A stretch of 64,000 bases of DNA. Source: Macrostomum hystrix (lineage: Eukaryota > Animalia > Platyhelminthes). This document shows positions 1 through 64,000 of the stretch, one piece after another (position 1 is the stretch's first letter; each line of letters begins with the position of its first letter). The stretch lies in NCBI GenBank assembly GCA_950097015.1, contig CATNEN010000038.1, positions 30,566,001-30,630,000 on the forward strand. Direction: 5' to 3'. Below the pieces are notes generated by a model that worked only from the letters and a program-made list of their open reading frames with translations, did not search any database and was not told the DNA's origin. A program made the position numbers and the translations under genes.

Positions 1-3000
1 GACAGAAATGAAGGCACAGAAACACCGTCCCGAAGTGTTACATTAGCGTATGAGGTGACTGGAGGCAAAATGGGAAGCATTTCTCCTAGTATCGAAGATT
101 TCCAGGACTTTCCAGACGCTTTAATCGAACAGCGCTCGCACGACAAGCCTGTTAGCAATGAGCTTGTTAACGAAAGATTGATTCCAATCGAAAAAGAGAG
201 CCACTGTGGATCTGATAGTCCGAGCGCTTCAAATGAGCAATTTACAGACAGTGCTCACGAAGATAGCAAAGAAAAAGAAACAGCAGGCGACGGCGATAGC
301 ACAGCTTCAAAAGAAGGACGCCGTGATCTTGTCCAAGAGCAGAGGGGCAATGTTAGCCTGTCTCGCGAACATAGGGATTCTCAGAAGGATAAGACAGAAG
401 AGGACAGTGACACGCCAACAGCCGAGTCCACTGGTTCCGGGGATAAGCCGGGTTCTCAGGATGAACTCAACAACGAACTTGTCTATCGCACTCTAAACCA
501 GAACGAAGAGGCTCATAGACAGTCCCATATAGCGCGAGAAAACGAAAACGATACCAGCAGTGAGCTGCATTCCGAAACAGAAGTTCGCGAGCCTTGCAGT
601 AATCCTGATAAGAGAGCTACTGAAGAAGATACCACATTAGCAGAATCGGAGAAGAGAGAAGACGAACTTACTCAAAGCAATGGCGGCAGTAAAGCACCTC
701 TTTCAGTGCAATCTAAAGAGCATAGCTTTTCGAAGGATGGTCAGAATTGTGCAGATAATCAGATTGATGGCCCTCAGAATAAAGACTACGCGGATGGCAA
801 GACTGAATGCAAGCCACTACAGGACACCGAACTTAAAACTGAACCACTCGACAAAAGAACATCTGCCAGAGAGGACAGAGAAACTTTTGAATCATCTGAC
901 AACGAATTAAACGCACCTGCTAGTAGAAAGGCATCTGATGTACCATCAAGTAGGGAATTGCCTGTCTCCAAAAACAAATCGATCAATCCGGACGTAGAGG
1001 CAGCAGAGCAGTCCACAGGTTCTGGAGATCTCAAGGCAGAGACAGGAACCAGAGCTCGGAAAGACGAAGCACCAGTCTGCGAGGAAGAGTTTGAAAGTGG
1101 CAGTGACTTGGACAAGGCAACAGTTACTGTGTCCTCCAGCTCTGAAGACGAGTGCAGCGATGACGACTTACCATCTGAGCGAGCGAAAGAATCGGAATAC
1201 GAAAAGATAAATGACATTAGTGTGGGATCGGAAGCTACAAACGAAGATGAAAAGGCAGAGAGTTCTGATTCAAAGTTTAAGGCGCCAAATATAAAAGACT
1301 CAAAAGAAAACACTGATGACCAGCAACCAGCAACTTCAAACCAACTTGAGACATGTGGGAGTAGTTCAACAGAGGTACCACTGAACGACATCGACAGTGA
1401 AGCTAATGCTAATAGTGATTCAAGCCATTCTGGGGGAGTTTTAGCTAGACAAATTTCGGATTCAAATCAATCAGAGAAAGGGAACAATCGTGGACCTAAT
1501 GAGTTTGCGACTGAAGGTGACACAGCAACCTTGCATCCTAAAGGCTCCGAATATCCTCTTAATGAGTCTAGTGATATTCTCCTTCATCCGTACGTACCAA
1601 ATTCTTTAAAGGATTCACGTGGACGTTTAGATTATTCGGATCCTGAGCAGACTGGCATCAGAGAAGCAGATGCTGTTGACAAAGTTCACAAAACATATAT
1701 TTCTAATAGTCCAAAAATAAAATGTGCTGAATCTGATGACAATGATTGCTCAAGTGAAGCAAGGATGGCATCGACAACTAAAAGCGATAAAGTCTCGGCT
1801 GATACTATTTCTGAGCAAATCGAAACGAACCACACAAAGCTGTTGGAGCAACAAAACTATGGTTCCGGCATTGAGCGTCCTCAGAAACACTCTCGGATTG
1901 TCGCAAGCGGCATTTCTCTAAAAGAAGACCAGGAAACTATATCGAATGAAGAAACTGAGGCATTGAATTCCGACACTTCCCAGAAATCCCTCTTATCGAG
2001 CTATGAATCTGATAGTAACATTGGTTCAAAGAGTACACAGAAACCGCAAACAAATCAGAAAGAAGATGAGAGTTCTTCAATCGACGTTGACAAGGACAAA
2101 GATTTTGCAAAGGAAACCGATTTAGCTGGAAAAGAAGCTCCGTCTAGACTTGTAGGCGCACAAGATCCATCGACAGAAGAAGCTCTACCTGCTAATAACA
2201 TGGCAGAGCTAATTCGTGAACGTGACTCAAGCGAATCTCGCAAAGATAATTCAGCGAAGAAAAACTTCAGTTCGAGTGGTAATGATGACAACACTTATTT
2301 ACAGAGACAATCGAGCAGCACAACGAAGGAAACAGAACAAAGCGATGGGCGAAACGACAAAAAGAGCCTTTTAGAGCTGGATTCTAACCCACCTAGCGAG
2401 GATCAAGAAGCTCCAACAGCTGAGGACAGTGCTCACGCCTCTAAAAAATATTCTTCTGATGATGAGTTTGTTTCGAAGGCATACTTAGATTCGAAGTCAC
2501 CGGAAAGAATTTTGAGTCAAGCTAATCAAAATGAAGCAGAAATTCCGGCTGAAGACATCGTCAAACAATTTCTCAGGGAGTCGACGTCAGCGAAGAGGCC
2601 TTCAAAGGATGATAAAATCGATCAACAATTGCCAGCTGATTTAACCTCGTCGGTATCAGACGTCACTTCAGATGTTGGTGTTGAACTACAGGAGGTTACT
2701 GAGGGACAGAAGAAGATAGCGACTTCCGCGCCACGTGAATCTAGAACGGATGGTGATGAGCTAGAAGCTTCAAAACCGACGGAAGCATCGCTGACACAAA
2801 ACGAGAAGAAATATTACAACCAAAACTTAAAGCACGACGTCGATCTCGAGAACTCCTCGGATGACTCTGACGGTGCGGAAGATAATAGCCTGGCAGGCTA
2901 CACGAGCAGTTCAACAGCATCTGATGAAAAGTCAAGCAAAATTTTAAGAAGCGACGGAGACAAAAGAATAGCACGAAAGGCTGGCGAAAATTCGGAATCG

Positions 3001-6000
3001 GAAAAACAAGCATCTCTATCAAGAACAAATTCAGAAGAATCTATGGAATCATTACTGGAAAAAGTGCTTAACGTACCGCTACCAGATGCTTCTGTGCCAA
3101 AGCCCTTGGATGACGACTATGAAGTGTCAAGAAATCTCGCTCCCATCCACGAGGCTGCACCTGCAGACCAGACGGATGCTACAGTAGGAGTAGCAGATGC
3201 GCATGACGGCGGCTCAAGGGTCCAGGAAAGCGATGATGATGATGACCTTCTAGTCAGCGACCAGGAGGATCATGACTCCGATGCCGATGACAATGGCTAT
3301 TACTTTGAAGACGATAACGAATACTATATAAAGTCTAGCCATCCACACAGACTAGAAGACATCTCGGAGCGTTCCGAACCCGACGAGGAATGCACATATA
3401 GCGGATATAGTGAAGACATAGCATCCCATTCTGATTTTCCGAAATCGGTTCTTCATGGTGGGCGCTTTGCAGAGAATGACGCAAAGCTACAAGTACCACA
3501 GTATTCTCCCCGAAGACGAATCAGTCAAGGCAATGAGGATAGAAGTCATTCAACAATGTCTGATGAAGCTGACGATGAGCATATTTCACTTGATTCTACT
3601 CTCGAAATCTCAAGCTCGCGTCCGAAGAGAGTCAAGAAAGAACATGAAAGAATTAGCGACTCGAGACAACAGGAATCGGATGTTTCATCATCAGATAGTG
3701 AAAGTGAAGCTGCAGCAGTTGGTCCATCCAATGACAGTCTTCAAAACGAAACAGATGAGCAAAGAGACTCTTCTCGAGAGAATACTGCCGAAGCTGTTTT
3801 AGCAGATAATGAGCCCCATGTTGAGGATACTCACAAAGAACTCATCTCGGAGAGTCAACCAAGGAAGTCAAGAAAGAATGGTGTCCATGGTAGAGTCGAT
3901 GGGGATGAAATGACTGAGGAGAATGAAAAATCTAAAGAAATCAAGAAGCCAAGCAGAATGGTCCCTGATATCACCGTCGACAGCGAGCAGAGCAACAAAG
4001 ATCGAGACACAGATTTGGTTGATGATAAAGAAAATGAGCAGGCACGTGCGCTTCAGTCTTCAAGAGTCAGAAACGCAGAGGATGATCTCGAAAGGTTCCT
4101 TAATAAGAAGACAAACCAGATTGACTCTACAGAAGACCTCTCATCAACCAGAAAGTCGAAGGACAACGAGCCGGAAGACTCAAACATTTCTCAAGCAGGC
4201 TTGCCACTGAATAATAAGGAAACTTGTTCAGAGGCCGCAAACGTCTCAGAAACTGAGTCATCCTCTTGTGAGTCAAGTAAGGAATCTGGTGTTAAGAACA
4301 CTGATGTATCAGAAACCAAAGGCAGTAAAACAAGGAATCAAAATGAGAATGACGTTGGGGAGGTTGAAGATACGATAATCTCACATGTAGCACCAGTGGC
4401 TGCCAAAGCGCCTAAAAATTCACAACTATCAATTGATCAGTCTGACACGGATGATTCGTCCTGCACTAAAATCACGAAAGAGATGTTAGCGGAGCTTGAC
4501 AGTAGTCATACGGACACGGAAGTTTTAGCGGAGCAGCTGCTTGAAGGACTAACTACAGACATTGACGAAGACATGGATGACAACGGACAGATTGGGGCTG
4601 ACATTCCAAAGTGCGAACATAAAATTAATTACAAGCGAAACAACATGCCAACTGTAAAAAAAACAGATAAACGAAAGCGTTTAAGAAGAAAAAATGAGTC
4701 AGAGACAGAGACTTCAGAGACAAGTGACACAAAGACCAATCAGCAAAGCACGCAGCAAAGACCAGATGAATATAATTGGAACGATGTCGCACACGAGAAG
4801 CCGGAGAAAAAAGGACAAAGTTATCTAGATGAGTCCACAAATGTTTCAGAAAGCAGCGATGTGAAACCCAGAAAGCAACAAAGACCGCCTGTTGATGAGA
4901 CTTCCGACACTTCAGAAGCAAACGACGTAGAGCCACGCAAGCAAAAAAGCAACAAAGCAAAAGACTCAAAAGTACCCGTCAATGAGTCCAAAATTGCTTC
5001 AGAAAACACTAACTTGTATCCCAGTAAGCAACTAAGACAGCCCGTTGATGAGTCTTCCGACTCATCAGATACTAGCGACTTGAATTCTCAAGGGCAACAG
5101 AGACCGCCCGTTGATGAGTCTTCTGATGCTTCAGAAAGCAGCGACGCGAAACCCAGTAAGCAACAAAGAACGCCCGTTGATGAGTCTTCTGACAGTTCCG
5201 AGGCAAACGTTGTGAAGCCACGCAAGAAACAAAGCAACAAAAATGAAGACTCAAGAGTGCCCGTCAATGAGTCTAGCTATGCTTCAGAAAGCAGCGACGA
5301 AAAGCCCAGAATGCAACAAAGAGCGCCCGTTGACGAGTCTTCAGACGCTTCAGAAACCAGCGACGTGAATGCTCAAAGGCAACAAAGACGGCTCGTTGAT
5401 GAGACTTCCGATGCTTTAGAAACGAGCGACGTGAAGCCCAGAAAGCGACAAGGAACGATTGTAGACGAGTCCCCCGACACTTCAGATACCAGCAACGTGA
5501 ATGCTCAAAGGCAACTAAGAGCGCCCGTTGATGCATCTTTCAATGCTTCAGAAAGCAGCAACATGAAGCTCGGAAAGAGCAAAGAACAAAGAGCGCATGA
5601 TGATGAGACTTTCGACTCTTCAGAAAGCAGCGAAGTTAAGCCGAGTAAGCAACAAAGAGCGCCCGTTGAGGAGTCTTCCGACTCATCAGATACTAGCGAC
5701 GTAAATGCTCAAAGGCAACAAAGACCGCCTGATGAGTCTTCCGACACTTCAGAAGCAAACGACGTGAAGCCACGCAAGCAACAAAGCAAAAAAAAAGAAG
5801 ACTCAAGAGCGCCCGTCGATGAGTCATTCGATGCTTCAGAAAGCAGCGACCTAAAGTCAAGTAAGCAACAAAAAGCGCCTGTTGACGGGTCTTCCGACGC
5901 TTCAGAAACCGGCTACGCTAAGCCGAGTAAGCAACAAAGAGCGCCCGTTGATGAGTCTTCCGATGCATCCGATACTAGCGACATGAATGCTCAAAGGCAA

Positions 6001-9000
6001 CAAAGACCAACGGTTTATGTGTCTTCCGATGCTTCAGATACTAGCGACATAAAGCCCAGAAAGCAACAAAAAGCGCCTGTTGACGAGTCTTCCGACGCTT
6101 CAGAATCCAGCGACGTTAAGCCGAGTAAGCAACAAAGAGCGCCCTTAGATGATTCTTTCGATACTTCAGAAAGCAGCGACGTGAAACCGCGCCAGCTACA
6201 AAGCAACAAAAAAGAAGACTCAAGAGCGCCCGTCGATGAGTCTTCTGACCAATCAGATGCCAGCGACGGGAATGCTCAAAGGCAACAAAGACCGCCCGTT
6301 GATGAGTCTTCCGACGCTTCAGAAAGCAGCGACGCGAAACCCAGAAAGCAACAAAGAGCACCCGTTGATGAATCTTTCGGTGCCTCAGAAAGCAGCGACA
6401 TGAATCCCAAAAAGCAACAAAGAACGCCTGTTGAGAAGTCTTCCGACGCTTCAGAAACCAGCGACGATAAGCCGAGTAAGCAACAAAGAGCGCCCGTGGA
6501 TGAGTCTTTCGATGCTTCAGAAAGCAGCGACGTGAAGCCGCGCAAGCAACAAAACAACAAAAAAGAAGTCTCAAGAGCGCCCGTGGATGAGTCTTTCGAT
6601 GATTCAGAAAGCAGCGACGTGAAGCCGCGCAAGCAACAAAGCAACAAAAAGGAAGACTCAAGAGTGCCCATTGATGAGTCTTCTGACAAATCAGATACCA
6701 GCGACGGGAATCCTCAAAGGCAACAAAGACCACCCGTTGATGAGTCTTTCGACGCTTCAGAAACCAGCGACGTAAAGCTAAGTAAGCAACAAAGACTGCC
6801 CGTTGATGAGTCTTCCGATGCATCCGATACCAGCGACAGGAATGCTCAAAGGCAACAAAGACCACCGGTTCATGTGTCTTCCGATGCTTCAGATACTAGC
6901 GACATAAAGCCCAGAAAGCAACAAAAAGCGCCTGTTGACGAGTCTTCCGACGCTTCAGAAACCAGCGACGTTAAGCCGAGTAAGCAACAAAGAGCGCCCG
7001 TGGATGGGTCTTTCGACGCTTCAGAAAGCAGCGACGTGAAGCCGCGCAAGCAACAAAGCAACAAAAAAGAAGACTCAAGAGCGCACGTCGATGAGTATTC
7101 CGACTCATCACATACTAGCGATGTGAATGCTCAAAGGCAACAAAGACCACCGGTTTATGTGTCTTCCGATGCTTCAGATACTAGCCACATAAAGCCCAGA
7201 AAGCAACAAGAAGCGCCTGTTAACGAGTCTTCCGACGCTTCGGAAACCAGCGACGTTAAGCCGAGTAAGCAACAAAAACCGCCCGTAGATGAGTCTTCCG
7301 ATGCTTCAGATACCAGCGACAGGAATGCTCAAAGGCAACAAAGACCGCCCGTTGATGAATCTTTCGATGCCTCAGAAAGCAGCGACATAAAGCCCATAAA
7401 GCAACAAAGAACGCCTGTTGAGAAGTCTTCCGACGCTTCAGAAACCAGCGACGATAAGCCGAGTAAGCAACAAAGAGCGCCTGTTGACGAGTCTTCCGAC
7501 GCTTCAGAAACCAGCGACGATAAGCCGAGTAAGCAACAAAGAGCGCCTGTTGACGAGTCTTCCGACGCTTCGGAAACCAGCGACGTTAAGCCGAGTAAGC
7601 AACAAAAACCGACCGTAGATGAGTCTTCCGATGCTTCAGATACCAGCGACAGGAATGCTCAAAGGCAACAAAGACCGCCCGTTGATGAATCTTTCGATGC
7701 CTCAGAAAGCAGCGACATAAAGCCCATAAAGCAACAAAGAACGCCTGTTGAGAAGTCTTCCGACGCTTCAGAAACCAGCGACGATAAGCCGAGTAAGCAA
7801 CAAAGAGCGCCTGTTGACGAGTCTTCCGACGCTTCAGAAACCAGCGACGATAAGCCGAGTAAGCAACAAAGAGCGCCTGTTGACGAGTCTTCCGACGCTT
7901 CGGAAACCAGCGACGTTAAGCCGAGTAAGCAACAAAAACCGACCGTAGATGAGTCTTCCGATGCTTCAGATACCAGCGACAGGAATGCTCAAAGGCAACA
8001 AAGACCGCCCGTTGATGAATCTTTCGATGCCTCAGAAAGCAGCGACATGAAGCCCATAAAGCAACAAAGAACGCCTGTTGAGAAGTCTTCCGACGCTTCA
8101 GAAACCAGCGACGATAAGCCGAGTAAGCAACAAAGAGCGCCCGTGGATGAGTCTTTCGATGCTTCAGAAAGCAGCGACGTGAAGCCGCGCAAGCAACAAA
8201 ACAACAAAAAAGAAGTCTCAAGTGTGCCCATCGATGAGTCTTCTGACAAATCAGATACCAGCGACGGGAATCCTCAAAGGCAACAAAGACCGCCCGTTGA
8301 TGAGTCTTCCGACGCTTCAGAAAGCAGCGACGTAAAGCTAAGTAAGCAACAAAGACTGCCCGTTGATGAGTCGTCCGATGCATCCGATACCAGCGACAGG
8401 AATGCTCAAAGGCAACAAAGACCGCCCGTTGATGAATCTTTCAATGCTTCAGAAAGCAGTGACATGAAGCGCAGAAAGCAACAAAGTGCGCATGATGATG
8501 AGTCTTTCGACGCTTCAGAAACCAGCGACGTAAAGCCAAGTAAGCAACAAAGCAACAAAAAAGAAGACTCAAGAGCGCCCGTCGATGAGTCTTCTGACCA
8601 ATCAGATGCCAGCGACGGGAATGCTCAAAGGCAACAAAGACCGCCCGTTGATGAGTCTTCCGACGCTTCAGAAAGCAGCGACGCGAAACCCAGAAAGCAA
8701 CAAAGAGCACCCGTTGATGAATCTTTCGGTGCCTCAGAAAGCAGCGACATGAATCCCAAAAAGCAACAAAGAACGCCTGTTGAGAAGTCTTCCGACGCTT
8801 CAGAAACCAGCGACGTTAAGCCGAGTAAGCAACAAAAACCGCCCGTAGATGAGTCTTCCGATGCTTCAGATACCAGCGACAGGAATGCTCAAAGGCAACA
8901 AAGACCGCCCGTTGATGAATCTTTCGATGCCTCAGAAAGCAGCGACATAAAGCCCATAAAGCAACAAAGAACGCCTGTTGAGAAGTCTTCCGACGCTTCA

Positions 9001-12000
9001 GAAACCAGCGACGATAAGCCGAGTAAGCAACAAAGAGCGCCTGTTGACGAGTCTTCCGACGCTTCAGAAACCAGCGACGATAAGCCGAGTAAGCAACAAA
9101 GAGCGCCTGTTGACGAGTCTTCCGACGCTTCGGAAACCAGCGACGTTAAGCCGAGTAAGCAACAAAAACCGACCGTAGATGAGTCTTCCGATGCTTCAGA
9201 TACCAGCGACAGGAATGCTCAAAGGCAACAAAGACCGCCCGTTGATGAATCTTTCGATGCCTCAGAAAGCAGCGACATAAAGCCCATAAAGCAACAAAGA
9301 ACGCCTGTTGAGAAGTCTTCCGACGCTTCAGAAACCAGCGACGATAAGCCGAGTAAGCAACAAAGAGCGCCTGTTGACGAGTCTTCCGACGCTTCAGAAA
9401 CCAGCGACGTTAAGCCGAGTAAGCAACAAAAACCGACCGTAGATGAGTCTTCCGATGCTTCAGATACCAGCGACAGGAATGCTCAAAGGCAACAAAGACC
9501 GCCCGTTGATGAATCTTTCGATGCCTCAGAAAGCAGCGACATGAAGCCCATAAAGCAACAAAGAACGCCTGTTGAGAAGTCTTCCGACGCTTCAGAAACC
9601 AGCGACGATAAGCCGAGTAAGCAACAAAGAGCGCCCGTGGATGAGTCTTTCGATGCTTCAGAAAGCAGCGACGTGAAGCCGCGCAAGCAACAAAACAACA
9701 AAAAAGAAGTCTCAAGAGCGCCCGTCGATGAATCTTTCGATGATTCAGAAAGCAGCGACGTGAAGCCGCGCAAGCAACAAAGCAACAAAAATGAAGACTC
9801 AAGTGTGCCCATCGATGAGACTTCTGACAAATCAGATACCAGCGACGGGAATCCTCAAAGGCAACAAAGACCACCCGTTGATGAGTCTTCCGACGCTTCA
9901 GAAAGCAGCGACGTAAAGCTAAGTAAGCAACAAAGACTGCCCGTTGATGAGTCGTCCGATGCATCCGATACCAGCGACAGGAATGCTCAAAGGCAACAAA
10001 GACCGCCCGTTGATGAATCTTTCAATGCTTCAGAAAGCAGTGACATGAAGCGCAGAAAGCAACAAAGAGCGCATGATGATGAGTCTTTCGACGCTTCAGA
10101 AACCAGCGACGTAAAGCCAAGTAAGCAACAAAGCAACAAAAAAGAAGACTCAAGAGCGCCCGTCGATGAGTCTTCTGACCAATCAGATGCCAGCGACGGG
10201 AATGCTCAAAGGCAACAAAGACCGCCCGTTGATGAGTCTTCCGACGCTTCAGAAAGCAGCGACGCGAAACCCAGAAAGCAACAAAGAGCACCCGTTGATG
10301 AATCTTTCGGTGCCTCAGAAAGCAGCGACATGAATCCCAAAAAGCAACAAAGAACGCCTGTTGAGAAGTCTTCCGACGCTTCAGAAACCAGCGACGATAA
10401 GCCGAGTAAGCAACAAAGAGCGCCCGTGGATGAGTCTTTCGATGATTCAGAAAGCAGCGACGTGAAGCCGCGCAAGCAACAAAGCAACAAAAAGGAAGAC
10501 TCAAGAGTGCCCATTGATGAGTCTTCTGACAAATCAGATACCAGCGACGGGAATGCTCAAAGGCAACAAAGACCGCCCGTTGATGAGTCTTCCGACGCTT
10601 CAGAAAGCATCGACATGGAGCCAATAAAGCAACAAAGAGCTCCTGTTGAGGAGTCTTCTAACGCTTCAGAAACCAGCTACGTAAAGCCGAGTAAGCAACA
10701 AAAAGCGCCTGTTGACGAGTCTTCTGACGCTTCAGAAACCAGCGACGTTAAGCCAATAAAGCAACAAAAACCGCCCGTTGATGAGTCTTCCGATGCTTCC
10801 GATACCAGCGACAGGAATGCTCAAAGGCAACAAAGACCACCCGTTGATGCATCTTTCGATGCTTCAGAAAGCAGCAACATGAAGCCCGGAAAGCAACAAA
10901 GAGCGCCCGTGGATGAGTCTTCCGACGCTTCAGAAAGCAGCGACGCGAAACCCAGAAAGCAACAAAGAGCGCCCGTAGATGAGTCTTCCGAATCATCAGA
11001 CACTAGCGACGTGAATGCTCAAAGGCAACAAAGACCACCGGTTTATGTGTCTTCCGATGCTTCAGATACTAGCCACATAAAGCCCAGAAAGCAACAAAAA
11101 GCGCCTGTTGACGAGTCTTCCGACGATTCAGAATCCAGCGACGTAAAGCCAAGTAAGCAACAAAGCAACAAAAAAGAAGACTCAAGAGTGCCCATTGATG
11201 AGTCTTCTGACAAATCAGATTCCAGCGACGGGAATGCTCAAAGGCAACAAAGACCGCCCGTTGATGAGTCTTCCGACGCTTCAGAAAGCAGCGACGTAAA
11301 GCCAAGTAAGCAACAAAGAGCACCCGTTGATGAATCTTTCGATGCTTCAGAAAGCAGCGACATGAAGCTCATAAAGCAACAAAGAGCGCATGATGATGAG
11401 TCTTTCGATGCTTCAGAAACCAGCGACGTAAAGCCGAGTAAGCAACAAAGAGCGCCCGTAGACGAGTCTTCGGAATCATCAGATACTAGCGACGTGAATG
11501 CTCAAAGGCAGCAAAGACCACCTGTTTATGTGTCTTCCGATGCTTCAGATACTATCGACGTAAAGACCCGAAAGCAACAAAGACTGCCCGTTTTTGAGTC
11601 CACCAAGGCTTCAGAACGTGACGGCATGAGACCCCGAAAGCTGCAAGGCCAGGCTCTTTATTCATCAGAGTCTAATGCCATAAAGCGCGGTGAAAAAAAG
11701 AGTCAAGAAGGGTCATCTCTTGATGAATATAGCGATGCTTCAGAGACTTCTGGGTCGAAGTCCAAGACACAGGAAAACCAGCTTACTCTTGATGAATCCA
11801 CAAATGATACAGAGATCATTAAAGCTCAACTGATGAAACAGGAAAAACACCAAAGGCCACAAACGAACGAAAGGTCTTTGGTGTCAAGAAATTTTGTCGA
11901 AAAGCTTTTGGATAAAACTGCCGCAGAAAATGCCTCTGAGAGCAAAATTCAGGATAGGCCTCAAAGAAAATCTTCTGATACGGATTCAACTGGCACGCTG

Positions 12001-14099
12001 GATGCAAGTGACACCGAAAGGAAGATTGTGTCACGTGACTCGCAGGAACCGAAGTCATCAGAAAATGTCGGGCGGCAGTTAATAAAAAGATCTTCAACAA
12101 GAAAGGCTTCGATTTCTGAGTCGTCCGAAGCATCAGAAGTTAACCAGAGTCAACATAATGAACAAACAATATCTTCGGATTCTGAATCGACAACCACATC
12201 TGGGGATGAAACAGTGGACGATGTTTCAGGGATTGGACGAGCCGGTAAAAGATCTGAACAATTTTCTGTTGGTGAAGAATCAGAAGAATCCGAAGGACCG
12301 GATAGCGACTCGACGATAACCGCGACTGAGAATTCCAAACGAAAACTTAAAACAACAAGCAAGCGAAGCAATTTTTCTGATTCTTTCAGCGAGGACGTCT
12401 CCTTGCGATCCGGTGAACAAAGACCAGTGCACAAGGAGGATGACAGCATAGGACGCACTCATTCAGTGCCTGATCTGAGAATCACGTCCGAAGAATCTTG
12501 TGTCAGTTCAGATGTCGACCGTCAGCTTCGAGAATTCGACAATCTGATTTCAAATGGCGCTTCAATGAGACTAGCGCATGTGGACCATTCCGCATTGCTA
12601 AATGACAGCTTGACAGCTAGACAGCGCAGCAGCTCAGAGTCTGATATTATTTCTGAAACAGCGATGGCAAAAGCCGCTAATCCGGAAGATGGAAAAGAGA
12701 TAACAATTGTCATCTGCGACAAGCGAAAACGTGAATTATCGATTTCCCGAAGCATGCCATCCATCTCATTGCTGAGAGACAGAAGAGCCAGCAATCTGTC
12801 TCACACCACTGCTGACTCAGTGGCTCTTCAGCAGTCTAGTCAGGCAGAATTCGAGCCGGAGCGACAAAGAGGCAATTCTGACAGCAGCGCAGCCAGCACC
12901 ACTTCAGCTAAGAGATTACCAGTTCAGATTTCAATCACAGATTGTCGCAACAGACTTACCAGCTCAAGGAGCCTGCCTTCATTCGTTCAAGGCGTTAGTC
13001 AGGGCGTTAAACAGAGCGATAGGGACACAGAAAAAAAAGCAAGCATGAATAATGACCATAAAGACGTGTCTGTCGGTAGGACAAGCAAAGAAGCAAATAG
13101 GGGAACTGAGCGCAGATCGTCCGGCTCGGACAACGAAGACGTGTACGGAACGCCCTCTAGGCATCAATTAATCCGGGCATTGCGTTCGTCTATGGAAAAG
13201 GCACTGCAAGAACGTCCGTCAAAGTCTTCGGACTCGGAAGATCCATCGGCCACTGGTCAAGAAAGGACTTCGACTAGCACACGAAGACGAGCTCCGATGG
13301 CGGAGGCCCCGCGGAGACCACCCCTGCTGGCTGTGCAACCCGCCTCCCGACAATTAAATTCGAATCCGACTCAACCAAAGCACTCCGTTTCGCCAACTAG
13401 AGCACGACGGGCACAGTCGAGTACAACCAGCAATTTTGAAAAGCCCGCGGACCTTAGCAATGATACCGAAGAACTTCAACGCAGACGCGCGGAGGATGCC
13501 AAACTGCATCATTCACTGATGAACGAAGCTCAACGTCGAGTGTTCAAGAGAGAACTAGAGCAGCAAGAAGAAGACGACCTGGCCGACTCCACAAGCGTTG
13601 ACACGGACAGTGAATTCACCGTCGCTCACGAGGTGCTCAATCCAGTCAAGGCTGTTCCGGAATTAACAAGCCAGAGAAAACACCAGATCTCTTCGGCGAC
13701 GCCAGCTGAACGACCTCAAGCCAGGAGGCCGATTGTTAAAGATCTACCAAAAGTCGCTCCGGCAACTTTGACTGTACGCAGACCGAAATCGGAAATATAC
13801 GCAGAAAAGTCAAACGAAGCAGACTTTTACGCTACGAAAAGTTTAGACAGAAGTAGGCCAGTCTGCTTGAAGCGCGATTCGTCCTTCGAGACCCTTTACG
13901 ATGGAGATCTGATAGAGAAACTCACTAAAGAGCCACAACCAGACTTAATGCCAAAGTTCGAGGTAGACCAGTCTGATACTTCGTTGTCTGAAGCAGAGCA
14001 GCCGAAAAATTATAATTTTTCGATCGACGATGCTGAAGACTCTATCATGTCCAATCACACTCTGTCGTCAACACCGACTAATTCAATTCAGGATTTAGG
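1..14099 (+). CDS. Giant low-complexity, intrinsically disordered protein (S/D/E/K/Q-rich); one >14 kb exon, 5' end outside the window
   Basis: Frame 1 is open from base 1 (the GTG at 55 is not a real start) to TAA 14101-14103. That TAA lies within a GG|GTAAGC donor-like site at 14100. No globular domain recognised. Confidence 0.85.
4850..11620 (+). repeat. Coding minisatellite: ~66-nt (22 aa, KQQRAPVDESSDASETSDVKPS) and ~87-nt (29 aa, with SNKKEDS insert) units, roughly 100 copies
   Basis: Directly visible in DNA and translation. Higher-order duplications at 330 nt (7418 vs 7748) and 1560 nt (7418 vs 8978). Confidence 0.95.
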
Positions 14100-14169
14100 G
14101 TAAGCTGGTAATTGTGCTTGGCTGTACGTGTACTTATACTGACAACTAGAAGTTTTTTTGCTTCTCAAG

Positions 14170-14203
14170 GTGTCAAAGAGTTGACACCTTTTGTGATCCC
14201 TAA
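14170..14203 (+). CDS. Putative small terminal exon of the giant ORF (GCQRVDTFCDP*) after a 70-nt intron 14100-14169
   Basis: GTAAGC donor, TACTGAC branch-like motif near 14137-14143, T-tract and AAG acceptor at 14167-14169. The phase-2 join keeps the frame. Confidence 0.5.
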
Positions 14204-15212
14204 TTTGTTTGGATGAGAAATTCGAGCGGATGTGGCGGTCCCCATCGGCCTTTCTGAGCAACGTGCAATGGCTGCTAATGTACATGGGACTATGTCACTA
14301 GACCTTTTGTCTATTGTCTGAAACTAAAACATAGCAAGGATAGCTGGAAAGTTCGTAATAATTCAAACCTTAAGCTAACATGATTTCAGGATAAACAATC
14401 CGCTTGAGATTTCAACAATGGAGCACTCGTTTGGTCCTGTTCGAGAAGCTGATGAATGCGAGGATGATTTCACTGAGATTTGATTCGATATATCTTGTTA
14501 ATGCAAACGTTTTTGCACCGGTGCAACATTTTATTAAATGAAATTGACAAAACAAAATTAACGGATGTCGCGTTTTTCAGAAGTGGGCAATCCGCTAATT
14601 GCTTGTCCAAACCTCCCAAATCCACGCCAAGCACCTTAAAAATAGTTTCTGCTACAGCGAAATATTAAATCAGGCCAATTTTATTTTGTGAAGTATAAAT
14701 ATATACAAGTTTATATTATTTTTTGAATGTGTAATCTGTCTTGTGTAAATGTTTTAAGTGTATTTGGTGCAATGCAGAACATAAGATTTCCAGTATAATT
14801 TGTATCGTAATTAACATGATGTTAGTGCTACGTACACAAACAAATATTTTCGCTTGTTTTCTACTCGTAATTAAAAAAATCGCATGCAGCAATGTACGAT
14901 CGAGAATGTGTGCCTTCATAATCGTTTGTTCGCCTGAGTGTTAATTTTTTTTTTGTCAATTGGTGTGACTTGCTACTCAACTCATTAATATATTGAATTG
15001 TCCATGCGTGCACGAACTGGTTGTATTTCATTTAATAGACATGAATTTTGATCGCATCGTTCTTTACTATTTCTTGATATCTTGATAAAGTCTTATATCT
15101 AAGCATGTACTCAGTATTTCGAAGACTGCTATAAAGACTTAATCGGCATTATTTTCATCGTTCAAGGGTACAATTCATAGCATTGCTTGAACAATAAACT
15201 GTTATAAAATTA

Positions 15213-15767
15213 ATCCCCCCCAACTCACGCTGTCACACGGGCACAAAAGTTAAGCAATGTCTTTAATTCTAGTCTCAGTATCGTGTGTAGGAACGACGAG
15301 CATGCAAAAGTGCCGTGACTCGTCGTGGCATCCTGATCACCAGCCGGTTGATGAACTCTTGGGGCAGCTGCTGCCAGGCATTCAGCACCGCCAGTCGCAA
15401 CTGTTCAGCATTCTGTGGTGCGTCCTGCTGAACTCTTCGCTTTACAAAGTCCCAGACATGCTCGATGGTGTTCGATCATGTCTGGAGACTTTGACGGCCA
15501 GTTCAATGTGCGAATGCCGAGCTGCTCCTTCAGCAGCTGCACGTGTGCTGCTCGATGTGGCGCAGCGTAGTCGTCTTGAAGCATGCAGTTCTGCGGGCCG
15601 CCAAAGGTTGTCGTAGCAAATGGCATAAACTGCTGCTGTAGCAGCTCTGCATAGGTCTGCCCTGCCTCCCCAAATCCCCCATGCCGCACTTTGCGCTCGC
15701 GTCTGGCGGCGGCGGCGGATGGCGTACAAAACTTTTGGGCCGTGTGACAGCGTGAGTTGGGGGGGTT
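15213..15767 (-). mobile_element. Internally deleted Tc1/mariner (Tc1-like) DNA transposon retaining only the transposase C-terminus
   Basis: Inverted termini cccccccaactcacgctgtcacacgg / ccgtgtgacagcgtgagttggggggg flanked by TA at 15211-12 and 15768-69. Minus strand encodes LQDDYAAPH...WPSKSPDM and, after a frameshift, IEHVWDFVKRRV...MPRRVTALLHARRSYTRY (Tc1 DDE C-terminal motifs). Confidence 0.9.
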
Positions 15768-18112
15768 TAGCTGAATTGCTGAGTATATTTTGTCGCTCGT
15801 CTCGCTGCCAATGACGCAGGACAGCGACGAACAAAAAATGCGCAGTGCCTCAGAGTCCCTTACGACCCCAATAATCGAGTTGCGATTGTGGTGAGACCTA
15901 CTTCCAGATGCCGAGCGGATTTTGACTGGATCCACTGACTACTTAAGTATAAGTTTATTATATAAGTTCTAAACGACAATTAAGTTAAGTCTGCAGTTCT
16001 CTGATCGTGTGTGGCATGAATGGCGCCATTCACTATGGGCTGGCCCCTGTAAATTAGCATCCTTAACTTGCTATGTATGCAATCGCAGCGCAAAATTATT
16101 ATAGGCACTTCATACGATTCATTTTCGCATCCACAAGGCAGCGAATCTTCTACGATGTCATTCTTCGTGGTGTTATGTTGGTGGTGGTGGTGTGGTCGAC
16201 TGTACGACGTTATTTCAAATTGCCGCGAAAGCGCCACTAAATTTTTGTTAGCTATCGATAGCGCAGCAACCCTTTTTGCCTAAAGTCGTCATGCAACATT
16301 CTAAAAACATATTTTATTATTTTCAGGGCCAATTGCGGCCAAATTTAGGCTGCAATCACAGAATGTTATTTGAATATTTCGTGACTGCAATAATGACTAC
16401 CGGTTTGTGACTAATATAAGACAACTAACACAAATAAACAGATTTTATTCTTGAACTTCCGCTTTAAAATATGCAGAGAGCATGACAGCAAAAAATCTTT
16501 ACATTGTTTGATTTCTAAACTAAACTTTACACGTTTCACAAAAACTATTCATGCTGCTCTTTCGTTTTACAGAGCCCAGATCCTTATTCGTTTAAAATCG
16601 TAAATGTTAGAATTTAAACATATAGACACAAAAGCAAAACGATGCTATTAACTTTGTTATAACGAATGATGTGTCAAATGTTACCGTACTATATTTAATT
16701 GGACCTATATTCGCATTATTCGCAATTGTTGAAAAACGAAAAAGAGCTATTAAGTTCACAGCTTTACTTGAAAACGTTTTAAAGCGTTTTAAGCACTTCA
16801 GTTGATTCCTTTAAGTAGACTGCTTAATTGCTTCTGCCGAAACATCTTTAAATAAATCGATATGCAAAAAAACGGTAAGGCCGTTACAATGAGTTTTTTG
16901 TTTTTAACATACTTCACAGTTTTTTTCTGTTCCTTAAGAAAGTTCCTAGTACGCTTAGTGCCACGAATTGTTAATACCATAAACTAAATAGCTAAAAGGC
17001 CAATGTGCAATTTCGCCTCGAAAAATACATGTGTAGTGCATTCCCGTTTTTCTTTTTTAATTTTAAATTGACTAATAAAGCTGCAATGAACAAGACTGGA
17101 CAATGAACAAGGCACTAAATATATTTTGTTGTTTATTGAGGCAACATTACAAATTTATTCATGAAATTCTATGCTGTTGTTGCTATTCTTTCCTAAATTT
17201 GCTGCTTTGATAGAATTTGTACATTTTAAAGCATTATGTAGTGTGTATAGGCCCTATACTTAACGTTGTAGTTTCAATTGGACATACATATAAAGCCAAT
17301 TGATAATTTAATACATACTTTTTTAATAAGACAATAATTATCGTTGCTGTTAGAATGCAAAGCTGCTATGATTATTGGTAATATTTTTTCTTTTTTTGTT
17401 TTGTACTGCACAGAAACTATGAAATTTTGTCTAACAATGACAAAAGCTATAAGAAATATTGTATATTAAGTATTGTTGAGTAAGACGGATGAGCTTGTTG
17501 ATAAGTTAAGAAATTACCAAACAGGGAGAATTTTCCAGCTTGTTAGAAAGTTAGATTGTACTGTATTGTACTGTTAGAAACGGATAATTTACCCATGAAC
17601 AGTTGAAAAAACAGTGCTAACTTAGTTTATTTAAAGTTAAATTGTTTAATTTGTATATATTATCCACTTTTGCGGCATAAACTATTCATCCGTGTGTGGG
17701 TTCTATTTGCTCAAAAAAGAAATAATTTGCCTTGAAAGTTAAACAGATAAAAGGTATGCATAGTCTGCCTCTTTAACCACTCATAATGTTTGAGCATCTG
17801 CATTGCTGTCTCTTATTCCTTTTTAATTGACTCGCATTATACTTTTTCTTGCAATGCTGCATTTTACAATTTGTGTTTTTAAGCTGTATGTATCCTATCC
17901 ACCATCCTTAAGGATTGTTTGTATGGAGTGTTTGTCTCTCCTCTTAGCAAGATAGTCACTGCTGCACTGAAGAATCAATAAAAATTTGTATTTTGGGAAA
18001 ATTGTAAATTTTCAAATCTGGACTTATCATTTATCAATCACTATTCGGTATATGTGTAGCCACTTATGAAATAAAGAGTCATAATTAGAATTTAGATTTG
18101 CTAAAAAATCAC

Positions 18113-18577
18113 ATGTTTTCAAACCCACAAAACACAGATAAGCCGAGCTACCCAGGCCAGCAACAGCAGCAGCAGCAGCCCTATCCGCCAATGCAGCCGC
18201 AGCACTACCCGCCAATGCAGGGCCAATATCCACCGCAAGGTCCTCCGCCTCCGTACTACTATCAACCCCAGCAGCAGCCGCAGTATTATCCCCAGGCATC
18301 CTATCAGCAGCAGCCGCACTATCCGTATCCATCTGGCACAGTGGCGCCGCCACAGTATTCCATGCCTTCGACTGGCACCACGGTGGTAGTTCAGGGCGCG
18401 TTCGATCCTGGAGCTCGTTTTAGCGGCGTCTCTCAGCCGAACATCCCGCCGCCTCCGCCAGGCTGCATGCCGAATGCGGCTCAAATGGCCGCAATGCAAG
18501 GTCACACGGTGGTTGGTACCCAACGGCGAGACAATAATTTCTTCTGGGGCGAAACAGGAGGCGGTTGGACGTGGTGA
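18113..18577 (+). CDS. DAZAP2: DAZ-associated protein 2 homolog (Pro/Gln/Tyr-rich)
   Basis: C-terminus VVVQGAFDPGARF..NIPPPPPGCMPNAAQMAAMQGHTVVGTQRRDNNFFWGETGGGWTW matches the DAZAP2 family signature (GYDAGARF...IPPPPPGCPPNAAQLA.MQG..V..TQRK..FF.GG..GGYT.W). First ATG at 18113. Confidence 0.9.
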   Translation: MFSNPQNTDKPSYPGQQQQQQQPYPPMQPQHYPPMQGQYPPQGPPPPYYYQPQQQPQYYPQASYQQQPHYPYPSGTVAPPQYSMPSTGTTVVVQGAFDPGARFSGVSQPNIPPPPPGCMPNAAQMAAMQGHTVVGTQRRDNNFFWGETGGGWTW

Positions 18578-19223
18578 ACCAGCCAGTTTTTTGTCCCCCG
18601 TTGTGCGTTAATTAACAGTAGCCATTGGCCAATGACAAATAAAGACCCGTTATTTTTATAATAACTAATTTGGGCGTTCTCAATATAGTACATAGGCGAT
18701 TATACGATCACGGGCGCGAAACGGCGAGATGTCTCTGGAAAAAAACTCACCCAAAGCTTTTTTATCGGTTTTCCGCGTTATTTTCCGCGGTTTCTATGGT
18801 AAAATGGCGAAAGAGAGTAAATCAAAATGTCTATGGGAAAATCTGATTAAGGCAGCCTGGTGTAAATCTAAAGTGTCTATGGGTTTTTTCTTGTTTGCAG
18901 TTTATTAAAACATTTCGAGGTCGTAACAAAATTTAGCAATTACTGTAGTTTACAAAGAACCAAAATAAATGTGTTTTTTTATTACGTTTCGCCTTGTCTA
19001 CCAAATATTTTCGCTCGCTGACGCTAAATCTTAATCGCTTAAATGGCTTTTACTGTAGTGCCCTTGCGAAAAATTTCCGTTTTTGAGTTACAAAAAAATA
19101 CGATTTTAAATATTCCAGTTTAACATCCTTTACGGTAATTTTAATTTTTCACCATCTTGCAGAAAATGACATTTGACATTACAGAATATCGGATTGAAGA
19201 ATTTATAGAGAATTGAATTTGAT

Positions 19224-19477
19224 GGCAATTCTGCCCATTTCGCTGACTCCTGAGCACACACACATACAGGTGTGTACATCTGCCCTGACTTTCTCATCTT
19301 CATGCAGTATAAACTTTCACTGTGCCTTGGAGATTGTCTGTCATGGGCGTAAATTGCACGACAAGCCCCCAAGCCTTCTCCTCGCGGCAGCGCACCAAAT
19401 GAATGTGGCCTCGCTGCGGAATCGAGCTCAGGTACCTTAGTGCGAGAGGCGAACGCATTAGACCAATCACGACCCCT
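19224..19477 (-). mobile_element. tRNA-derived SINE, family A, copy 1
   Basis: Reverse complement aligns with the copies at ~34735 and ~36108 (ctgagctcgattccgc..gaggccacattcatttgg..aggcttgggggcttgtcgtgcaatttacgcc..gagaaagtcagggcagatgtacacacctg..ctcaggagtcagcgaaatgggcagaattgcc). Confidence 0.85.
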
Positions 19478-20244
19478 TTGCTCTGGTAAATAAGAGCGTA
19501 GGCTATAGGTTTAGTGTGTTTTTTTAACTTTCCCTAATACACTTTTCCATACTTTTCGGCTGTTTGCACAGCTTAATTTTCTGTAGCATCGCGTACCTTT
19601 TGTCTATTCAGTTGATTTGATTGATAATTCCTTTTAGAGTGAAACGAGTTTATTAACTTCTAAAATCTTACGTAATTTTTCCAAATGTAAAATAAACAAG
19701 ACACAGAAAAATGGCAATGAAGTTAAAAACAAGTCTCACAAGTGCTACTAAATTTAAACAAATAAAGATTGGTTTAAAATTAAGTAATGTTTATAAATAA
19801 TTGTGTTATATTCTTTGTTTTGTAACCTTTTGGACGTTAAATTTAATTACAATATAAAGCACGAAAATGGAAAAGAACATTAAACCCTTGTTTTTTGTGT
19901 ATTTTATTATCTTTTCCAACAAGATTTATATACATATATATTCTCATCTGCTACTACTGTCCATTTATACAATAAGAATCCGATTTCGTAATTTAGCGTG
20001 TTCGAATTATTAATTTTTAGCTAAATTAGGACAGTGCGCGTACTCTCGCAGTCCAACTAAAGTCAATTTTTAATTGATGACTCATTTTTTAATAGTTACG
20101 CACTTTCCGGGTTTGTTAGCCGGAGAATTACATCCGTTGCGTATTCTATATATAGGAATAGTTAAAAGAATATTTTATTTCGCTTTTTTTATCAGGAACT
20201 AAATAATCAATTATAAATTTCTGTGGGATAAGGAGTTTGTAAAC

Positions 20245-20365
20245 CATTGTTTAGAGCTTCGGACTTTAAACCTAGAGGTCAGAAGTTCGAAAAGCAGACC
20301 AACAGAAACAAGGTTCGTGTCCTTGATACTTTATTCTTTATTGCTTCAGTCGATCAAACTGTTCC
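20245..20365 (+). mobile_element. Degenerate tRNA-head SINE remnant (possibly CORE-like)
   Basis: ttagagcttcggactttaaacctagaggtcagaagttcgaa (B-box-like) followed by gtgtccttg..actttattct..ttgcttcagtc. Highly diverged. Confidence 0.3.
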
Positions 20366-20611
20366 CCAGTCCACGGACATTATACATCAGTACACAGCCT
20401 TAGAGTGTCATTTGCACTTTTAAAAAATATTATTTCTTTTAGTTATAAAATCGAGAACAATAAAGATAAAGTTTATTTAAACGAAGATTATACTATTAGT
20501 GACAAAATTAGTTTGAATATGTGTAAAAATTCAGCAAAAAGTTCTGATAGATCGTAAATTTGAAAATGCGAACACAATACTACTAGATTTTGTGCGCAGT
20601 AGTAGATTTAT

Positions 20612-22048
20612 TTAATAGTACGAAGCCCGCATTCGTTTCTCGTGCTCCATTCGAGCCTCGATGCTGCAGTAACGGTTCGGCATCGGACTTATGGAGCCAT
20701 TGTACCTAACTCGACCAGCTGAATTCGAAAATGAGCAGTTCCTGCTGCAGTTGTCAAAGCCGAATCCCGACTGGTAGCTGAAAGTCAGGCAGCGTTGAAA
20801 GCGTCTGACTTGGTGGGTCAGTCTGGCAAAATACCGCAGCATCAGGCAGAGCAGCAGGCAGCTGATGATGCTGCAGATCACTGACAACAGCAGGGCTGGG
20901 CTGCTGGGTAGTAGGCTGGTTAATTCTGGGGCCACTGTACGTTGGGTGAAGCGGAATGGCTTTATTTTTTATTTCTACTCGGGTGTGTTTATCCTATCCT
21001 TCCCATCACATATTCCACCTTCCAATCACATATTCCATGCCACCTTCCTATCACATATTCTACCTTCCCATCACATATTCTACCTTCCCATCACATATTC
21101 TACCTTCCCATCATATATTCTACCTTCCCATCACATATTCTACCTTTCTATCACGTCACATATTCTACCTTCCTATCACATATTCTACCTTCCCATCACA
21201 TATTCTACCTTCCCATCACATATTCTACCTTCCCATCATATATTCTACCTTCCCATCACATATTGTACCTTTCTATCACGTCACATATTCTACCTTCCTA
21301 TCACATATTCTACCTTCCCATCACATATTCTACCTTCCCATCACATATTCTACCTTCCCATCACATATTCTACCTTCCCATCACATATTCTATCTTCTTG
21401 TGGCCCATTCTACAGGTATATTCCTGTCATAAATTTGTACCTCTCAATCACACGATTCTCATTTAACCCGGAATTCATTTTTCTTGAAAAACTCTGAGTG
21501 TTATGCTATTTACCTGCGGGTTGCACACTCAGTCTGGACTGGAGTCTGTGGCACAGGTGGACCATAAAGAACGGTATCTTCGGTCGACTCAAAGCCTTCT
21601 CCGTATTCACCAACTCAAAGTTAATCTCTCGTGTCGCTGGCAACCATTCGGCCATCCAAATCGTAGTTTGCCCGCCGTCGCCAAGTCTTTTATCGTCGGC
21701 AAAGTACAAATAACGAACAGAATTGTTGTTACTATGCGGAAGAGTATTGCCGAAACTGTTGAGCATGAGATTAAGCACAGATGGACTAAGCAACAAGTCC
21801 CTGTGCAATAGGCCAGAGCCTCGACCGCTACACGATATAGATTGACTTTTGTAGGCCGACTGAACTGTGCCATTGCCGACGGCGCCAAGTGAATTCTTTG
21901 GCAGAATTCGGAAACTCAGTCGCGACTCGGTGAAGTGCTCATAGTCTATGGCCAGGTAGGCATTGACATCTTGCCAGTCGTTGGTTGCTATGACAGTTGG
22001 AAGCGGTGCCGATAGACAGAGGCACAAGTGCACACAGAATAGTCTCAT
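20612..22048 (-). CDS. Two-exon predicted type-I membrane protein, ~285 aa, family not recognised (exons 22048-21514 and 20934-20612)
   Basis: Hydrophobic N-terminus MRLFCVHLCLCLSAP. CAG|GTAAAT donor and TACAG| acceptor join in phase 1 (G|TG=Val). TM segment LLLSVICSIISCLLLCLML followed by basic residues; tail ends RMRASYY*. Confidence 0.75.
20999..21395. repeat. 20-bp minisatellite (cacatattctaccttcccat)n filling the intron of the membrane-protein gene
   Basis: About 19 visible tandem units. Confidence 0.95.
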
Positions 22049-23856
22049 TGAACTTCTATGGATCGATCATAATCAGAGAACTAGCTATAAGAGAAGTTAT
22101 TCTGCAAACACAGTTCAAGTGTATTTATGGGTCGCAAGCTGCGTTTAGCCATTTAGTAATTTTCCATTCCATCTAAGAACGTACAAGAAACGTGCTCGTA
22201 TAGAAAATGAACATAAATATAATTTGTACGCATCAATATTTAACATATTGATGTACGTTTGAAAAATCGATTGAAAAATACTCATTTGCACTGAATAAAA
22301 TTTTTTTCATCATATTTTAAAGTACGCATTTAAAATATGGACCGTGCTATATATATGTAAAAGTTTTTTTAAAGTAGATGACAATTACAGAGTATCAGCA
22401 AACAAAAATTGTAGCTACAAAAAACCCGTAGTGTATGTGTGTATGTGAATAAATATTCTTTGTCGTTGTACTAATATAACAATGATATCCAGGAAGGCTA
22501 TGGACACTGGCGCTTCAAGAGCGGCTGGATGTGAAAGTGTCGGCACAATCCAATTAGCTGAATATTTATTTTTATGATTCTGTGCTATGGGGTAATAAAT
22601 TCACAGGGCCATAAATCTCTCGACATTCGACAGAATTATTATAATTTCATCGCGGCGGAGTCGGTGGCGGCGTCGGCGAAGATCATAGGCACTATCGTGA
22701 AGTAGGCAGTGTGTATTTGAAATAACGCAGCTATAGGGTCTTAATTCCTCAGGGGGGACAATTTCGTGGTTTTTTGTCGCATTAAAACAATCTGCACAGA
22801 TAGGACCCGAGAATAGGCTGCCAAAGAAGTGCCAGAGCTACATTGAATCACGTAGAACAGCCAGCAAGGGCTCGAATTCGATAGGCCGTCAGACGGTGCT
22901 GAAGAATCGCCCGATTGCCGCGGCGATTTGTCGAATTCTAAATTGATGAGCAACGACAAAGGACGCCTCTTCTTCCTGACGAAGCCTACCTAAAGGTAGT
23001 CCTGCGTCGCGTTGTTGATAGCGTCTGCATGAAGCTCATCTATTGCATCAATCACGGACTAGCCATCTAGGGATGTGAAAACCATTTACAATGCCGTTGT
23101 GACGGACAGGCACAAGATGATCGACTATGAAAGACCCCGAGAGAGAAGAGAAGCTTTGTTATGCCAGCATCGAAGCCGCGAGAAGTGGAGAGCTATGAGG
23201 AAAACCTAGCCAATGCGGCGAAATCGTCAGTAGCGCCTGTGTAAGTGTGAGCCTGCATACGGTATCTGCGTGCGAGTTGCTACGCAATTGCTACGGATTG
23301 TCGATTGACCACGCGTGCAAGACTTCATTCCTGCACACTTTTGCGTGCGATTTATTCAAGACGTTCAGCAGTAACCCGTCAAATGCTGTTCAGAAACAGT
23401 TTATTTAATAAATGTTTTATAAAACCAAATTGAAAAAGAAACTAACGCCATTACACAGTGTGTGCCCGCGCTAAGTTAAATTTTATTTTCCAGGTTTTCT
23501 CAGCATTGAAACTGAAAATTAAAAAATTGATTTCATAATAAAATATAGTCCAAACAATGATGCAGTCTGACACCCCTTCCGTGCACAGCCAGCCCTAAAA
23601 TTAAGTTAATTTATCTACCTAGACCTTATCCGATCGACTGCTGCAGCCGATCTGCATGGTCAGATTCATACCAGAGAGAGGGGGCCCTCTTACATAGTCA
23701 ATTATTTTGATAAGCGCAGCATTTTGATAAAACTTCTTAATGTTAGTACTTGGGGGGCTCTGCCCCCACACCCCCACAAGGGGGCTTCGCCCCCTTGACC
23801 CCTCTCTGTCCACTCACTCAAATTTATGATGCAACTTAATAGTCAATCGACAATGG

Positions 23857-23929
23857 GATTCCAACACGCCGATGAGTGCGCGAGCACTCGTGCTTTTGCC
23901 ATTGACGCACTCATCGGCGTGCAGGAATC
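23857..23929. other. Strong inverted repeat / hairpin
   Basis: cacgccgatgagtgcg (23865-23880) pairs perfectly with cgcactcatcggcgtg (23906-23921), extended by gattcc/ggaatc; 25-nt loop. Confidence 0.7.
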
Positions 23930-24649
23930 ATTCATTCAATCTTATTGGAGCGACAATAAGAGCTCTTTTTGTTGTTTGTCTCCCACTTGGTGTCCTGCCT
24001 GAGACGTCAAATATTCTAGCCATGGCCTATAATAATCTTTGAAGCCGGATGAAAAGAGAATGCAAGACGAAATAGAAAGTTACTTTTTGTGAAATTGATT
24101 TACTTTAACTTGGTCATGCCGGTCTCGCGGACGAAATTGAAGTTACTTAGTTTGAAATAGAAGTTGAAAACCAATAGTACTCGCATATATGGGTAGAATG
24201 AAATACGTCAAAATGTTAACAGAATGTGAAAAGCGTTTAATTAGCAATCTAGCTCGTATAAGCATCATACTGCCAGCGCACTATTTTATAGGTTGGCCAA
24301 ATGACTCCAGAAATTTCGAGTTTTTTAATTGTTATATGGATCAATCAAAGGTGAAATTACACGATCGATGAACGTATTGTTGGCGTGTGCGTGTACATGA
24401 TCTTTTTAATAAATAAACTAAGTGAACAAACGCCTGTACTCGTATCTCTTGCTCTACAGTGCATGTACATCCTGGTATCTGTTTTTATATCCAAAAAACT
24501 ATAGCTTCGACCAATCAGAAATCGCAATAATTAGCCACCCACCCACCCTTAATTCAATTTTACTATCGATCGATCTTCTAATATGAAGAAATCAAGTTGA
24601 ATGTTTGCAGTTAACCTGAATTCACATTTTAAACACTTTGGATTGAAAC

Positions 24650-25810
24650 ATGAGTCTACTTGTATTTTATCTAGTGCTCATAGTATCCAACGCTCCATCG
24701 CCTTTGATTTCGCTGCCCTCCGCAGCTCCACAATCGAATTGCCCGGATCCTTTGCACTTTATTGCGCCGGACGCTGCTGGCGGCTGCAATGGCCCAACAG
24801 CATACGTCATGTCCGCATCCGCTGACTTCACAGACTGTCCAGCCAGGAGTGTCTGCCTGTCCAGAGTCGAAACCGCTGCCTGTCCGGACAGTCTCCTCGC
24901 CGCTGTTGGTCAGCCGAGTGACTGTCCGAGTTCAGCTCCGTTGCGTCTGCTTGAGTACCAGTCGCCAGTGATTAGGAAGGAGCGTGAGTTGTTCTCCGCG
25001 CCGCTATGTCCACTGGAGTTTCGCTGCATTGCTTTGAGCTGCTTCGACGATTTTTGTCGGGCGAAGCGCCAGCCAAGTGCCACAGTGGCGCCCAGCGGTC
25101 TTAGTCGTCCGTCGATAGCTCGAAGTGGCAGTCTGCAGTGCGAATACCTTCAATGCGGCTGTACAGTCACGGAAGCTGACTTATTAGCCGAAGGCTGCCC
25201 AAGACCTGGCGACCTGTTGATCCTGCGAGCCGACCCTGTGAACGGATGTCCAGCGAAGCTTTGCGTTGCAAAACTGCCGTTGAATTTAATGCAACCTGCA
25301 CTGCCGGTATCGGCTGCAACCTCGACTGCTCGACCGGATGCAACAACTAAAGACACGCAGCAGAGTGACTGCTCAAATCACGACTCTATTCTGAACTGCC
25401 CGCCCAGTACTAGCGAGCTCATTGTGCCAAACCCGGTCCCTGGCAAGTGTCCTCTGCGAATCTGCCTACTGCCAGAACTGTTGGAAAGCAGCAGCGACAC
25501 TACCATGACTACTGGCAGTAGTAGCTTGGGTACCAACCAACCAAGTGGTGCCTATAAAGCTGAAATGTCAACCACTAAAGCAAAAATCATCCACTTCACA
25601 ACATTAACAGCTGATACTGAAACTAGTACCATCGAACCAGACACAACAAAACCGTCTAGACAGATGGTTGACAATGGAAGCAGTTCAACTAAAAAACCAA
25701 CAACCATGCCAGCCGCCACTCCTTCGACTGCTTCTGTTAAATCGACCACTGTCTCAATTGTCAGCGAGCAAGCTAACTCAACATCTGTGCCCGTAATCAA
25801 TGTTGTTTAA
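24650..25810 (+). CDS. Secreted cysteine-rich protein with Thr/Ser-rich mucin-like C-terminal tail (intronless ORF, 386 aa)
   Basis: Signal-peptide-like MSLLVFYLVLIVSNA, many Cys-Pro motifs, T/S-rich tail. GC-richer than the flanks. CCAAT (gaccaatcag) near 24509. Confidence 0.75.
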   Translation: MSLLVFYLVLIVSNAPSPLISLPSAAPQSNCPDPLHFIAPDAAGGCNGPTAYVMSASADFTDCPARSVCLSRVETAACPDSLLAAVGQPSDCPSSAPLRLLEYQSPVIRKERELFSAPLCPLEFRCIALSCFDDFCRAKRQPSATVAPSGLSRPSIARSGSLQCEYLQCGCTVTEADLLAEGCPRPGDLLILRADPVNGCPAKLCVAKLPLNLMQPALPVSAATSTARPDATTKDTQQSDCSNHDSILNCPPSTSELIVPNPVPGKCPLRICLLPELLESSSDTTMTTGSSSLGTNQPSGAYKAEMSTTKAKIIHFTTLTADTETSTIEPDTTKPSRQMVDNGSSSTKKPTTMPAATPSTASVKSTTVSIVSEQANSTSVPVINVV

Positions 25811-26395
25811 GAGTTTTGCTATAATTTCTTAGAAACTGTCATACCGAATCAACAAAATTATAGTATTGATTTAAATAATAATTTAAATATAACATTTTTC
25901 GTTTTACAAAAAAATGTTTTTTGTACTTCATATACTGCATGTCGATTGTCTCGGATAATAATTATAGCTTTGGGCGTACTATTGTAATAGGTCTTTACGC
26001 AATACGATGCATTTGTTGTTAAAAACGAATTCCCCATCAGACGGGGAGCGCGTCAGTTCCGAAGAAACCTTTAGAGACTTCTTAGATCTTATTTTACAGA
26101 TAATTTCATAAATATTTTTAACTCATTTCTGAACTTTAAGAGTAACAGTAGCACACGAGTATTAAAACAATAAACAATGAAAACTAAATAATATTTCAAT
26201 AAGAATACATATTATGGCGCTAGCACTATCCCATGCTTTTAAAATGGCGTTTTTATGTCTCGTCGACACTCTAATGATCGAATGCGATTGACTTTAATTA
26301 TAAGGGCAAAAAACGTTTTTCACAGAACTAAAACGAATACAAATAATTCCAGCTTTAACTAGCCTTAATTACTGGATCTTTTGCTGCAGCAGTGG

Positions 26396-26411
26396 GGCCC
26401 TATTAAGGGCC
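26396..26411 (-). promoter_or_regulatory. Second, non-canonical histone-type stem-loop downstream of H2B
   Basis: Minus strand AAAAC-GGCCCT-TAAT-AGGGCC-CCA: same stem and 5' flank as the H2B stem-loop, but loop TAAT. Confidence 0.5.
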
Positions 26412-26727
26412 GTTTTAACCAACTATACTAATACGCCGACACAGGCGCAATTGTAGACTGCTATCCAGCGACAAAAAATTATTGTCTTAATGTCTACGTT
26501 TGCTTTAACACTAGGATCTCGATTCTGGCAAGTTATTGATTCAAGTAGTGATTATCACGGATTTTAATTTTTCGACATTTAACCGCGCCTGCCATTATTC
26601 TAGCCATCTAAGTCCTAGAAAAACATAAGGCTTACTTAAGTTATTAGCAAGAGGCTTGAGTCAGATGTTTAATTTTTACTTTCAGTACGTTGTTTGACAG
26701 ACTTATTAAGCTTCGAACATATTTGGT

Positions 26728-26743
26728 GGCCCTGAAAAGGGCC
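26728..26743 (-). promoter_or_regulatory. Canonical histone 3' stem-loop of H2B
   Basis: Minus strand AAAAC-GGCCCT-TTTC-AGGGCC-ACCAA, 63 nt after the H2B stop. Confidence 0.95.
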
Positions 26744-26806
26744 GTTTTATCGTTCAATGAGTCAACACCTTGTCCTTAGCAGGCTCAATCGGAATTCTGA
26801 TTGAAT

Positions 26807-27172
26807 CTACTTGGCGCTGGTGTACTTGGTGACAGCCTTGGTGCCCTCGCTGACGGCGTGCTTGGCCAGCTCGCCAGGCAGCAGGAGGCGCACGGCAGTC
26901 TGGATCTCCCGACTGCTGATGGTGCTGCGCTTGTTGTAGTGAGCCAGGCGGCTAGCCTCGCCAGCGATGCGCTCGAACACGTCGTTGACGAAGCTATTCA
27001 TAATCATCATGGCCTTGCTGGAGATGCCAGTGTCCGGATGCACCTGACGCAGAACCTTGTAGATGTAGATGGCGTACGACTCCTTCCTGCGCCTCTTGCG
27101 CTTCTTGTCAGACTTCGGGGCCTTGGCCTTGCTGGCCTTTTTGGCAGCCTTACCACTGACTTTCGGCGGCAT
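26807..27172 (-). CDS. H2B: Histone H2B (replication-dependent type)
   Basis: Full H2B sequence [27 protein letters not shown]...[25 protein letters not shown]; intronless; 3' stem-loop present. Confidence 0.99.
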
Positions 27173-27962
27173 TTCGAAATGTGTCTCTAAACGAATGAAT
27201 AATCTGAGTAGGCGGATATAGGAGTGATGTCGGATGTGGACTTAGCATCAAATTATATTCCGTGATGTGAGGTTGGTTAAGTTGAAATTTTACCCCGATC
27301 GATAATTTTGTCATTTGCCTTTCCGCCAATGAGCGAGCTCCAATTTTCAGGTCCGAAGTTCTGCGAATGTGCTTCTTATCCTACTGTTATGGAGATGTAT
27401 AGATTTCGTAGAGTTTTTATCGCAAATTTAATTTTTGTTACTTCGATTTTATATTAAACTTTCGACTTTGTTTTTTCGAATCTAGAATTAAAAAAAAATT
27501 TTGAAAGACCAGTAATTTAGAATGGTAGCATATAGCAGTAAAGCAAACTTTAGCTACAGGAGCGAGTTTAAAGCTATACTTGATCAGGAGATATATATAT
27601 ATTTACAGATAATTCTTCCAAGGAGGACAGTGGACAAGGCGAACTCAAAAATCAATCAAGCAACCGAATTTGATATTTTTGTGAGAAATAATGTTAATTA
27701 GAGGTGCTAAGCAACTTCTCAAGAAAGACTTCACAATTAATAGCAACTTGTGCACAGTAAGTATAAAGCATTAAAAAACTGAAAAGGGGGATATGTTCAT
27801 TCGTTGCTACTTTAAGTAAGCAAAGGAGTACGAAATTTCTTTATTTACTCAATTGTGAGCGCAGAAATTTTTCAAGTCCCGCAAAACAATTCGTCAAGCG
27901 AGTAAATTAGTGTTCTCAAAAGTTTACAAAACTAAATTATCATTGCGCGTGAAATTTTCCTT

Positions 27963-28036
27963 TCATACGACAACTTCGTAGACAATTTTTTTCTGGCGCA
28001 CTGAGCAGCCGCCGTCGAATGAGTAGGGATCTGTGT
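27963..28036 (-). CDS. Echinoid-like terminal exon (NTDPYSFDGGCSVRQKKIVYEVVV*)
   Basis: ttgcag| acceptor, phase 1, TGA at 27965-27963. Minus-strand AATAAA near 27840-27845. Confidence 0.8.
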
Positions 28037-31000
28037 CTGCAAGGTTTGATGTCGGGAGTTAGATTTTAATTGTTAACTTTCTCGTCCTATTTTTCCATCA
28101 AAGTAACACTCACTTCTATTATCTTCTGGAAAAACAAAATGCTGCTGCTGCTGCTGCTGCGCTGGATAGCAAAACAGAGCCGGATTGGACACTGAGGCTG
28201 AAATGGGACACGGGATTATCCCATTGTTAGACTGGATTTTATCCCATTTTTATTAATCGGAATATCTAATTGTTAGGCTTGTCTTCTTTCTCTTAGACTG
28301 AGGATAATTGCATTGAGAGAGTGAGAATGATCCCATTTTTAGACTGATGAATATCCCATAGTTACTTATTGGAATATCACATTGTTACTAATTTTAATAT
28401 CCGATTGTTACAATTTTAATACCCGACTGTTACTATTTTAATCCCATTGTTAGTCTGGGAAAGACATTGTTAAATGATCTCTGGTGACACTCACAGTCCA
28501 ATGGGTTGTGTCCGCTGCCCAGCGTTGCGAACACGACGTTACCTCCGCTTCGACGCCAATCGCCGAAGTTCGACGGCAGCTGGTGCTGCTGCTGCTGATA
28601 CAGCCTTTGACTATCCTGACTGGCTGAGGCACTGCCAGCGATCGCCGACTCCACCGACTTCGATTGCGCAAATGTTGAACTTCTTCTATTGGACATTGCG
28701 TCGATACCGCTAGAAGCATGCGACGACTGCGCTGTCAGCAGCGGCTTGTTGACCCTGCCGACGACTCCTCCTGAATTGGCCGCCGCGGCAGCCGCCGCCA
28801 CCGCTGCAATATCGTCGGCGGAGAACGACTCATGCGGCGGTACCATGGCGTACGGCTTACCGACGACACTGTCAGCACCGACACCGTCTGGAACCTGACC
28901 GTATTGGCACTGGGACGACGGCGAACTTGGCTGCAGACGAGCGCTGAAATAATTCAACGAATGGGTTCACGTTAACAGTACAACTACCAATTTTGCAAGG
29001 GGGGGGGAGGATTTCCGCCCCTGAAAATTTTCTGTGCTGCACCCTGTTGTAAATGAATAGTAGCGAGTCAGCCAAGTTAGTATCCGAAACTTTCACGCCA
29101 AGTTGGCTCTCAGTATTTGGAATATATATATTCTGCGCCAATCGATATCAGAGGTGTACATGTACGAACTATGTACGTGCATTAATCAACTGCACAACAT
29201 TCACCTTCCCTTTCAAAGGATAGAGCAACGAAAGTAATTATGCAAATATTGAGCAGGAAATAAAAGTGCATTACCAAGCATCGAAGGAGTAAAATGATCA
29301 TTTTATGCAACAGGTACTTCAAAGAGAATTAAATCGAAACAGCTGATCGCTAATAACAGCTGAATAACCGTCACTAATAAACGAGTCAGTGAGTCACGAT
29401 TTCACCGTACCATTGCGGCGGCGCTCGCGGCCTTGAGCTCACTCGGATCGCTGTCTGGGCTGGCTGCTGCTGTCTCGCTGGGTCTGCCGCCGTCGCCGCC
29501 TCCGCGGCTGTCCCGGCTGCGCTGGGAGCCGGCGCTGGCCAGTGCGGCAGCGCTCCGGCTGGCCGCGGTACCCGGACGCAGTTGTCGACGTGCCAGCGGG
29601 AGCCATCGCTGAGGATGACGGTGGTCGCGCTCGCAATCCGGGAGATCTGCCGTGGCTCGGACAGGCGGCTGCTCAGCTTGCCGCGGGCGAACGGTCGCTT
29701 CACGCGCACCCAGTCGCCGACTATGAACGTGGGCGGCGGCCTCCGGGTCGTGTTGAGCTGATCGAAAACGCGCTGCTGCCTCCGCTTGATGCTGGCCGCC
29801 AGTCTGTGCCGCGCTGTTGTCCTTGGCTGCAGAGCTGTCAACGGGGTGCTGATCTTCCGGCCTGTCATGAGCTCCGCCGGTGACACTCCAGTCAGTGCAT
29901 GTGGGGTGGCCCTGTACGACCACAGCAGCGTCTTCACCGCGTCCTTGAAGTCGTAGCCCTCCTCTAGGTGCGTCTTTAGGCCGTCCTTGAGAAAACGGTT
30001 GAAGCGCTCTACGGCCGCGTTGCCCTGGGGGTGGTAGTGCGGTGACTGCCGGTGCCGGATGCCGCAGCGCTGAAGAAAATCCTCGAAATCGCCGGACACG
30101 AACTGCGGACCTCCGTCTGTTTTAATGCTCTTCGGCAGGCCCCAGCGGCTAAACCACGTTGTCAGGGCGTCGATGACATCCGCGCTTGTGACAGTCGACA
30201 TGCAGGCAGCCTCCGGCCACTTTGAATGCAAATCGTACAGCACCAGGATGAAGCGACAGGAGTTCGGTGCAGAGTGCAGCTCCCCGAAGATGTCGAGCTG
30301 GAGTTCCTCCCATGGACGCGTCGGCCACTTCGTAGGGGTCAGGACCGTCTTGGGTGGCTTAAAGTTCTTCTCGCTAAGCAGGCAGGCCTCGCAATGTCGC
30401 ACAAATTCCTCGATATGCTGATCGATTTGCGGCCACCAGACTGCGTCCCGGCAATGCTGCTTCATTTTGCTCACGCCGAGGTGCCCGAAATGCGCCAGCT
30501 GCAGCGTCTTCTCCCTCAGGGATGCGGGGATTACTGCTCGGGTGCCGTTGGCCAGGCACTTGCCGTCATTCCAGAGCGCCAGTTGCGTCCGCATCCTCCA
30601 GAACGGCTGCAGCTCCGGCTTCAGCTGCTTGATGGAGTTAGGCCACCCCTGGAGCGTCATTGTGACCGCATCATTGATCACCGGGTCCTGCAGGGATGCC
30701 TCGGCCAGTTCGCTTGGACTGACAATCTCCAGCGCGCCCGACAGCAGTACGGCATTCACTTGGAGCTCGGTCGAGTCCTCTTCGCTTTGCCTTGGGCATT
30801 TTGCTCCGAGAGTGCCGTGGCGCGACAAAAAATCTGGCACGATGTTCTTCTTGCCAGGAACGTGGCAGACTTGGAAGTCGTACGCGAGCAGGCGGTCGGC
30901 CCATCGATGAAGCCGCAGAGGCCGGTGGCCGCTGCCTTGAGCCGTCAGCAGCGTCGTCAGAGCCTGGTGGTCCGTGTGCAGCTCGAATCTCCGGCCGAAC

Positions 31001-34000
31001 AGGAAATAGTGCCATCTCTCGCACGCGAAGATGCACGCGAGAGCCTCTCTCTCTGATGCGGAGTACTTGCGCTCGGTCGCTGACAGGGTCCTTGACGCGA
31101 AAGCGACTGGTCTTCGAACCCCGGCGCTGTCGTCTTGCATCAGCACGGCCCCCAGAGCGTGCGCGGAGCTGTCGCAGGCCACGATGATCTTGTCGTCGGG
31201 ACTGAAGAATCGCAAGCATGTTGGGGACACCACCATCTTCTTGAGCCTCCAAAAGGCCTTTTGGCAATCTGTTGTCCAGTTCCAGGGCTGCTCTTTGCGA
31301 AGTAGCAGCAGCAGCGGCTCGGCGATGTCGGACAGGTTGTGCAGAAAGTTGGAATAGAATTTAACCATTCCCAGAAATGAGGCCACTGCCTCGGCGTTCT
31401 GGGGCTCCGGCACCGCCTCGATGTCTTCAACGTTAGACTGCATCGGCTGAAGTCCTCTCGCGGAGACGATGTAGCCCAGGAACTGCACTGTCTCTGCAGC
31501 CCACTGGCACTTTGAGGCGTTGAGCGTGACGCCATGGGCGAGCAGCTTGTCCAGCACTGTCGTGAGCCGCCGCAGGTGCTCCGCCTCGTTGGCAGCGTGC
31601 ACCACTATGTCGTCGATGTAGTGCAGCGTCCCGGAACAGCCATGGAGAATCTTGCTGAGAACTTTCTGGAAGGCCGCCGGGGCGCTGTTTAGGCCATAGC
31701 ATACGCGCTTGTACCGGTACAGCCCTTTCTCCGTAATGAAGGCCGTTAAGTCCCGCCTATCTTCTGCTAGCTCCAACTGCAGATACGAAGAATTTAAATC
31801 CAGCTTAGTGAACACGGTCGAGCCCTTGAACTCCGTTGTCAGCTCCTCGAATGTCGGCAGCGGCTGCTTATCCGGAACTATGGCCTTGTTTGGGCACCTG
31901 AGGTCATTGCAGACCCTGATTTTGCCATCAGGCTTCGGGACGATCACCAGGTTCGAAATCCACTCTGAAGCCTGGATCTCCTCGATGATGTCATCCTCCA
32001 GCAGCTGGTCAATCTCCGCCTGGACTTTGTCTTTGATGCTAAGTGGGATGCGGCGTAGCGATTGCGCCACCGGGGGCACGGCGGGGTTCAGCCTGGGCCG
32101 GTGCTCGAATCCTCGGATCCGCCCGAGTCCCTGCGTCAGTGGCTTGAAGCGCTCGGCCAGCCAGACCGGTAGCTCTGCCGTTTTTTCGACTGTGCGCACG
32201 AGGTCGCCGTCCTTGTCCACCACCTGGAAGCTGAGGTGCTGCATCAGATCCGTTCCCATGATGTCGGAGCCTTGCCGTACCACGGTAAAGCAGAAAAATG
32301 GCACCAGCTGGCCGCGATAGCTGACGGACAGCACCGCCTCGCCGACGACATCGATTGCCTTGCCGTTGTACGCGATGAGTTTCTTGGTCGACGGCTGGAG
32401 TGGCGACCGGTTTCCGAGCTTCCTGAAGGTCCTCTCTGACAGGATGGACACCTTGGCTCCCGAGTCTACAAGCAGATTCAGCCAGATGCCATGCACCTTC
32501 AGCCGGCAGCGGATGTCGGGACTAGCGGCGCCGCGCACCATGTACACGGCTTGGCCGCTCTCGTCCATGACCTCGGCGACCTTGTCGCCCTGCGACCTGC
32601 ACATCCGGCCGAAATGGTTCGCCTTCCCGCAGACATGACAACTCTTGCCTTCAGCTGGACACCGGGCTCGTCTGTTGTGCCCGCCTCCGCACTTGGAGCA
32701 TGACTCTCGATCTGGTCGCCCTTGTCCCGTGTTCTTCCTGTCTGGTTGTAGTCGGACTCTCTTCACCTCTTCTTCCAGCTGTGCTCCGGCCGCGGCTGCG
32801 CCTTCCGTCTCTATCGCGCTGGCCTCAGCGATGCTGGTCTCCCATTGCTGGCTCAGCGTCACTGCCTTCTGCAGCGTCAGGCCGTCCTCGATCAGCAAGC
32901 GCTCTCGAATTCGCCTGTCGCTGACCTTCTCCACGATCTGGTCGCGGATCATTTCTTCCATCATGTCGCGGAACTCACATGAGCCAGCCAGAGCATACAG
33001 AGCCGCCACGAAGTCCGCAATCTTTTCACCCGGACGCTGACTGCGCTGCCGAAACTTGTGGCGCTCCGCCACCACGTTGACTTTGGCTCCGAACTGCTCG
33101 TCCAGAATCGCGACTGTCGCCGCGAGTTCTGTCGGACTCGGCCTCTTCGTTGCTGCCACAGCCGCAAAGACTCGCTGCCCTTCCGCGCCAAGGCAGTGCA
33201 GCAACAGCGCGCGCCTCCTCGCTTCCGGCAAAGTGTCGTAGCCGGCCGCAAGTAAGTAGTTCTCAAAGAGGGCCTTCCACTCTTTCCACGGCCTCGCCGG
33301 TCGGCCCGGCTGCGGCAGGAATTGATCCGGCGGCGATACGCTGATCCGCGGCGCTTCTGCTGAGTTGCTGTCACTCGTCATGTTTCAGTTTGCACTTTTG
33401 CAGTTTGGCGCTGTTGTTTACGCTTGGCTTGGCAGGCTTGCAGTCACTTCACTTCAGTCTACTCCGACCCCGGCTTATTGGGGTGGGTGTTCGCTTGAGC
33501 TTGCGATGCCAATGTTGTAAATGAATAGTAGCGAGTCAGCCAAGTTAGTATCCGAAACTTTCACGCCAAGTTGGCTCTCAGTATTTGGAATATATATATT
33601 CTGCGCCAATCGATATCAGAGGTGTACATGTACGAACTATGTACGTGCATTAATCAACTGCACAACACACCCGAACGGAGCAACGCAAGCACACGAAACT
33701 CAAGAACAAGGGCAATTTTCGTTGCATATGATTTTGCTAAGTAGTTTTTGTTACTTCTGAATCAAGAATCAAGTCGACTGCTCCTCAGACCGTCGAGATA
33801 TTCCAATGTTTCTGGTCGAAGGTCAGATTTTTCCCATAAGCGCTAGTGTATTACGTACACCCCTTTACGCTCCTCAGTGCGGCCTTGCCAGGCCATCAAA
33901 ATTTATCAGCATGTCACCCGAATTGCCTGCATCATCTCCGTCTTTTGGGTGGTCATTGTCTTTTATCTAGACGGACTGCTGGACACCTTCAAGGGCTACA

Positions 34001-37000
34001 ATAGGGGAAACTAGGCCACTATGGACAGCCTGACGCGAGTTTCTCCAATTTCACTATTATGCGCAGCTCAACCACAGGACACCATCGCCTAGTCTGTCAA
34101 CCAATCAGCCACCACGGGCGGCAAAATGGCTTGGTAATTTATAACTGTTAATTAATACGCATTTCGCTACTATAAGTAGAGTATCGGATGCATCTGATAC
34201 AAACAAGCGCTTACAAAACAGAGAATTTTGTGTACAATTGCCCTGACTTTTCTCATATTTTCAGGCAGTGTACACTCTCGCTGTGCCCCTGAAAGGTCAG
34301 TCCCTCTTCGACGTAAATTAGGGCAACAAAGTCCTTAAGAGCGGCCGAAGCTATGTTTCTTAGAAAACGTATTGGGATGCATTTTTTATTCAAGGATGCA
34401 TACCTAAAGTTAAAATTTTTATGTAACTTACCTATAATGTTGCTCCAACGAATTTTATTTAGCTTTATTCCTGATAAATGGAACTAACAGGGTCTAAGCA
34501 TATAAAAACAAGTGATCAAAGCTGGAGTCTAAGGAGTAAAGACCTGATCCAGAATAGAAAAAACAAAAAGCTTGTCTTGCTAGTGGCTTTTGTATCTTAA
34601 TGCATAGCGGAGAGTATTGCATAGAGAAAGGGAAATACGAGTATATAATATAAAATATCCGCAGTGTATTTTTCTGCGAAAACCAGCTAGTCTCAGAAAC
34701 CTTTTATAAGAAACATTGCCAGCCTCGAGGTCCTCGAGGTGGCAGTGGCAGGGCGGCTAACGCGTTTGCCTCTCGCACGACGGTCCCTGAGCTCGATTCC
34801 GCGGCGAGGCCACATTCATTTGGGGTGCAGCATGAAAGGCTTGGGGGCTTGTCATGGAATTTACGCCCTTGAAGGCCAACCTCCAAGGTACAGTGAGAGT
34901 GTACACTGCCTGACAATGAGAAAGTCAGAGCAGATGTCACACCTGTGTGAGTGTGTGCCTGCGTACAGTATTTGTGTGCGTGTGTGCTCAGGAGTCAGCG
35001 AAATGGGCAGAATTGCCTCCTCGCTGGCTGCGGGTCTAGTGTCACCAAATGATGTGCCATTGCCCGCAGCCCTCCTGTAATTGTTATTATTTTTATAGCC
35101 AGACTAGCGACGGATTCGAACTCGGGACCTTCAGGCGAGGAATCGGACTCCCTTATCGCTCAGCAACCCAATAGGAGTGCCACTATAGTCTAACCATATA
35201 ATTAGCATTCGAAAATATACACTTAACAACATTTCATCACGCCAAGAGAAGATTCAGCTTCGCTAAACCAGAAAATTTGCCCCAAGTGGCTGCAGTTCTG
35301 CCAGCGCGAACGGCTGGAATGGAAATCCCTGTCACTCAATCTCCTGTTTAGAGGGCTTGGGCTGATTTCGTGTCCTCAACAAACTAGTTTTACTCCCAGC
35401 CCTGCAGTGCCGAATGAGGATTTTACTGACAGTCTGGTAGTTCTGGTGGAGGGCTCGAGCAGATCATTGATCCGCGAGAGTGGAGACAGGGTCTCAAGTT
35501 GTTACGCAATCATCCATACTTAAGAGATTTGGGAGAGGAATGACAGCTGAGTTTGAATGATTTTATGTAGCTCATATAGTGGTAGAGCTATATATGCAAC
35601 AAAGTTGTCCCAGGAAAATTATCCTCAGAAAATTGAGAATAATCTGGTCAGAGCTTTAGCCAAGGATGAATTATATAGTGTGCTCAGGGTTGAATTTTGA
35701 GCAATTTTCAATATGCCTTAGCGACAGGTGGTTGCACGTTGCGTTGCTTTGAATAATAAGCAATTGGAATTTGAGAAGCACATAGCTGGCTTATGAACAG
35801 GTGGAATTTAGAAAGGAGAGTAAACAATCTAATACTTAACAATTGGTTCTGATGTGCAGCCGACAGCACAGCCAATTGGGCCATTGACTGTTGGGAAGAC
35901 ACACCAAACCTCAATTTTCCCAATTCTAGTACTGGTACACGTCTGGGTGAGCTAAAGAGTTAATGCAGAGCTAATTGTCTTCCTAATGGACAAAAATTGT
36001 TTCAGTGCAGTCGGGAATCGAACCCCCGACCTTCAAGTCGTGAATCCGGTGCTCTAACCACTAGGCTACAGTCCGTAAAGAATATAGCTATACATAAATC
36101 TATATATGACCCTGAGCTCGATTCCGCGGCGAGGCCACATTCATTTGGGGCGCAGCCGCCTAGAGAAGGCTTGGGGGCTTGTCGTGCAATTTACGCCTTT
36201 GAGGGCCGACCTCCAGGGCACAGGAGGTGTACACTGCCTGACGATGAGAAAGGCAGGGCAGATGTACACACCTGTGTACAATGTACCTGTGTACAGGGCA
36301 GATGTACACACCGGTATCCCCGGTAAGGTTCACGTGCCCAAGATGCGCGGAATCTTTCCTACAAGAAGCCACAAGCAAGAACCACATGAAAGTGTGCAGA
36401 GGAGAGAAAGAAACATCAGATGGTAAAATGGAATGTACTAGCTGCAACAGAGAAATATCGAAGTCGAACATGGCTCGCCACAGACGAGCCTGCAAGAACC
36501 CGATGGGACAAACGGCCGGGACACAGGCACAACCCGACAACGGAGTGGTGGCACGCAAGCACATCAGGAAGAGGAAGGACTGTGACAGGTGCGGCAGGAA
36601 CCTAACGGCCACTAACATGGCCAGGCACCAGCGCACATGCACAGGAAATTGACAGGTTCTCCAGGGCCCCATACCTCACGGTGACAAAGGGCGAAAGAAG
36701 AAGAAGAAGTACACACCTGTGTGAGTGTGTCCTTTAATTAGGAGTCAGCAAAGTTAGCGACTCAAAATTCATCTTTCGTGTTCCTACAATCGATGTAATC
36801 TGTGCTCGGCTAACTTACCTAGCAGCATTCGAAGATTCCATGTCCTTGTAGACCTTGGGCCGCTTGCAACAGAAATATGTTAGCACAGTGATTAGTACAA
36901 TGATCACCGCTGTACAACTGGCTCCGACAATTAAAATTGTACTGGTCTGAACTTCAGGCAATGTTGTCACTGAAATGTTAAGTAGAAATGGGTTTCATTT

Positions 37001-40000
37001 TCAATAAAGTTGAACGATCTCTTGTACAGCCAGAATCTCTTGTACAGCCAGATTCTCTTGTACAGCCAGATTCTCTTGTACAGCCAGATTCTCTTGCACA
37101 GCCAGATTCTCTTGTATAGCCAGATTCTCTTGTACAGCCAGAATCTCTTGTACAGCCAGATTCTCTTGCACAGCCAGATTCTCTTGTACAGCCAGATTCT
37201 CTTGCACAGCCAGATTCTCTTGTACAGCCAGATTCTCTTGCACAGCCAGATTCTCTTGTACAGCCAGATTCTCTTGTACAGCCAGAATCTCTTGTACAAC
37301 CAGATTCTCTTGTACAGCCAGAATCTCTTGTACAACCAGATTCTCTTGTACAGCCAGATTCTCTTGTACAGCCAGAATCTCTTGTACAACCAGATTCTCT
37401 TGTACAGCCAGAATCTCTTGTACAGCCAGATTCTCTTGTACAGCCAGATTCTCTTGTACAGCCAGAATCTCTTGTACAGCCAGAATCTCTTGTACAGACA
37501 GAACCTCTTGTAAAGCCAGAATCTCTTGTACAGCCAGAATCTCTTGTACAGCCAGATTCTCTTGTACAGCCAGAATCTCTTGTACAACCAGATTCTCTTG
37601 TACAGCCAGAATCTCTTGTACAGCCAGATTCTCTTGTACAGCCAGAATCTCTTGTACAGCCAGAATCTCTTGTACAGCCAGAATCTCTTGTACAGCCAGA
37701 TTCTCTTGTACAGCCAGAATCTCTTGTACAACCAGATTCTCTTGTACAGCCAGAATCTCTTGTACAGCCAGATTCTCTTGTACAGCCAGAATCTCTTGTA
37801 AAGCCAGAATCTCTTGTACAGCCAGAATCTCTTCTACAGCCAGAATCTCTTGTACAGCCAGATTCTCTTGTTCAACCAGATTCTCTTGTACGGCACAAAA
37901 TCTAACAAAGCTAATATGTGATTTTATTCTAAGAAATCGAATGACTCAAGGAGGATGTGAAACTATTAATTAGCTGTTTCGATGTCACCATGCCAACAAG
38001 GTTTAAAAAGTTGCCTGTAGTAATTATCTTTATCAAAGAAAATTGCTTGAGCAATTATGGATTACGCAACACACCTAAAATCAAACTGGCGGGAGATGAT
38101 GATGGGAGACAAAGATGGGAGAAGGATAGAGATGGGAGAATGACAAAGATGGGAGAAGAACAAAGATGGGAGAAGGATATAGATGGGAGAAGAATAGAGA
38201 TGGGAGAAGGTTACAGATGGGAGAAGGATAGAGATGGGAGAAGGAAAGAGATGGGAGAAGAATAGAGATGGGAGAAGGATAGAGATGGGAGAAGGAAAGA
38301 GATGGGAGAAGGAAAGAGATGGGAGAAGGATAGAGATGGGAGAAGGATAGAGATGGGAGAAGGATAGAGATGGGAGAAGGATAGAGATGGGAGAAGAATA
38401 GAGATGGGAGAAGGATAGAGATGGGAGAAGAATAGAGATGGGAGAAGAATAGAGATGGGAGAAGAATAGAGATGGGAGAAGAATAGAGATGGGAGAAGAA
38501 TAGAGATGGGAGAAGTATAGAGATGGGAGAAGGATAGAGATGGGAGAAGAATAGAGATGAGAGAAGGATAGAGATGGGAGAAGGATAGAGATGAGAGAAG
38601 AATAGAGATGAGAGAAGGATAGAGATGGGAGAAGGACAAAGATGGGAGAAGGATAGAGATGGGAGAAGGACAAAGATGGGAGAAGGATAGAGATGGGAGA
38701 AGAATAGAGATGGGAGAAGGATAGAGATGGGAGAAGGACAAAGATGGGAGAAGGATAGAGATGGGAGAAGAATAGAGATGGGAGAAGGATAGAGATGGGA
38801 GAAGAATAGAGATGGGAGAAGGATAGAGATGGGAGAAGAATAAAGATGGGAGAAGGTTACAGATGGGAGAAGGATAGAGATGGGAGAAGAATAGAGATGG
38901 GAGAAGAATAGAGATGGGAGAAGGACAAAGATGGGAGAAGGATAGAGATGGGAGAAGAATAGAGATGGGAGAAGGATAGAGATGGGAGAAGGACAAAGAT
39001 GGGAGAAGGATAGAGATGGGAGAAGAATAGAGATGGGAGAAGGATAGAGATGGGAGAAGGACAAAGATGGGAGAAGGATAGAGATGGGAGAAGAATAGAG
39101 ATGGGAGAAGAATAGAGATGGGAGAAGAATAGAGATGGGAGAAGAATAGAGATGGGAGAAGGAAAGAGATGGGAGAAGGACAAAGATGGGAGAAGGACAA
39201 AGATGGGAGAAGGATAGAGATGGGAGAAGAATAGAGATGGGAGAAGGAAAGAGATGGGAGAAGGACAAAGATGGGAGAAGGACAAAGATGGGAGAAGGAT
39301 AGAGATGGGAGAAGAATAGAGATGGGAGAAGGATAGAGATGGGAGAAGGACAAAGATGGGAGAAGGATAGAGATGGGAGAAGAATAGAGATGGGAGAAGA
39401 ATAGAGATGGGAGAAGAATAGAGATGGGAGAAGAATAGAGATGGGAGAAGAATAGAGATGGGAGAAGGATAGAGATGGGAGAAGGACAAAGATGGGAGAA
39501 GGATAGAGACGGGAGAAGAATAGAGATGGGAGAAGAATAGAGATGGGAGAAGAATAGAGATGAGAGAAGAATAGAGATGGGAGAAGGATAGAGATGGGAG
39601 AAGAATAGAGATGGGAGAAGGAAAGAGATGGGAGAAGGATAGAGATGGGAGAAGGAAAGAGATGGGAGAAGGAAAGAGATGGGAGAAGAATAGAGATGGG
39701 AGAAGAATAGAGATGGGAGAAGAATAGAGATGGGAGAAGAATAGAGATGGGAGAAGGAAAGAGATGGGAGAAGGAAAGAGATGGGAGAAGGATAGAGATG
39801 GGAGAAGTATAGAGATGGGAGAAGAATAGAGATGGGAGAAGAATAGAGATGGGAGAAGGATAGAGATGGGAGAAGGATAGAGATGGGAGAAGGATAGAGA
39901 TGAGAGAAGAATAGAGATGGGAGAAGAATAGAGATGGGAGAAGTATAGAGATGGGAGAAGGATAGAGATGGGAGAAGTATAGAGATGGGAGAAGAATAGA

Positions 40001-43000
40001 GATGGGAGAAGAATAGAGATGGGAGAAGGATAGAGATGGGAGAAGGATAGAGATGGGAGAAGGATAGAGATGAGAGAAGAATAGAGATGAGAGAAGGATA
40101 GAGATGGGAGAAGGACAAAGATGGGAGAAGGATAGAGATGGGAGAAGGACAAAGATGGGAGAAGGATAGAGATGGGAGAAGAATAGAGATGGGAGAAGGA
40201 TAGAGATGGGAGAAGGACAAAGATGGGAGAAGGATAGAGATGGGAGAAGAATAGAGATGGGAGAAGGATAGAGATGGGAGAAGAATAGAGATGGGAGAAG
40301 GATAGAGATGGGAGAAGAATAGAGATGGGAGAAGGTTACAGATGGGAGAAGGATAGAGATGGGAGAAGAATAGAGATGGGAGAAGGACAAAGATGGGAGA
40401 AGGATAGAGATGGGAGAAGAATAGAGATGGGAGAAGGATAGAGATGGGAGAAGGACAAAGATGGGAGAAGGATAGAGATGGGAGAAGAATAGAGATGGGA
40501 GAAGGATAGAGATGGGAGAAGGACAAAGATGGGAGAAGGATAGAGATGGGAGAAGAATAGAGATGGGAGAAGAATAGAGATGGGAGAAGAATAGAGATGG
40601 GAGAAGAATAGAGATGGGAGAAGAATAGAGATGGGAGAAGGATAGAGATGGGAGAAGGACAAAGATGGGAGAAGGATAGAGACGGGAGAAGAATAGAGAT
40701 GGGAGAAGAATAGAGATGGGAGAAGAATAGAGATGAGAGAAGAATAGAGATGGGAGAAGGATAGAGATGGGAGAAGAATAGAGATGGGAGAAGGAAAGAG
40801 ATGGGAGAAGGATAGAGATGGGAGAAGGAAAGAGATGGGAGAAGGAAAGAGATGGGAGAAGAATAGAGATGGGAGAAGAATAGAGATGGGAGAAGAATAG
40901 AGATGGGAGAAGAATAGAGATGGGAGAAGGAAAGAGATGGGAGAAGGAAAGAGATGGGAGAAGGATAGAGATGGGAGAAGGATAGAGATGGGAGAAGGAT
41001 AGAGATGGGAGAAGAATAGAGATGGGAGAAGAATAGAGATGGGAGAAGGAAAGAGATGGGAGAAGGAAAGAGATGGGAGAAGGAAAGAGATGGGAGAAGA
41101 ATAGAGATGGGAGAAGGAAAGAGATGGGAGAAGGATAGAGATGGGAGAAGAATAGAGATGGGAGAAGGAAAGAGATGGGAGAAGGAAAGAGATGGGAGAA
41201 GGATAGAGATGGGAGAAGAATAGAGATGGGAGAAGGTTACAGATGGGAGAAGGATAGAGATGGGAGAAGGAAAGAGATGGGAGAAGAATAGAGATGGGAG
41301 AAGGATAGAGATGGGAGAAGGAAAGAGATGGGAGAAGGAAAGAGATGGGAGAAGGATAGAGATGGGAGAAGGATAGAGATGGGAGAAGGATAGAGATGGG
41401 AGAAGGATAGAGATGGGAGAAGGATAGAGATGGGAGAAGAATAGAGATGGGAGAAGGATAGAGATGGGAGAAGAATAGAGATGGGAGAAGGTTACAGATG
41501 GGAGAAGGATAGAGATGGGAGAAGAATAGAGATGGGAGAAGAATAGAGATGGGAGATGGAAAGAGATGGGAGAAGGAAAGAGATGGGAGAAGGATAGAGA
41601 TGGGAGAAGAATAGAGATGGGAGAAGGATAGAGATGGGAGAAGGATAGAGATGGGAGAAGAATAGAGATGGGAGAAGAATAGAGATGGGAGAAGAATAGA
41701 GATGGGAGAAGAATAGAGATGGGAGAAGAATAGAGATGGGAGAAGGATAGAGATGGGAGAAGAATAGAGATGGGAGAAGGAAAGAGATGGGAGAAGGATA
41801 GAGATGGGAGAAGGAAAGAGATGGGAGAAGGAAAGAGATGGGAGAAGAATAGAGATGGGAGAAGAATAGAGATGGGAGAAGAATAGAGATGGGAGAAGAA
41901 TAGAGATGGGAGAAGGAAAGAGATGGCAGAAGGAAAGAGATGGGAGAAGGATAGAGATGGGAGAAGGATAGAGATGGGAGAAGGATAGAGATGGGAGAAG
42001 AATAGAGATGGGAGAAGAATAGAGATGGGAGAAGGAAAGAGATGGGAGAAGGAAAGAGATGGGAGAAGGAAAGAGATGGGAGAAGAATAGAGATGGGAGA
42101 AGGAAAGAGATGGGAGAAGGATAGAGATGGGAGAAGAATAGAGATGGGAGAAGGAAAGAGATGGGAGAAGGAAAGAGATGGGAGAAGGATAGAGATGGGA
42201 GAAGAATAGAGATGGGAGAAGGTTACAGATGGGAGAAGGATAGAGATGGGAGAAGGAAAGAGATGGGAGAAGAATAGAGATGGGAGAAGGATAGAGATGG
42301 GAGAAGGAAAGAGATGGGAGAAGGAAAGAGATGGGAGAAGGATAGAGATGGGAGAAGGATAGAGATGGGAGAAGGATAGAGATGGGAGAAGGATAGAGAT
42401 GGGAGAAGGATAGAGATGGGAGAAGAATAGAGATGGGAGAAGGATAGAGATGGGAGAAGAATAGAGATGGGAGAAGGTTACAGATGGGAGAAGGATAGAG
42501 ATGGGAGAAGAATAGAGATGGGAGAAGAATAGAGATGGGAGATGGAAAGAGATGGGAGAAGGAAAGAGATGGGAGAAGGATAGAGATGGGAGAAGAATAG
42601 AGATGGGAGAAGGATAGAGATGGGAGAAGGATAGAGATGGGAGAAGGATAGAGATGGGAGAAGAATAGAGATGGGAGAAGAATAGAGATGGGAGAAGAAT
42701 AGAGATGGGAGAAGAATAGAGATGGGAGAAGGTTAGAGATGGGAGAAGGATAGAGATGGGAGAAGGATAGAGATGGGAGAAGAATAGAGATGGGAGAAGA
42801 ATAGAGATGGGAGAAGAATAGAGATGGGAGAAGAATAGAGATGGGAGAAGAATAGAGATGGGAGAAGGATAGAGATGGGAGAAGAATAGAGATGGGAGAA
42901 GGAAAGAGATGGGAGAAGGATAGAGATGGGAGAAGGAAAGAGATGGGAGAAGGAAAGAGATGGGAGAAGAATAGAGATGGGAGAAGAATAGAGATGGGAG

Positions 43001-46000
43001 AAGAATAGAGATGGGAGAAGAATAGAGATGGGAGAAGGAAAGAGATGGGAGAAGGAAAGAGATGGGAGAAGGATAGAGATGGGAGAAGGATAGAGATGGG
43101 AGAAGGATAGAGATGGGAGAAGAATAGAGATGGGAGAAGAATAGAGATGGGAGAAGGAAAGAGATGGGAGAAGGAAAGAGATGGGAGAAGGAAAGAGATG
43201 GGAGAAGAATAGAGATGGGAGAAGGAAAGAGATGGGAGAAGGATAGAGATGGGAGAAGAATAGAGATGGGAGAAGGAAAGAGATGGGAGAAGGAAAGAGA
43301 TGGGAGAAGAATAGAGATGGGAGAAGAATAGAGATGGGAGATGGAAAGAGATGGGAGAAGGAAAGAGATGGGAGAAGGATAGAGATGGGAGAAGAATAGA
43401 GATGGGAGAAGGATAGAGATGGGAGAAGGATAGAGATGGGAGAAGGATAGAGATGGGAGAAGAATAGAGATGGGAGAAGAATAGAGATGGGAGAAGAATA
43501 GAGATGGGAGAAGAATAGAGATGGGAGAAGGTTAGAGATGGGAGAAGGATAGAGATGGGAGAAGGATAGAGATGGGAGAAGAATAGAGATGGGAGAAGAA
43601 TAGAGATGGGAGAAGAATAGAGATGGGAGAAGAATAGAGATGGGAGAAGAATTGAGATGGGAGAAGGATAGAGATGGGAGAAGAATAGAGATGGGAGAAG
43701 GAAAGAGATGGGAGAAGGATAGAGATGGGAGAAGGAAAGAGATGGGAGAAGGAAAGAGATGGGAGAAGAATAGAGATGGGAGAAGAATAGAGATGGGAGA
43801 AGAATAGAGATGGGAGAAGGATAGAGATGGGAGAAGGAAAGAGATGGGAGAAGGAAAGAGATGGGAGAAGGATAGAGATGGGAGAAGGATAGAGATGGGA
43901 GAAGGATAGAGATGGGAGAAGGATAGAGATGGGAGAAGGATAGAGATGGGAGAAGAATAGAGATGGGAGAAGGATAGAGATGGGAGAAGAATAGAGATGG
44001 GAGAAGGTTACAGATGGGAGAAGGATAGAGATGGGAGAAGAATAGAGATGGGAGAAGAATAGAGATGGGAGATGGAAAGAGATGGGAGAAGGAAAGAGAT
44101 GGGAGAAGGATAGAGATGGGAGAAGAATAGAGATGGGAGAAGGATAGAGATGGGAGAAGGATAGAGATGGGAGAAGGATAGAGATGGGAGAAGAATAGAG
44201 ATGGGAGAAGAATAGAGATGGGAGAAGAATAGAGATGGGAGAAGAATAGAGATGGGAGAAGGTTAGAGATGGGAGAAGTATAGTGAGTAGTATATTGACG
44301 TGAGATAGAAAGTGTGATCTGTGATTTTTAATTCATTTAGATTCATGAAAAGTTCGATTCCCATCAAACAGGACGTGAGGACAAAATCCTGCATCGCCTA
44401 GGAAAGTGAAAAATCCCAAAGAAAGACTGTGTCACCGGATTCGAGTCAACGAAAGCAGCAATGTCAAGTCACGCTGGATAAATATAGGCGAAGTTGAGTT
44501 GGGTAGAAAAGCAATTTGGTGAAGTCAATTCGTGTTGCTGGACACAGCAAACATTTAGGAAACGTTTTAGCAAGACTTTGACGCGACAGAAAGTGGCCGT
44601 ATGCAGCCGGCTCGAAGGGTATAGGGAAAAAAGAAAGAGAACGGTGGACAATAAGTAAAATAATTATGTAATTCTAGACTGTTACGTAACCGTGTCTTTG
44701 CTTTTATTTGGCCTTCCATTTCATAGTTTATTATCTCAGTTAAGATTGCCTACGTGGCAAAAACTGATGGATAAAAGTAGCTAGCTATCTTCTTCTCAAT
44801 AGAAGATATTTATTTCTGATCACGAATTTTATTCAGGGGAAGGTTGGGGTAGATAGGTAGGTAGATTAGGTCCGGAAGTTGATTATAGATTCGCTAATCC
44901 AAGGTCTGGTTTATAATGATTGCTATTGGGACACACGAGCGACGTGTATCGATAGAGAGAAGAGTGAAGAGAGGAGAGAGTAAGAGAGAAGAGAATAAGA
45001 GAGAAGAGAGTAAGAGAGAAGAGAGTAAGAGAGAAGAGTGAAGAGAGGAGAGAGTAAGAGAGAAGAGAATAAGAGAGAAGAGAGTAAGAGAGGAGAGAGT
45101 AAGAGAGTAGAGAGTAAGAGAGTAGAGAGTAAGAGAGGAGAGAGTAAGAGAGGAGAGAGTAAGAGAGGAAAGAGTAAGAGAGTAGAGTAAGAGAGGAGAG
45201 AGTAAGAGAGGAGAGAGTAAGAGAGTAGAGTAAGAGAGGAGAGAGTAAGAGAGTAGAGAGTAAGAGAGTAGAGAGTAAGAGAGTAGAGAGTGAGAGAGAA
45301 AAGAGAAGAGAGTAAGAGAGTAGAGAGTAAGAGAGTAGAGTAAGAGAGGAGAGAGTAAGAGAGGAGAGAGTAAGAGAGGAAAGAGTAAGAGAGTAGAGTA
45401 AGAGAGGAGAGAGTAAGAGAGGAGAGAGTAAGAGAGGAGAGAGTAAGAGAGGAGAGAGTAAGAGAGTAGAGAGTAAGAGAGTAGAGAGTAAGAGAGTAGA
45501 GAGTGAGAGAGAAAAGAGAAGAGAGTAAGAGAGTAGAGAGTAAGAGAGTAGAGTAAGAGAGGAGAGAGTAAGAGAGGAGAGAGTAAGAGAGGAGAGAGTA
45601 AGAGAGTAGAGAGTAAGAGAGGAGAGAGTAAGAGAGAAGAGAGTAAGAGAGAAGAGAGTAAGAGAGTAGAGAGTAAGAGAGGAGAGAGTAAGAGAGTAGA
45701 GAGTAAGAGAGTAGAGAGTAAGAGAGTAGAGAGTAAGAGAGTAGAGAGTGAGAGAGAAGAGAGAAGAGAGTAAGAGAGTAGAGAGTGAGAGAGAAGAGAG
45801 AAGAGAGTAAGAGAGGAGAGAGTAAGAGAGGAGAGAGTAAGAGAGTAAGAGAGGAGAGAGTAAGAGAGGAGAGAGTAATAGAGAAGAGAGTAAGAGAGAA
45901 GAGAGTAAGAGAGGAGAGAGTAAGAGAGGAGAGAGTAAGAGAGGAGAGAGTAAGAGAGGAGAGAGTAAGAGAGAAGAGAGAAGAGAGAAGAGAGTGAAAG

Positions 46001-49000
46001 AGGAGAAAGTAAGAGAGAAGAGAGTAAGAGAGTGAGAGAGGAGAAAGTAAGAGAGAAGAGAGTGAGAGAAGAGAGAAGAGAGAAGAGAGTATGAGAGAAG
46101 AGAGTAAATTGGTATGGCATTTGCGAAAGTCTACTGGAGCACGTGAATACAATCTATGAAGTTTTTGTAACAAAAAAATATATCCAGAAACTTACTGTTC
46201 GTTTTATAACTGAGGATGCGCTGCTAAATATATTTCTCTCCGAACAAGCGTCTTAGATACGTAAATCTGATAGATTATAGACTGTGTCGAAACACACCTG
46301 CTTCTAAAATGATCTATAGAATTATATCACGAATACTGGAATATCTGACAGCCAAGCGACTGTTTCATATGGTGCCAGCCAATGAGAAATGAGAATGCTT
46401 GCTCCCCTGGGGTGCTGTCGGCTGTTCCCAAGTCTTCTGTGATTTCGGACCAATGAATTTTTGTTTCTACCAAGAAGATGTAAGAGACATTTTTTTGATC
46501 AGCTCTTTGTTATGTCGTGCATGGCAACTAGGATGTAACTATGGTCAAACCCAGATTACTGATCCCCAGATTACTCATCCCCAGATCCCAGATCCCTAGA
46601 TCTCAGATCCCCAGATCCCAGATCCCCAGATCCCTGATTCTCAGATCCCCAGATTCCTGATCCCCAGATCCATGATCCCCAGATCCATAATCCCCAGATC
46701 CATGATCCTAGATCCCTGATCCTAGATCCCTGATCCCCAGATTCCTGATCCCCAGATTCCTGATCCCCAGATCCATGATCCCCAGATCCATGATCCCCAG
46801 ATCCATGATCCCCAGATCCCTGATCCCCAGATCCCTGAGCCCAGATCCCCAGATCCATGATCCCCAGATCCCTGATCCCCAGATCCCTGATCCCCAGATC
46901 CCTGATCCCCAGATCCCTGAGCCCAGATCCCCAGATCCATGATCCCCAGATCCCTGATCCCCAGATCCCTGAGCCCAGATCCCCAGATCCCTGATCCCCT
47001 GATCCCTGATCCCCAGATCCCTGATCCCTAGATCCCTGATCCCTAGATTCCTGATTGCAAGTCAAATCAGGGAGCACTTAGAGATCTTGAATTTTCTAGC
47101 CCTTTAAACTGATGATCATTACTATTTTTCCTGCCAACTTCTTAGTAGCATCATTTCCTTAACTTCAATGCTTCACACTTCATCTTTTCAGTTGAAAAGC
47201 GAGCTTTTTTAAAGCTGCACAATGGATGGGACACTACAAAAGCCTACAGAGATTAAAAATTGGAACTGTCTGGCACATCCCTTTGAGATTCTATTTACCA
47301 CAAGTTCAGGCATTGCGGCCCCAGTAGCTCAAGTCATTATTGATTCTAGCCAAAAGTAGGCTTGAATAATAGTCTCATTCATCGCGAAAAAGTATGCTAA
47401 ACTAGCTCCTATTAACTAGTGACAAACGGCAGGTAAATATAAAACGGCAAGAAATTTGGGTTCTAATAATCGCTACTCACTACTTCCAGTAGACAAGGTG
47501 GACAGGCCGCAAACTTCTTCTCTGTCGGCCAGGCAGACAGACACTCTGTAGAGCAGATTCCGATTAATTCCAGATACAATCGCGGGGGTTGCATTGCCTA
47601 TAGGCAGGCAGTACTGATAAAGCGACCATGACAAGCCGGCATCTTCTGAGACCTCAATTCTTAAACAATAGTCTTGAGCAGCGGCTAGAGTGACTGACAG
47701 TTTAGTACCGTCTTCGTTTAGTTGAACGCGAATCGGTTTCGGCAGGGACAGACTGGCTGTCACCTGGCTGACAGCGGCACTGTAATTGCTCTGGCCTAAC
47801 TCGTTCAGGCCGTAGATCTGAAAACAATTGATCGAAGTTGAAAATGTCTCTTTTGATGCAGTGATGTCTGCTTTTAAGTAATATGGGACATCTTCTGTGG
47901 CCCTTAAAAGGGCCGTTTGAAACAGGAATTTTCAGGCTGTCCTAATTTAGGCCGTTTTATAATCGCTCATTACCACATCTAAATATATCTAACCTTATTT
48001 GCCCTCTTAATATCGTGCTGACTACAGTAACTTGATTGCAATGGGGCAGTCTATTTGAAAGGCAGCGCTTATCAACTCGAATACAACTCACCTGGATGGT
48101 GTAATTAGTGCCAGGCATCAGGCCTGTGATGTTAGTCCTAGTTGAGGTGTCACATCGCCTGTTGGCAATCCTAACCTGGCCGGTGGATCTGTCCCTAGTC
48201 AGCAGTCGGCTCCAGTATTGCACCGGACTGCCGCCTGAGAAGGCCGTCGACCACGTCAGCGCTACGAAATCCCAACCAGCCGAGAGTACTCGCAGCTGAG
48301 TTGGAGCGTCCGGTGTCGTTGGCGACAGGACGCGAAATGTCACCCGAGCGCTGCCCAGCCGATTCGTTGCTATGCAGGTGTACAAGCCAAGAGCAGTCAC
48401 TCGCTCTAGGCGGCTCAGGTATTGATAAGGCGTGCTCGGATCTGCCTCAAATCGTGCGGACGTGTCGAAGCTGACAGAATTGCCCGCTGGCCTCTCAAAC
48501 TGCCACCTGATGATGGGCCTCGGCTGTGCCAGCACTGGACAGCTGAAGTCCACGGAGTTGCCGTCCGGTTTGGCGATCTTTGTCTCCACTGGCACAATCT
48601 GCGGCTCGACTGGGTGACAGGGTGACTGATTGACAGAGTGACTGATTGACAGAGTGACTGATTGACAGGGTGACTGATTGACAGGGTGACTGATTGACAG
48701 GGTGACTGATTGACAGGGTGACTGATTGACAGGGTGACTGATTGACAGAGTGACTGATTGACAGAGTGACTGATTGACAGAGTGACTGATTGACAGGGTG
48801 ACTGATTGACAGAGTGACTGATTGACAGAGTGACTGATTGACAGGGTGACTGATTGACAGAGTGACTGATTGACAGAGTGACTGATTGACAGAGTGACTG
48901 ATTGACAGGGTGACTGATTGACAGAGTGACTGATTGACAGAGTGACTGATTGACAGAGTGACTGATTGACAGGGTGACGGATTGAAAGAGTTAAATAAAA

Positions 49001-52000
49001 AACATTTACAAAGTTGACAGAAAAAAACCTACATTCTACATTCAACCGAATCCCAGACGAAATTTTGCCTCTCTTGTTGGTGGCCTCGCACAGGAACAGT
49101 CCGTTGTCCTCCGGCCTGAGTTGTCCGTTGAGTCGTTGAGCTCCGCGGAAATTCAGGTAACTTGTTGTGCGAATTCTAGAAAGATTCGGGAAGTTTAGAG
49201 TGCTCTAGTCGCGAGTGGCCAGTCGCAGTCAGCTCAATCGATTTCCTTACCCTCCTGTAACATCGCCATCCGCAGCGCTGGAGGTCTCCACGTTGAACCA
49301 CTCGGCTGGAATGAGTCGTCCGTCTTTGTACCAGGCAAAGCTGGCCTCCGGTTTGGCTCTAGCAGTGCAGACCAGACGAAACGCGTTCTTGACAGCGGAC
49401 ACGGAAGCCGTGAGCGGCTGGCGCGGCTGCGCTTCCAACCATTCCGGCGCCTGTTCCACATCGACGCCGAGGGAGATCATTGGTCCCTGGCCGGCTGAAT
49501 TGGACGGCGTGCAAAAATACATCCCGGAATCTGGGAGTGACACGTTAGGCAGGGACATAGTCGGTCCCAGAGATTCGAACAGCGAGCCCGACTTGGTCCA
49601 GCGGAAAGTCGGAGATGGCACACCTGTAATCAAATGGGAAATTTTGCTGCTCCTGTCACTTGGGTCACTCTTCGACGACTCTAGTCACTCTAGTCACTCT
49701 AGTCACTCTAGTCAGTCTAGTCACTCTAGTCACTCTAGTCACTCTAGTCAGTCTAGTCACTCTAGTCACTCTAGTCACTCTAGTCAGTGTAGTCACTCTA
49801 GTCACTCTAGTCACTCTAGTCAGTCTAGTCACTCTAGTCACTCTAGTCACTCTAGTCACTCTAGTCAGTCTAGTCACTCTAGTCAGTCTAGTCACTCTAG
49901 TCCCACTGTCACTCACCCGGACTATCAGCGTTAGCCGAGCAGGCTACAGTGAGAGTCTCTCCCCGCACCAGCTGTCTGGACGTAGCCGAAGTGACTGGCA
50001 ATCCGGGAGCATACTCAACAATGACTGTTATATCGGCCGAGCCCTGACGTTGAACAGGCGAGCCGATGGTCGGTGTGAGTACATTGGTATACTGGCACTG
50101 CCACACCCCGGCGTCTGTTCGATCTGCCCGCTCGATCAGCAGGCTGGCTCCGGCTCCGGACACCGTCCGACCGCTGGTCGCGTGACGCCAGACAATGCCG
50201 GCAGTCGGCGCTGGCGGATTTGAATCGGCCGAGCATTCTATTGACAGCCTGTCGCCAGCTCTGACGGTCACGGAGCTGGGTCCGCTGACTCTCGGGCCGT
50301 ACTGGATGTCAATGTTGAAGCTGGCGTTGCTGGAACCCAGCTGGTTCGAGCCGATGCAGCGGTAGATACCGGACTGACTGGGCTGATGGGCAGTCAGCCT
50401 GTAGCTCACTTTCAGCGGCGAGACGGCTGCGAATATTGGAAAAGGATTAAATATAACATGCCAAAAATAAAAAAAGTACAGAATAACAAATAAATAAAAA
50501 ATAACAACAAGAATACCGAAAAACTGAATAACAAACATACAGAATAAAAATCATACAGTATAACAAATAAACTGTATAACAAACATACAGAATAACAAAC
50601 AAATAGTATAACAAACATTCAGAATAACAAACAAACAGAATAACAAACATAGAGAATAACAAACATACAGAATAAAAATCATACAGTATAACAAACATAC
50701 AGTATAACAAACATTCAGAATAACAAACAAACAGAATAACAAACATTCGGAATAACAAACATACAGAATAACAAACATACAGAATAAAAATCATACAGTA
50801 TAACAAAAATACAGAATAACAAACAAAAAGTATAACAAACATTCAGAATAACAAACAAACAGAATAACAAACAAACAAAAAATCACAACATGTATATTAA
50901 AAAACATAATTAAAAACTAACATAATTACAGACAAACAAAAAACAAACAGAATAACGAACTGAGAGAAAAACAAATATAACAAATTAGTAGAATAACAAA
51001 ATTCTCGTAAAATTTAATGTTATAAAAAATAAACCGTTCAATGTTTTCAGACAAGCGGGAAGCAAAAGGTCAAACCAAACCACAAATGACATTTCATATA
51101 GTTAGTTTCATTACTTTTCATTACTTAATGCACACAAACGCATGCCTCTTTCCTGCAGTAGTCTAATACGAAAATTGCGTAAAAAATTAAAACCTGATAG
51201 AATTTCTCCAACGCTATTCTCTAGTCGAACAGCTGGATCCGGGTTTCCAGTTGCAGAACACTCGATGACTGACTCGGAGCCAAGCACCATGACCAATGGT
51301 GGCATCGATGTCACAATGGGCTTGTCTGTAATTACAAAATGTGCTCACATTGTTTAAACAGTCTAAAAACTATCCTAACAGGTAAGTAAACCAGTCTAAC
51401 AGGTGACTAAACTAGTCTAACAGGTAACTAAACTAGTCTAACAGGTAACTAAACTAGTCTAACAGGTAACTAAACTAGTCTAACAGGTGACTAAACTAGT
51501 CTAACAGGTAACTAAACTAGTCTAGCAGGTGACTAAACTAGTCTAACAGGTAACTAAACTAGTCTAACAGGTAACTAAACTAGTCTAACAGGTAACTAAA
51601 CTAGTCTAACAGGTAACTAAACTAGTCTAACAGGTGACTAAACTAGTCTAACAGGTAACTAAACTAGTCTAACAGGTAACTAAACTAGTCTAACAGGTGA
51701 CTAAACTAGTCTAACAGGTAACTAAACTAGTCTAACAGGTGACTAAACTAGTCTAACAGGTAACTAAACTAGTCTAACAGGTAACTAAACTAGTCTAACA
51801 GGTGACTAAACTAGTCTAACAGGTAACTAAACTAGTCTAACAGGTGACTAAACTAGTCTAACAGGTAACTAAACTAGTCTAACAGGTAACTAAACTAGTC
51901 TAACAGGTGACTAAACTAGTCTAACAGGTAACTAAACTAGTCTAACAGGTAACTAAACTAGTCTAACAGGTAACTAAACTAGTCTAGCAGGTAACTAAAC

Positions 52001-55000
52001 TAGTCTAACAGGTGACTAAACTAGTCTTACAGGTGACTAAACTAGTCTAACAGGTAACTAAACCAAATTAAAAAATAGAAGGTGAGTTTGACCCTAAGCA
52101 GCTTACATCTAACATCCAGTAGATAGTCCGGACTAGTTAGATTAGCAACCGGATTGGTTGCTAAGCAACGAACAATAGCTCTATTGTTGTCAGGTCTAAG
52201 CTTGTCAATTAAGAAATAGCTTGTCACAGTTCCGAATGGAGCTGCCCCAGTGTCTGTTGAGCCGATGCTGCCGTCTTTGTATAAATCGGTTGCAGTCACT
52301 GGTTCGAATCCGCCAGCTGAGGCCAGGGTTCGAATCTGCCAATGGAGGCTGGGCAGCGGATTACCGCCGGAGGTTGAGCAGGTGATGAGTAGACTCGACC
52401 CGGCTGATGGCTGCGAGTCGTTGGCGGCCACACTCGGTAAGGTTGGCGCGACTGAAAGGCAAAAAGTACATTTTAGATTGCAGGGGCCGAACATCGGGGG
52501 TTTGAAAAGTTATAAAAAATCAATCAAATTTTAAGAGCCATGAAAAGATTAGGAGAGAGTGGGATAAACAGACAGACGGGGAGACAGATTTATACAGAGG
52601 TAAAGACAGAGAGACAGAGACACAGAGACACAGAGACACAGAGACACAGAGACACAGAGACACAGAGAGACAGAGACACAGAGACACAGAGAGACAGAGA
52701 GACAGAGAGACAGAGACACAGAGACACAGAGACACAGAGAGACAGAGACACAGAGACACAGAGACACAGAGACACAGAGACACAGAGACACAGAGACACA
52801 GAGACACAGAGACACAGAGACACAGAGACACAGAGAGACAGAGAGACAGAGACACAGAGAGACAGAGACACAGAGAGACAGAGACACAGAGACACAGAGA
52901 CACAGAGACACAGAGACACAGAGAGACAGAGACACAGAGACACAGAGACACAGAGACACAGAGACACAGAGACACAGAGACACAGAGACACAGAGACACA
53001 GAGAGACAGAGACACAGAGACATAGAGACAGAGACACAGAGAGACAGAGACACAGAGAGACAGAGAGATAGACAGACAAACAGAGAGACAGACAGTGATA
53101 GATCATTGCACTCCAGTTGACTAGAAATAAACTGTCCATGGGTTGGTAATTTCATACGGGAACCACCTAGCTACGTGGGTTAGAAAAAAAGCTCACTTCC
53201 AATACAGACTCAAAATTTCTGCTGCTATAAGCTCATTTGCTCATTACGCATATTTTGACTGACAGGATTTAACTGAAGACTTTAATTTTGCGAATCTAAA
53301 CTCCAACCAACAGTTTTCCCCCAATTTTTTAATAAATTCCAACTAAAGTAGCAAAGAGACGACAATTATTATTCACTAAAAGTCAAACTTCTATACCAGG
53401 AGTCCACTCAAATGACGCTAACTGGTCCACACAACTCATGGGATTATTTGAGTAGAGCGGGATGAAATTAATTGCTATTTGGACAAATTGGATCCAGGGG
53501 GTGGGCCATTGCTGAGCAAACCTCGCCTAGCAGCTACAGGCTATTTTTCATGTGCTTCATCCATAACTCACACAGGTATTACTTGTGCTAGCCATCACCT
53601 CTATATATATTTGGGGATTTTGTTGTGCACAATATGGGACAATATCCCACCAGCATAATAATGAAGTGTTGAATCTATAATAGTATATCGACAGGAAAAT
53701 GTAGAACAGAATTGTAATAAATATCGATTTAATTCTTTGCCACTACTATTGGAACACAAAAATAGGGATATACTTAATTTGTTGTATTTGCTGCGTACAA
53801 ACACTTTTTATTTGTATGAATGCGCGCGTCATTATGCCAGCAATGAGTTTAAATAAAAATCTTTTAGCCATAAAATGACGCAGAGATGCATTATTGGTGA
53901 ATAGGATGAGCCAACATTGGTACTTCGTTTCCCACTTCACAATCTCCCCCTATTGTCTTGTTGTCTCGCATTGGGGTTTAAAGAGATTGCAGCCTCCCTA
54001 TAGCGAGAGCTTGGAGTGGTGAGGGTACAGCTTGCAGTTGAGATTTTTTCAAGTTTCTTACTGGAGAGAGACGACATCTACTGTATTATGCATTTTGAAA
54101 CTATGAGCCAGGGTGTATTACTTTGCCAAAGAAATCCTCAACTTTGCCTGCCCGCAGTTTGAAACCAAAGAAACCGATTTTTTTCTAAGCCCTCTCCTCT
54201 TTTTCCCCATTTTCTTTAGCTGAGGAGTGTAACCTGAGTTTTGGTTTGAGATGGCTTGGCCACTCAAACAAATAAGGCCAATATTGTATTTCACAAGGAC
54301 CCTTGTTCGTGAGCAGTTCTGAGGCAATATACGGAATAAAGGAATAAAGGAGCCCAGTGGTAACGTCAGGCTTCCGACTAAGGCGTCGGGGGTTCGATTC
54401 CCAACTCCACAGGAACAATTTGTATCTAAAATTAGATAGATAGATAGATCTATAGACAGATAGATAGATGGATAGACTTAGCGCAGTCTTGCTTTCAGAA
54501 CTTATCACTCTGTAGAAATAGTTCAATAAGACTGGTTGCTATGACCACACAGATATGACTTATTTCGTTTTTTACTCACTTCCGGTCTATTTTATGTCCC
54601 TCGGTCACAACAGCAGGTGTACAAATAATGCTTCCCAAATGCTGCGACTAGAAATAATTATTAGAGATAAGAATAGTCTGAATATACACTTTGGTAAGTT
54701 GCAACTAACCTGACATGCGATCAGTTGCCCAGTAGATTGGAACAGTTGCCCGCCCATGGCCCCTGCTCAACCCCTTCTTTGTCTCAACTTCCCACTGGCT
54801 TATCTCCCCGCGTCTTATCTTCCCTGTCTTATCTCCCCACGTCTTATCTTCCCTATCTTATCTCCCCGCGTCTTATCTTCCCTGTCTTATCTCCCCGCGT
54901 CTTATCTTCCCTGTCTTATCTCCCCGCGTCTTATCTTCCCTGCCTTATCTCCCCGCGTCTTATCTTCCCTGTCTTATCTTCCCGCGTCTTATCTCTCTCC

Positions 55001-58000
55001 CGTCTTATCTCTCCTCTGTCTCATCTCTCCCCTGTCTCATCTCTCCCCTGTCTCATCTCTCCCCTGTCTCATCTCTCCCCTGTCTCATCTCTCCCCTGTC
55101 TCATCTCTCCCATGTCTCATCTCTCCCCTGTCTCATCTCTCCCCTGTCTCATCTCTCCCATGTCTCATCTCTCCCCTGTCTCATCTCTCCCCTGTCTCAT
55201 CTCTCCCATGTCTTATCTCTCCCCTGTGGAATCCCCCGTTTCCTGTCTCCGTTTTCTATTTCCTGTCTCGTCTATACGAGCTAGAAGGCAATCATTTTAG
55301 GACTTACAATCGCGGAATTTTTTTGAATACGTCGAACTAGATTTCGCTTGAGTCGCAAATTGCGAACACGAACGATTCGATTGGACTTTTGAAAATTAAC
55401 TGCTAAAGATTTTACTTTCTTTTTACTTTACATTACAGTGTCAGAAAGAAATTTTCAGATTAAGATCTGTTTACTGCTGTGCTAACTGGCGGTCGCAGTC
55501 TTTTATAAAACCCAAACGTGTACCCAAATTTAAAATTGCGCATATCAGGACCAACTAAAGTTTAAAAGAAAAAAGTAATCATCTTTTTTACTAGAGAAAT
55601 CCAAAGTGTCTTCCCGAGAAACTTTCCGCACGATAAATCATACTTTCCATATGATAATTCCTCTTTCGACTCATGAAATCCAATTTTCGACTCGAGAAAT
55701 CCCGTTTTCGACACGAAAAATCCTACTTTCTAACAAAGAAATCCCCTTATCCTCTCTCCTCTCTCACAGCACAATAACCATCACTCAGATTTCCTTACTC
55801 TAATAAAACTACAAAAAGTTCTCTTCGGTTAAAAATTTCGAGAAAACTTTTGTTTGATCCGTATCTATAAATAGATGAAAATAAATTGACAAGCCGTCTG
55901 GGTGGTCGCTTGCAACGCCAGTCTGTGGTGTTTGTTCCGCGCTGAATCGGCCAAGCATTGCTGTACGAGCTATTCTAGAATATAAGAGCTGTTACCTGAA
56001 TGCACTGATTGCTGTGTTACTTTTCTACTATATTTTCTTTATCGACACACATCCATCTCAAACGCTATTCTCTCTGCTCCAATCTCTTTTCTCTCCTCTC
56101 TCTTTCCTCTCTCCTCAGTCCTCTCTTCTCTCCAATCTCTCCTCTCTCCTCTCTCCTCTCTCCTCTCTCCATCTGTCCTCTCTCCTCTCTCAATCTCTCC
56201 TCTCTCCTCTCTCCTCTCTCCTCTCCATCTCTCCTCTCTCCTCTCTCCTCTAACATCTCTCCTGTCTCCTCTCCATCTCTCCTCTCCATCTCTCCTCTCT
56301 CCTCTAACATCTCTGCTGTCTGGCCTTGAGGCTCAAATCTTCTCTCTCTACTCAGTCCTTTCTCATCTCAGATTCCTAAAAGTGTCTATTAAGCTACTCA
56401 CCCTAGTCAATCCTTCCTATAATTCATTCTATTTGATCATCCTCAGACTTTTATTCATCATTTCAAGTGATTAATTCTTTTCGTTCATCTCACATGTCTC
56501 CACTGCCCAACAATTCTTTCAGTTCCAATCGCCACAATTGTCAACCCATTATTCCAAATATTCAGTCTGTCCTTGGTTAAGAATTAGATCGTTTTTTTCT
56601 TCTAGTTTCGCAGAAGAGAAACTGCAAAGGAAACCCGACGCGCCGCAATGAAGCAAGAAAGGCCCAATGCAAATTTATGAACGAGGAGGAAAGGGGAAGT
56701 GACGTTATAGGGGATATCCGGTCTAGATTCACCTACAGCAAGCTACTCACTATAATTTAGATTTCTTCACAATTTGCTTCCTAGCTACTTTGAATTAAAT
56801 GAGAATCAGTTCCCCTTAGTAGGTACAACAACGGAAACGAAAATTGTACGAGTAAATGTCAAAAAGTTGAATCGTTAGGAAATATTAGTAAAGAATCTGA
56901 TTTTCTCATCAGCAGCTTTGATTGTTAAGTAAGATTAGTTTCTTCAGATGTCTCTCTGTCTCTGTGTGTGTGTATGATAACTATCTGCCAACAACGATGT
57001 GTCTTTAATTTATAGGCGCGTATTATTGTTAGTCGCGTGATTTGATGACAGATTTTGCCACCAGATTGTAAATTATTTACTAAGCAACGTGTATTGCGTA
57101 ATTCCATTGGCCCAGTGAGGCAAAATGCTAAATCATGTTGGATTCTTCAGCAATGCTCTTTTCTGAAATGGAACCAGAATGGTAACTTTTACACTGCTTA
57201 CTCCCCCCCTTATCTTACTTCTCTCATCTCTCAGCTTTTATCTCTTCTCTCATCTCTCTCACCCTACTTCTCTCCTCTCTCACCCTACTCCTCTCGTCTC
57301 TCACCCTACTTCTCTCCTCTCTCACCCTACTTCTCTTATCTCTCACCCTACTTCTCTCCTTTCTCACCCTACTTCTCTCCTCTCTCACCCTACTTCTCTC
57401 CTCTCCCTCCCTACTTCTCTCGTCTCTCACCCTACTTCTATCCTCTCTCACCCTACTTCTCTCCTCTCTCACCCTACTTCTCTTCTCTCTCACCCTACTT
57501 CTGTCCTCTCTCACCCTACTTCTCTCGTCTCTCACCCTACTTCTCTCCTCTCTCACCCTACTTCTCTTCTCTCTCACCCTACTTCTCTCCTCTCTCACCC
57601 TACTTCTCTCCTCTCTCAACCTACTTCTCTCCTCTCTCACCCTACTTCTCTCCTCTCTCACCCTACTTCTCTTCTCTCTCACCCTACTTCTCTCCTCTCA
57701 CACTCTACTTCTCTTCTCTCTCACCCTACTTCTCTCCTCTCACACTCTACTTCTCTTCTCTCTCACCCTACTTCTCTTCTCTCTCACCCTACTTCTCTCC
57801 TCTCTCACCCTACTTCTCTCCTCTCTCAACCTACTTCTCTCCTCTCTCACCCTACTTCTCTCCTCTCTCACCCTACTTCTCTTCTCTCTCACCCTACTTC
57901 TCTCCTCTCTCACCCTACTTCTCTCCTCTCTCACCCAACTTCAAAATCACCTGGCTAAGACAACTCATAGAGGCCAATTTTCGTAATTGAGCTACAATGT

Positions 58001-61000
58001 CCGCCTTGCCAGACAGCTCGCAAATTAATTTGAGTCAGCAAATCTACAAGCCAACCCAGGCCGACGTCAGTCAACATCAAAAGCAACTGGGAGAGGCCTA
58101 AAAAGAAATTCACCACGCAGTCCATTGTGGACAAGCCAAATTACTGCTTTTTTACTTTCTTGTCCTATATACACGCTCATTTGTGGCTAGCGCTGAAATA
58201 ACACACACACACACACACACACATGGTGAGTTAAGAGAGAGGAGGCGACAGAGTGAACAAAAAAGTTATACTTTTCCACCAGACGGAAGGAAGTAAGGCC
58301 AGAAGGTGTGTGCGCGCAGGAGTCGCAAGTGAAAGTGGCGACTTAAAAAAATGCAGGGGCTGTGGAGCCAGAAATCAGAACAAAGAGCGGTGGCAGAAAT
58401 TGTGTTTCTTCCAGGGCCAGGCAAAACTTGCTAAAAATAAGTTTTGTCTCCCAGTCTTTTGCTCTTGAAAGGAAAACTATACTCAGCATATTGGAAGTTG
58501 TGAGCTGTACAGGCAAAAGCAAACACTGCGACAGATGAAATGCTGGTCTGCCGTGTCCACGCAATGAAATGCTGAACTGCCTATGTCTTTTAGTAGGTCT
58601 TTGTTGCATCATTAATTATAAATGAATTTCGCGTGTTTTAGCGACAGTAGACCCGCAGCCAGCGAGGAGGCAATTCTGCCCATTCTGTTGACTCCTGAGC
58701 ACACACAACTTGCTCAGGGGTCAGTGTACATCTGTCGCGACTTTCTCATGAGGTTTAGCCCTCATGTGCGTTAAAAATGTGCGACAAGCCATTCAGTAAC
58801 CCTTAGCTAGTCACTCCCTGACCATCTGACCTATGCAATTGAATGCATCAGTATAAGTTTGCTAATTGGCCAAATAAATCTACAAACCTGTAATCAGTTA
58901 ATCAGCGGGACGCCTTTTAAAATAAATTGGGATTACAAAGCTTTGATTCGACGACAAAGTTCGACAAACTAAATCAATAAGTCAGAATAAAAATAAGGAT
59001 TTTTTAGGAATCGAGTTATCCTAGAATGAGGAAATGGCTAAGATAGAGAATGGCAGAGGAGAATTAGAGGTAGAATTGGGAGGAGAAGTAGAGGTAGAAT
59101 TGGGAGGAGAAGTAGAGGTAGAATTGGGAGGAGAAGTAGAGGTAGAATTGGGAGGAGAAGTAGAGGTAGAATTGGGAGGAGAAGTAGAGGTAGAATTGGG
59201 AGGAGAAGTAGAGGTAAAATTGGGAGGAGAAGTAGAGGTAGAATTGGGAGGAGAAGTAGAGGTAGAATTGGGAGGAGAAGCAGAGGTAGAATTGGGAGGA
59301 GAAGTAGAGGTAGAATTGGGAGGAGAAGTAGAGGTAGAATTGGGAGGAGAAGTAGAGGTAGAATTGGGAGGAGAAGTAGAGGTAGAATTGGGAGGAGAAG
59401 TAGAGGTAGAATTGGGAGGAGAAGTAGAGGTAGAATAGGGAGGAGAAGTAGAGGTAGAATTGGGAGGAGAAGTAGAGGTAGAATTGGGAGGAGAAGTAGA
59501 GGTAGAATTGGGAGGAGAAGTAGAGGTAGAATTGGGAGGAGAAGTAGAGGTAGAATTGGGAGGAGAAGTAGAGGTAGAATTGGGAGGAGAAGTAGAGGTA
59601 GAATTGTGAGGAGAATTAGAGGTAGAATTGGGAGGAGAAGTAGAGGTAGAATTGGGAGGAGAAGTAGAGGTAGAATTGGGAGGAGAAGTAGAGGTAGAAT
59701 TGGGAGGAGAAGTAGAGGTAGAATTGGGAGGAGAAGTAGAGGTAGAATTGTGAGGAGAAGTAGAGGTAGAATTGGGAGGAGAAGTAGAGGTAGAATTGGG
59801 AGGAGAAGTAGAGGTAGAATTGTGAGGAGAATTAGAGGTAGAATTGGGAGGAGAAGTAGAGGGAGAATTGGGAGGAGAAGTAGAGGTAGAATTGGGAGGA
59901 GAAGTAGAGGTAGAATTGGGAGGAGAAGTAGAGGTAGAATTGTGAGGAGAAGTAGAGGTAGAAATGGGAGGAGAAGTAGAGGTAGAATTGGGAGGAGAAG
60001 TAGAGGTAGAATTGGGAGGAGAAGTAGATGTAGAATTGGGAGGAGAAGTAGAGGTAGAAATGGGAGGAGAAGTAGAGGTAGAATTGGGAGGAGAAGTAGA
60101 GGTAGAATTGGGAGGAGAAGTAGAGGTAGAATTGGGAGGAGAAGTTGATGTAGAATTGGGAGGAGAAGTAGAGGTAGAATTGGGAGGAGAAGTAGAGGTA
60201 GAATTGGGAGGAGAAGTAGAGGTAGAAGTGGGAGGAGAAGTAGAGGTAGAATTGGGAGGAGAAGTAGAGGTAGAATTGGGAGGAGAAGTAGAGGTAGAAT
60301 TGGGAGGAGAAGTAGAGGTAGAATTGGGAGGAGAAGTAGAGGTAGAATTGGGAGGAGAAGTAGAGGTAGAATTGGGAGGAGAAGTAGATGTAGAATTGGG
60401 AGGAGAAGTAGAGGTAGAATTGGGAGGAGAAGTAGAGGTAGAATTGGGAGGAGAAGTAGATGTAGAATTGGGAGGAGAAGTAGATGTAGAATTGGGAGGA
60501 GAAGTAGATGTAGAATTGGGAGGAGAAGTAGATGTAGAATTGGGAGGAGAAGTAGAGGTAGAATTGGGAGGAGAAGTAGAGGTAGAATTGGGAGGAGAAG
60601 TAGATGTAGAATTGGGAGGAGAAGTTGATGTAGAATTGGGAGGAGAAGTAGAGGTAGAATTGGGAGGAGAAGTAGAGGTAGAATTGGGAGGAGAAGTAGA
60701 TGTAGAATTGGGAGGAGAAGTAGATGTAGAATTGGGAGGAGAAGTAGATGTAGAATTGGGAGGAGAAGTAGAGGTAGAATTGGGAGGAGAAGTAGAGGTA
60801 GAATTGGGAGGAGAAGTAGATGTAGAATTGGGAGGAGAAGTTGATGTAGAATTGGGAGGAGAAGTAGAGGTAGAATTGGGAGGAGAAGTAGAGGTAGAAT
60901 TGGGAGGAGAATTAGAGGTAGAATTGGGAGGAGAAGTAGATGTAGAATTGGGAGGAGAAGTAGATGTAGAATTGGGAGGAGAAGTAGATGTAGAATTGGG

Positions 61001-64000
61001 AGGAGAAGTAGAGGTAGAATTGGGAGGAGAAGTAGAGGTAGAATTGGGAGGAGAAGTAGATGTAGAATTGGGAGGAGAAGTAGATGTAGAATTGGGAGGA
61101 GAAGTAGATGTAGAATTGGGAGGAGAAGTAGATGTAGAATTGGGAGGAGAAGTAGAGGTAGAATTGGGAGGAGAAGTAGAGGTAGAATTGGGAGGAGAAG
61201 TAGATGTAGAATTGGGAGGAGAAGTTGATGTAGAATTGGGAGGAGAAGTAGAGGTAGAATTGGGAGGAGAAGTAGAGGTAGAATTGGGAGGAGAAGTAGA
61301 TGTAGAATTGGGAGGAGAAGTAGATGTAGAATTGGGAGGAGAAGTAGAGGTAGAATTGGGAGGAGAAGTAGAGGTAGAATTGGGAGGAGAAGTAGATGTA
61401 GAATTGTGGGGAGAAGTAGAGGTAGAATTGGGAGGAGAAGTAGATGTAGAATTGGGAGGAGAAGTAGATGTAGAATTGGGAGGAGAAGTAGAGGTAGAAT
61501 TGGGAGGAGAAGTAGAGGTAGAATTGGGAGGAGAAGTAGATGTAGAATTGGGAGGAGAAGTAGATGTAGAATTGGGAGGAGAAGTAGATGTAGAATTGGG
61601 AGGAGAAGTAGATGTAGAATTGGGAGGAGAAGTAGAGGTAGAATTGGGAGGAGAAGTAGAGGTAGAATTGGGAGGAGAAGTAGATGTAGAATTGGGAGGA
61701 GAAGTTGATGTAGAATTGGGAGGAGAAGTAGAGGTAGAATTGGGAGGAGAAGTAGAGGTAGAATTGGGAGGAGAAGTAGATGTAGAATTGGGAGGAGAAG
61801 TAGATGTAGAATTGGGAGGAGAAGTAGAGGTAGAATTGGGAGGAGAAGTAGAGGTAGAATTGGGAGGAGAAGTAGAGGTAGAATTGGGAGGAGAAGTAGA
61901 GGTAGAATTGGGAGGAGAAGTAGAGGTAGAATTGGGAGGAGAAGTAGAGGTAGAATTGGGAGGAGAAGTAGATGTAGAATTGTGGGGAGAAGTAGAGGTA
62001 GAATTGGGAGGAGAAGTAGATGTAGAATTGGGAGGAGAAGTAGAGGTAGAATTGGGAGGAGAAGTAGAGGTAGAATTGGGAGGAGAAGTAGAGGTAGAAT
62101 TGGGAGGAGAAGTAGAGGTAGAATTGGTCAAAAGAAAGGTTATAAACTGGAAGAATAAATATGAGATGTCTGAAGCGAATGATTTGGAATTTGTGTTCAT
62201 CAGCTAGCAAGCCAGTATCCCAATTTAAAACTTCCCTCAGGGGATTTTTCATCTTGCCCAGATACCAAAAAAGCATGGAACATTCTGCAGGTTAATCTCA
62301 GCATCTATCCGTGCCTTATTTCCTCCCACGCCTGTATCTGGCTGGTTGGGAAGGTATTTTCATTAATATCGCCTCTCTCGACTGCACCCCCATTGAAGGT
62401 TGCCAAAAATATGCTGGTGCCAGCATGGGATTTGAAATGATCGTCTCGACTACCTAGAGCTCAGCGTGGACTGGATAAGATAATTGTTTGCCATCAAGTG
62501 CTCAATGGAGGAACTAATGCCTATTTAATTCGCAGGAATCGCATAAATAATTATTTATTGTTTATTATTTTTACACACTGCAAGATATTGATACAACTGC
62601 TTTTCGAAAAACAATGTGGCAATTTTTATGTAAGAAAATATGAACTCAATCCTCCCCATTTTAAATATCAATCTTTTCCCGTCTTTCTCTACAATTACCA
62701 ACATTTTTCACCTATCTATTCCACAAGTTTTTCTTCACCAATCTTTCTCGCCTCCCTTTCCCAATATTTCTTCCCTCCCTTTCCCAATCTTTCTCCCCTC
62801 CCTTTCCCAATCTTTCTTCCCTCCCTTTCCCAATCTTTCTCCCCTCCCTTTCCCAATATTTCTTCCCTCCCTTTCCCAATCTTTCTCCCCTCCCTTTCCC
62901 AATCTTTCTCCCCTCCCTTTCCCAATCTTTCTCCCCTCTCTTCCCCAATCTTTCTCCTCTCTCTTCCTCAATCATTCTCCCCTCTCTTCCCCAATCTTTC
63001 TTCCCTCTCTTCCTCAATCATTCTCCCCTCTCTTCCCCAATCTTTCTCCCCTCTCTTCCCCAATCTTTCTGCCCTCTCTTCCACAATATTTCTCCCTCTC
63101 TTCCCCAATCTTTCTCCCTTCTCTTTCCCAATCTTTCTCCCCTCTCTTTCCCAATATTTCTCCCTTCTCTTCCCCAATCTTTCTCCCCTCCCTTTCCCAA
63201 TCTTTTTCCCCTCTCTTCCTCAATATATCTCCCTCTCTTCCCCAATCTTTCTCCCCTCTCTTCCCCAATCTTTCTCCCCTCTCTTCCTCAATATTTCTCC
63301 CTCTCTTCCCCAATCTTTCTCCCTCTCTTTCCCAATCTTTCTCCCCTCTCTTCCCTAATCTTTCTCCCCTCTCTTCCCCAATCTTTATCCCCTCTCTTCC
63401 CCAATCTTTCTCCCCTCTCTTCCCCAATCTTTCTCCCCTCTCTTCCTCAATATATCTCCCTCTCTTCCCCAATCTTTCTCCCCTCTCTTCCTCAATCTTT
63501 CTCCCCTCTCTTCCCCAATCTTTCTCCCCTCTCTTCCTCAATATTTCTCCCTCTCTTCCCCAGTCTTTCTCCCCTCTCTTCCCCAATCTTTCTCCCCTCT
63601 CTTCCCCAATCTTTCTCCCCTCTCTTCCTCAATCTTTCTCCCTCTCTTCCCCAATATTTCTCCCCTCTCTTCCTCAATATATCTCCCTCTCTTCCCCAAT
63701 CTTTCTCCCCTCTCTTCCTCAATCTTTCTCCCCTCTCTTCCCCAATCTTTCTCCCCTCTCTTCCTCAATATTTCTCCCTCTCTTCCCCAGTCTTTCTCCC
63801 CTCTCTTCCCTAATCTTTCTCCCCTCTCTTCCTCAATATATCTCCCTCTCTTCCCCAGTCTTTCTCCCCTCTCTTCCCCAATCTTTCTCCCCTCTCTTCC
63901 CCAATCTTTCTCCCCTCTCTTCCTCAATCTTTCTCCCTCTCTTCCCCAATATTTCTCCCTTCTCTTTCCCAGCGTTTCCACTCACCCAGCACGCTGACAA
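27963..64000 (-). CDS. ed: Echinoid-like (nephrin-related) Ig-superfamily adhesion receptor: 6 Ig domains plus the end of another in window, 2 FN3, TM, cytoplasmic tail with PDZ-binding C-terminus; 5' end outside window
   Basis: Hand-assembled GT-AG exons, all phase-compatible: >64000-63986, 52451-52107, 51325-51194, 50426-49917, 49623-49251, 49175-49033, 48609-48092, 47817-47481, 36969-36819, 28943-28543, 28161-28114, 28036-27963 (~1015 codons). Echinoid-like segments SYLNFRGAQRLNGQLRPEDNGLFLC..LNVEFEPQ, YRVSVCL..EVCG, and C-terminus KKIVYEVVV* (cf. Echinoid ...EIIV). Orthology is from memory, not from a search. Confidence 0.85.
28114..28161 (-). CDS. Echinoid-like 48-nt cytoplasmic exon (AQQQQQQHFVFPEDNR)
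   Basis: ttttgctatccag| acceptor and |GTGAGT donor, phase 1-1. Confidence 0.75.
28215..28475. repeat. Degenerate ~23-bp intronic tandem repeat (atcccattgttagactg-like)
   Basis: Recurrent cccattgtta / ccgattgtta motifs. Confidence 0.6.
28543..28943 (-). CDS. Echinoid-like cytoplasmic exon (poly-Ala, poly-Gln)
   Basis: tatttcag| acceptor in phase 2 matching the TM exon; GAG|GTAACG donor in phase 1 matching the next exon. Confidence 0.8.
29045..29199 (-). repeat. 3' LTR
   Basis: 155 bp, identical to 33513-33667. Confidence 0.97.
29386..33381 (-). CDS. Gypsy gag-pol polyprotein (1331 aa)
   Basis: Two CCHC knuckles (CSKCGGGH..C, CHVCGKANHFGRMC), protease LVDSGA, RT YIDD, RNase H (ACDSS..EREALA..TDHQAL), integrase (GHLG..CEAC, LDI..TDGG..AVERFN); PR-RT-RH-INT order. 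Confidence 0.97.
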   Translation of the reverse strand: MTSDSNSAEAPRISVSPPDQFLPQPGRPARPWKEWKALFENYLLAAGYDTLPEARRRALLLHCLGAEGQRVFAAVAATKRPSPTELAATVAILDEQFGAKVNVVAERHKFRQRSQRPGEKIADFVAALYALAGSCEFRDMMEEMIRDQIVEKVSDRRIRERLLIEDGLTLQKAVTLSQQWETSIAEASAIETEGAAAAGAQLEEEVKRVRLQPDRKNTGQGRPDRESCSKCGGGHNRRARCPAEGKSCHVCGKANHFGRMCRSQGDKVAEVMDESGQAVYMVRGAASPDIRCRLKVHGIWLNLLVDSGAKVSILSERTFRKLGNRSPLQPSTKKLIAYNGKAIDVVGEAVLSVSYRGQLVPFFCFTVVRQGSDIMGTDLMQHLSFQVVDKDGDLVRTVEKTAELPVWLAERFKPLTQGLGRIRGFEHRPRLNPAVPPVAQSLRRIPLSIKDKVQAEIDQLLEDDIIEEIQASEWISNLVIVPKPDGKIRVCNDLRCPNKAIVPDKQPLPTFEELTTEFKGSTVFTKLDLNSSYLQLELAEDRRDLTAFITEKGLYRYKRVCYGLNSAPAAFQKVLSKILHGCSGTLHYIDDIVVHAANEAEHLRRLTTVLDKLLAHGVTLNASKCQWAAETVQFLGYIVSARGLQPMQSNVEDIEAVPEPQNAEAVASFLGMVKFYSNFLHNLSDIAEPLLLLLRKEQPWNWTTDCQKAFWRLKKMVVSPTCLRFFSPDDKIIVACDSSAHALGAVLMQDDSAGVRRPVAFASRTLSATERKYSASEREALACIFACERWHYFLFGRRFELHTDHQALTTLLTAQGSGHRPLRLHRWADRLLAYDFQVCHVPGKKNIVPDFLSRHGTLGAKCPRQSEEDSTELQVNAVLLSGALEIVSPSELAEASLQDPVINDAVTMTLQGWPNSIKQLKPELQPFWRMRTQLALWNDGKCLANGTRAVIPASLREKTLQLAHFGHLGVSKMKQHCRDAVWWPQIDQHIEEFVRHCEACLLSEKNFKPPKTVLTPTKWPTRPWEELQLDIFGELHSAPNSCRFILVLYDLHSKWPEAACMSTVTSADVIDALTTWFSRWGLPKSIKTDGGPQFVSGDFEDFLQRCGIRHRQSPHYHPQGNAAVERFNRFLKDGLKTHLEEGYDFKDAVKTLLWSYRATPHALTGVSPAELMTGRKISTPLTALQPRTTARHRLAASIKRRQQRVFDQLNTTRRPPPTFIVGDWVRVKRPFARGKLSSRLSEPRQISRIASATTVILSDGSRWHVDNCVRVPRPAGALPHWPAPAPSAAGTAAEAATAADPARQQQPAQTAIRVSSRPRAPPQWYGEIVTH
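33513..33667 (-). repeat. 5' LTR
   Basis: 155 bp, identical to 29045-29199. Confidence 0.97.
34231..34330 (-). mobile_element. SINE family A internal fragment
   Basis: gccctgacttttctcat..tcaggcagtgtacactctcgctgtgccc is the reverse complement of the SINE A body. Confidence 0.65.
34735..35045 (+). mobile_element. tRNA-derived SINE, family A, near-complete copy
   Basis: A-box-like TGGCAGGGCGG, B-box-like GAGCTCGATTCC, body shared with four other copies in the window. Confidence 0.85.
35104..35168 (-). pseudogene. tRNA-like sequence (pseudogene or SINE head)
   Basis: Minus strand ggttgctgagcgataaggg...aggtcccgagttcgaatccgtcgc: B box intact, stems imperfect. Confidence 0.5.
36006..36074 (-). 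pseudogene. tRNA-like sequence (pseudogene or SINE head)
   Basis: Minus strand ggactgTAGCCTAGTGGttagagc...aggtcggggGTTCGATTCccgactgca: A and B boxes present, acceptor and anticodon stems imperfect. Confidence 0.55.
36108..36750 (+). mobile_element. SINE family A copy, 5'-truncated and interrupted by a LINE fragment
   Basis: SINE body 36108-36312 resumes at 36709 (gtacacacctgtgtgagtgtgt..aggagtcagc). Confidence 0.85.
36313..36708 (+). mobile_element. 5'-truncated non-LTR retrotransposon 3' end (RTE-like) encoding C2HC zinc fingers, with (GAA)n tail
   Basis: ORF with three CxxC...HxxxC motifs ending TGA at 36652; (aag)n tail; 9-bp TSD gtacacacc (36304-36312, 36709-36717). Confidence 0.75.
36819..36969 (-). 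CDS. Echinoid-like transmembrane exon
   Basis: atttcag| ... |GTAAGT; encodes TTLPEVQTSTILIVGASCTAVIIVLITVLTYFCCKRPKVYKDMESSNAA. Absent from the ORF track. Confidence 0.88.
37017..37891. repeat. 18-bp minisatellite (tctcttgtacagccagaW)n, ~48 units
   Basis: Direct observation. Confidence 0.97.
38101..44281. repeat. 17-bp purine-rich satellite (gatgggagaaggataga)n, ~363 units, with higher-order structure
   Basis: Direct observation; the rare ttacag variant recurs at exact multiples of 17. Confidence 0.98.
44953..46106. repeat. ~15-bp GA-rich repeat (agagtaagagaggag)n
   Basis: Direct observation. Confidence 0.95.
46551..47055. repeat. (gatccccagatccct)-type 15-bp repeat
   Basis: Direct observation. 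Confidence 0.95.
47481..47817 (-). CDS. Echinoid-like exon: end of FN3-1 and divergent FN3-2
   Basis: ttttcag|ATCTACGGC (IYGLNELGQSNYS completes the FN3) ... A|GTGAGT. Confidence 0.88.
47899..47914 (-). promoter_or_regulatory. Canonical histone-type 3' stem-loop inside an Echinoid-like intron (sense orientation)
   Basis: Minus strand TCAAAC-GGCCCT-TTTA-AGGGCC-ACAGA; no histone coding sequence nearby. Confidence 0.7.
48092..48609 (-). CDS. Echinoid-like exon: Ig domain plus most of FN3-1
   Basis: FSCPVLAQPRPIIRW..GLYTCIATNRLG; PDAPTQL..LTWSTAFSGG..ITGLMPGTNYTIQ|GTGAGT. Confidence 0.9.
48614..48985. repeat. 16-bp intronic repeat (gtgactgattgacagR)n abutting the acceptor
   Basis: Direct observation. 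Confidence 0.95.
49033..49175 (-). CDS. Echinoid-like Ig exon
   Basis: tttctag| IRTTSYLNFRGAQRLNGQLRPEDNGLFLCEATNKRG..LNVE |GTAGGT; phases 2 and 1. Confidence 0.88.
49251..49623 (-). CDS. Echinoid-like Ig exon
   Basis: GVPSPTFRW..DSGMYFCTPSN..LVCTARAKPEASFAWYKDG; splice sites in phase. Confidence 0.9.
49679..49902. repeat. 9-bp intronic repeat (ctagtcact)n
   Basis: Direct observation. Confidence 0.95.
49917..50426 (-). CDS. Echinoid-like Ig exon
   Basis: SGIYRCIGSNQLG..IECSADSNPPA..DAGVWQCQYTN; splice sites in phase. Confidence 0.9.
50478..51000. repeat. Degenerate A-rich repeat (acagaataacaaacat)n
   Basis: Direct observation. Confidence 0.85.
51194..51325 (-). CDS. Echinoid-like Ig exon
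   Basis: KPIVTSMPPLVMVLGSESVIECSATGNPDPAV; phase 1-1. Confidence 0.85.
51377..52062. repeat. 21-bp intronic repeat (taacaggtRactaaactagtc)n
   Basis: Direct observation. Confidence 0.97.
52107..52451 (-). CDS. Echinoid-like Ig (C2/CD80-like) exon
   Basis: ITCSTSGGNPLPSLHW..DNNRAIVRCLATNPV; ctttcag| and |GTAAGC. Confidence 0.9.
52603..53093. repeat. 8-bp repeat (acagagac)n
   Basis: Direct observation. Confidence 0.95.
54345..54410 (+). pseudogene. tRNA-like sequence / SINE head related to 36006-36074
   Basis: ggagcccagtggtaac...gtcgggggttcgattccc shares the B-box block with the 36006 copy. Confidence 0.45.
54799..55225. repeat. CT-rich repeat (cttatctccccgcgt / ctgtctcatctctccc)
   Basis: Direct observation. 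Confidence 0.9.
56067..56315. repeat. CT-rich low-complexity repeat
   Basis: Direct observation. Confidence 0.85.
57222..57940. repeat. 21-bp repeat (ccctacttctctcctctctca)n
   Basis: Direct observation. Confidence 0.95.
58645..58790 (-). mobile_element. SINE family A degenerate 3' fragment
   Basis: agacccgcagccagcgaggaggcaattctgcccatt..gactcctgagcacacac is the reverse complement of ~34980-35040. Confidence 0.75.
59055..62126. repeat. 24-bp purine-rich satellite (aattgggaggagaagtagaggtag)n, ~128 units
   Basis: Direct observation. Confidence 0.98.
62737..63970. repeat. ~22-bp pyrimidine-rich repeat (cccaatctttctcccctctcttc)n next to a donor site
   Basis: Direct observation. Confidence 0.95.
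63986..64000 (-). CDS. 3' end of an upstream Echinoid-like Ig exon (..VSVL G|GTGAGT)
   Basis: Perfect donor; the phase-1 join gives VSVL-V-APTLP, a typical Ig-Ig junction. Only 15 nt are visible. Confidence 0.6.

What the first reader, a model, noticed from the sequence alone, without database searches (positions are those of the whole stretch)
47818..48091. Canonical histone 3'-end stem-loop inside an adhesion-receptor intron, placed like a histone 3' UTR after an in-frame stop
Seen: the 274-nt intron splitting FN3-1 carries, on the sense strand, AAAC-GGCCCT-TTTA-AGGGCC-ACA (47914-47899). Its stem is identical to the real H2B stem-loop in this window. If the donor at 48091 is not used, the frame runs 44 more codons to TAA (47959-47957), and the stem-loop follows 42 nt later (63 nt in H2B). 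The 3' flank (acagaagatgtccca..cttaaaag) resembles the H2B flank (accaaatatgttcga..cttaataag). Known: this 16-nt motif is the SLBP site directing U7-dependent, non-polyadenylated, S-phase-coupled 3' ends, and is considered essentially histone-specific. Inference: it could produce a poly(A)-minus, cell-cycle-linked mRNA for a secreted TM-less Ig ectodomain, attenuate the receptor in S phase, or be an inert transposed histone 3' end. Caveat: the read-through product would have an incomplete FN3 domain.
Basis: partly seen in the sequence, partly recalled or inferred. Interest (0 to 1): 0.8.

Follow-up and report, generated by a model that had tools for sequence, protein, structure and literature searches.

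The report
Stray histone hairpin in receptor intron
A real copy of the RNA hairpin that ends histone messages sits inside an intron of a flatworm cell-surface receptor gene, but the intron is cut out in the assembled transcripts, so the hairpin is likely an inert leftover of mobile DNA rather than a hidden switch.

Summary
Observation confirmed. The hairpin at 47914-47899 (-) scores 32.6 bits on Rfam RF00032; the H2B hairpin in the window scores 34.0. It is far beyond chance. The organism is Macrostomum-like (H2B 99% identical to M. lignano).

The proposed function is unsupported but not excluded. In 6 of 8 runs laid, contigs join across the intron (9/9 donor); in 5 of those 6 they continue into the transmembrane exon. 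Contigs of unrecorded library type could miss a poly(A)-minus RNA. There is no purine-rich downstream element. The 'stop then hairpin' layout arises in 12% of shuffles. The flank likeness to H2B is marginal, and the 44-residue tail has no homolog.

The motif is not histone-exclusive: of 125 exact-match clusters in metagenome contigs, 77 follow histones and 15 follow DNA transposases. Doubled hairpins mark non-histone loci (10/41 versus 1/77), and the intron has a decayed second copy. Best reading: an inert relic, likely from mobile DNA (0.45) or from a histone 3' end (0.3); a functional intronic 3' end gets about 0.1. No transposon remnant was found in the intron. The scan noted transposase-linked hairpins before, on other DNA.

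The parts
47899..47914 (-). Canonical histone-type 16-nt stem-loop, with AAAC before (47918-47915) and AC after (47898-47897)
   Evidence: pair probabilities 0.84-0.98 in a 111-nt context
47938..47957 (-). Likely decayed upstream copy of the hairpin, 39 nt before the intact one; first 8 nt identical, 7 of 20 differ, pairing mostly lost
   Evidence: the 8-mer arises in 0.07% of shuffles of the upstream 130 nt
47818..48091 (-). 274-nt GT-AG intron splitting the FN3 domain; donor 9/9 U1 consensus
   Evidence: joint 47817/48092 in contigs of X2, X3, X4, X5, X6, X7
47957..47959 (-). First in-frame stop if the donor is not used (after 44 codons)
   Evidence: placement unremarkable
48092..48609 (-). 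Receptor exon: Ig (I-set) domain plus FN3 positions 1-65 of 84
47481..47817 (-). Next receptor exon: rest of the FN3 domain and a further extracellular segment (no Pfam hit at E 0.01)
36819..36969 (-). Transmembrane exon, joined to 47481 in transcript-like contigs
   Evidence: loose-end letters of X2, X3, X4, X5, X7 match this exon; hydrophobic stretch in its translation
26807..27172 (-). Intronless H2B gene, 99% identical to Macrostomum lignano H2B (comparator)
26728..26743 (-). H2B's own stem-loop, 63 nt after its stop (comparator)
26396..26411 (-). Second orphan hairpin 332 nt past the H2B stem-loop: same stem and AAAAC lead, non-canonical loop TAAT
   Evidence: not hit by RF00032 at E<=1

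Best explanation
The hairpin is a true histone-type stem-loop lying in an intron that is spliced out, and it is likely an inert relic, most likely left by a mobile element whose gene ended in a doubled histone-type hairpin. Shown: the sequence, its non-chance origin, removal of the intron in assembled contigs, a background-level downstream flank, a decayed-looking second copy, and the existence elsewhere of transposase genes ending in this exact motif. Inferred: that the 9/9 donor commits the intron to splicing so that the hairpin leaves with the lariat; that no U7-directed cut occurs; and that the donor DNA was a transposon (no transposon sequence survives to prove it). The inert reading as a whole (this plus rival 1) carries about 0.75.
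For: Splicing: joint 47817/48092 with correct ends in 6 of 8 runs laid (X2, X3, X4 of study P1; X5, X6, X7 of study P2); 5 of these 6 continue into the TM exon 10.5 kb away. The contigs are taken as RNA-derived because they skip GT-AG introns; the tool labels them 'DNA?' or '?'. Donor 9/9. Downstream element: score -2.7 on a profile of 77 histone flanks; 3 of 77 score as low; 34th percentile of background; H2B scores 2.0. [quoted passage not shown] 21). Vehicle: of 125 distinct clusters from 136 metagenome loci, 77 follow histones, 15 transposases, 3 other genes, 23 no hit, 7 too short. A second loose hairpin within 130 nt: 10 of 41 non-histone versus 1 of 77 histone clusters (Fisher p 9e-5, overstated because loci are not independent). 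The intron has such a second copy. No homolog of the read-through tail.
Against: No transposase or histone remnant, no terminal inverted repeat and no significant target-site duplication in the intron. X1 laid as one contig, with no other contig matching part of the stretch at 80%, so no young repeat family was seen; the shortest detectable match is not stated. The one Tc1-like relic in the window has no hairpin after its stop. The 22-mer is intact while the neighbouring copy differs at 7 of 20, which could mean selection on the intact one; ascertainment also predicts this. The local H2B flank is a closer match to the intron flank (12/22) than any of 92 foreign flanks (max 11). The 4-substitution threshold for 'second hairpin' admits the intron's copy at exactly its limit, and 3 of the 10 tandem non-histone cases share a contig prefix. 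No metagenome locus is from Macrostomum (best H2B identity 94%). H1 genes were not queried and may sit among the 23 no-hit clusters.
Confidence: 0.45

Rival explanations
1. Inert copy of a histone gene's own 3' end: a 5'-truncated tailless retrocopy of a histone mRNA, or a short local duplication from the H2B locus 21 kb away.
For: 21 of 22 nt identical to the neighbouring H2B hairpin. H2B's flank is the best match among 93 flanks. A second orphan hairpin lies 332 nt past H2B, and all copies face the same way. A 6-nt direct repeat begins right after position +5, where a mature histone 3' end is expected. [quoted passage not shown]
Against: No histone coding remnant. The intron's upstream part aligns to the H2B gene no better than shuffles (0.22) and upstream positions 6-30 match 5 of 25. 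The 6-nt repeat arises in 32% of shuffles. Histone loci are almost never doubled (1 of 77). The same 22-mer is common across unrelated animals, so identity to H2B says little about descent.
Confidence: 0.3
2. Functional alternative 3' end: SLBP and U7 cut the pre-mRNA after the hairpin in proliferating cells, giving a poly(A)-minus RNA for a truncated, TM-less receptor, or removing full-length message in S phase.
For: Perfect core, correct orientation, stable fold, intact beside a decayed copy. Stop-to-stem distance of 42 nt is near the metazoan median of 30 (bioRxiv 10.64898/2026.10.14.759114, section 9); 3.5% of shuffles give 10-65 nt. Shared flank letters with H2B could be a lineage-specific downstream element. 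Precedent for a hairpin inside an intron: human HIST1H2BC/BD lose stem-loop and HDE on splicing (PMC9756948, passage). Planarian stem-loop histone RNAs are under-represented in oligo-dT libraries (PMC10954484, passage), so such an RNA could be missed here.
Against: Spliced joints in 6 of 8 runs; 9/9 donor 177 nt upstream; no purine-rich element; a multi-intron transcript, which is reported to block this processing; broken FN3; tail without homologs.
Confidence: 0.1
3. The hairpin binds SLBP without being cut, and modulates splicing or nuclear retention of this intron, or acts as a decoy on the excised intron.
For: The core needed for SLBP binding (G-C pair 2, loop U3) is intact while the downstream element is absent; the stem lies 81 nt before the acceptor.
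Against: No data on binding, retention or conservation. I found no described case.
Confidence: 0.08
4. Chance or an unrelated DNA palindrome (GGCCCT-N4-AGGGCC) that happens to match.
For: A third palindrome with the same arms but a non-canonical loop exists at 26411-26396. A bare canonical 16-mer is expected 14-20 times per 500 Mb.
Against: With the AAAN/MC flanks the expectation drops to about 0.05 per 500 Mb; 3 matches in 596 Gb of prokaryote DNA and 0 in viral contigs.
Confidence: 0.05

Closest known systems
Metazoan replication-dependent histone mRNA 3' end (Rfam RF00032; SLBP; U7 snRNP; HDE)
   Same: 16-nt core, A-rich lead and AC after the stem; 32.6 bits against 34.0 for the true H2B hairpin.
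   Different: No histone ORF upstream, no purine-rich downstream element, and it lies inside a spliced intron of a multi-exon receptor gene.
Human HIST1H2BC / HIST1H2BD spliced isoforms (PMC9756948 and PMC3661734, passages)
   Same: A histone stem-loop that falls inside an intron and is removed when splicing wins.
   Different: Those are histone genes with a complete ORF and an HDE; here the host is an Ig/FN3 receptor and the unspliced frame breaks a domain.
Tailless histone retropseudogenes (PMC5322556, passage)
   Same: A known route for scattering 5'-truncated histone 3' ends through a genome.
   Different: Described in therian mammals; here no histone coding remnant and no significant target-site duplication.
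DNA transposase genes ending in histone-type stem-loops (seen here; earlier scan notes e1-10418993, e1-8600484; no paper found)
   Same: Identical 22-nt motif outside histone genes, sometimes doubled (4 of 15).
   Different: No transposase, terminal repeat or sister copy was found for the intron; none of the 15 loci is shown to be from a flatworm.

Membership tests
Replication-dependent histone mRNA 3' end | 16-nt stem-loop with G-C pair 2 and loop U3, A-rich lead, AC after | tested here: met
   32.6 bits, 1.4 under Rfam's gathering score
Replication-dependent histone mRNA 3' end | Follows the stop codon of a histone ORF | tested here: not met
   No H2A/H2B/H3/H4 match in the intron at E<=1 (H1 not queried); read-through peptide has no Pfam hit
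Replication-dependent histone mRNA 3' end | Purine-rich histone downstream element (peak at +14 to +19 in 77 flanks) | tested here: not met
   At best 3 purines in 8 nt; profile score -2.7, background level. The profile comes from other animals.
Replication-dependent histone mRNA 3' end | Complementarity to this species' own U7 snRNA | not testable with these tools
   No genome held; only one native histone flank available, itself a modest scorer (2.0)
Replication-dependent histone mRNA 3' end | Intronless transcription unit | tested here: not met
   Multi-exon receptor; the intron is joined across in 6 of 8 runs
Replication-dependent histone mRNA 3' end | Poly(A)-minus RNA end 4-5 nt past the stem; SLBP bound; S-phase coupled | not testable with these tools
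   Only contigs were served; they cannot show RNA ends
Relic of a stem-loop-bearing DNA transposon | Transposase remnant upstream | tested here: not met
   8 transposase queries gave no hit in the intron; masked intron had no meaningful hit among 139 loci
Relic of a stem-loop-bearing DNA transposon | Terminal inverted repeats and target-site duplication | tested here: not met
   Only short 80-89% inverted pairs; 6-nt direct repeat not significant
Relic of a stem-loop-bearing DNA transposon | Other copies in the genome | tested here: inconclusive
   X1 gave one contig and no partial ones at 80%; none in the window beyond the hairpin itself; no genome held
Relic of a stem-loop-bearing DNA transposon | Doubled hairpin, as in 4 of 15 transposase loci (a resemblance, not a defining trait) | tested here: met
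   at the limit of the loose pattern
Tailless histone retropseudogene | 5'-truncated histone mRNA sequence ending at the mature 3' end, with target-site duplication | tested here: inconclusive
   No coding remnant; 6-nt repeat after +5 with null 0.32

The most novel reading that the evidence does not exclude
A flatworm has co-opted a histone-type hairpin, delivered by mobile DNA, as an intronic SLBP/U7 cleavage site in an Ig/FN3 adhesion receptor, so that dividing stem cells cut the receptor pre-mRNA into a poly(A)-minus truncated form while differentiated cells splice it to full length. It would be a multi-intron, non-histone gene under the histone 3'-end pathway, invisible to oligo-dT sequencing.
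Probability: 0.1. Interest if true: 0.85.

Novelty: new member of a known kind. Interest (0 to 1): 0.27.

Why it matters
As an inert relic it matters little, except as a warning: a perfect RF00032 hit outside a histone gene is not evidence of histone-type processing, because transposase genes carry the same motif. If the hairpin were cut by SLBP/U7, it would overturn two working rules (histone-only use; incompatibility with introns) and link cell-cycle state to an adhesion receptor in a regeneration model genus. One 3'-end ligation experiment with H2B as a neighbouring control decides it. The side result, 15 of 125 clusters behind transposases of four Pfam types, is of more general interest than the intron itself.

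Tried and rejected
No whole genome was held, so the genome-wide RF00032 scan and strand-bias test could not be run. The run search gave 'no RNA holder listed'; this blank is not used as evidence. X9 gave one 194-nt contig, 47632-47825, entering the intron by 8 nt at the acceptor side and not reaching the hairpin; small share, kind guessed, not used. No raw reads were served, so RNA ends, strand and level are unknown. An exact 30-nt search of metagenome contigs found 0. No look-alike of the intron among earlier scan windows. snoRNA or other structured RNA in the intron: whole-intron folding z -0.85; only chance-level Rfam hits besides RF00032; rejected. A small nested gene ending at the hairpin: I saw only 2- and 7-codon ATG frames in the intron (read); rejected. 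The window's Tc1-like relic as donor: no hairpin. Donor scores were off-register for several exons; only the corrected ones are used. Presence of SLBP, Lsm10/11 and U7 in this species was not tested. Literature: no paper on non-histone or transposase use of the motif, or on Macrostomum histone stem-loops, turned up (open-licence library only). 10.1101/2025.02.02.635956 and 10.64898/2026.08.17.745202 (passages) added nothing decisive. Supplements of the bioRxiv survey were not seen and may list flatworm stem-loops or U7.

Full report
Observation. The intron runs 48091-47818 on the minus strand (274 nt, GT..AG). The hairpin GGCCCT-TTTA-AGGGCC is at 47914-47899. Read-through gives 44 codons and TAA at 47959-47957, 42 nt before the stem; in H2B the distance is 63 nt. 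Rfam RF00032 scores it 32.6 bits against 34.0 for the H2B hairpin and a gathering score of 34; these are the only two RF00032 hits in the window. It folds with pair probabilities of 0.84-0.98 in context. Chance is not a good account: about 0.05 copies of a flanked canonical hairpin are expected per 500 Mb, and the 22-mer occurs 3 times in 596 Gb of prokaryote genomes and 0 times in viral contigs.

Setting. H2B is 99% identical to Macrostomum lignano H2B and the receptor exon's best hit is an M. lignano Ig protein, so the animal is a Macrostomum-type flatworm. The host gene has Ig and FN3 domains, a transmembrane exon at 36969-36819 and a likely last exon at 28943-28433. H2B follows about 1.3 kb further on the same strand.

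RNA evidence. Nine runs hold part of the region; I laid 8. In six (X2, X3, X4; X5, X6, X7; two studies) contigs join 47817 to 48092, skipping exactly 274 nt, and in five of the six they continue into the transmembrane exon. The tool labels these runs 'DNA?' or '?'; I infer they are RNA because they skip GT-AG introns. X1 covers the stretch unspliced in one contig and may be the source DNA. X9 gave one short contig that does not reach the hairpin. So the full-length spliced receptor is made. Contigs drop rare forms and cannot show ends, the library types are not on record, and planarian stem-loop histone RNAs are under-represented in oligo-dT libraries (PMC10954484, passage). A minor poly(A)-minus form is therefore not excluded.

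Tests of the 'histone 3' UTR' layout. A first stop 10-100 nt before the stem arises in 12% of shuffled introns, and 10-65 nt in 3.5%. The 3' flank matches H2B at 12 of 22 positions. That beats random DNA (0.005), but 7 of 92 unrelated hairpin flanks match H2B as well; 0 of 92 match the intron as well. It is a marginal signal. In 77 histone flanks purines peak at +14 to +19. The intron scores -2.7 on that profile (3 of 77 as low; 34th percentile of background) and H2B scores 2.0 (16 of 77 as low). [quoted passage not shown] The profile is not flatworm-specific, so a divergent native element remains possible. The donor is a 9/9 match to the U1 consensus (consensus recalled). Inclusion of an intron is reported to prevent proper stem-loop processing (PMC3661734, passage). 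The read-through protein ends at FN3 position 68 of 84. Its tail found no relative among 49 candidates; among the 150 best HMMER hits only 2 extend past residue 190, at 26% identity.

Where orphan hairpins come from. After merging duplicates and tandem copies, dropping matches with under 40 nt downstream and leaving out the 3 prokaryote loci, 125 clusters remained: 77 follow core histones, 15 follow DNA transposases (12 Tc1-like DDE_3, 1 DDE_Tnp_4, 1 IS1595-type, 1 DDE_Tnp_1_7), 3 follow other genes, 23 had no hit (H1 not queried) and 7 had too little flank (Pfam was run on 73 ORFs from L001-L080, the rest were classed by tblastn to those). In the 12 Tc1-like cases the stem lies 17-53 nt after the stop; 5 are near-identical (93-98%) and the median pairwise identity is 49%. 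A second loose hairpin within 130 nt occurs in 10 of 41 non-histone clusters and 1 of 77 histone clusters, and 0 times in 16,404 nt of window background. The intron passes this test, at the pattern's limit. The loci are not independent, so the p-value (9e-5) is overstated. Earlier scan notes on other genomes reported transposase genes with such ends; e1-8600484 gave me the lead before I ran the scan. I found no paper on it.

What does not fit. The intron has no transposase or histone remnant, terminal repeat or significant target-site duplication. X1 showed no sister copies at 80%. The window's own Tc1-like relic lacks a hairpin. The intact hairpin beside a copy that differs at 7 of 20 positions could reflect selection, though the finding was picked for being perfect. 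H2B's flank being the nearest of 93 favours a histone-derived copy, for which tailless histone retropseudogenes are a precedent (PMC5322556, passage). Human H2BC/H2BD show that a stem-loop can sit in an intron and compete with splicing (PMC9756948, passage), but in histone genes with an HDE.

Verdict. A real histone-type stem-loop in an unusual place, failing three membership tests for a histone 3' end (no histone ORF, no purine-rich element, spliced multi-exon host). Inert relic about 0.75 (mobile-element origin 0.45, histone-gene origin 0.3); functional cleavage site 0.1; binding-only role 0.08; chance 0.05. Conservation and RNA ends, the two decisive tests, could not be run. Interest 0.27.

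Noticed in passing
L001, L002, L015, L055, L057, L059, L067, L068, L080, L116, L122, L124, L045, L049, L078: DNA transposase ORFs of four Pfam types are followed by the exact histone-type 22-mer (17-53 nt after the stop in the 12 Tc1-like cases), several with a purine-rich flank; 4 of 15 have tandem hairpins, L078 seven. These elements may use the histone mRNA pathway.
   Followed up: partly
L047, L073, L058: GDSL-family ORFs (L047, L073) and a Tpt1/KptA RNA 2'-phosphotransferase ORF (L058, doubled hairpin) also end 10-23 nt before the histone-type hairpin.
   Followed up: no
L011, L048, L069, L112, L117, L129: A group of loci with no Pfam or tblastn hit that share a similar pyrimidine-rich flank after the hairpin, mostly with an upstream variant hairpin whose stem changes keep pairing.
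   Followed up: no
window 26396-26411 (-): Second hairpin 332 nt past the H2B stem-loop, same stem and lead but loop TAAT, with a purine-rich stretch after it; possible decayed duplicate or back-up end.
   Followed up: partly
window 15210-15760: Broken Tc1-like element (frameshifted DDE remnant at about 15278-15602, minus strand) bounded by about 40-nt inverted repeats; no histone-type hairpin.
   Followed up: partly
window 29386-33384 (-): Uninterrupted 1332-codon gag-pol-like frame of a Ty3/gypsy-type retrotransposon (by eye) inside the receptor's last intron, with an apparent LTR pair near 33640-33520 and 29180-29050.
   Followed up: no
window 36248-36668 (+): 134-codon Cys/His-repeat frame within a repeat that recurs near 34700-35000 and 19130-19510; a hairpin-like 14-mer with a 2-nt loop follows its stop by 2 nt, possibly chance.
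   Followed up: no
L137-L139: The only 3 prokaryote hits of the 22-mer are in metagenome-assembled genomes (Sedimenticola, SUP05) and have animal histone-like flanks; likely animal DNA contaminating those bins.
   Followed up: no
window 47536; TM exon: Allelic differences among runs: G>A at 47536 in X4, and one letter in the TM exon differing in X3 and X4.
   Followed up: no
window 4841-11616 (+): Long 66-nt tandem array with open frames, apparently coding a repetitive Ser/Asp/Lys-rich protein.
   Followed up: no
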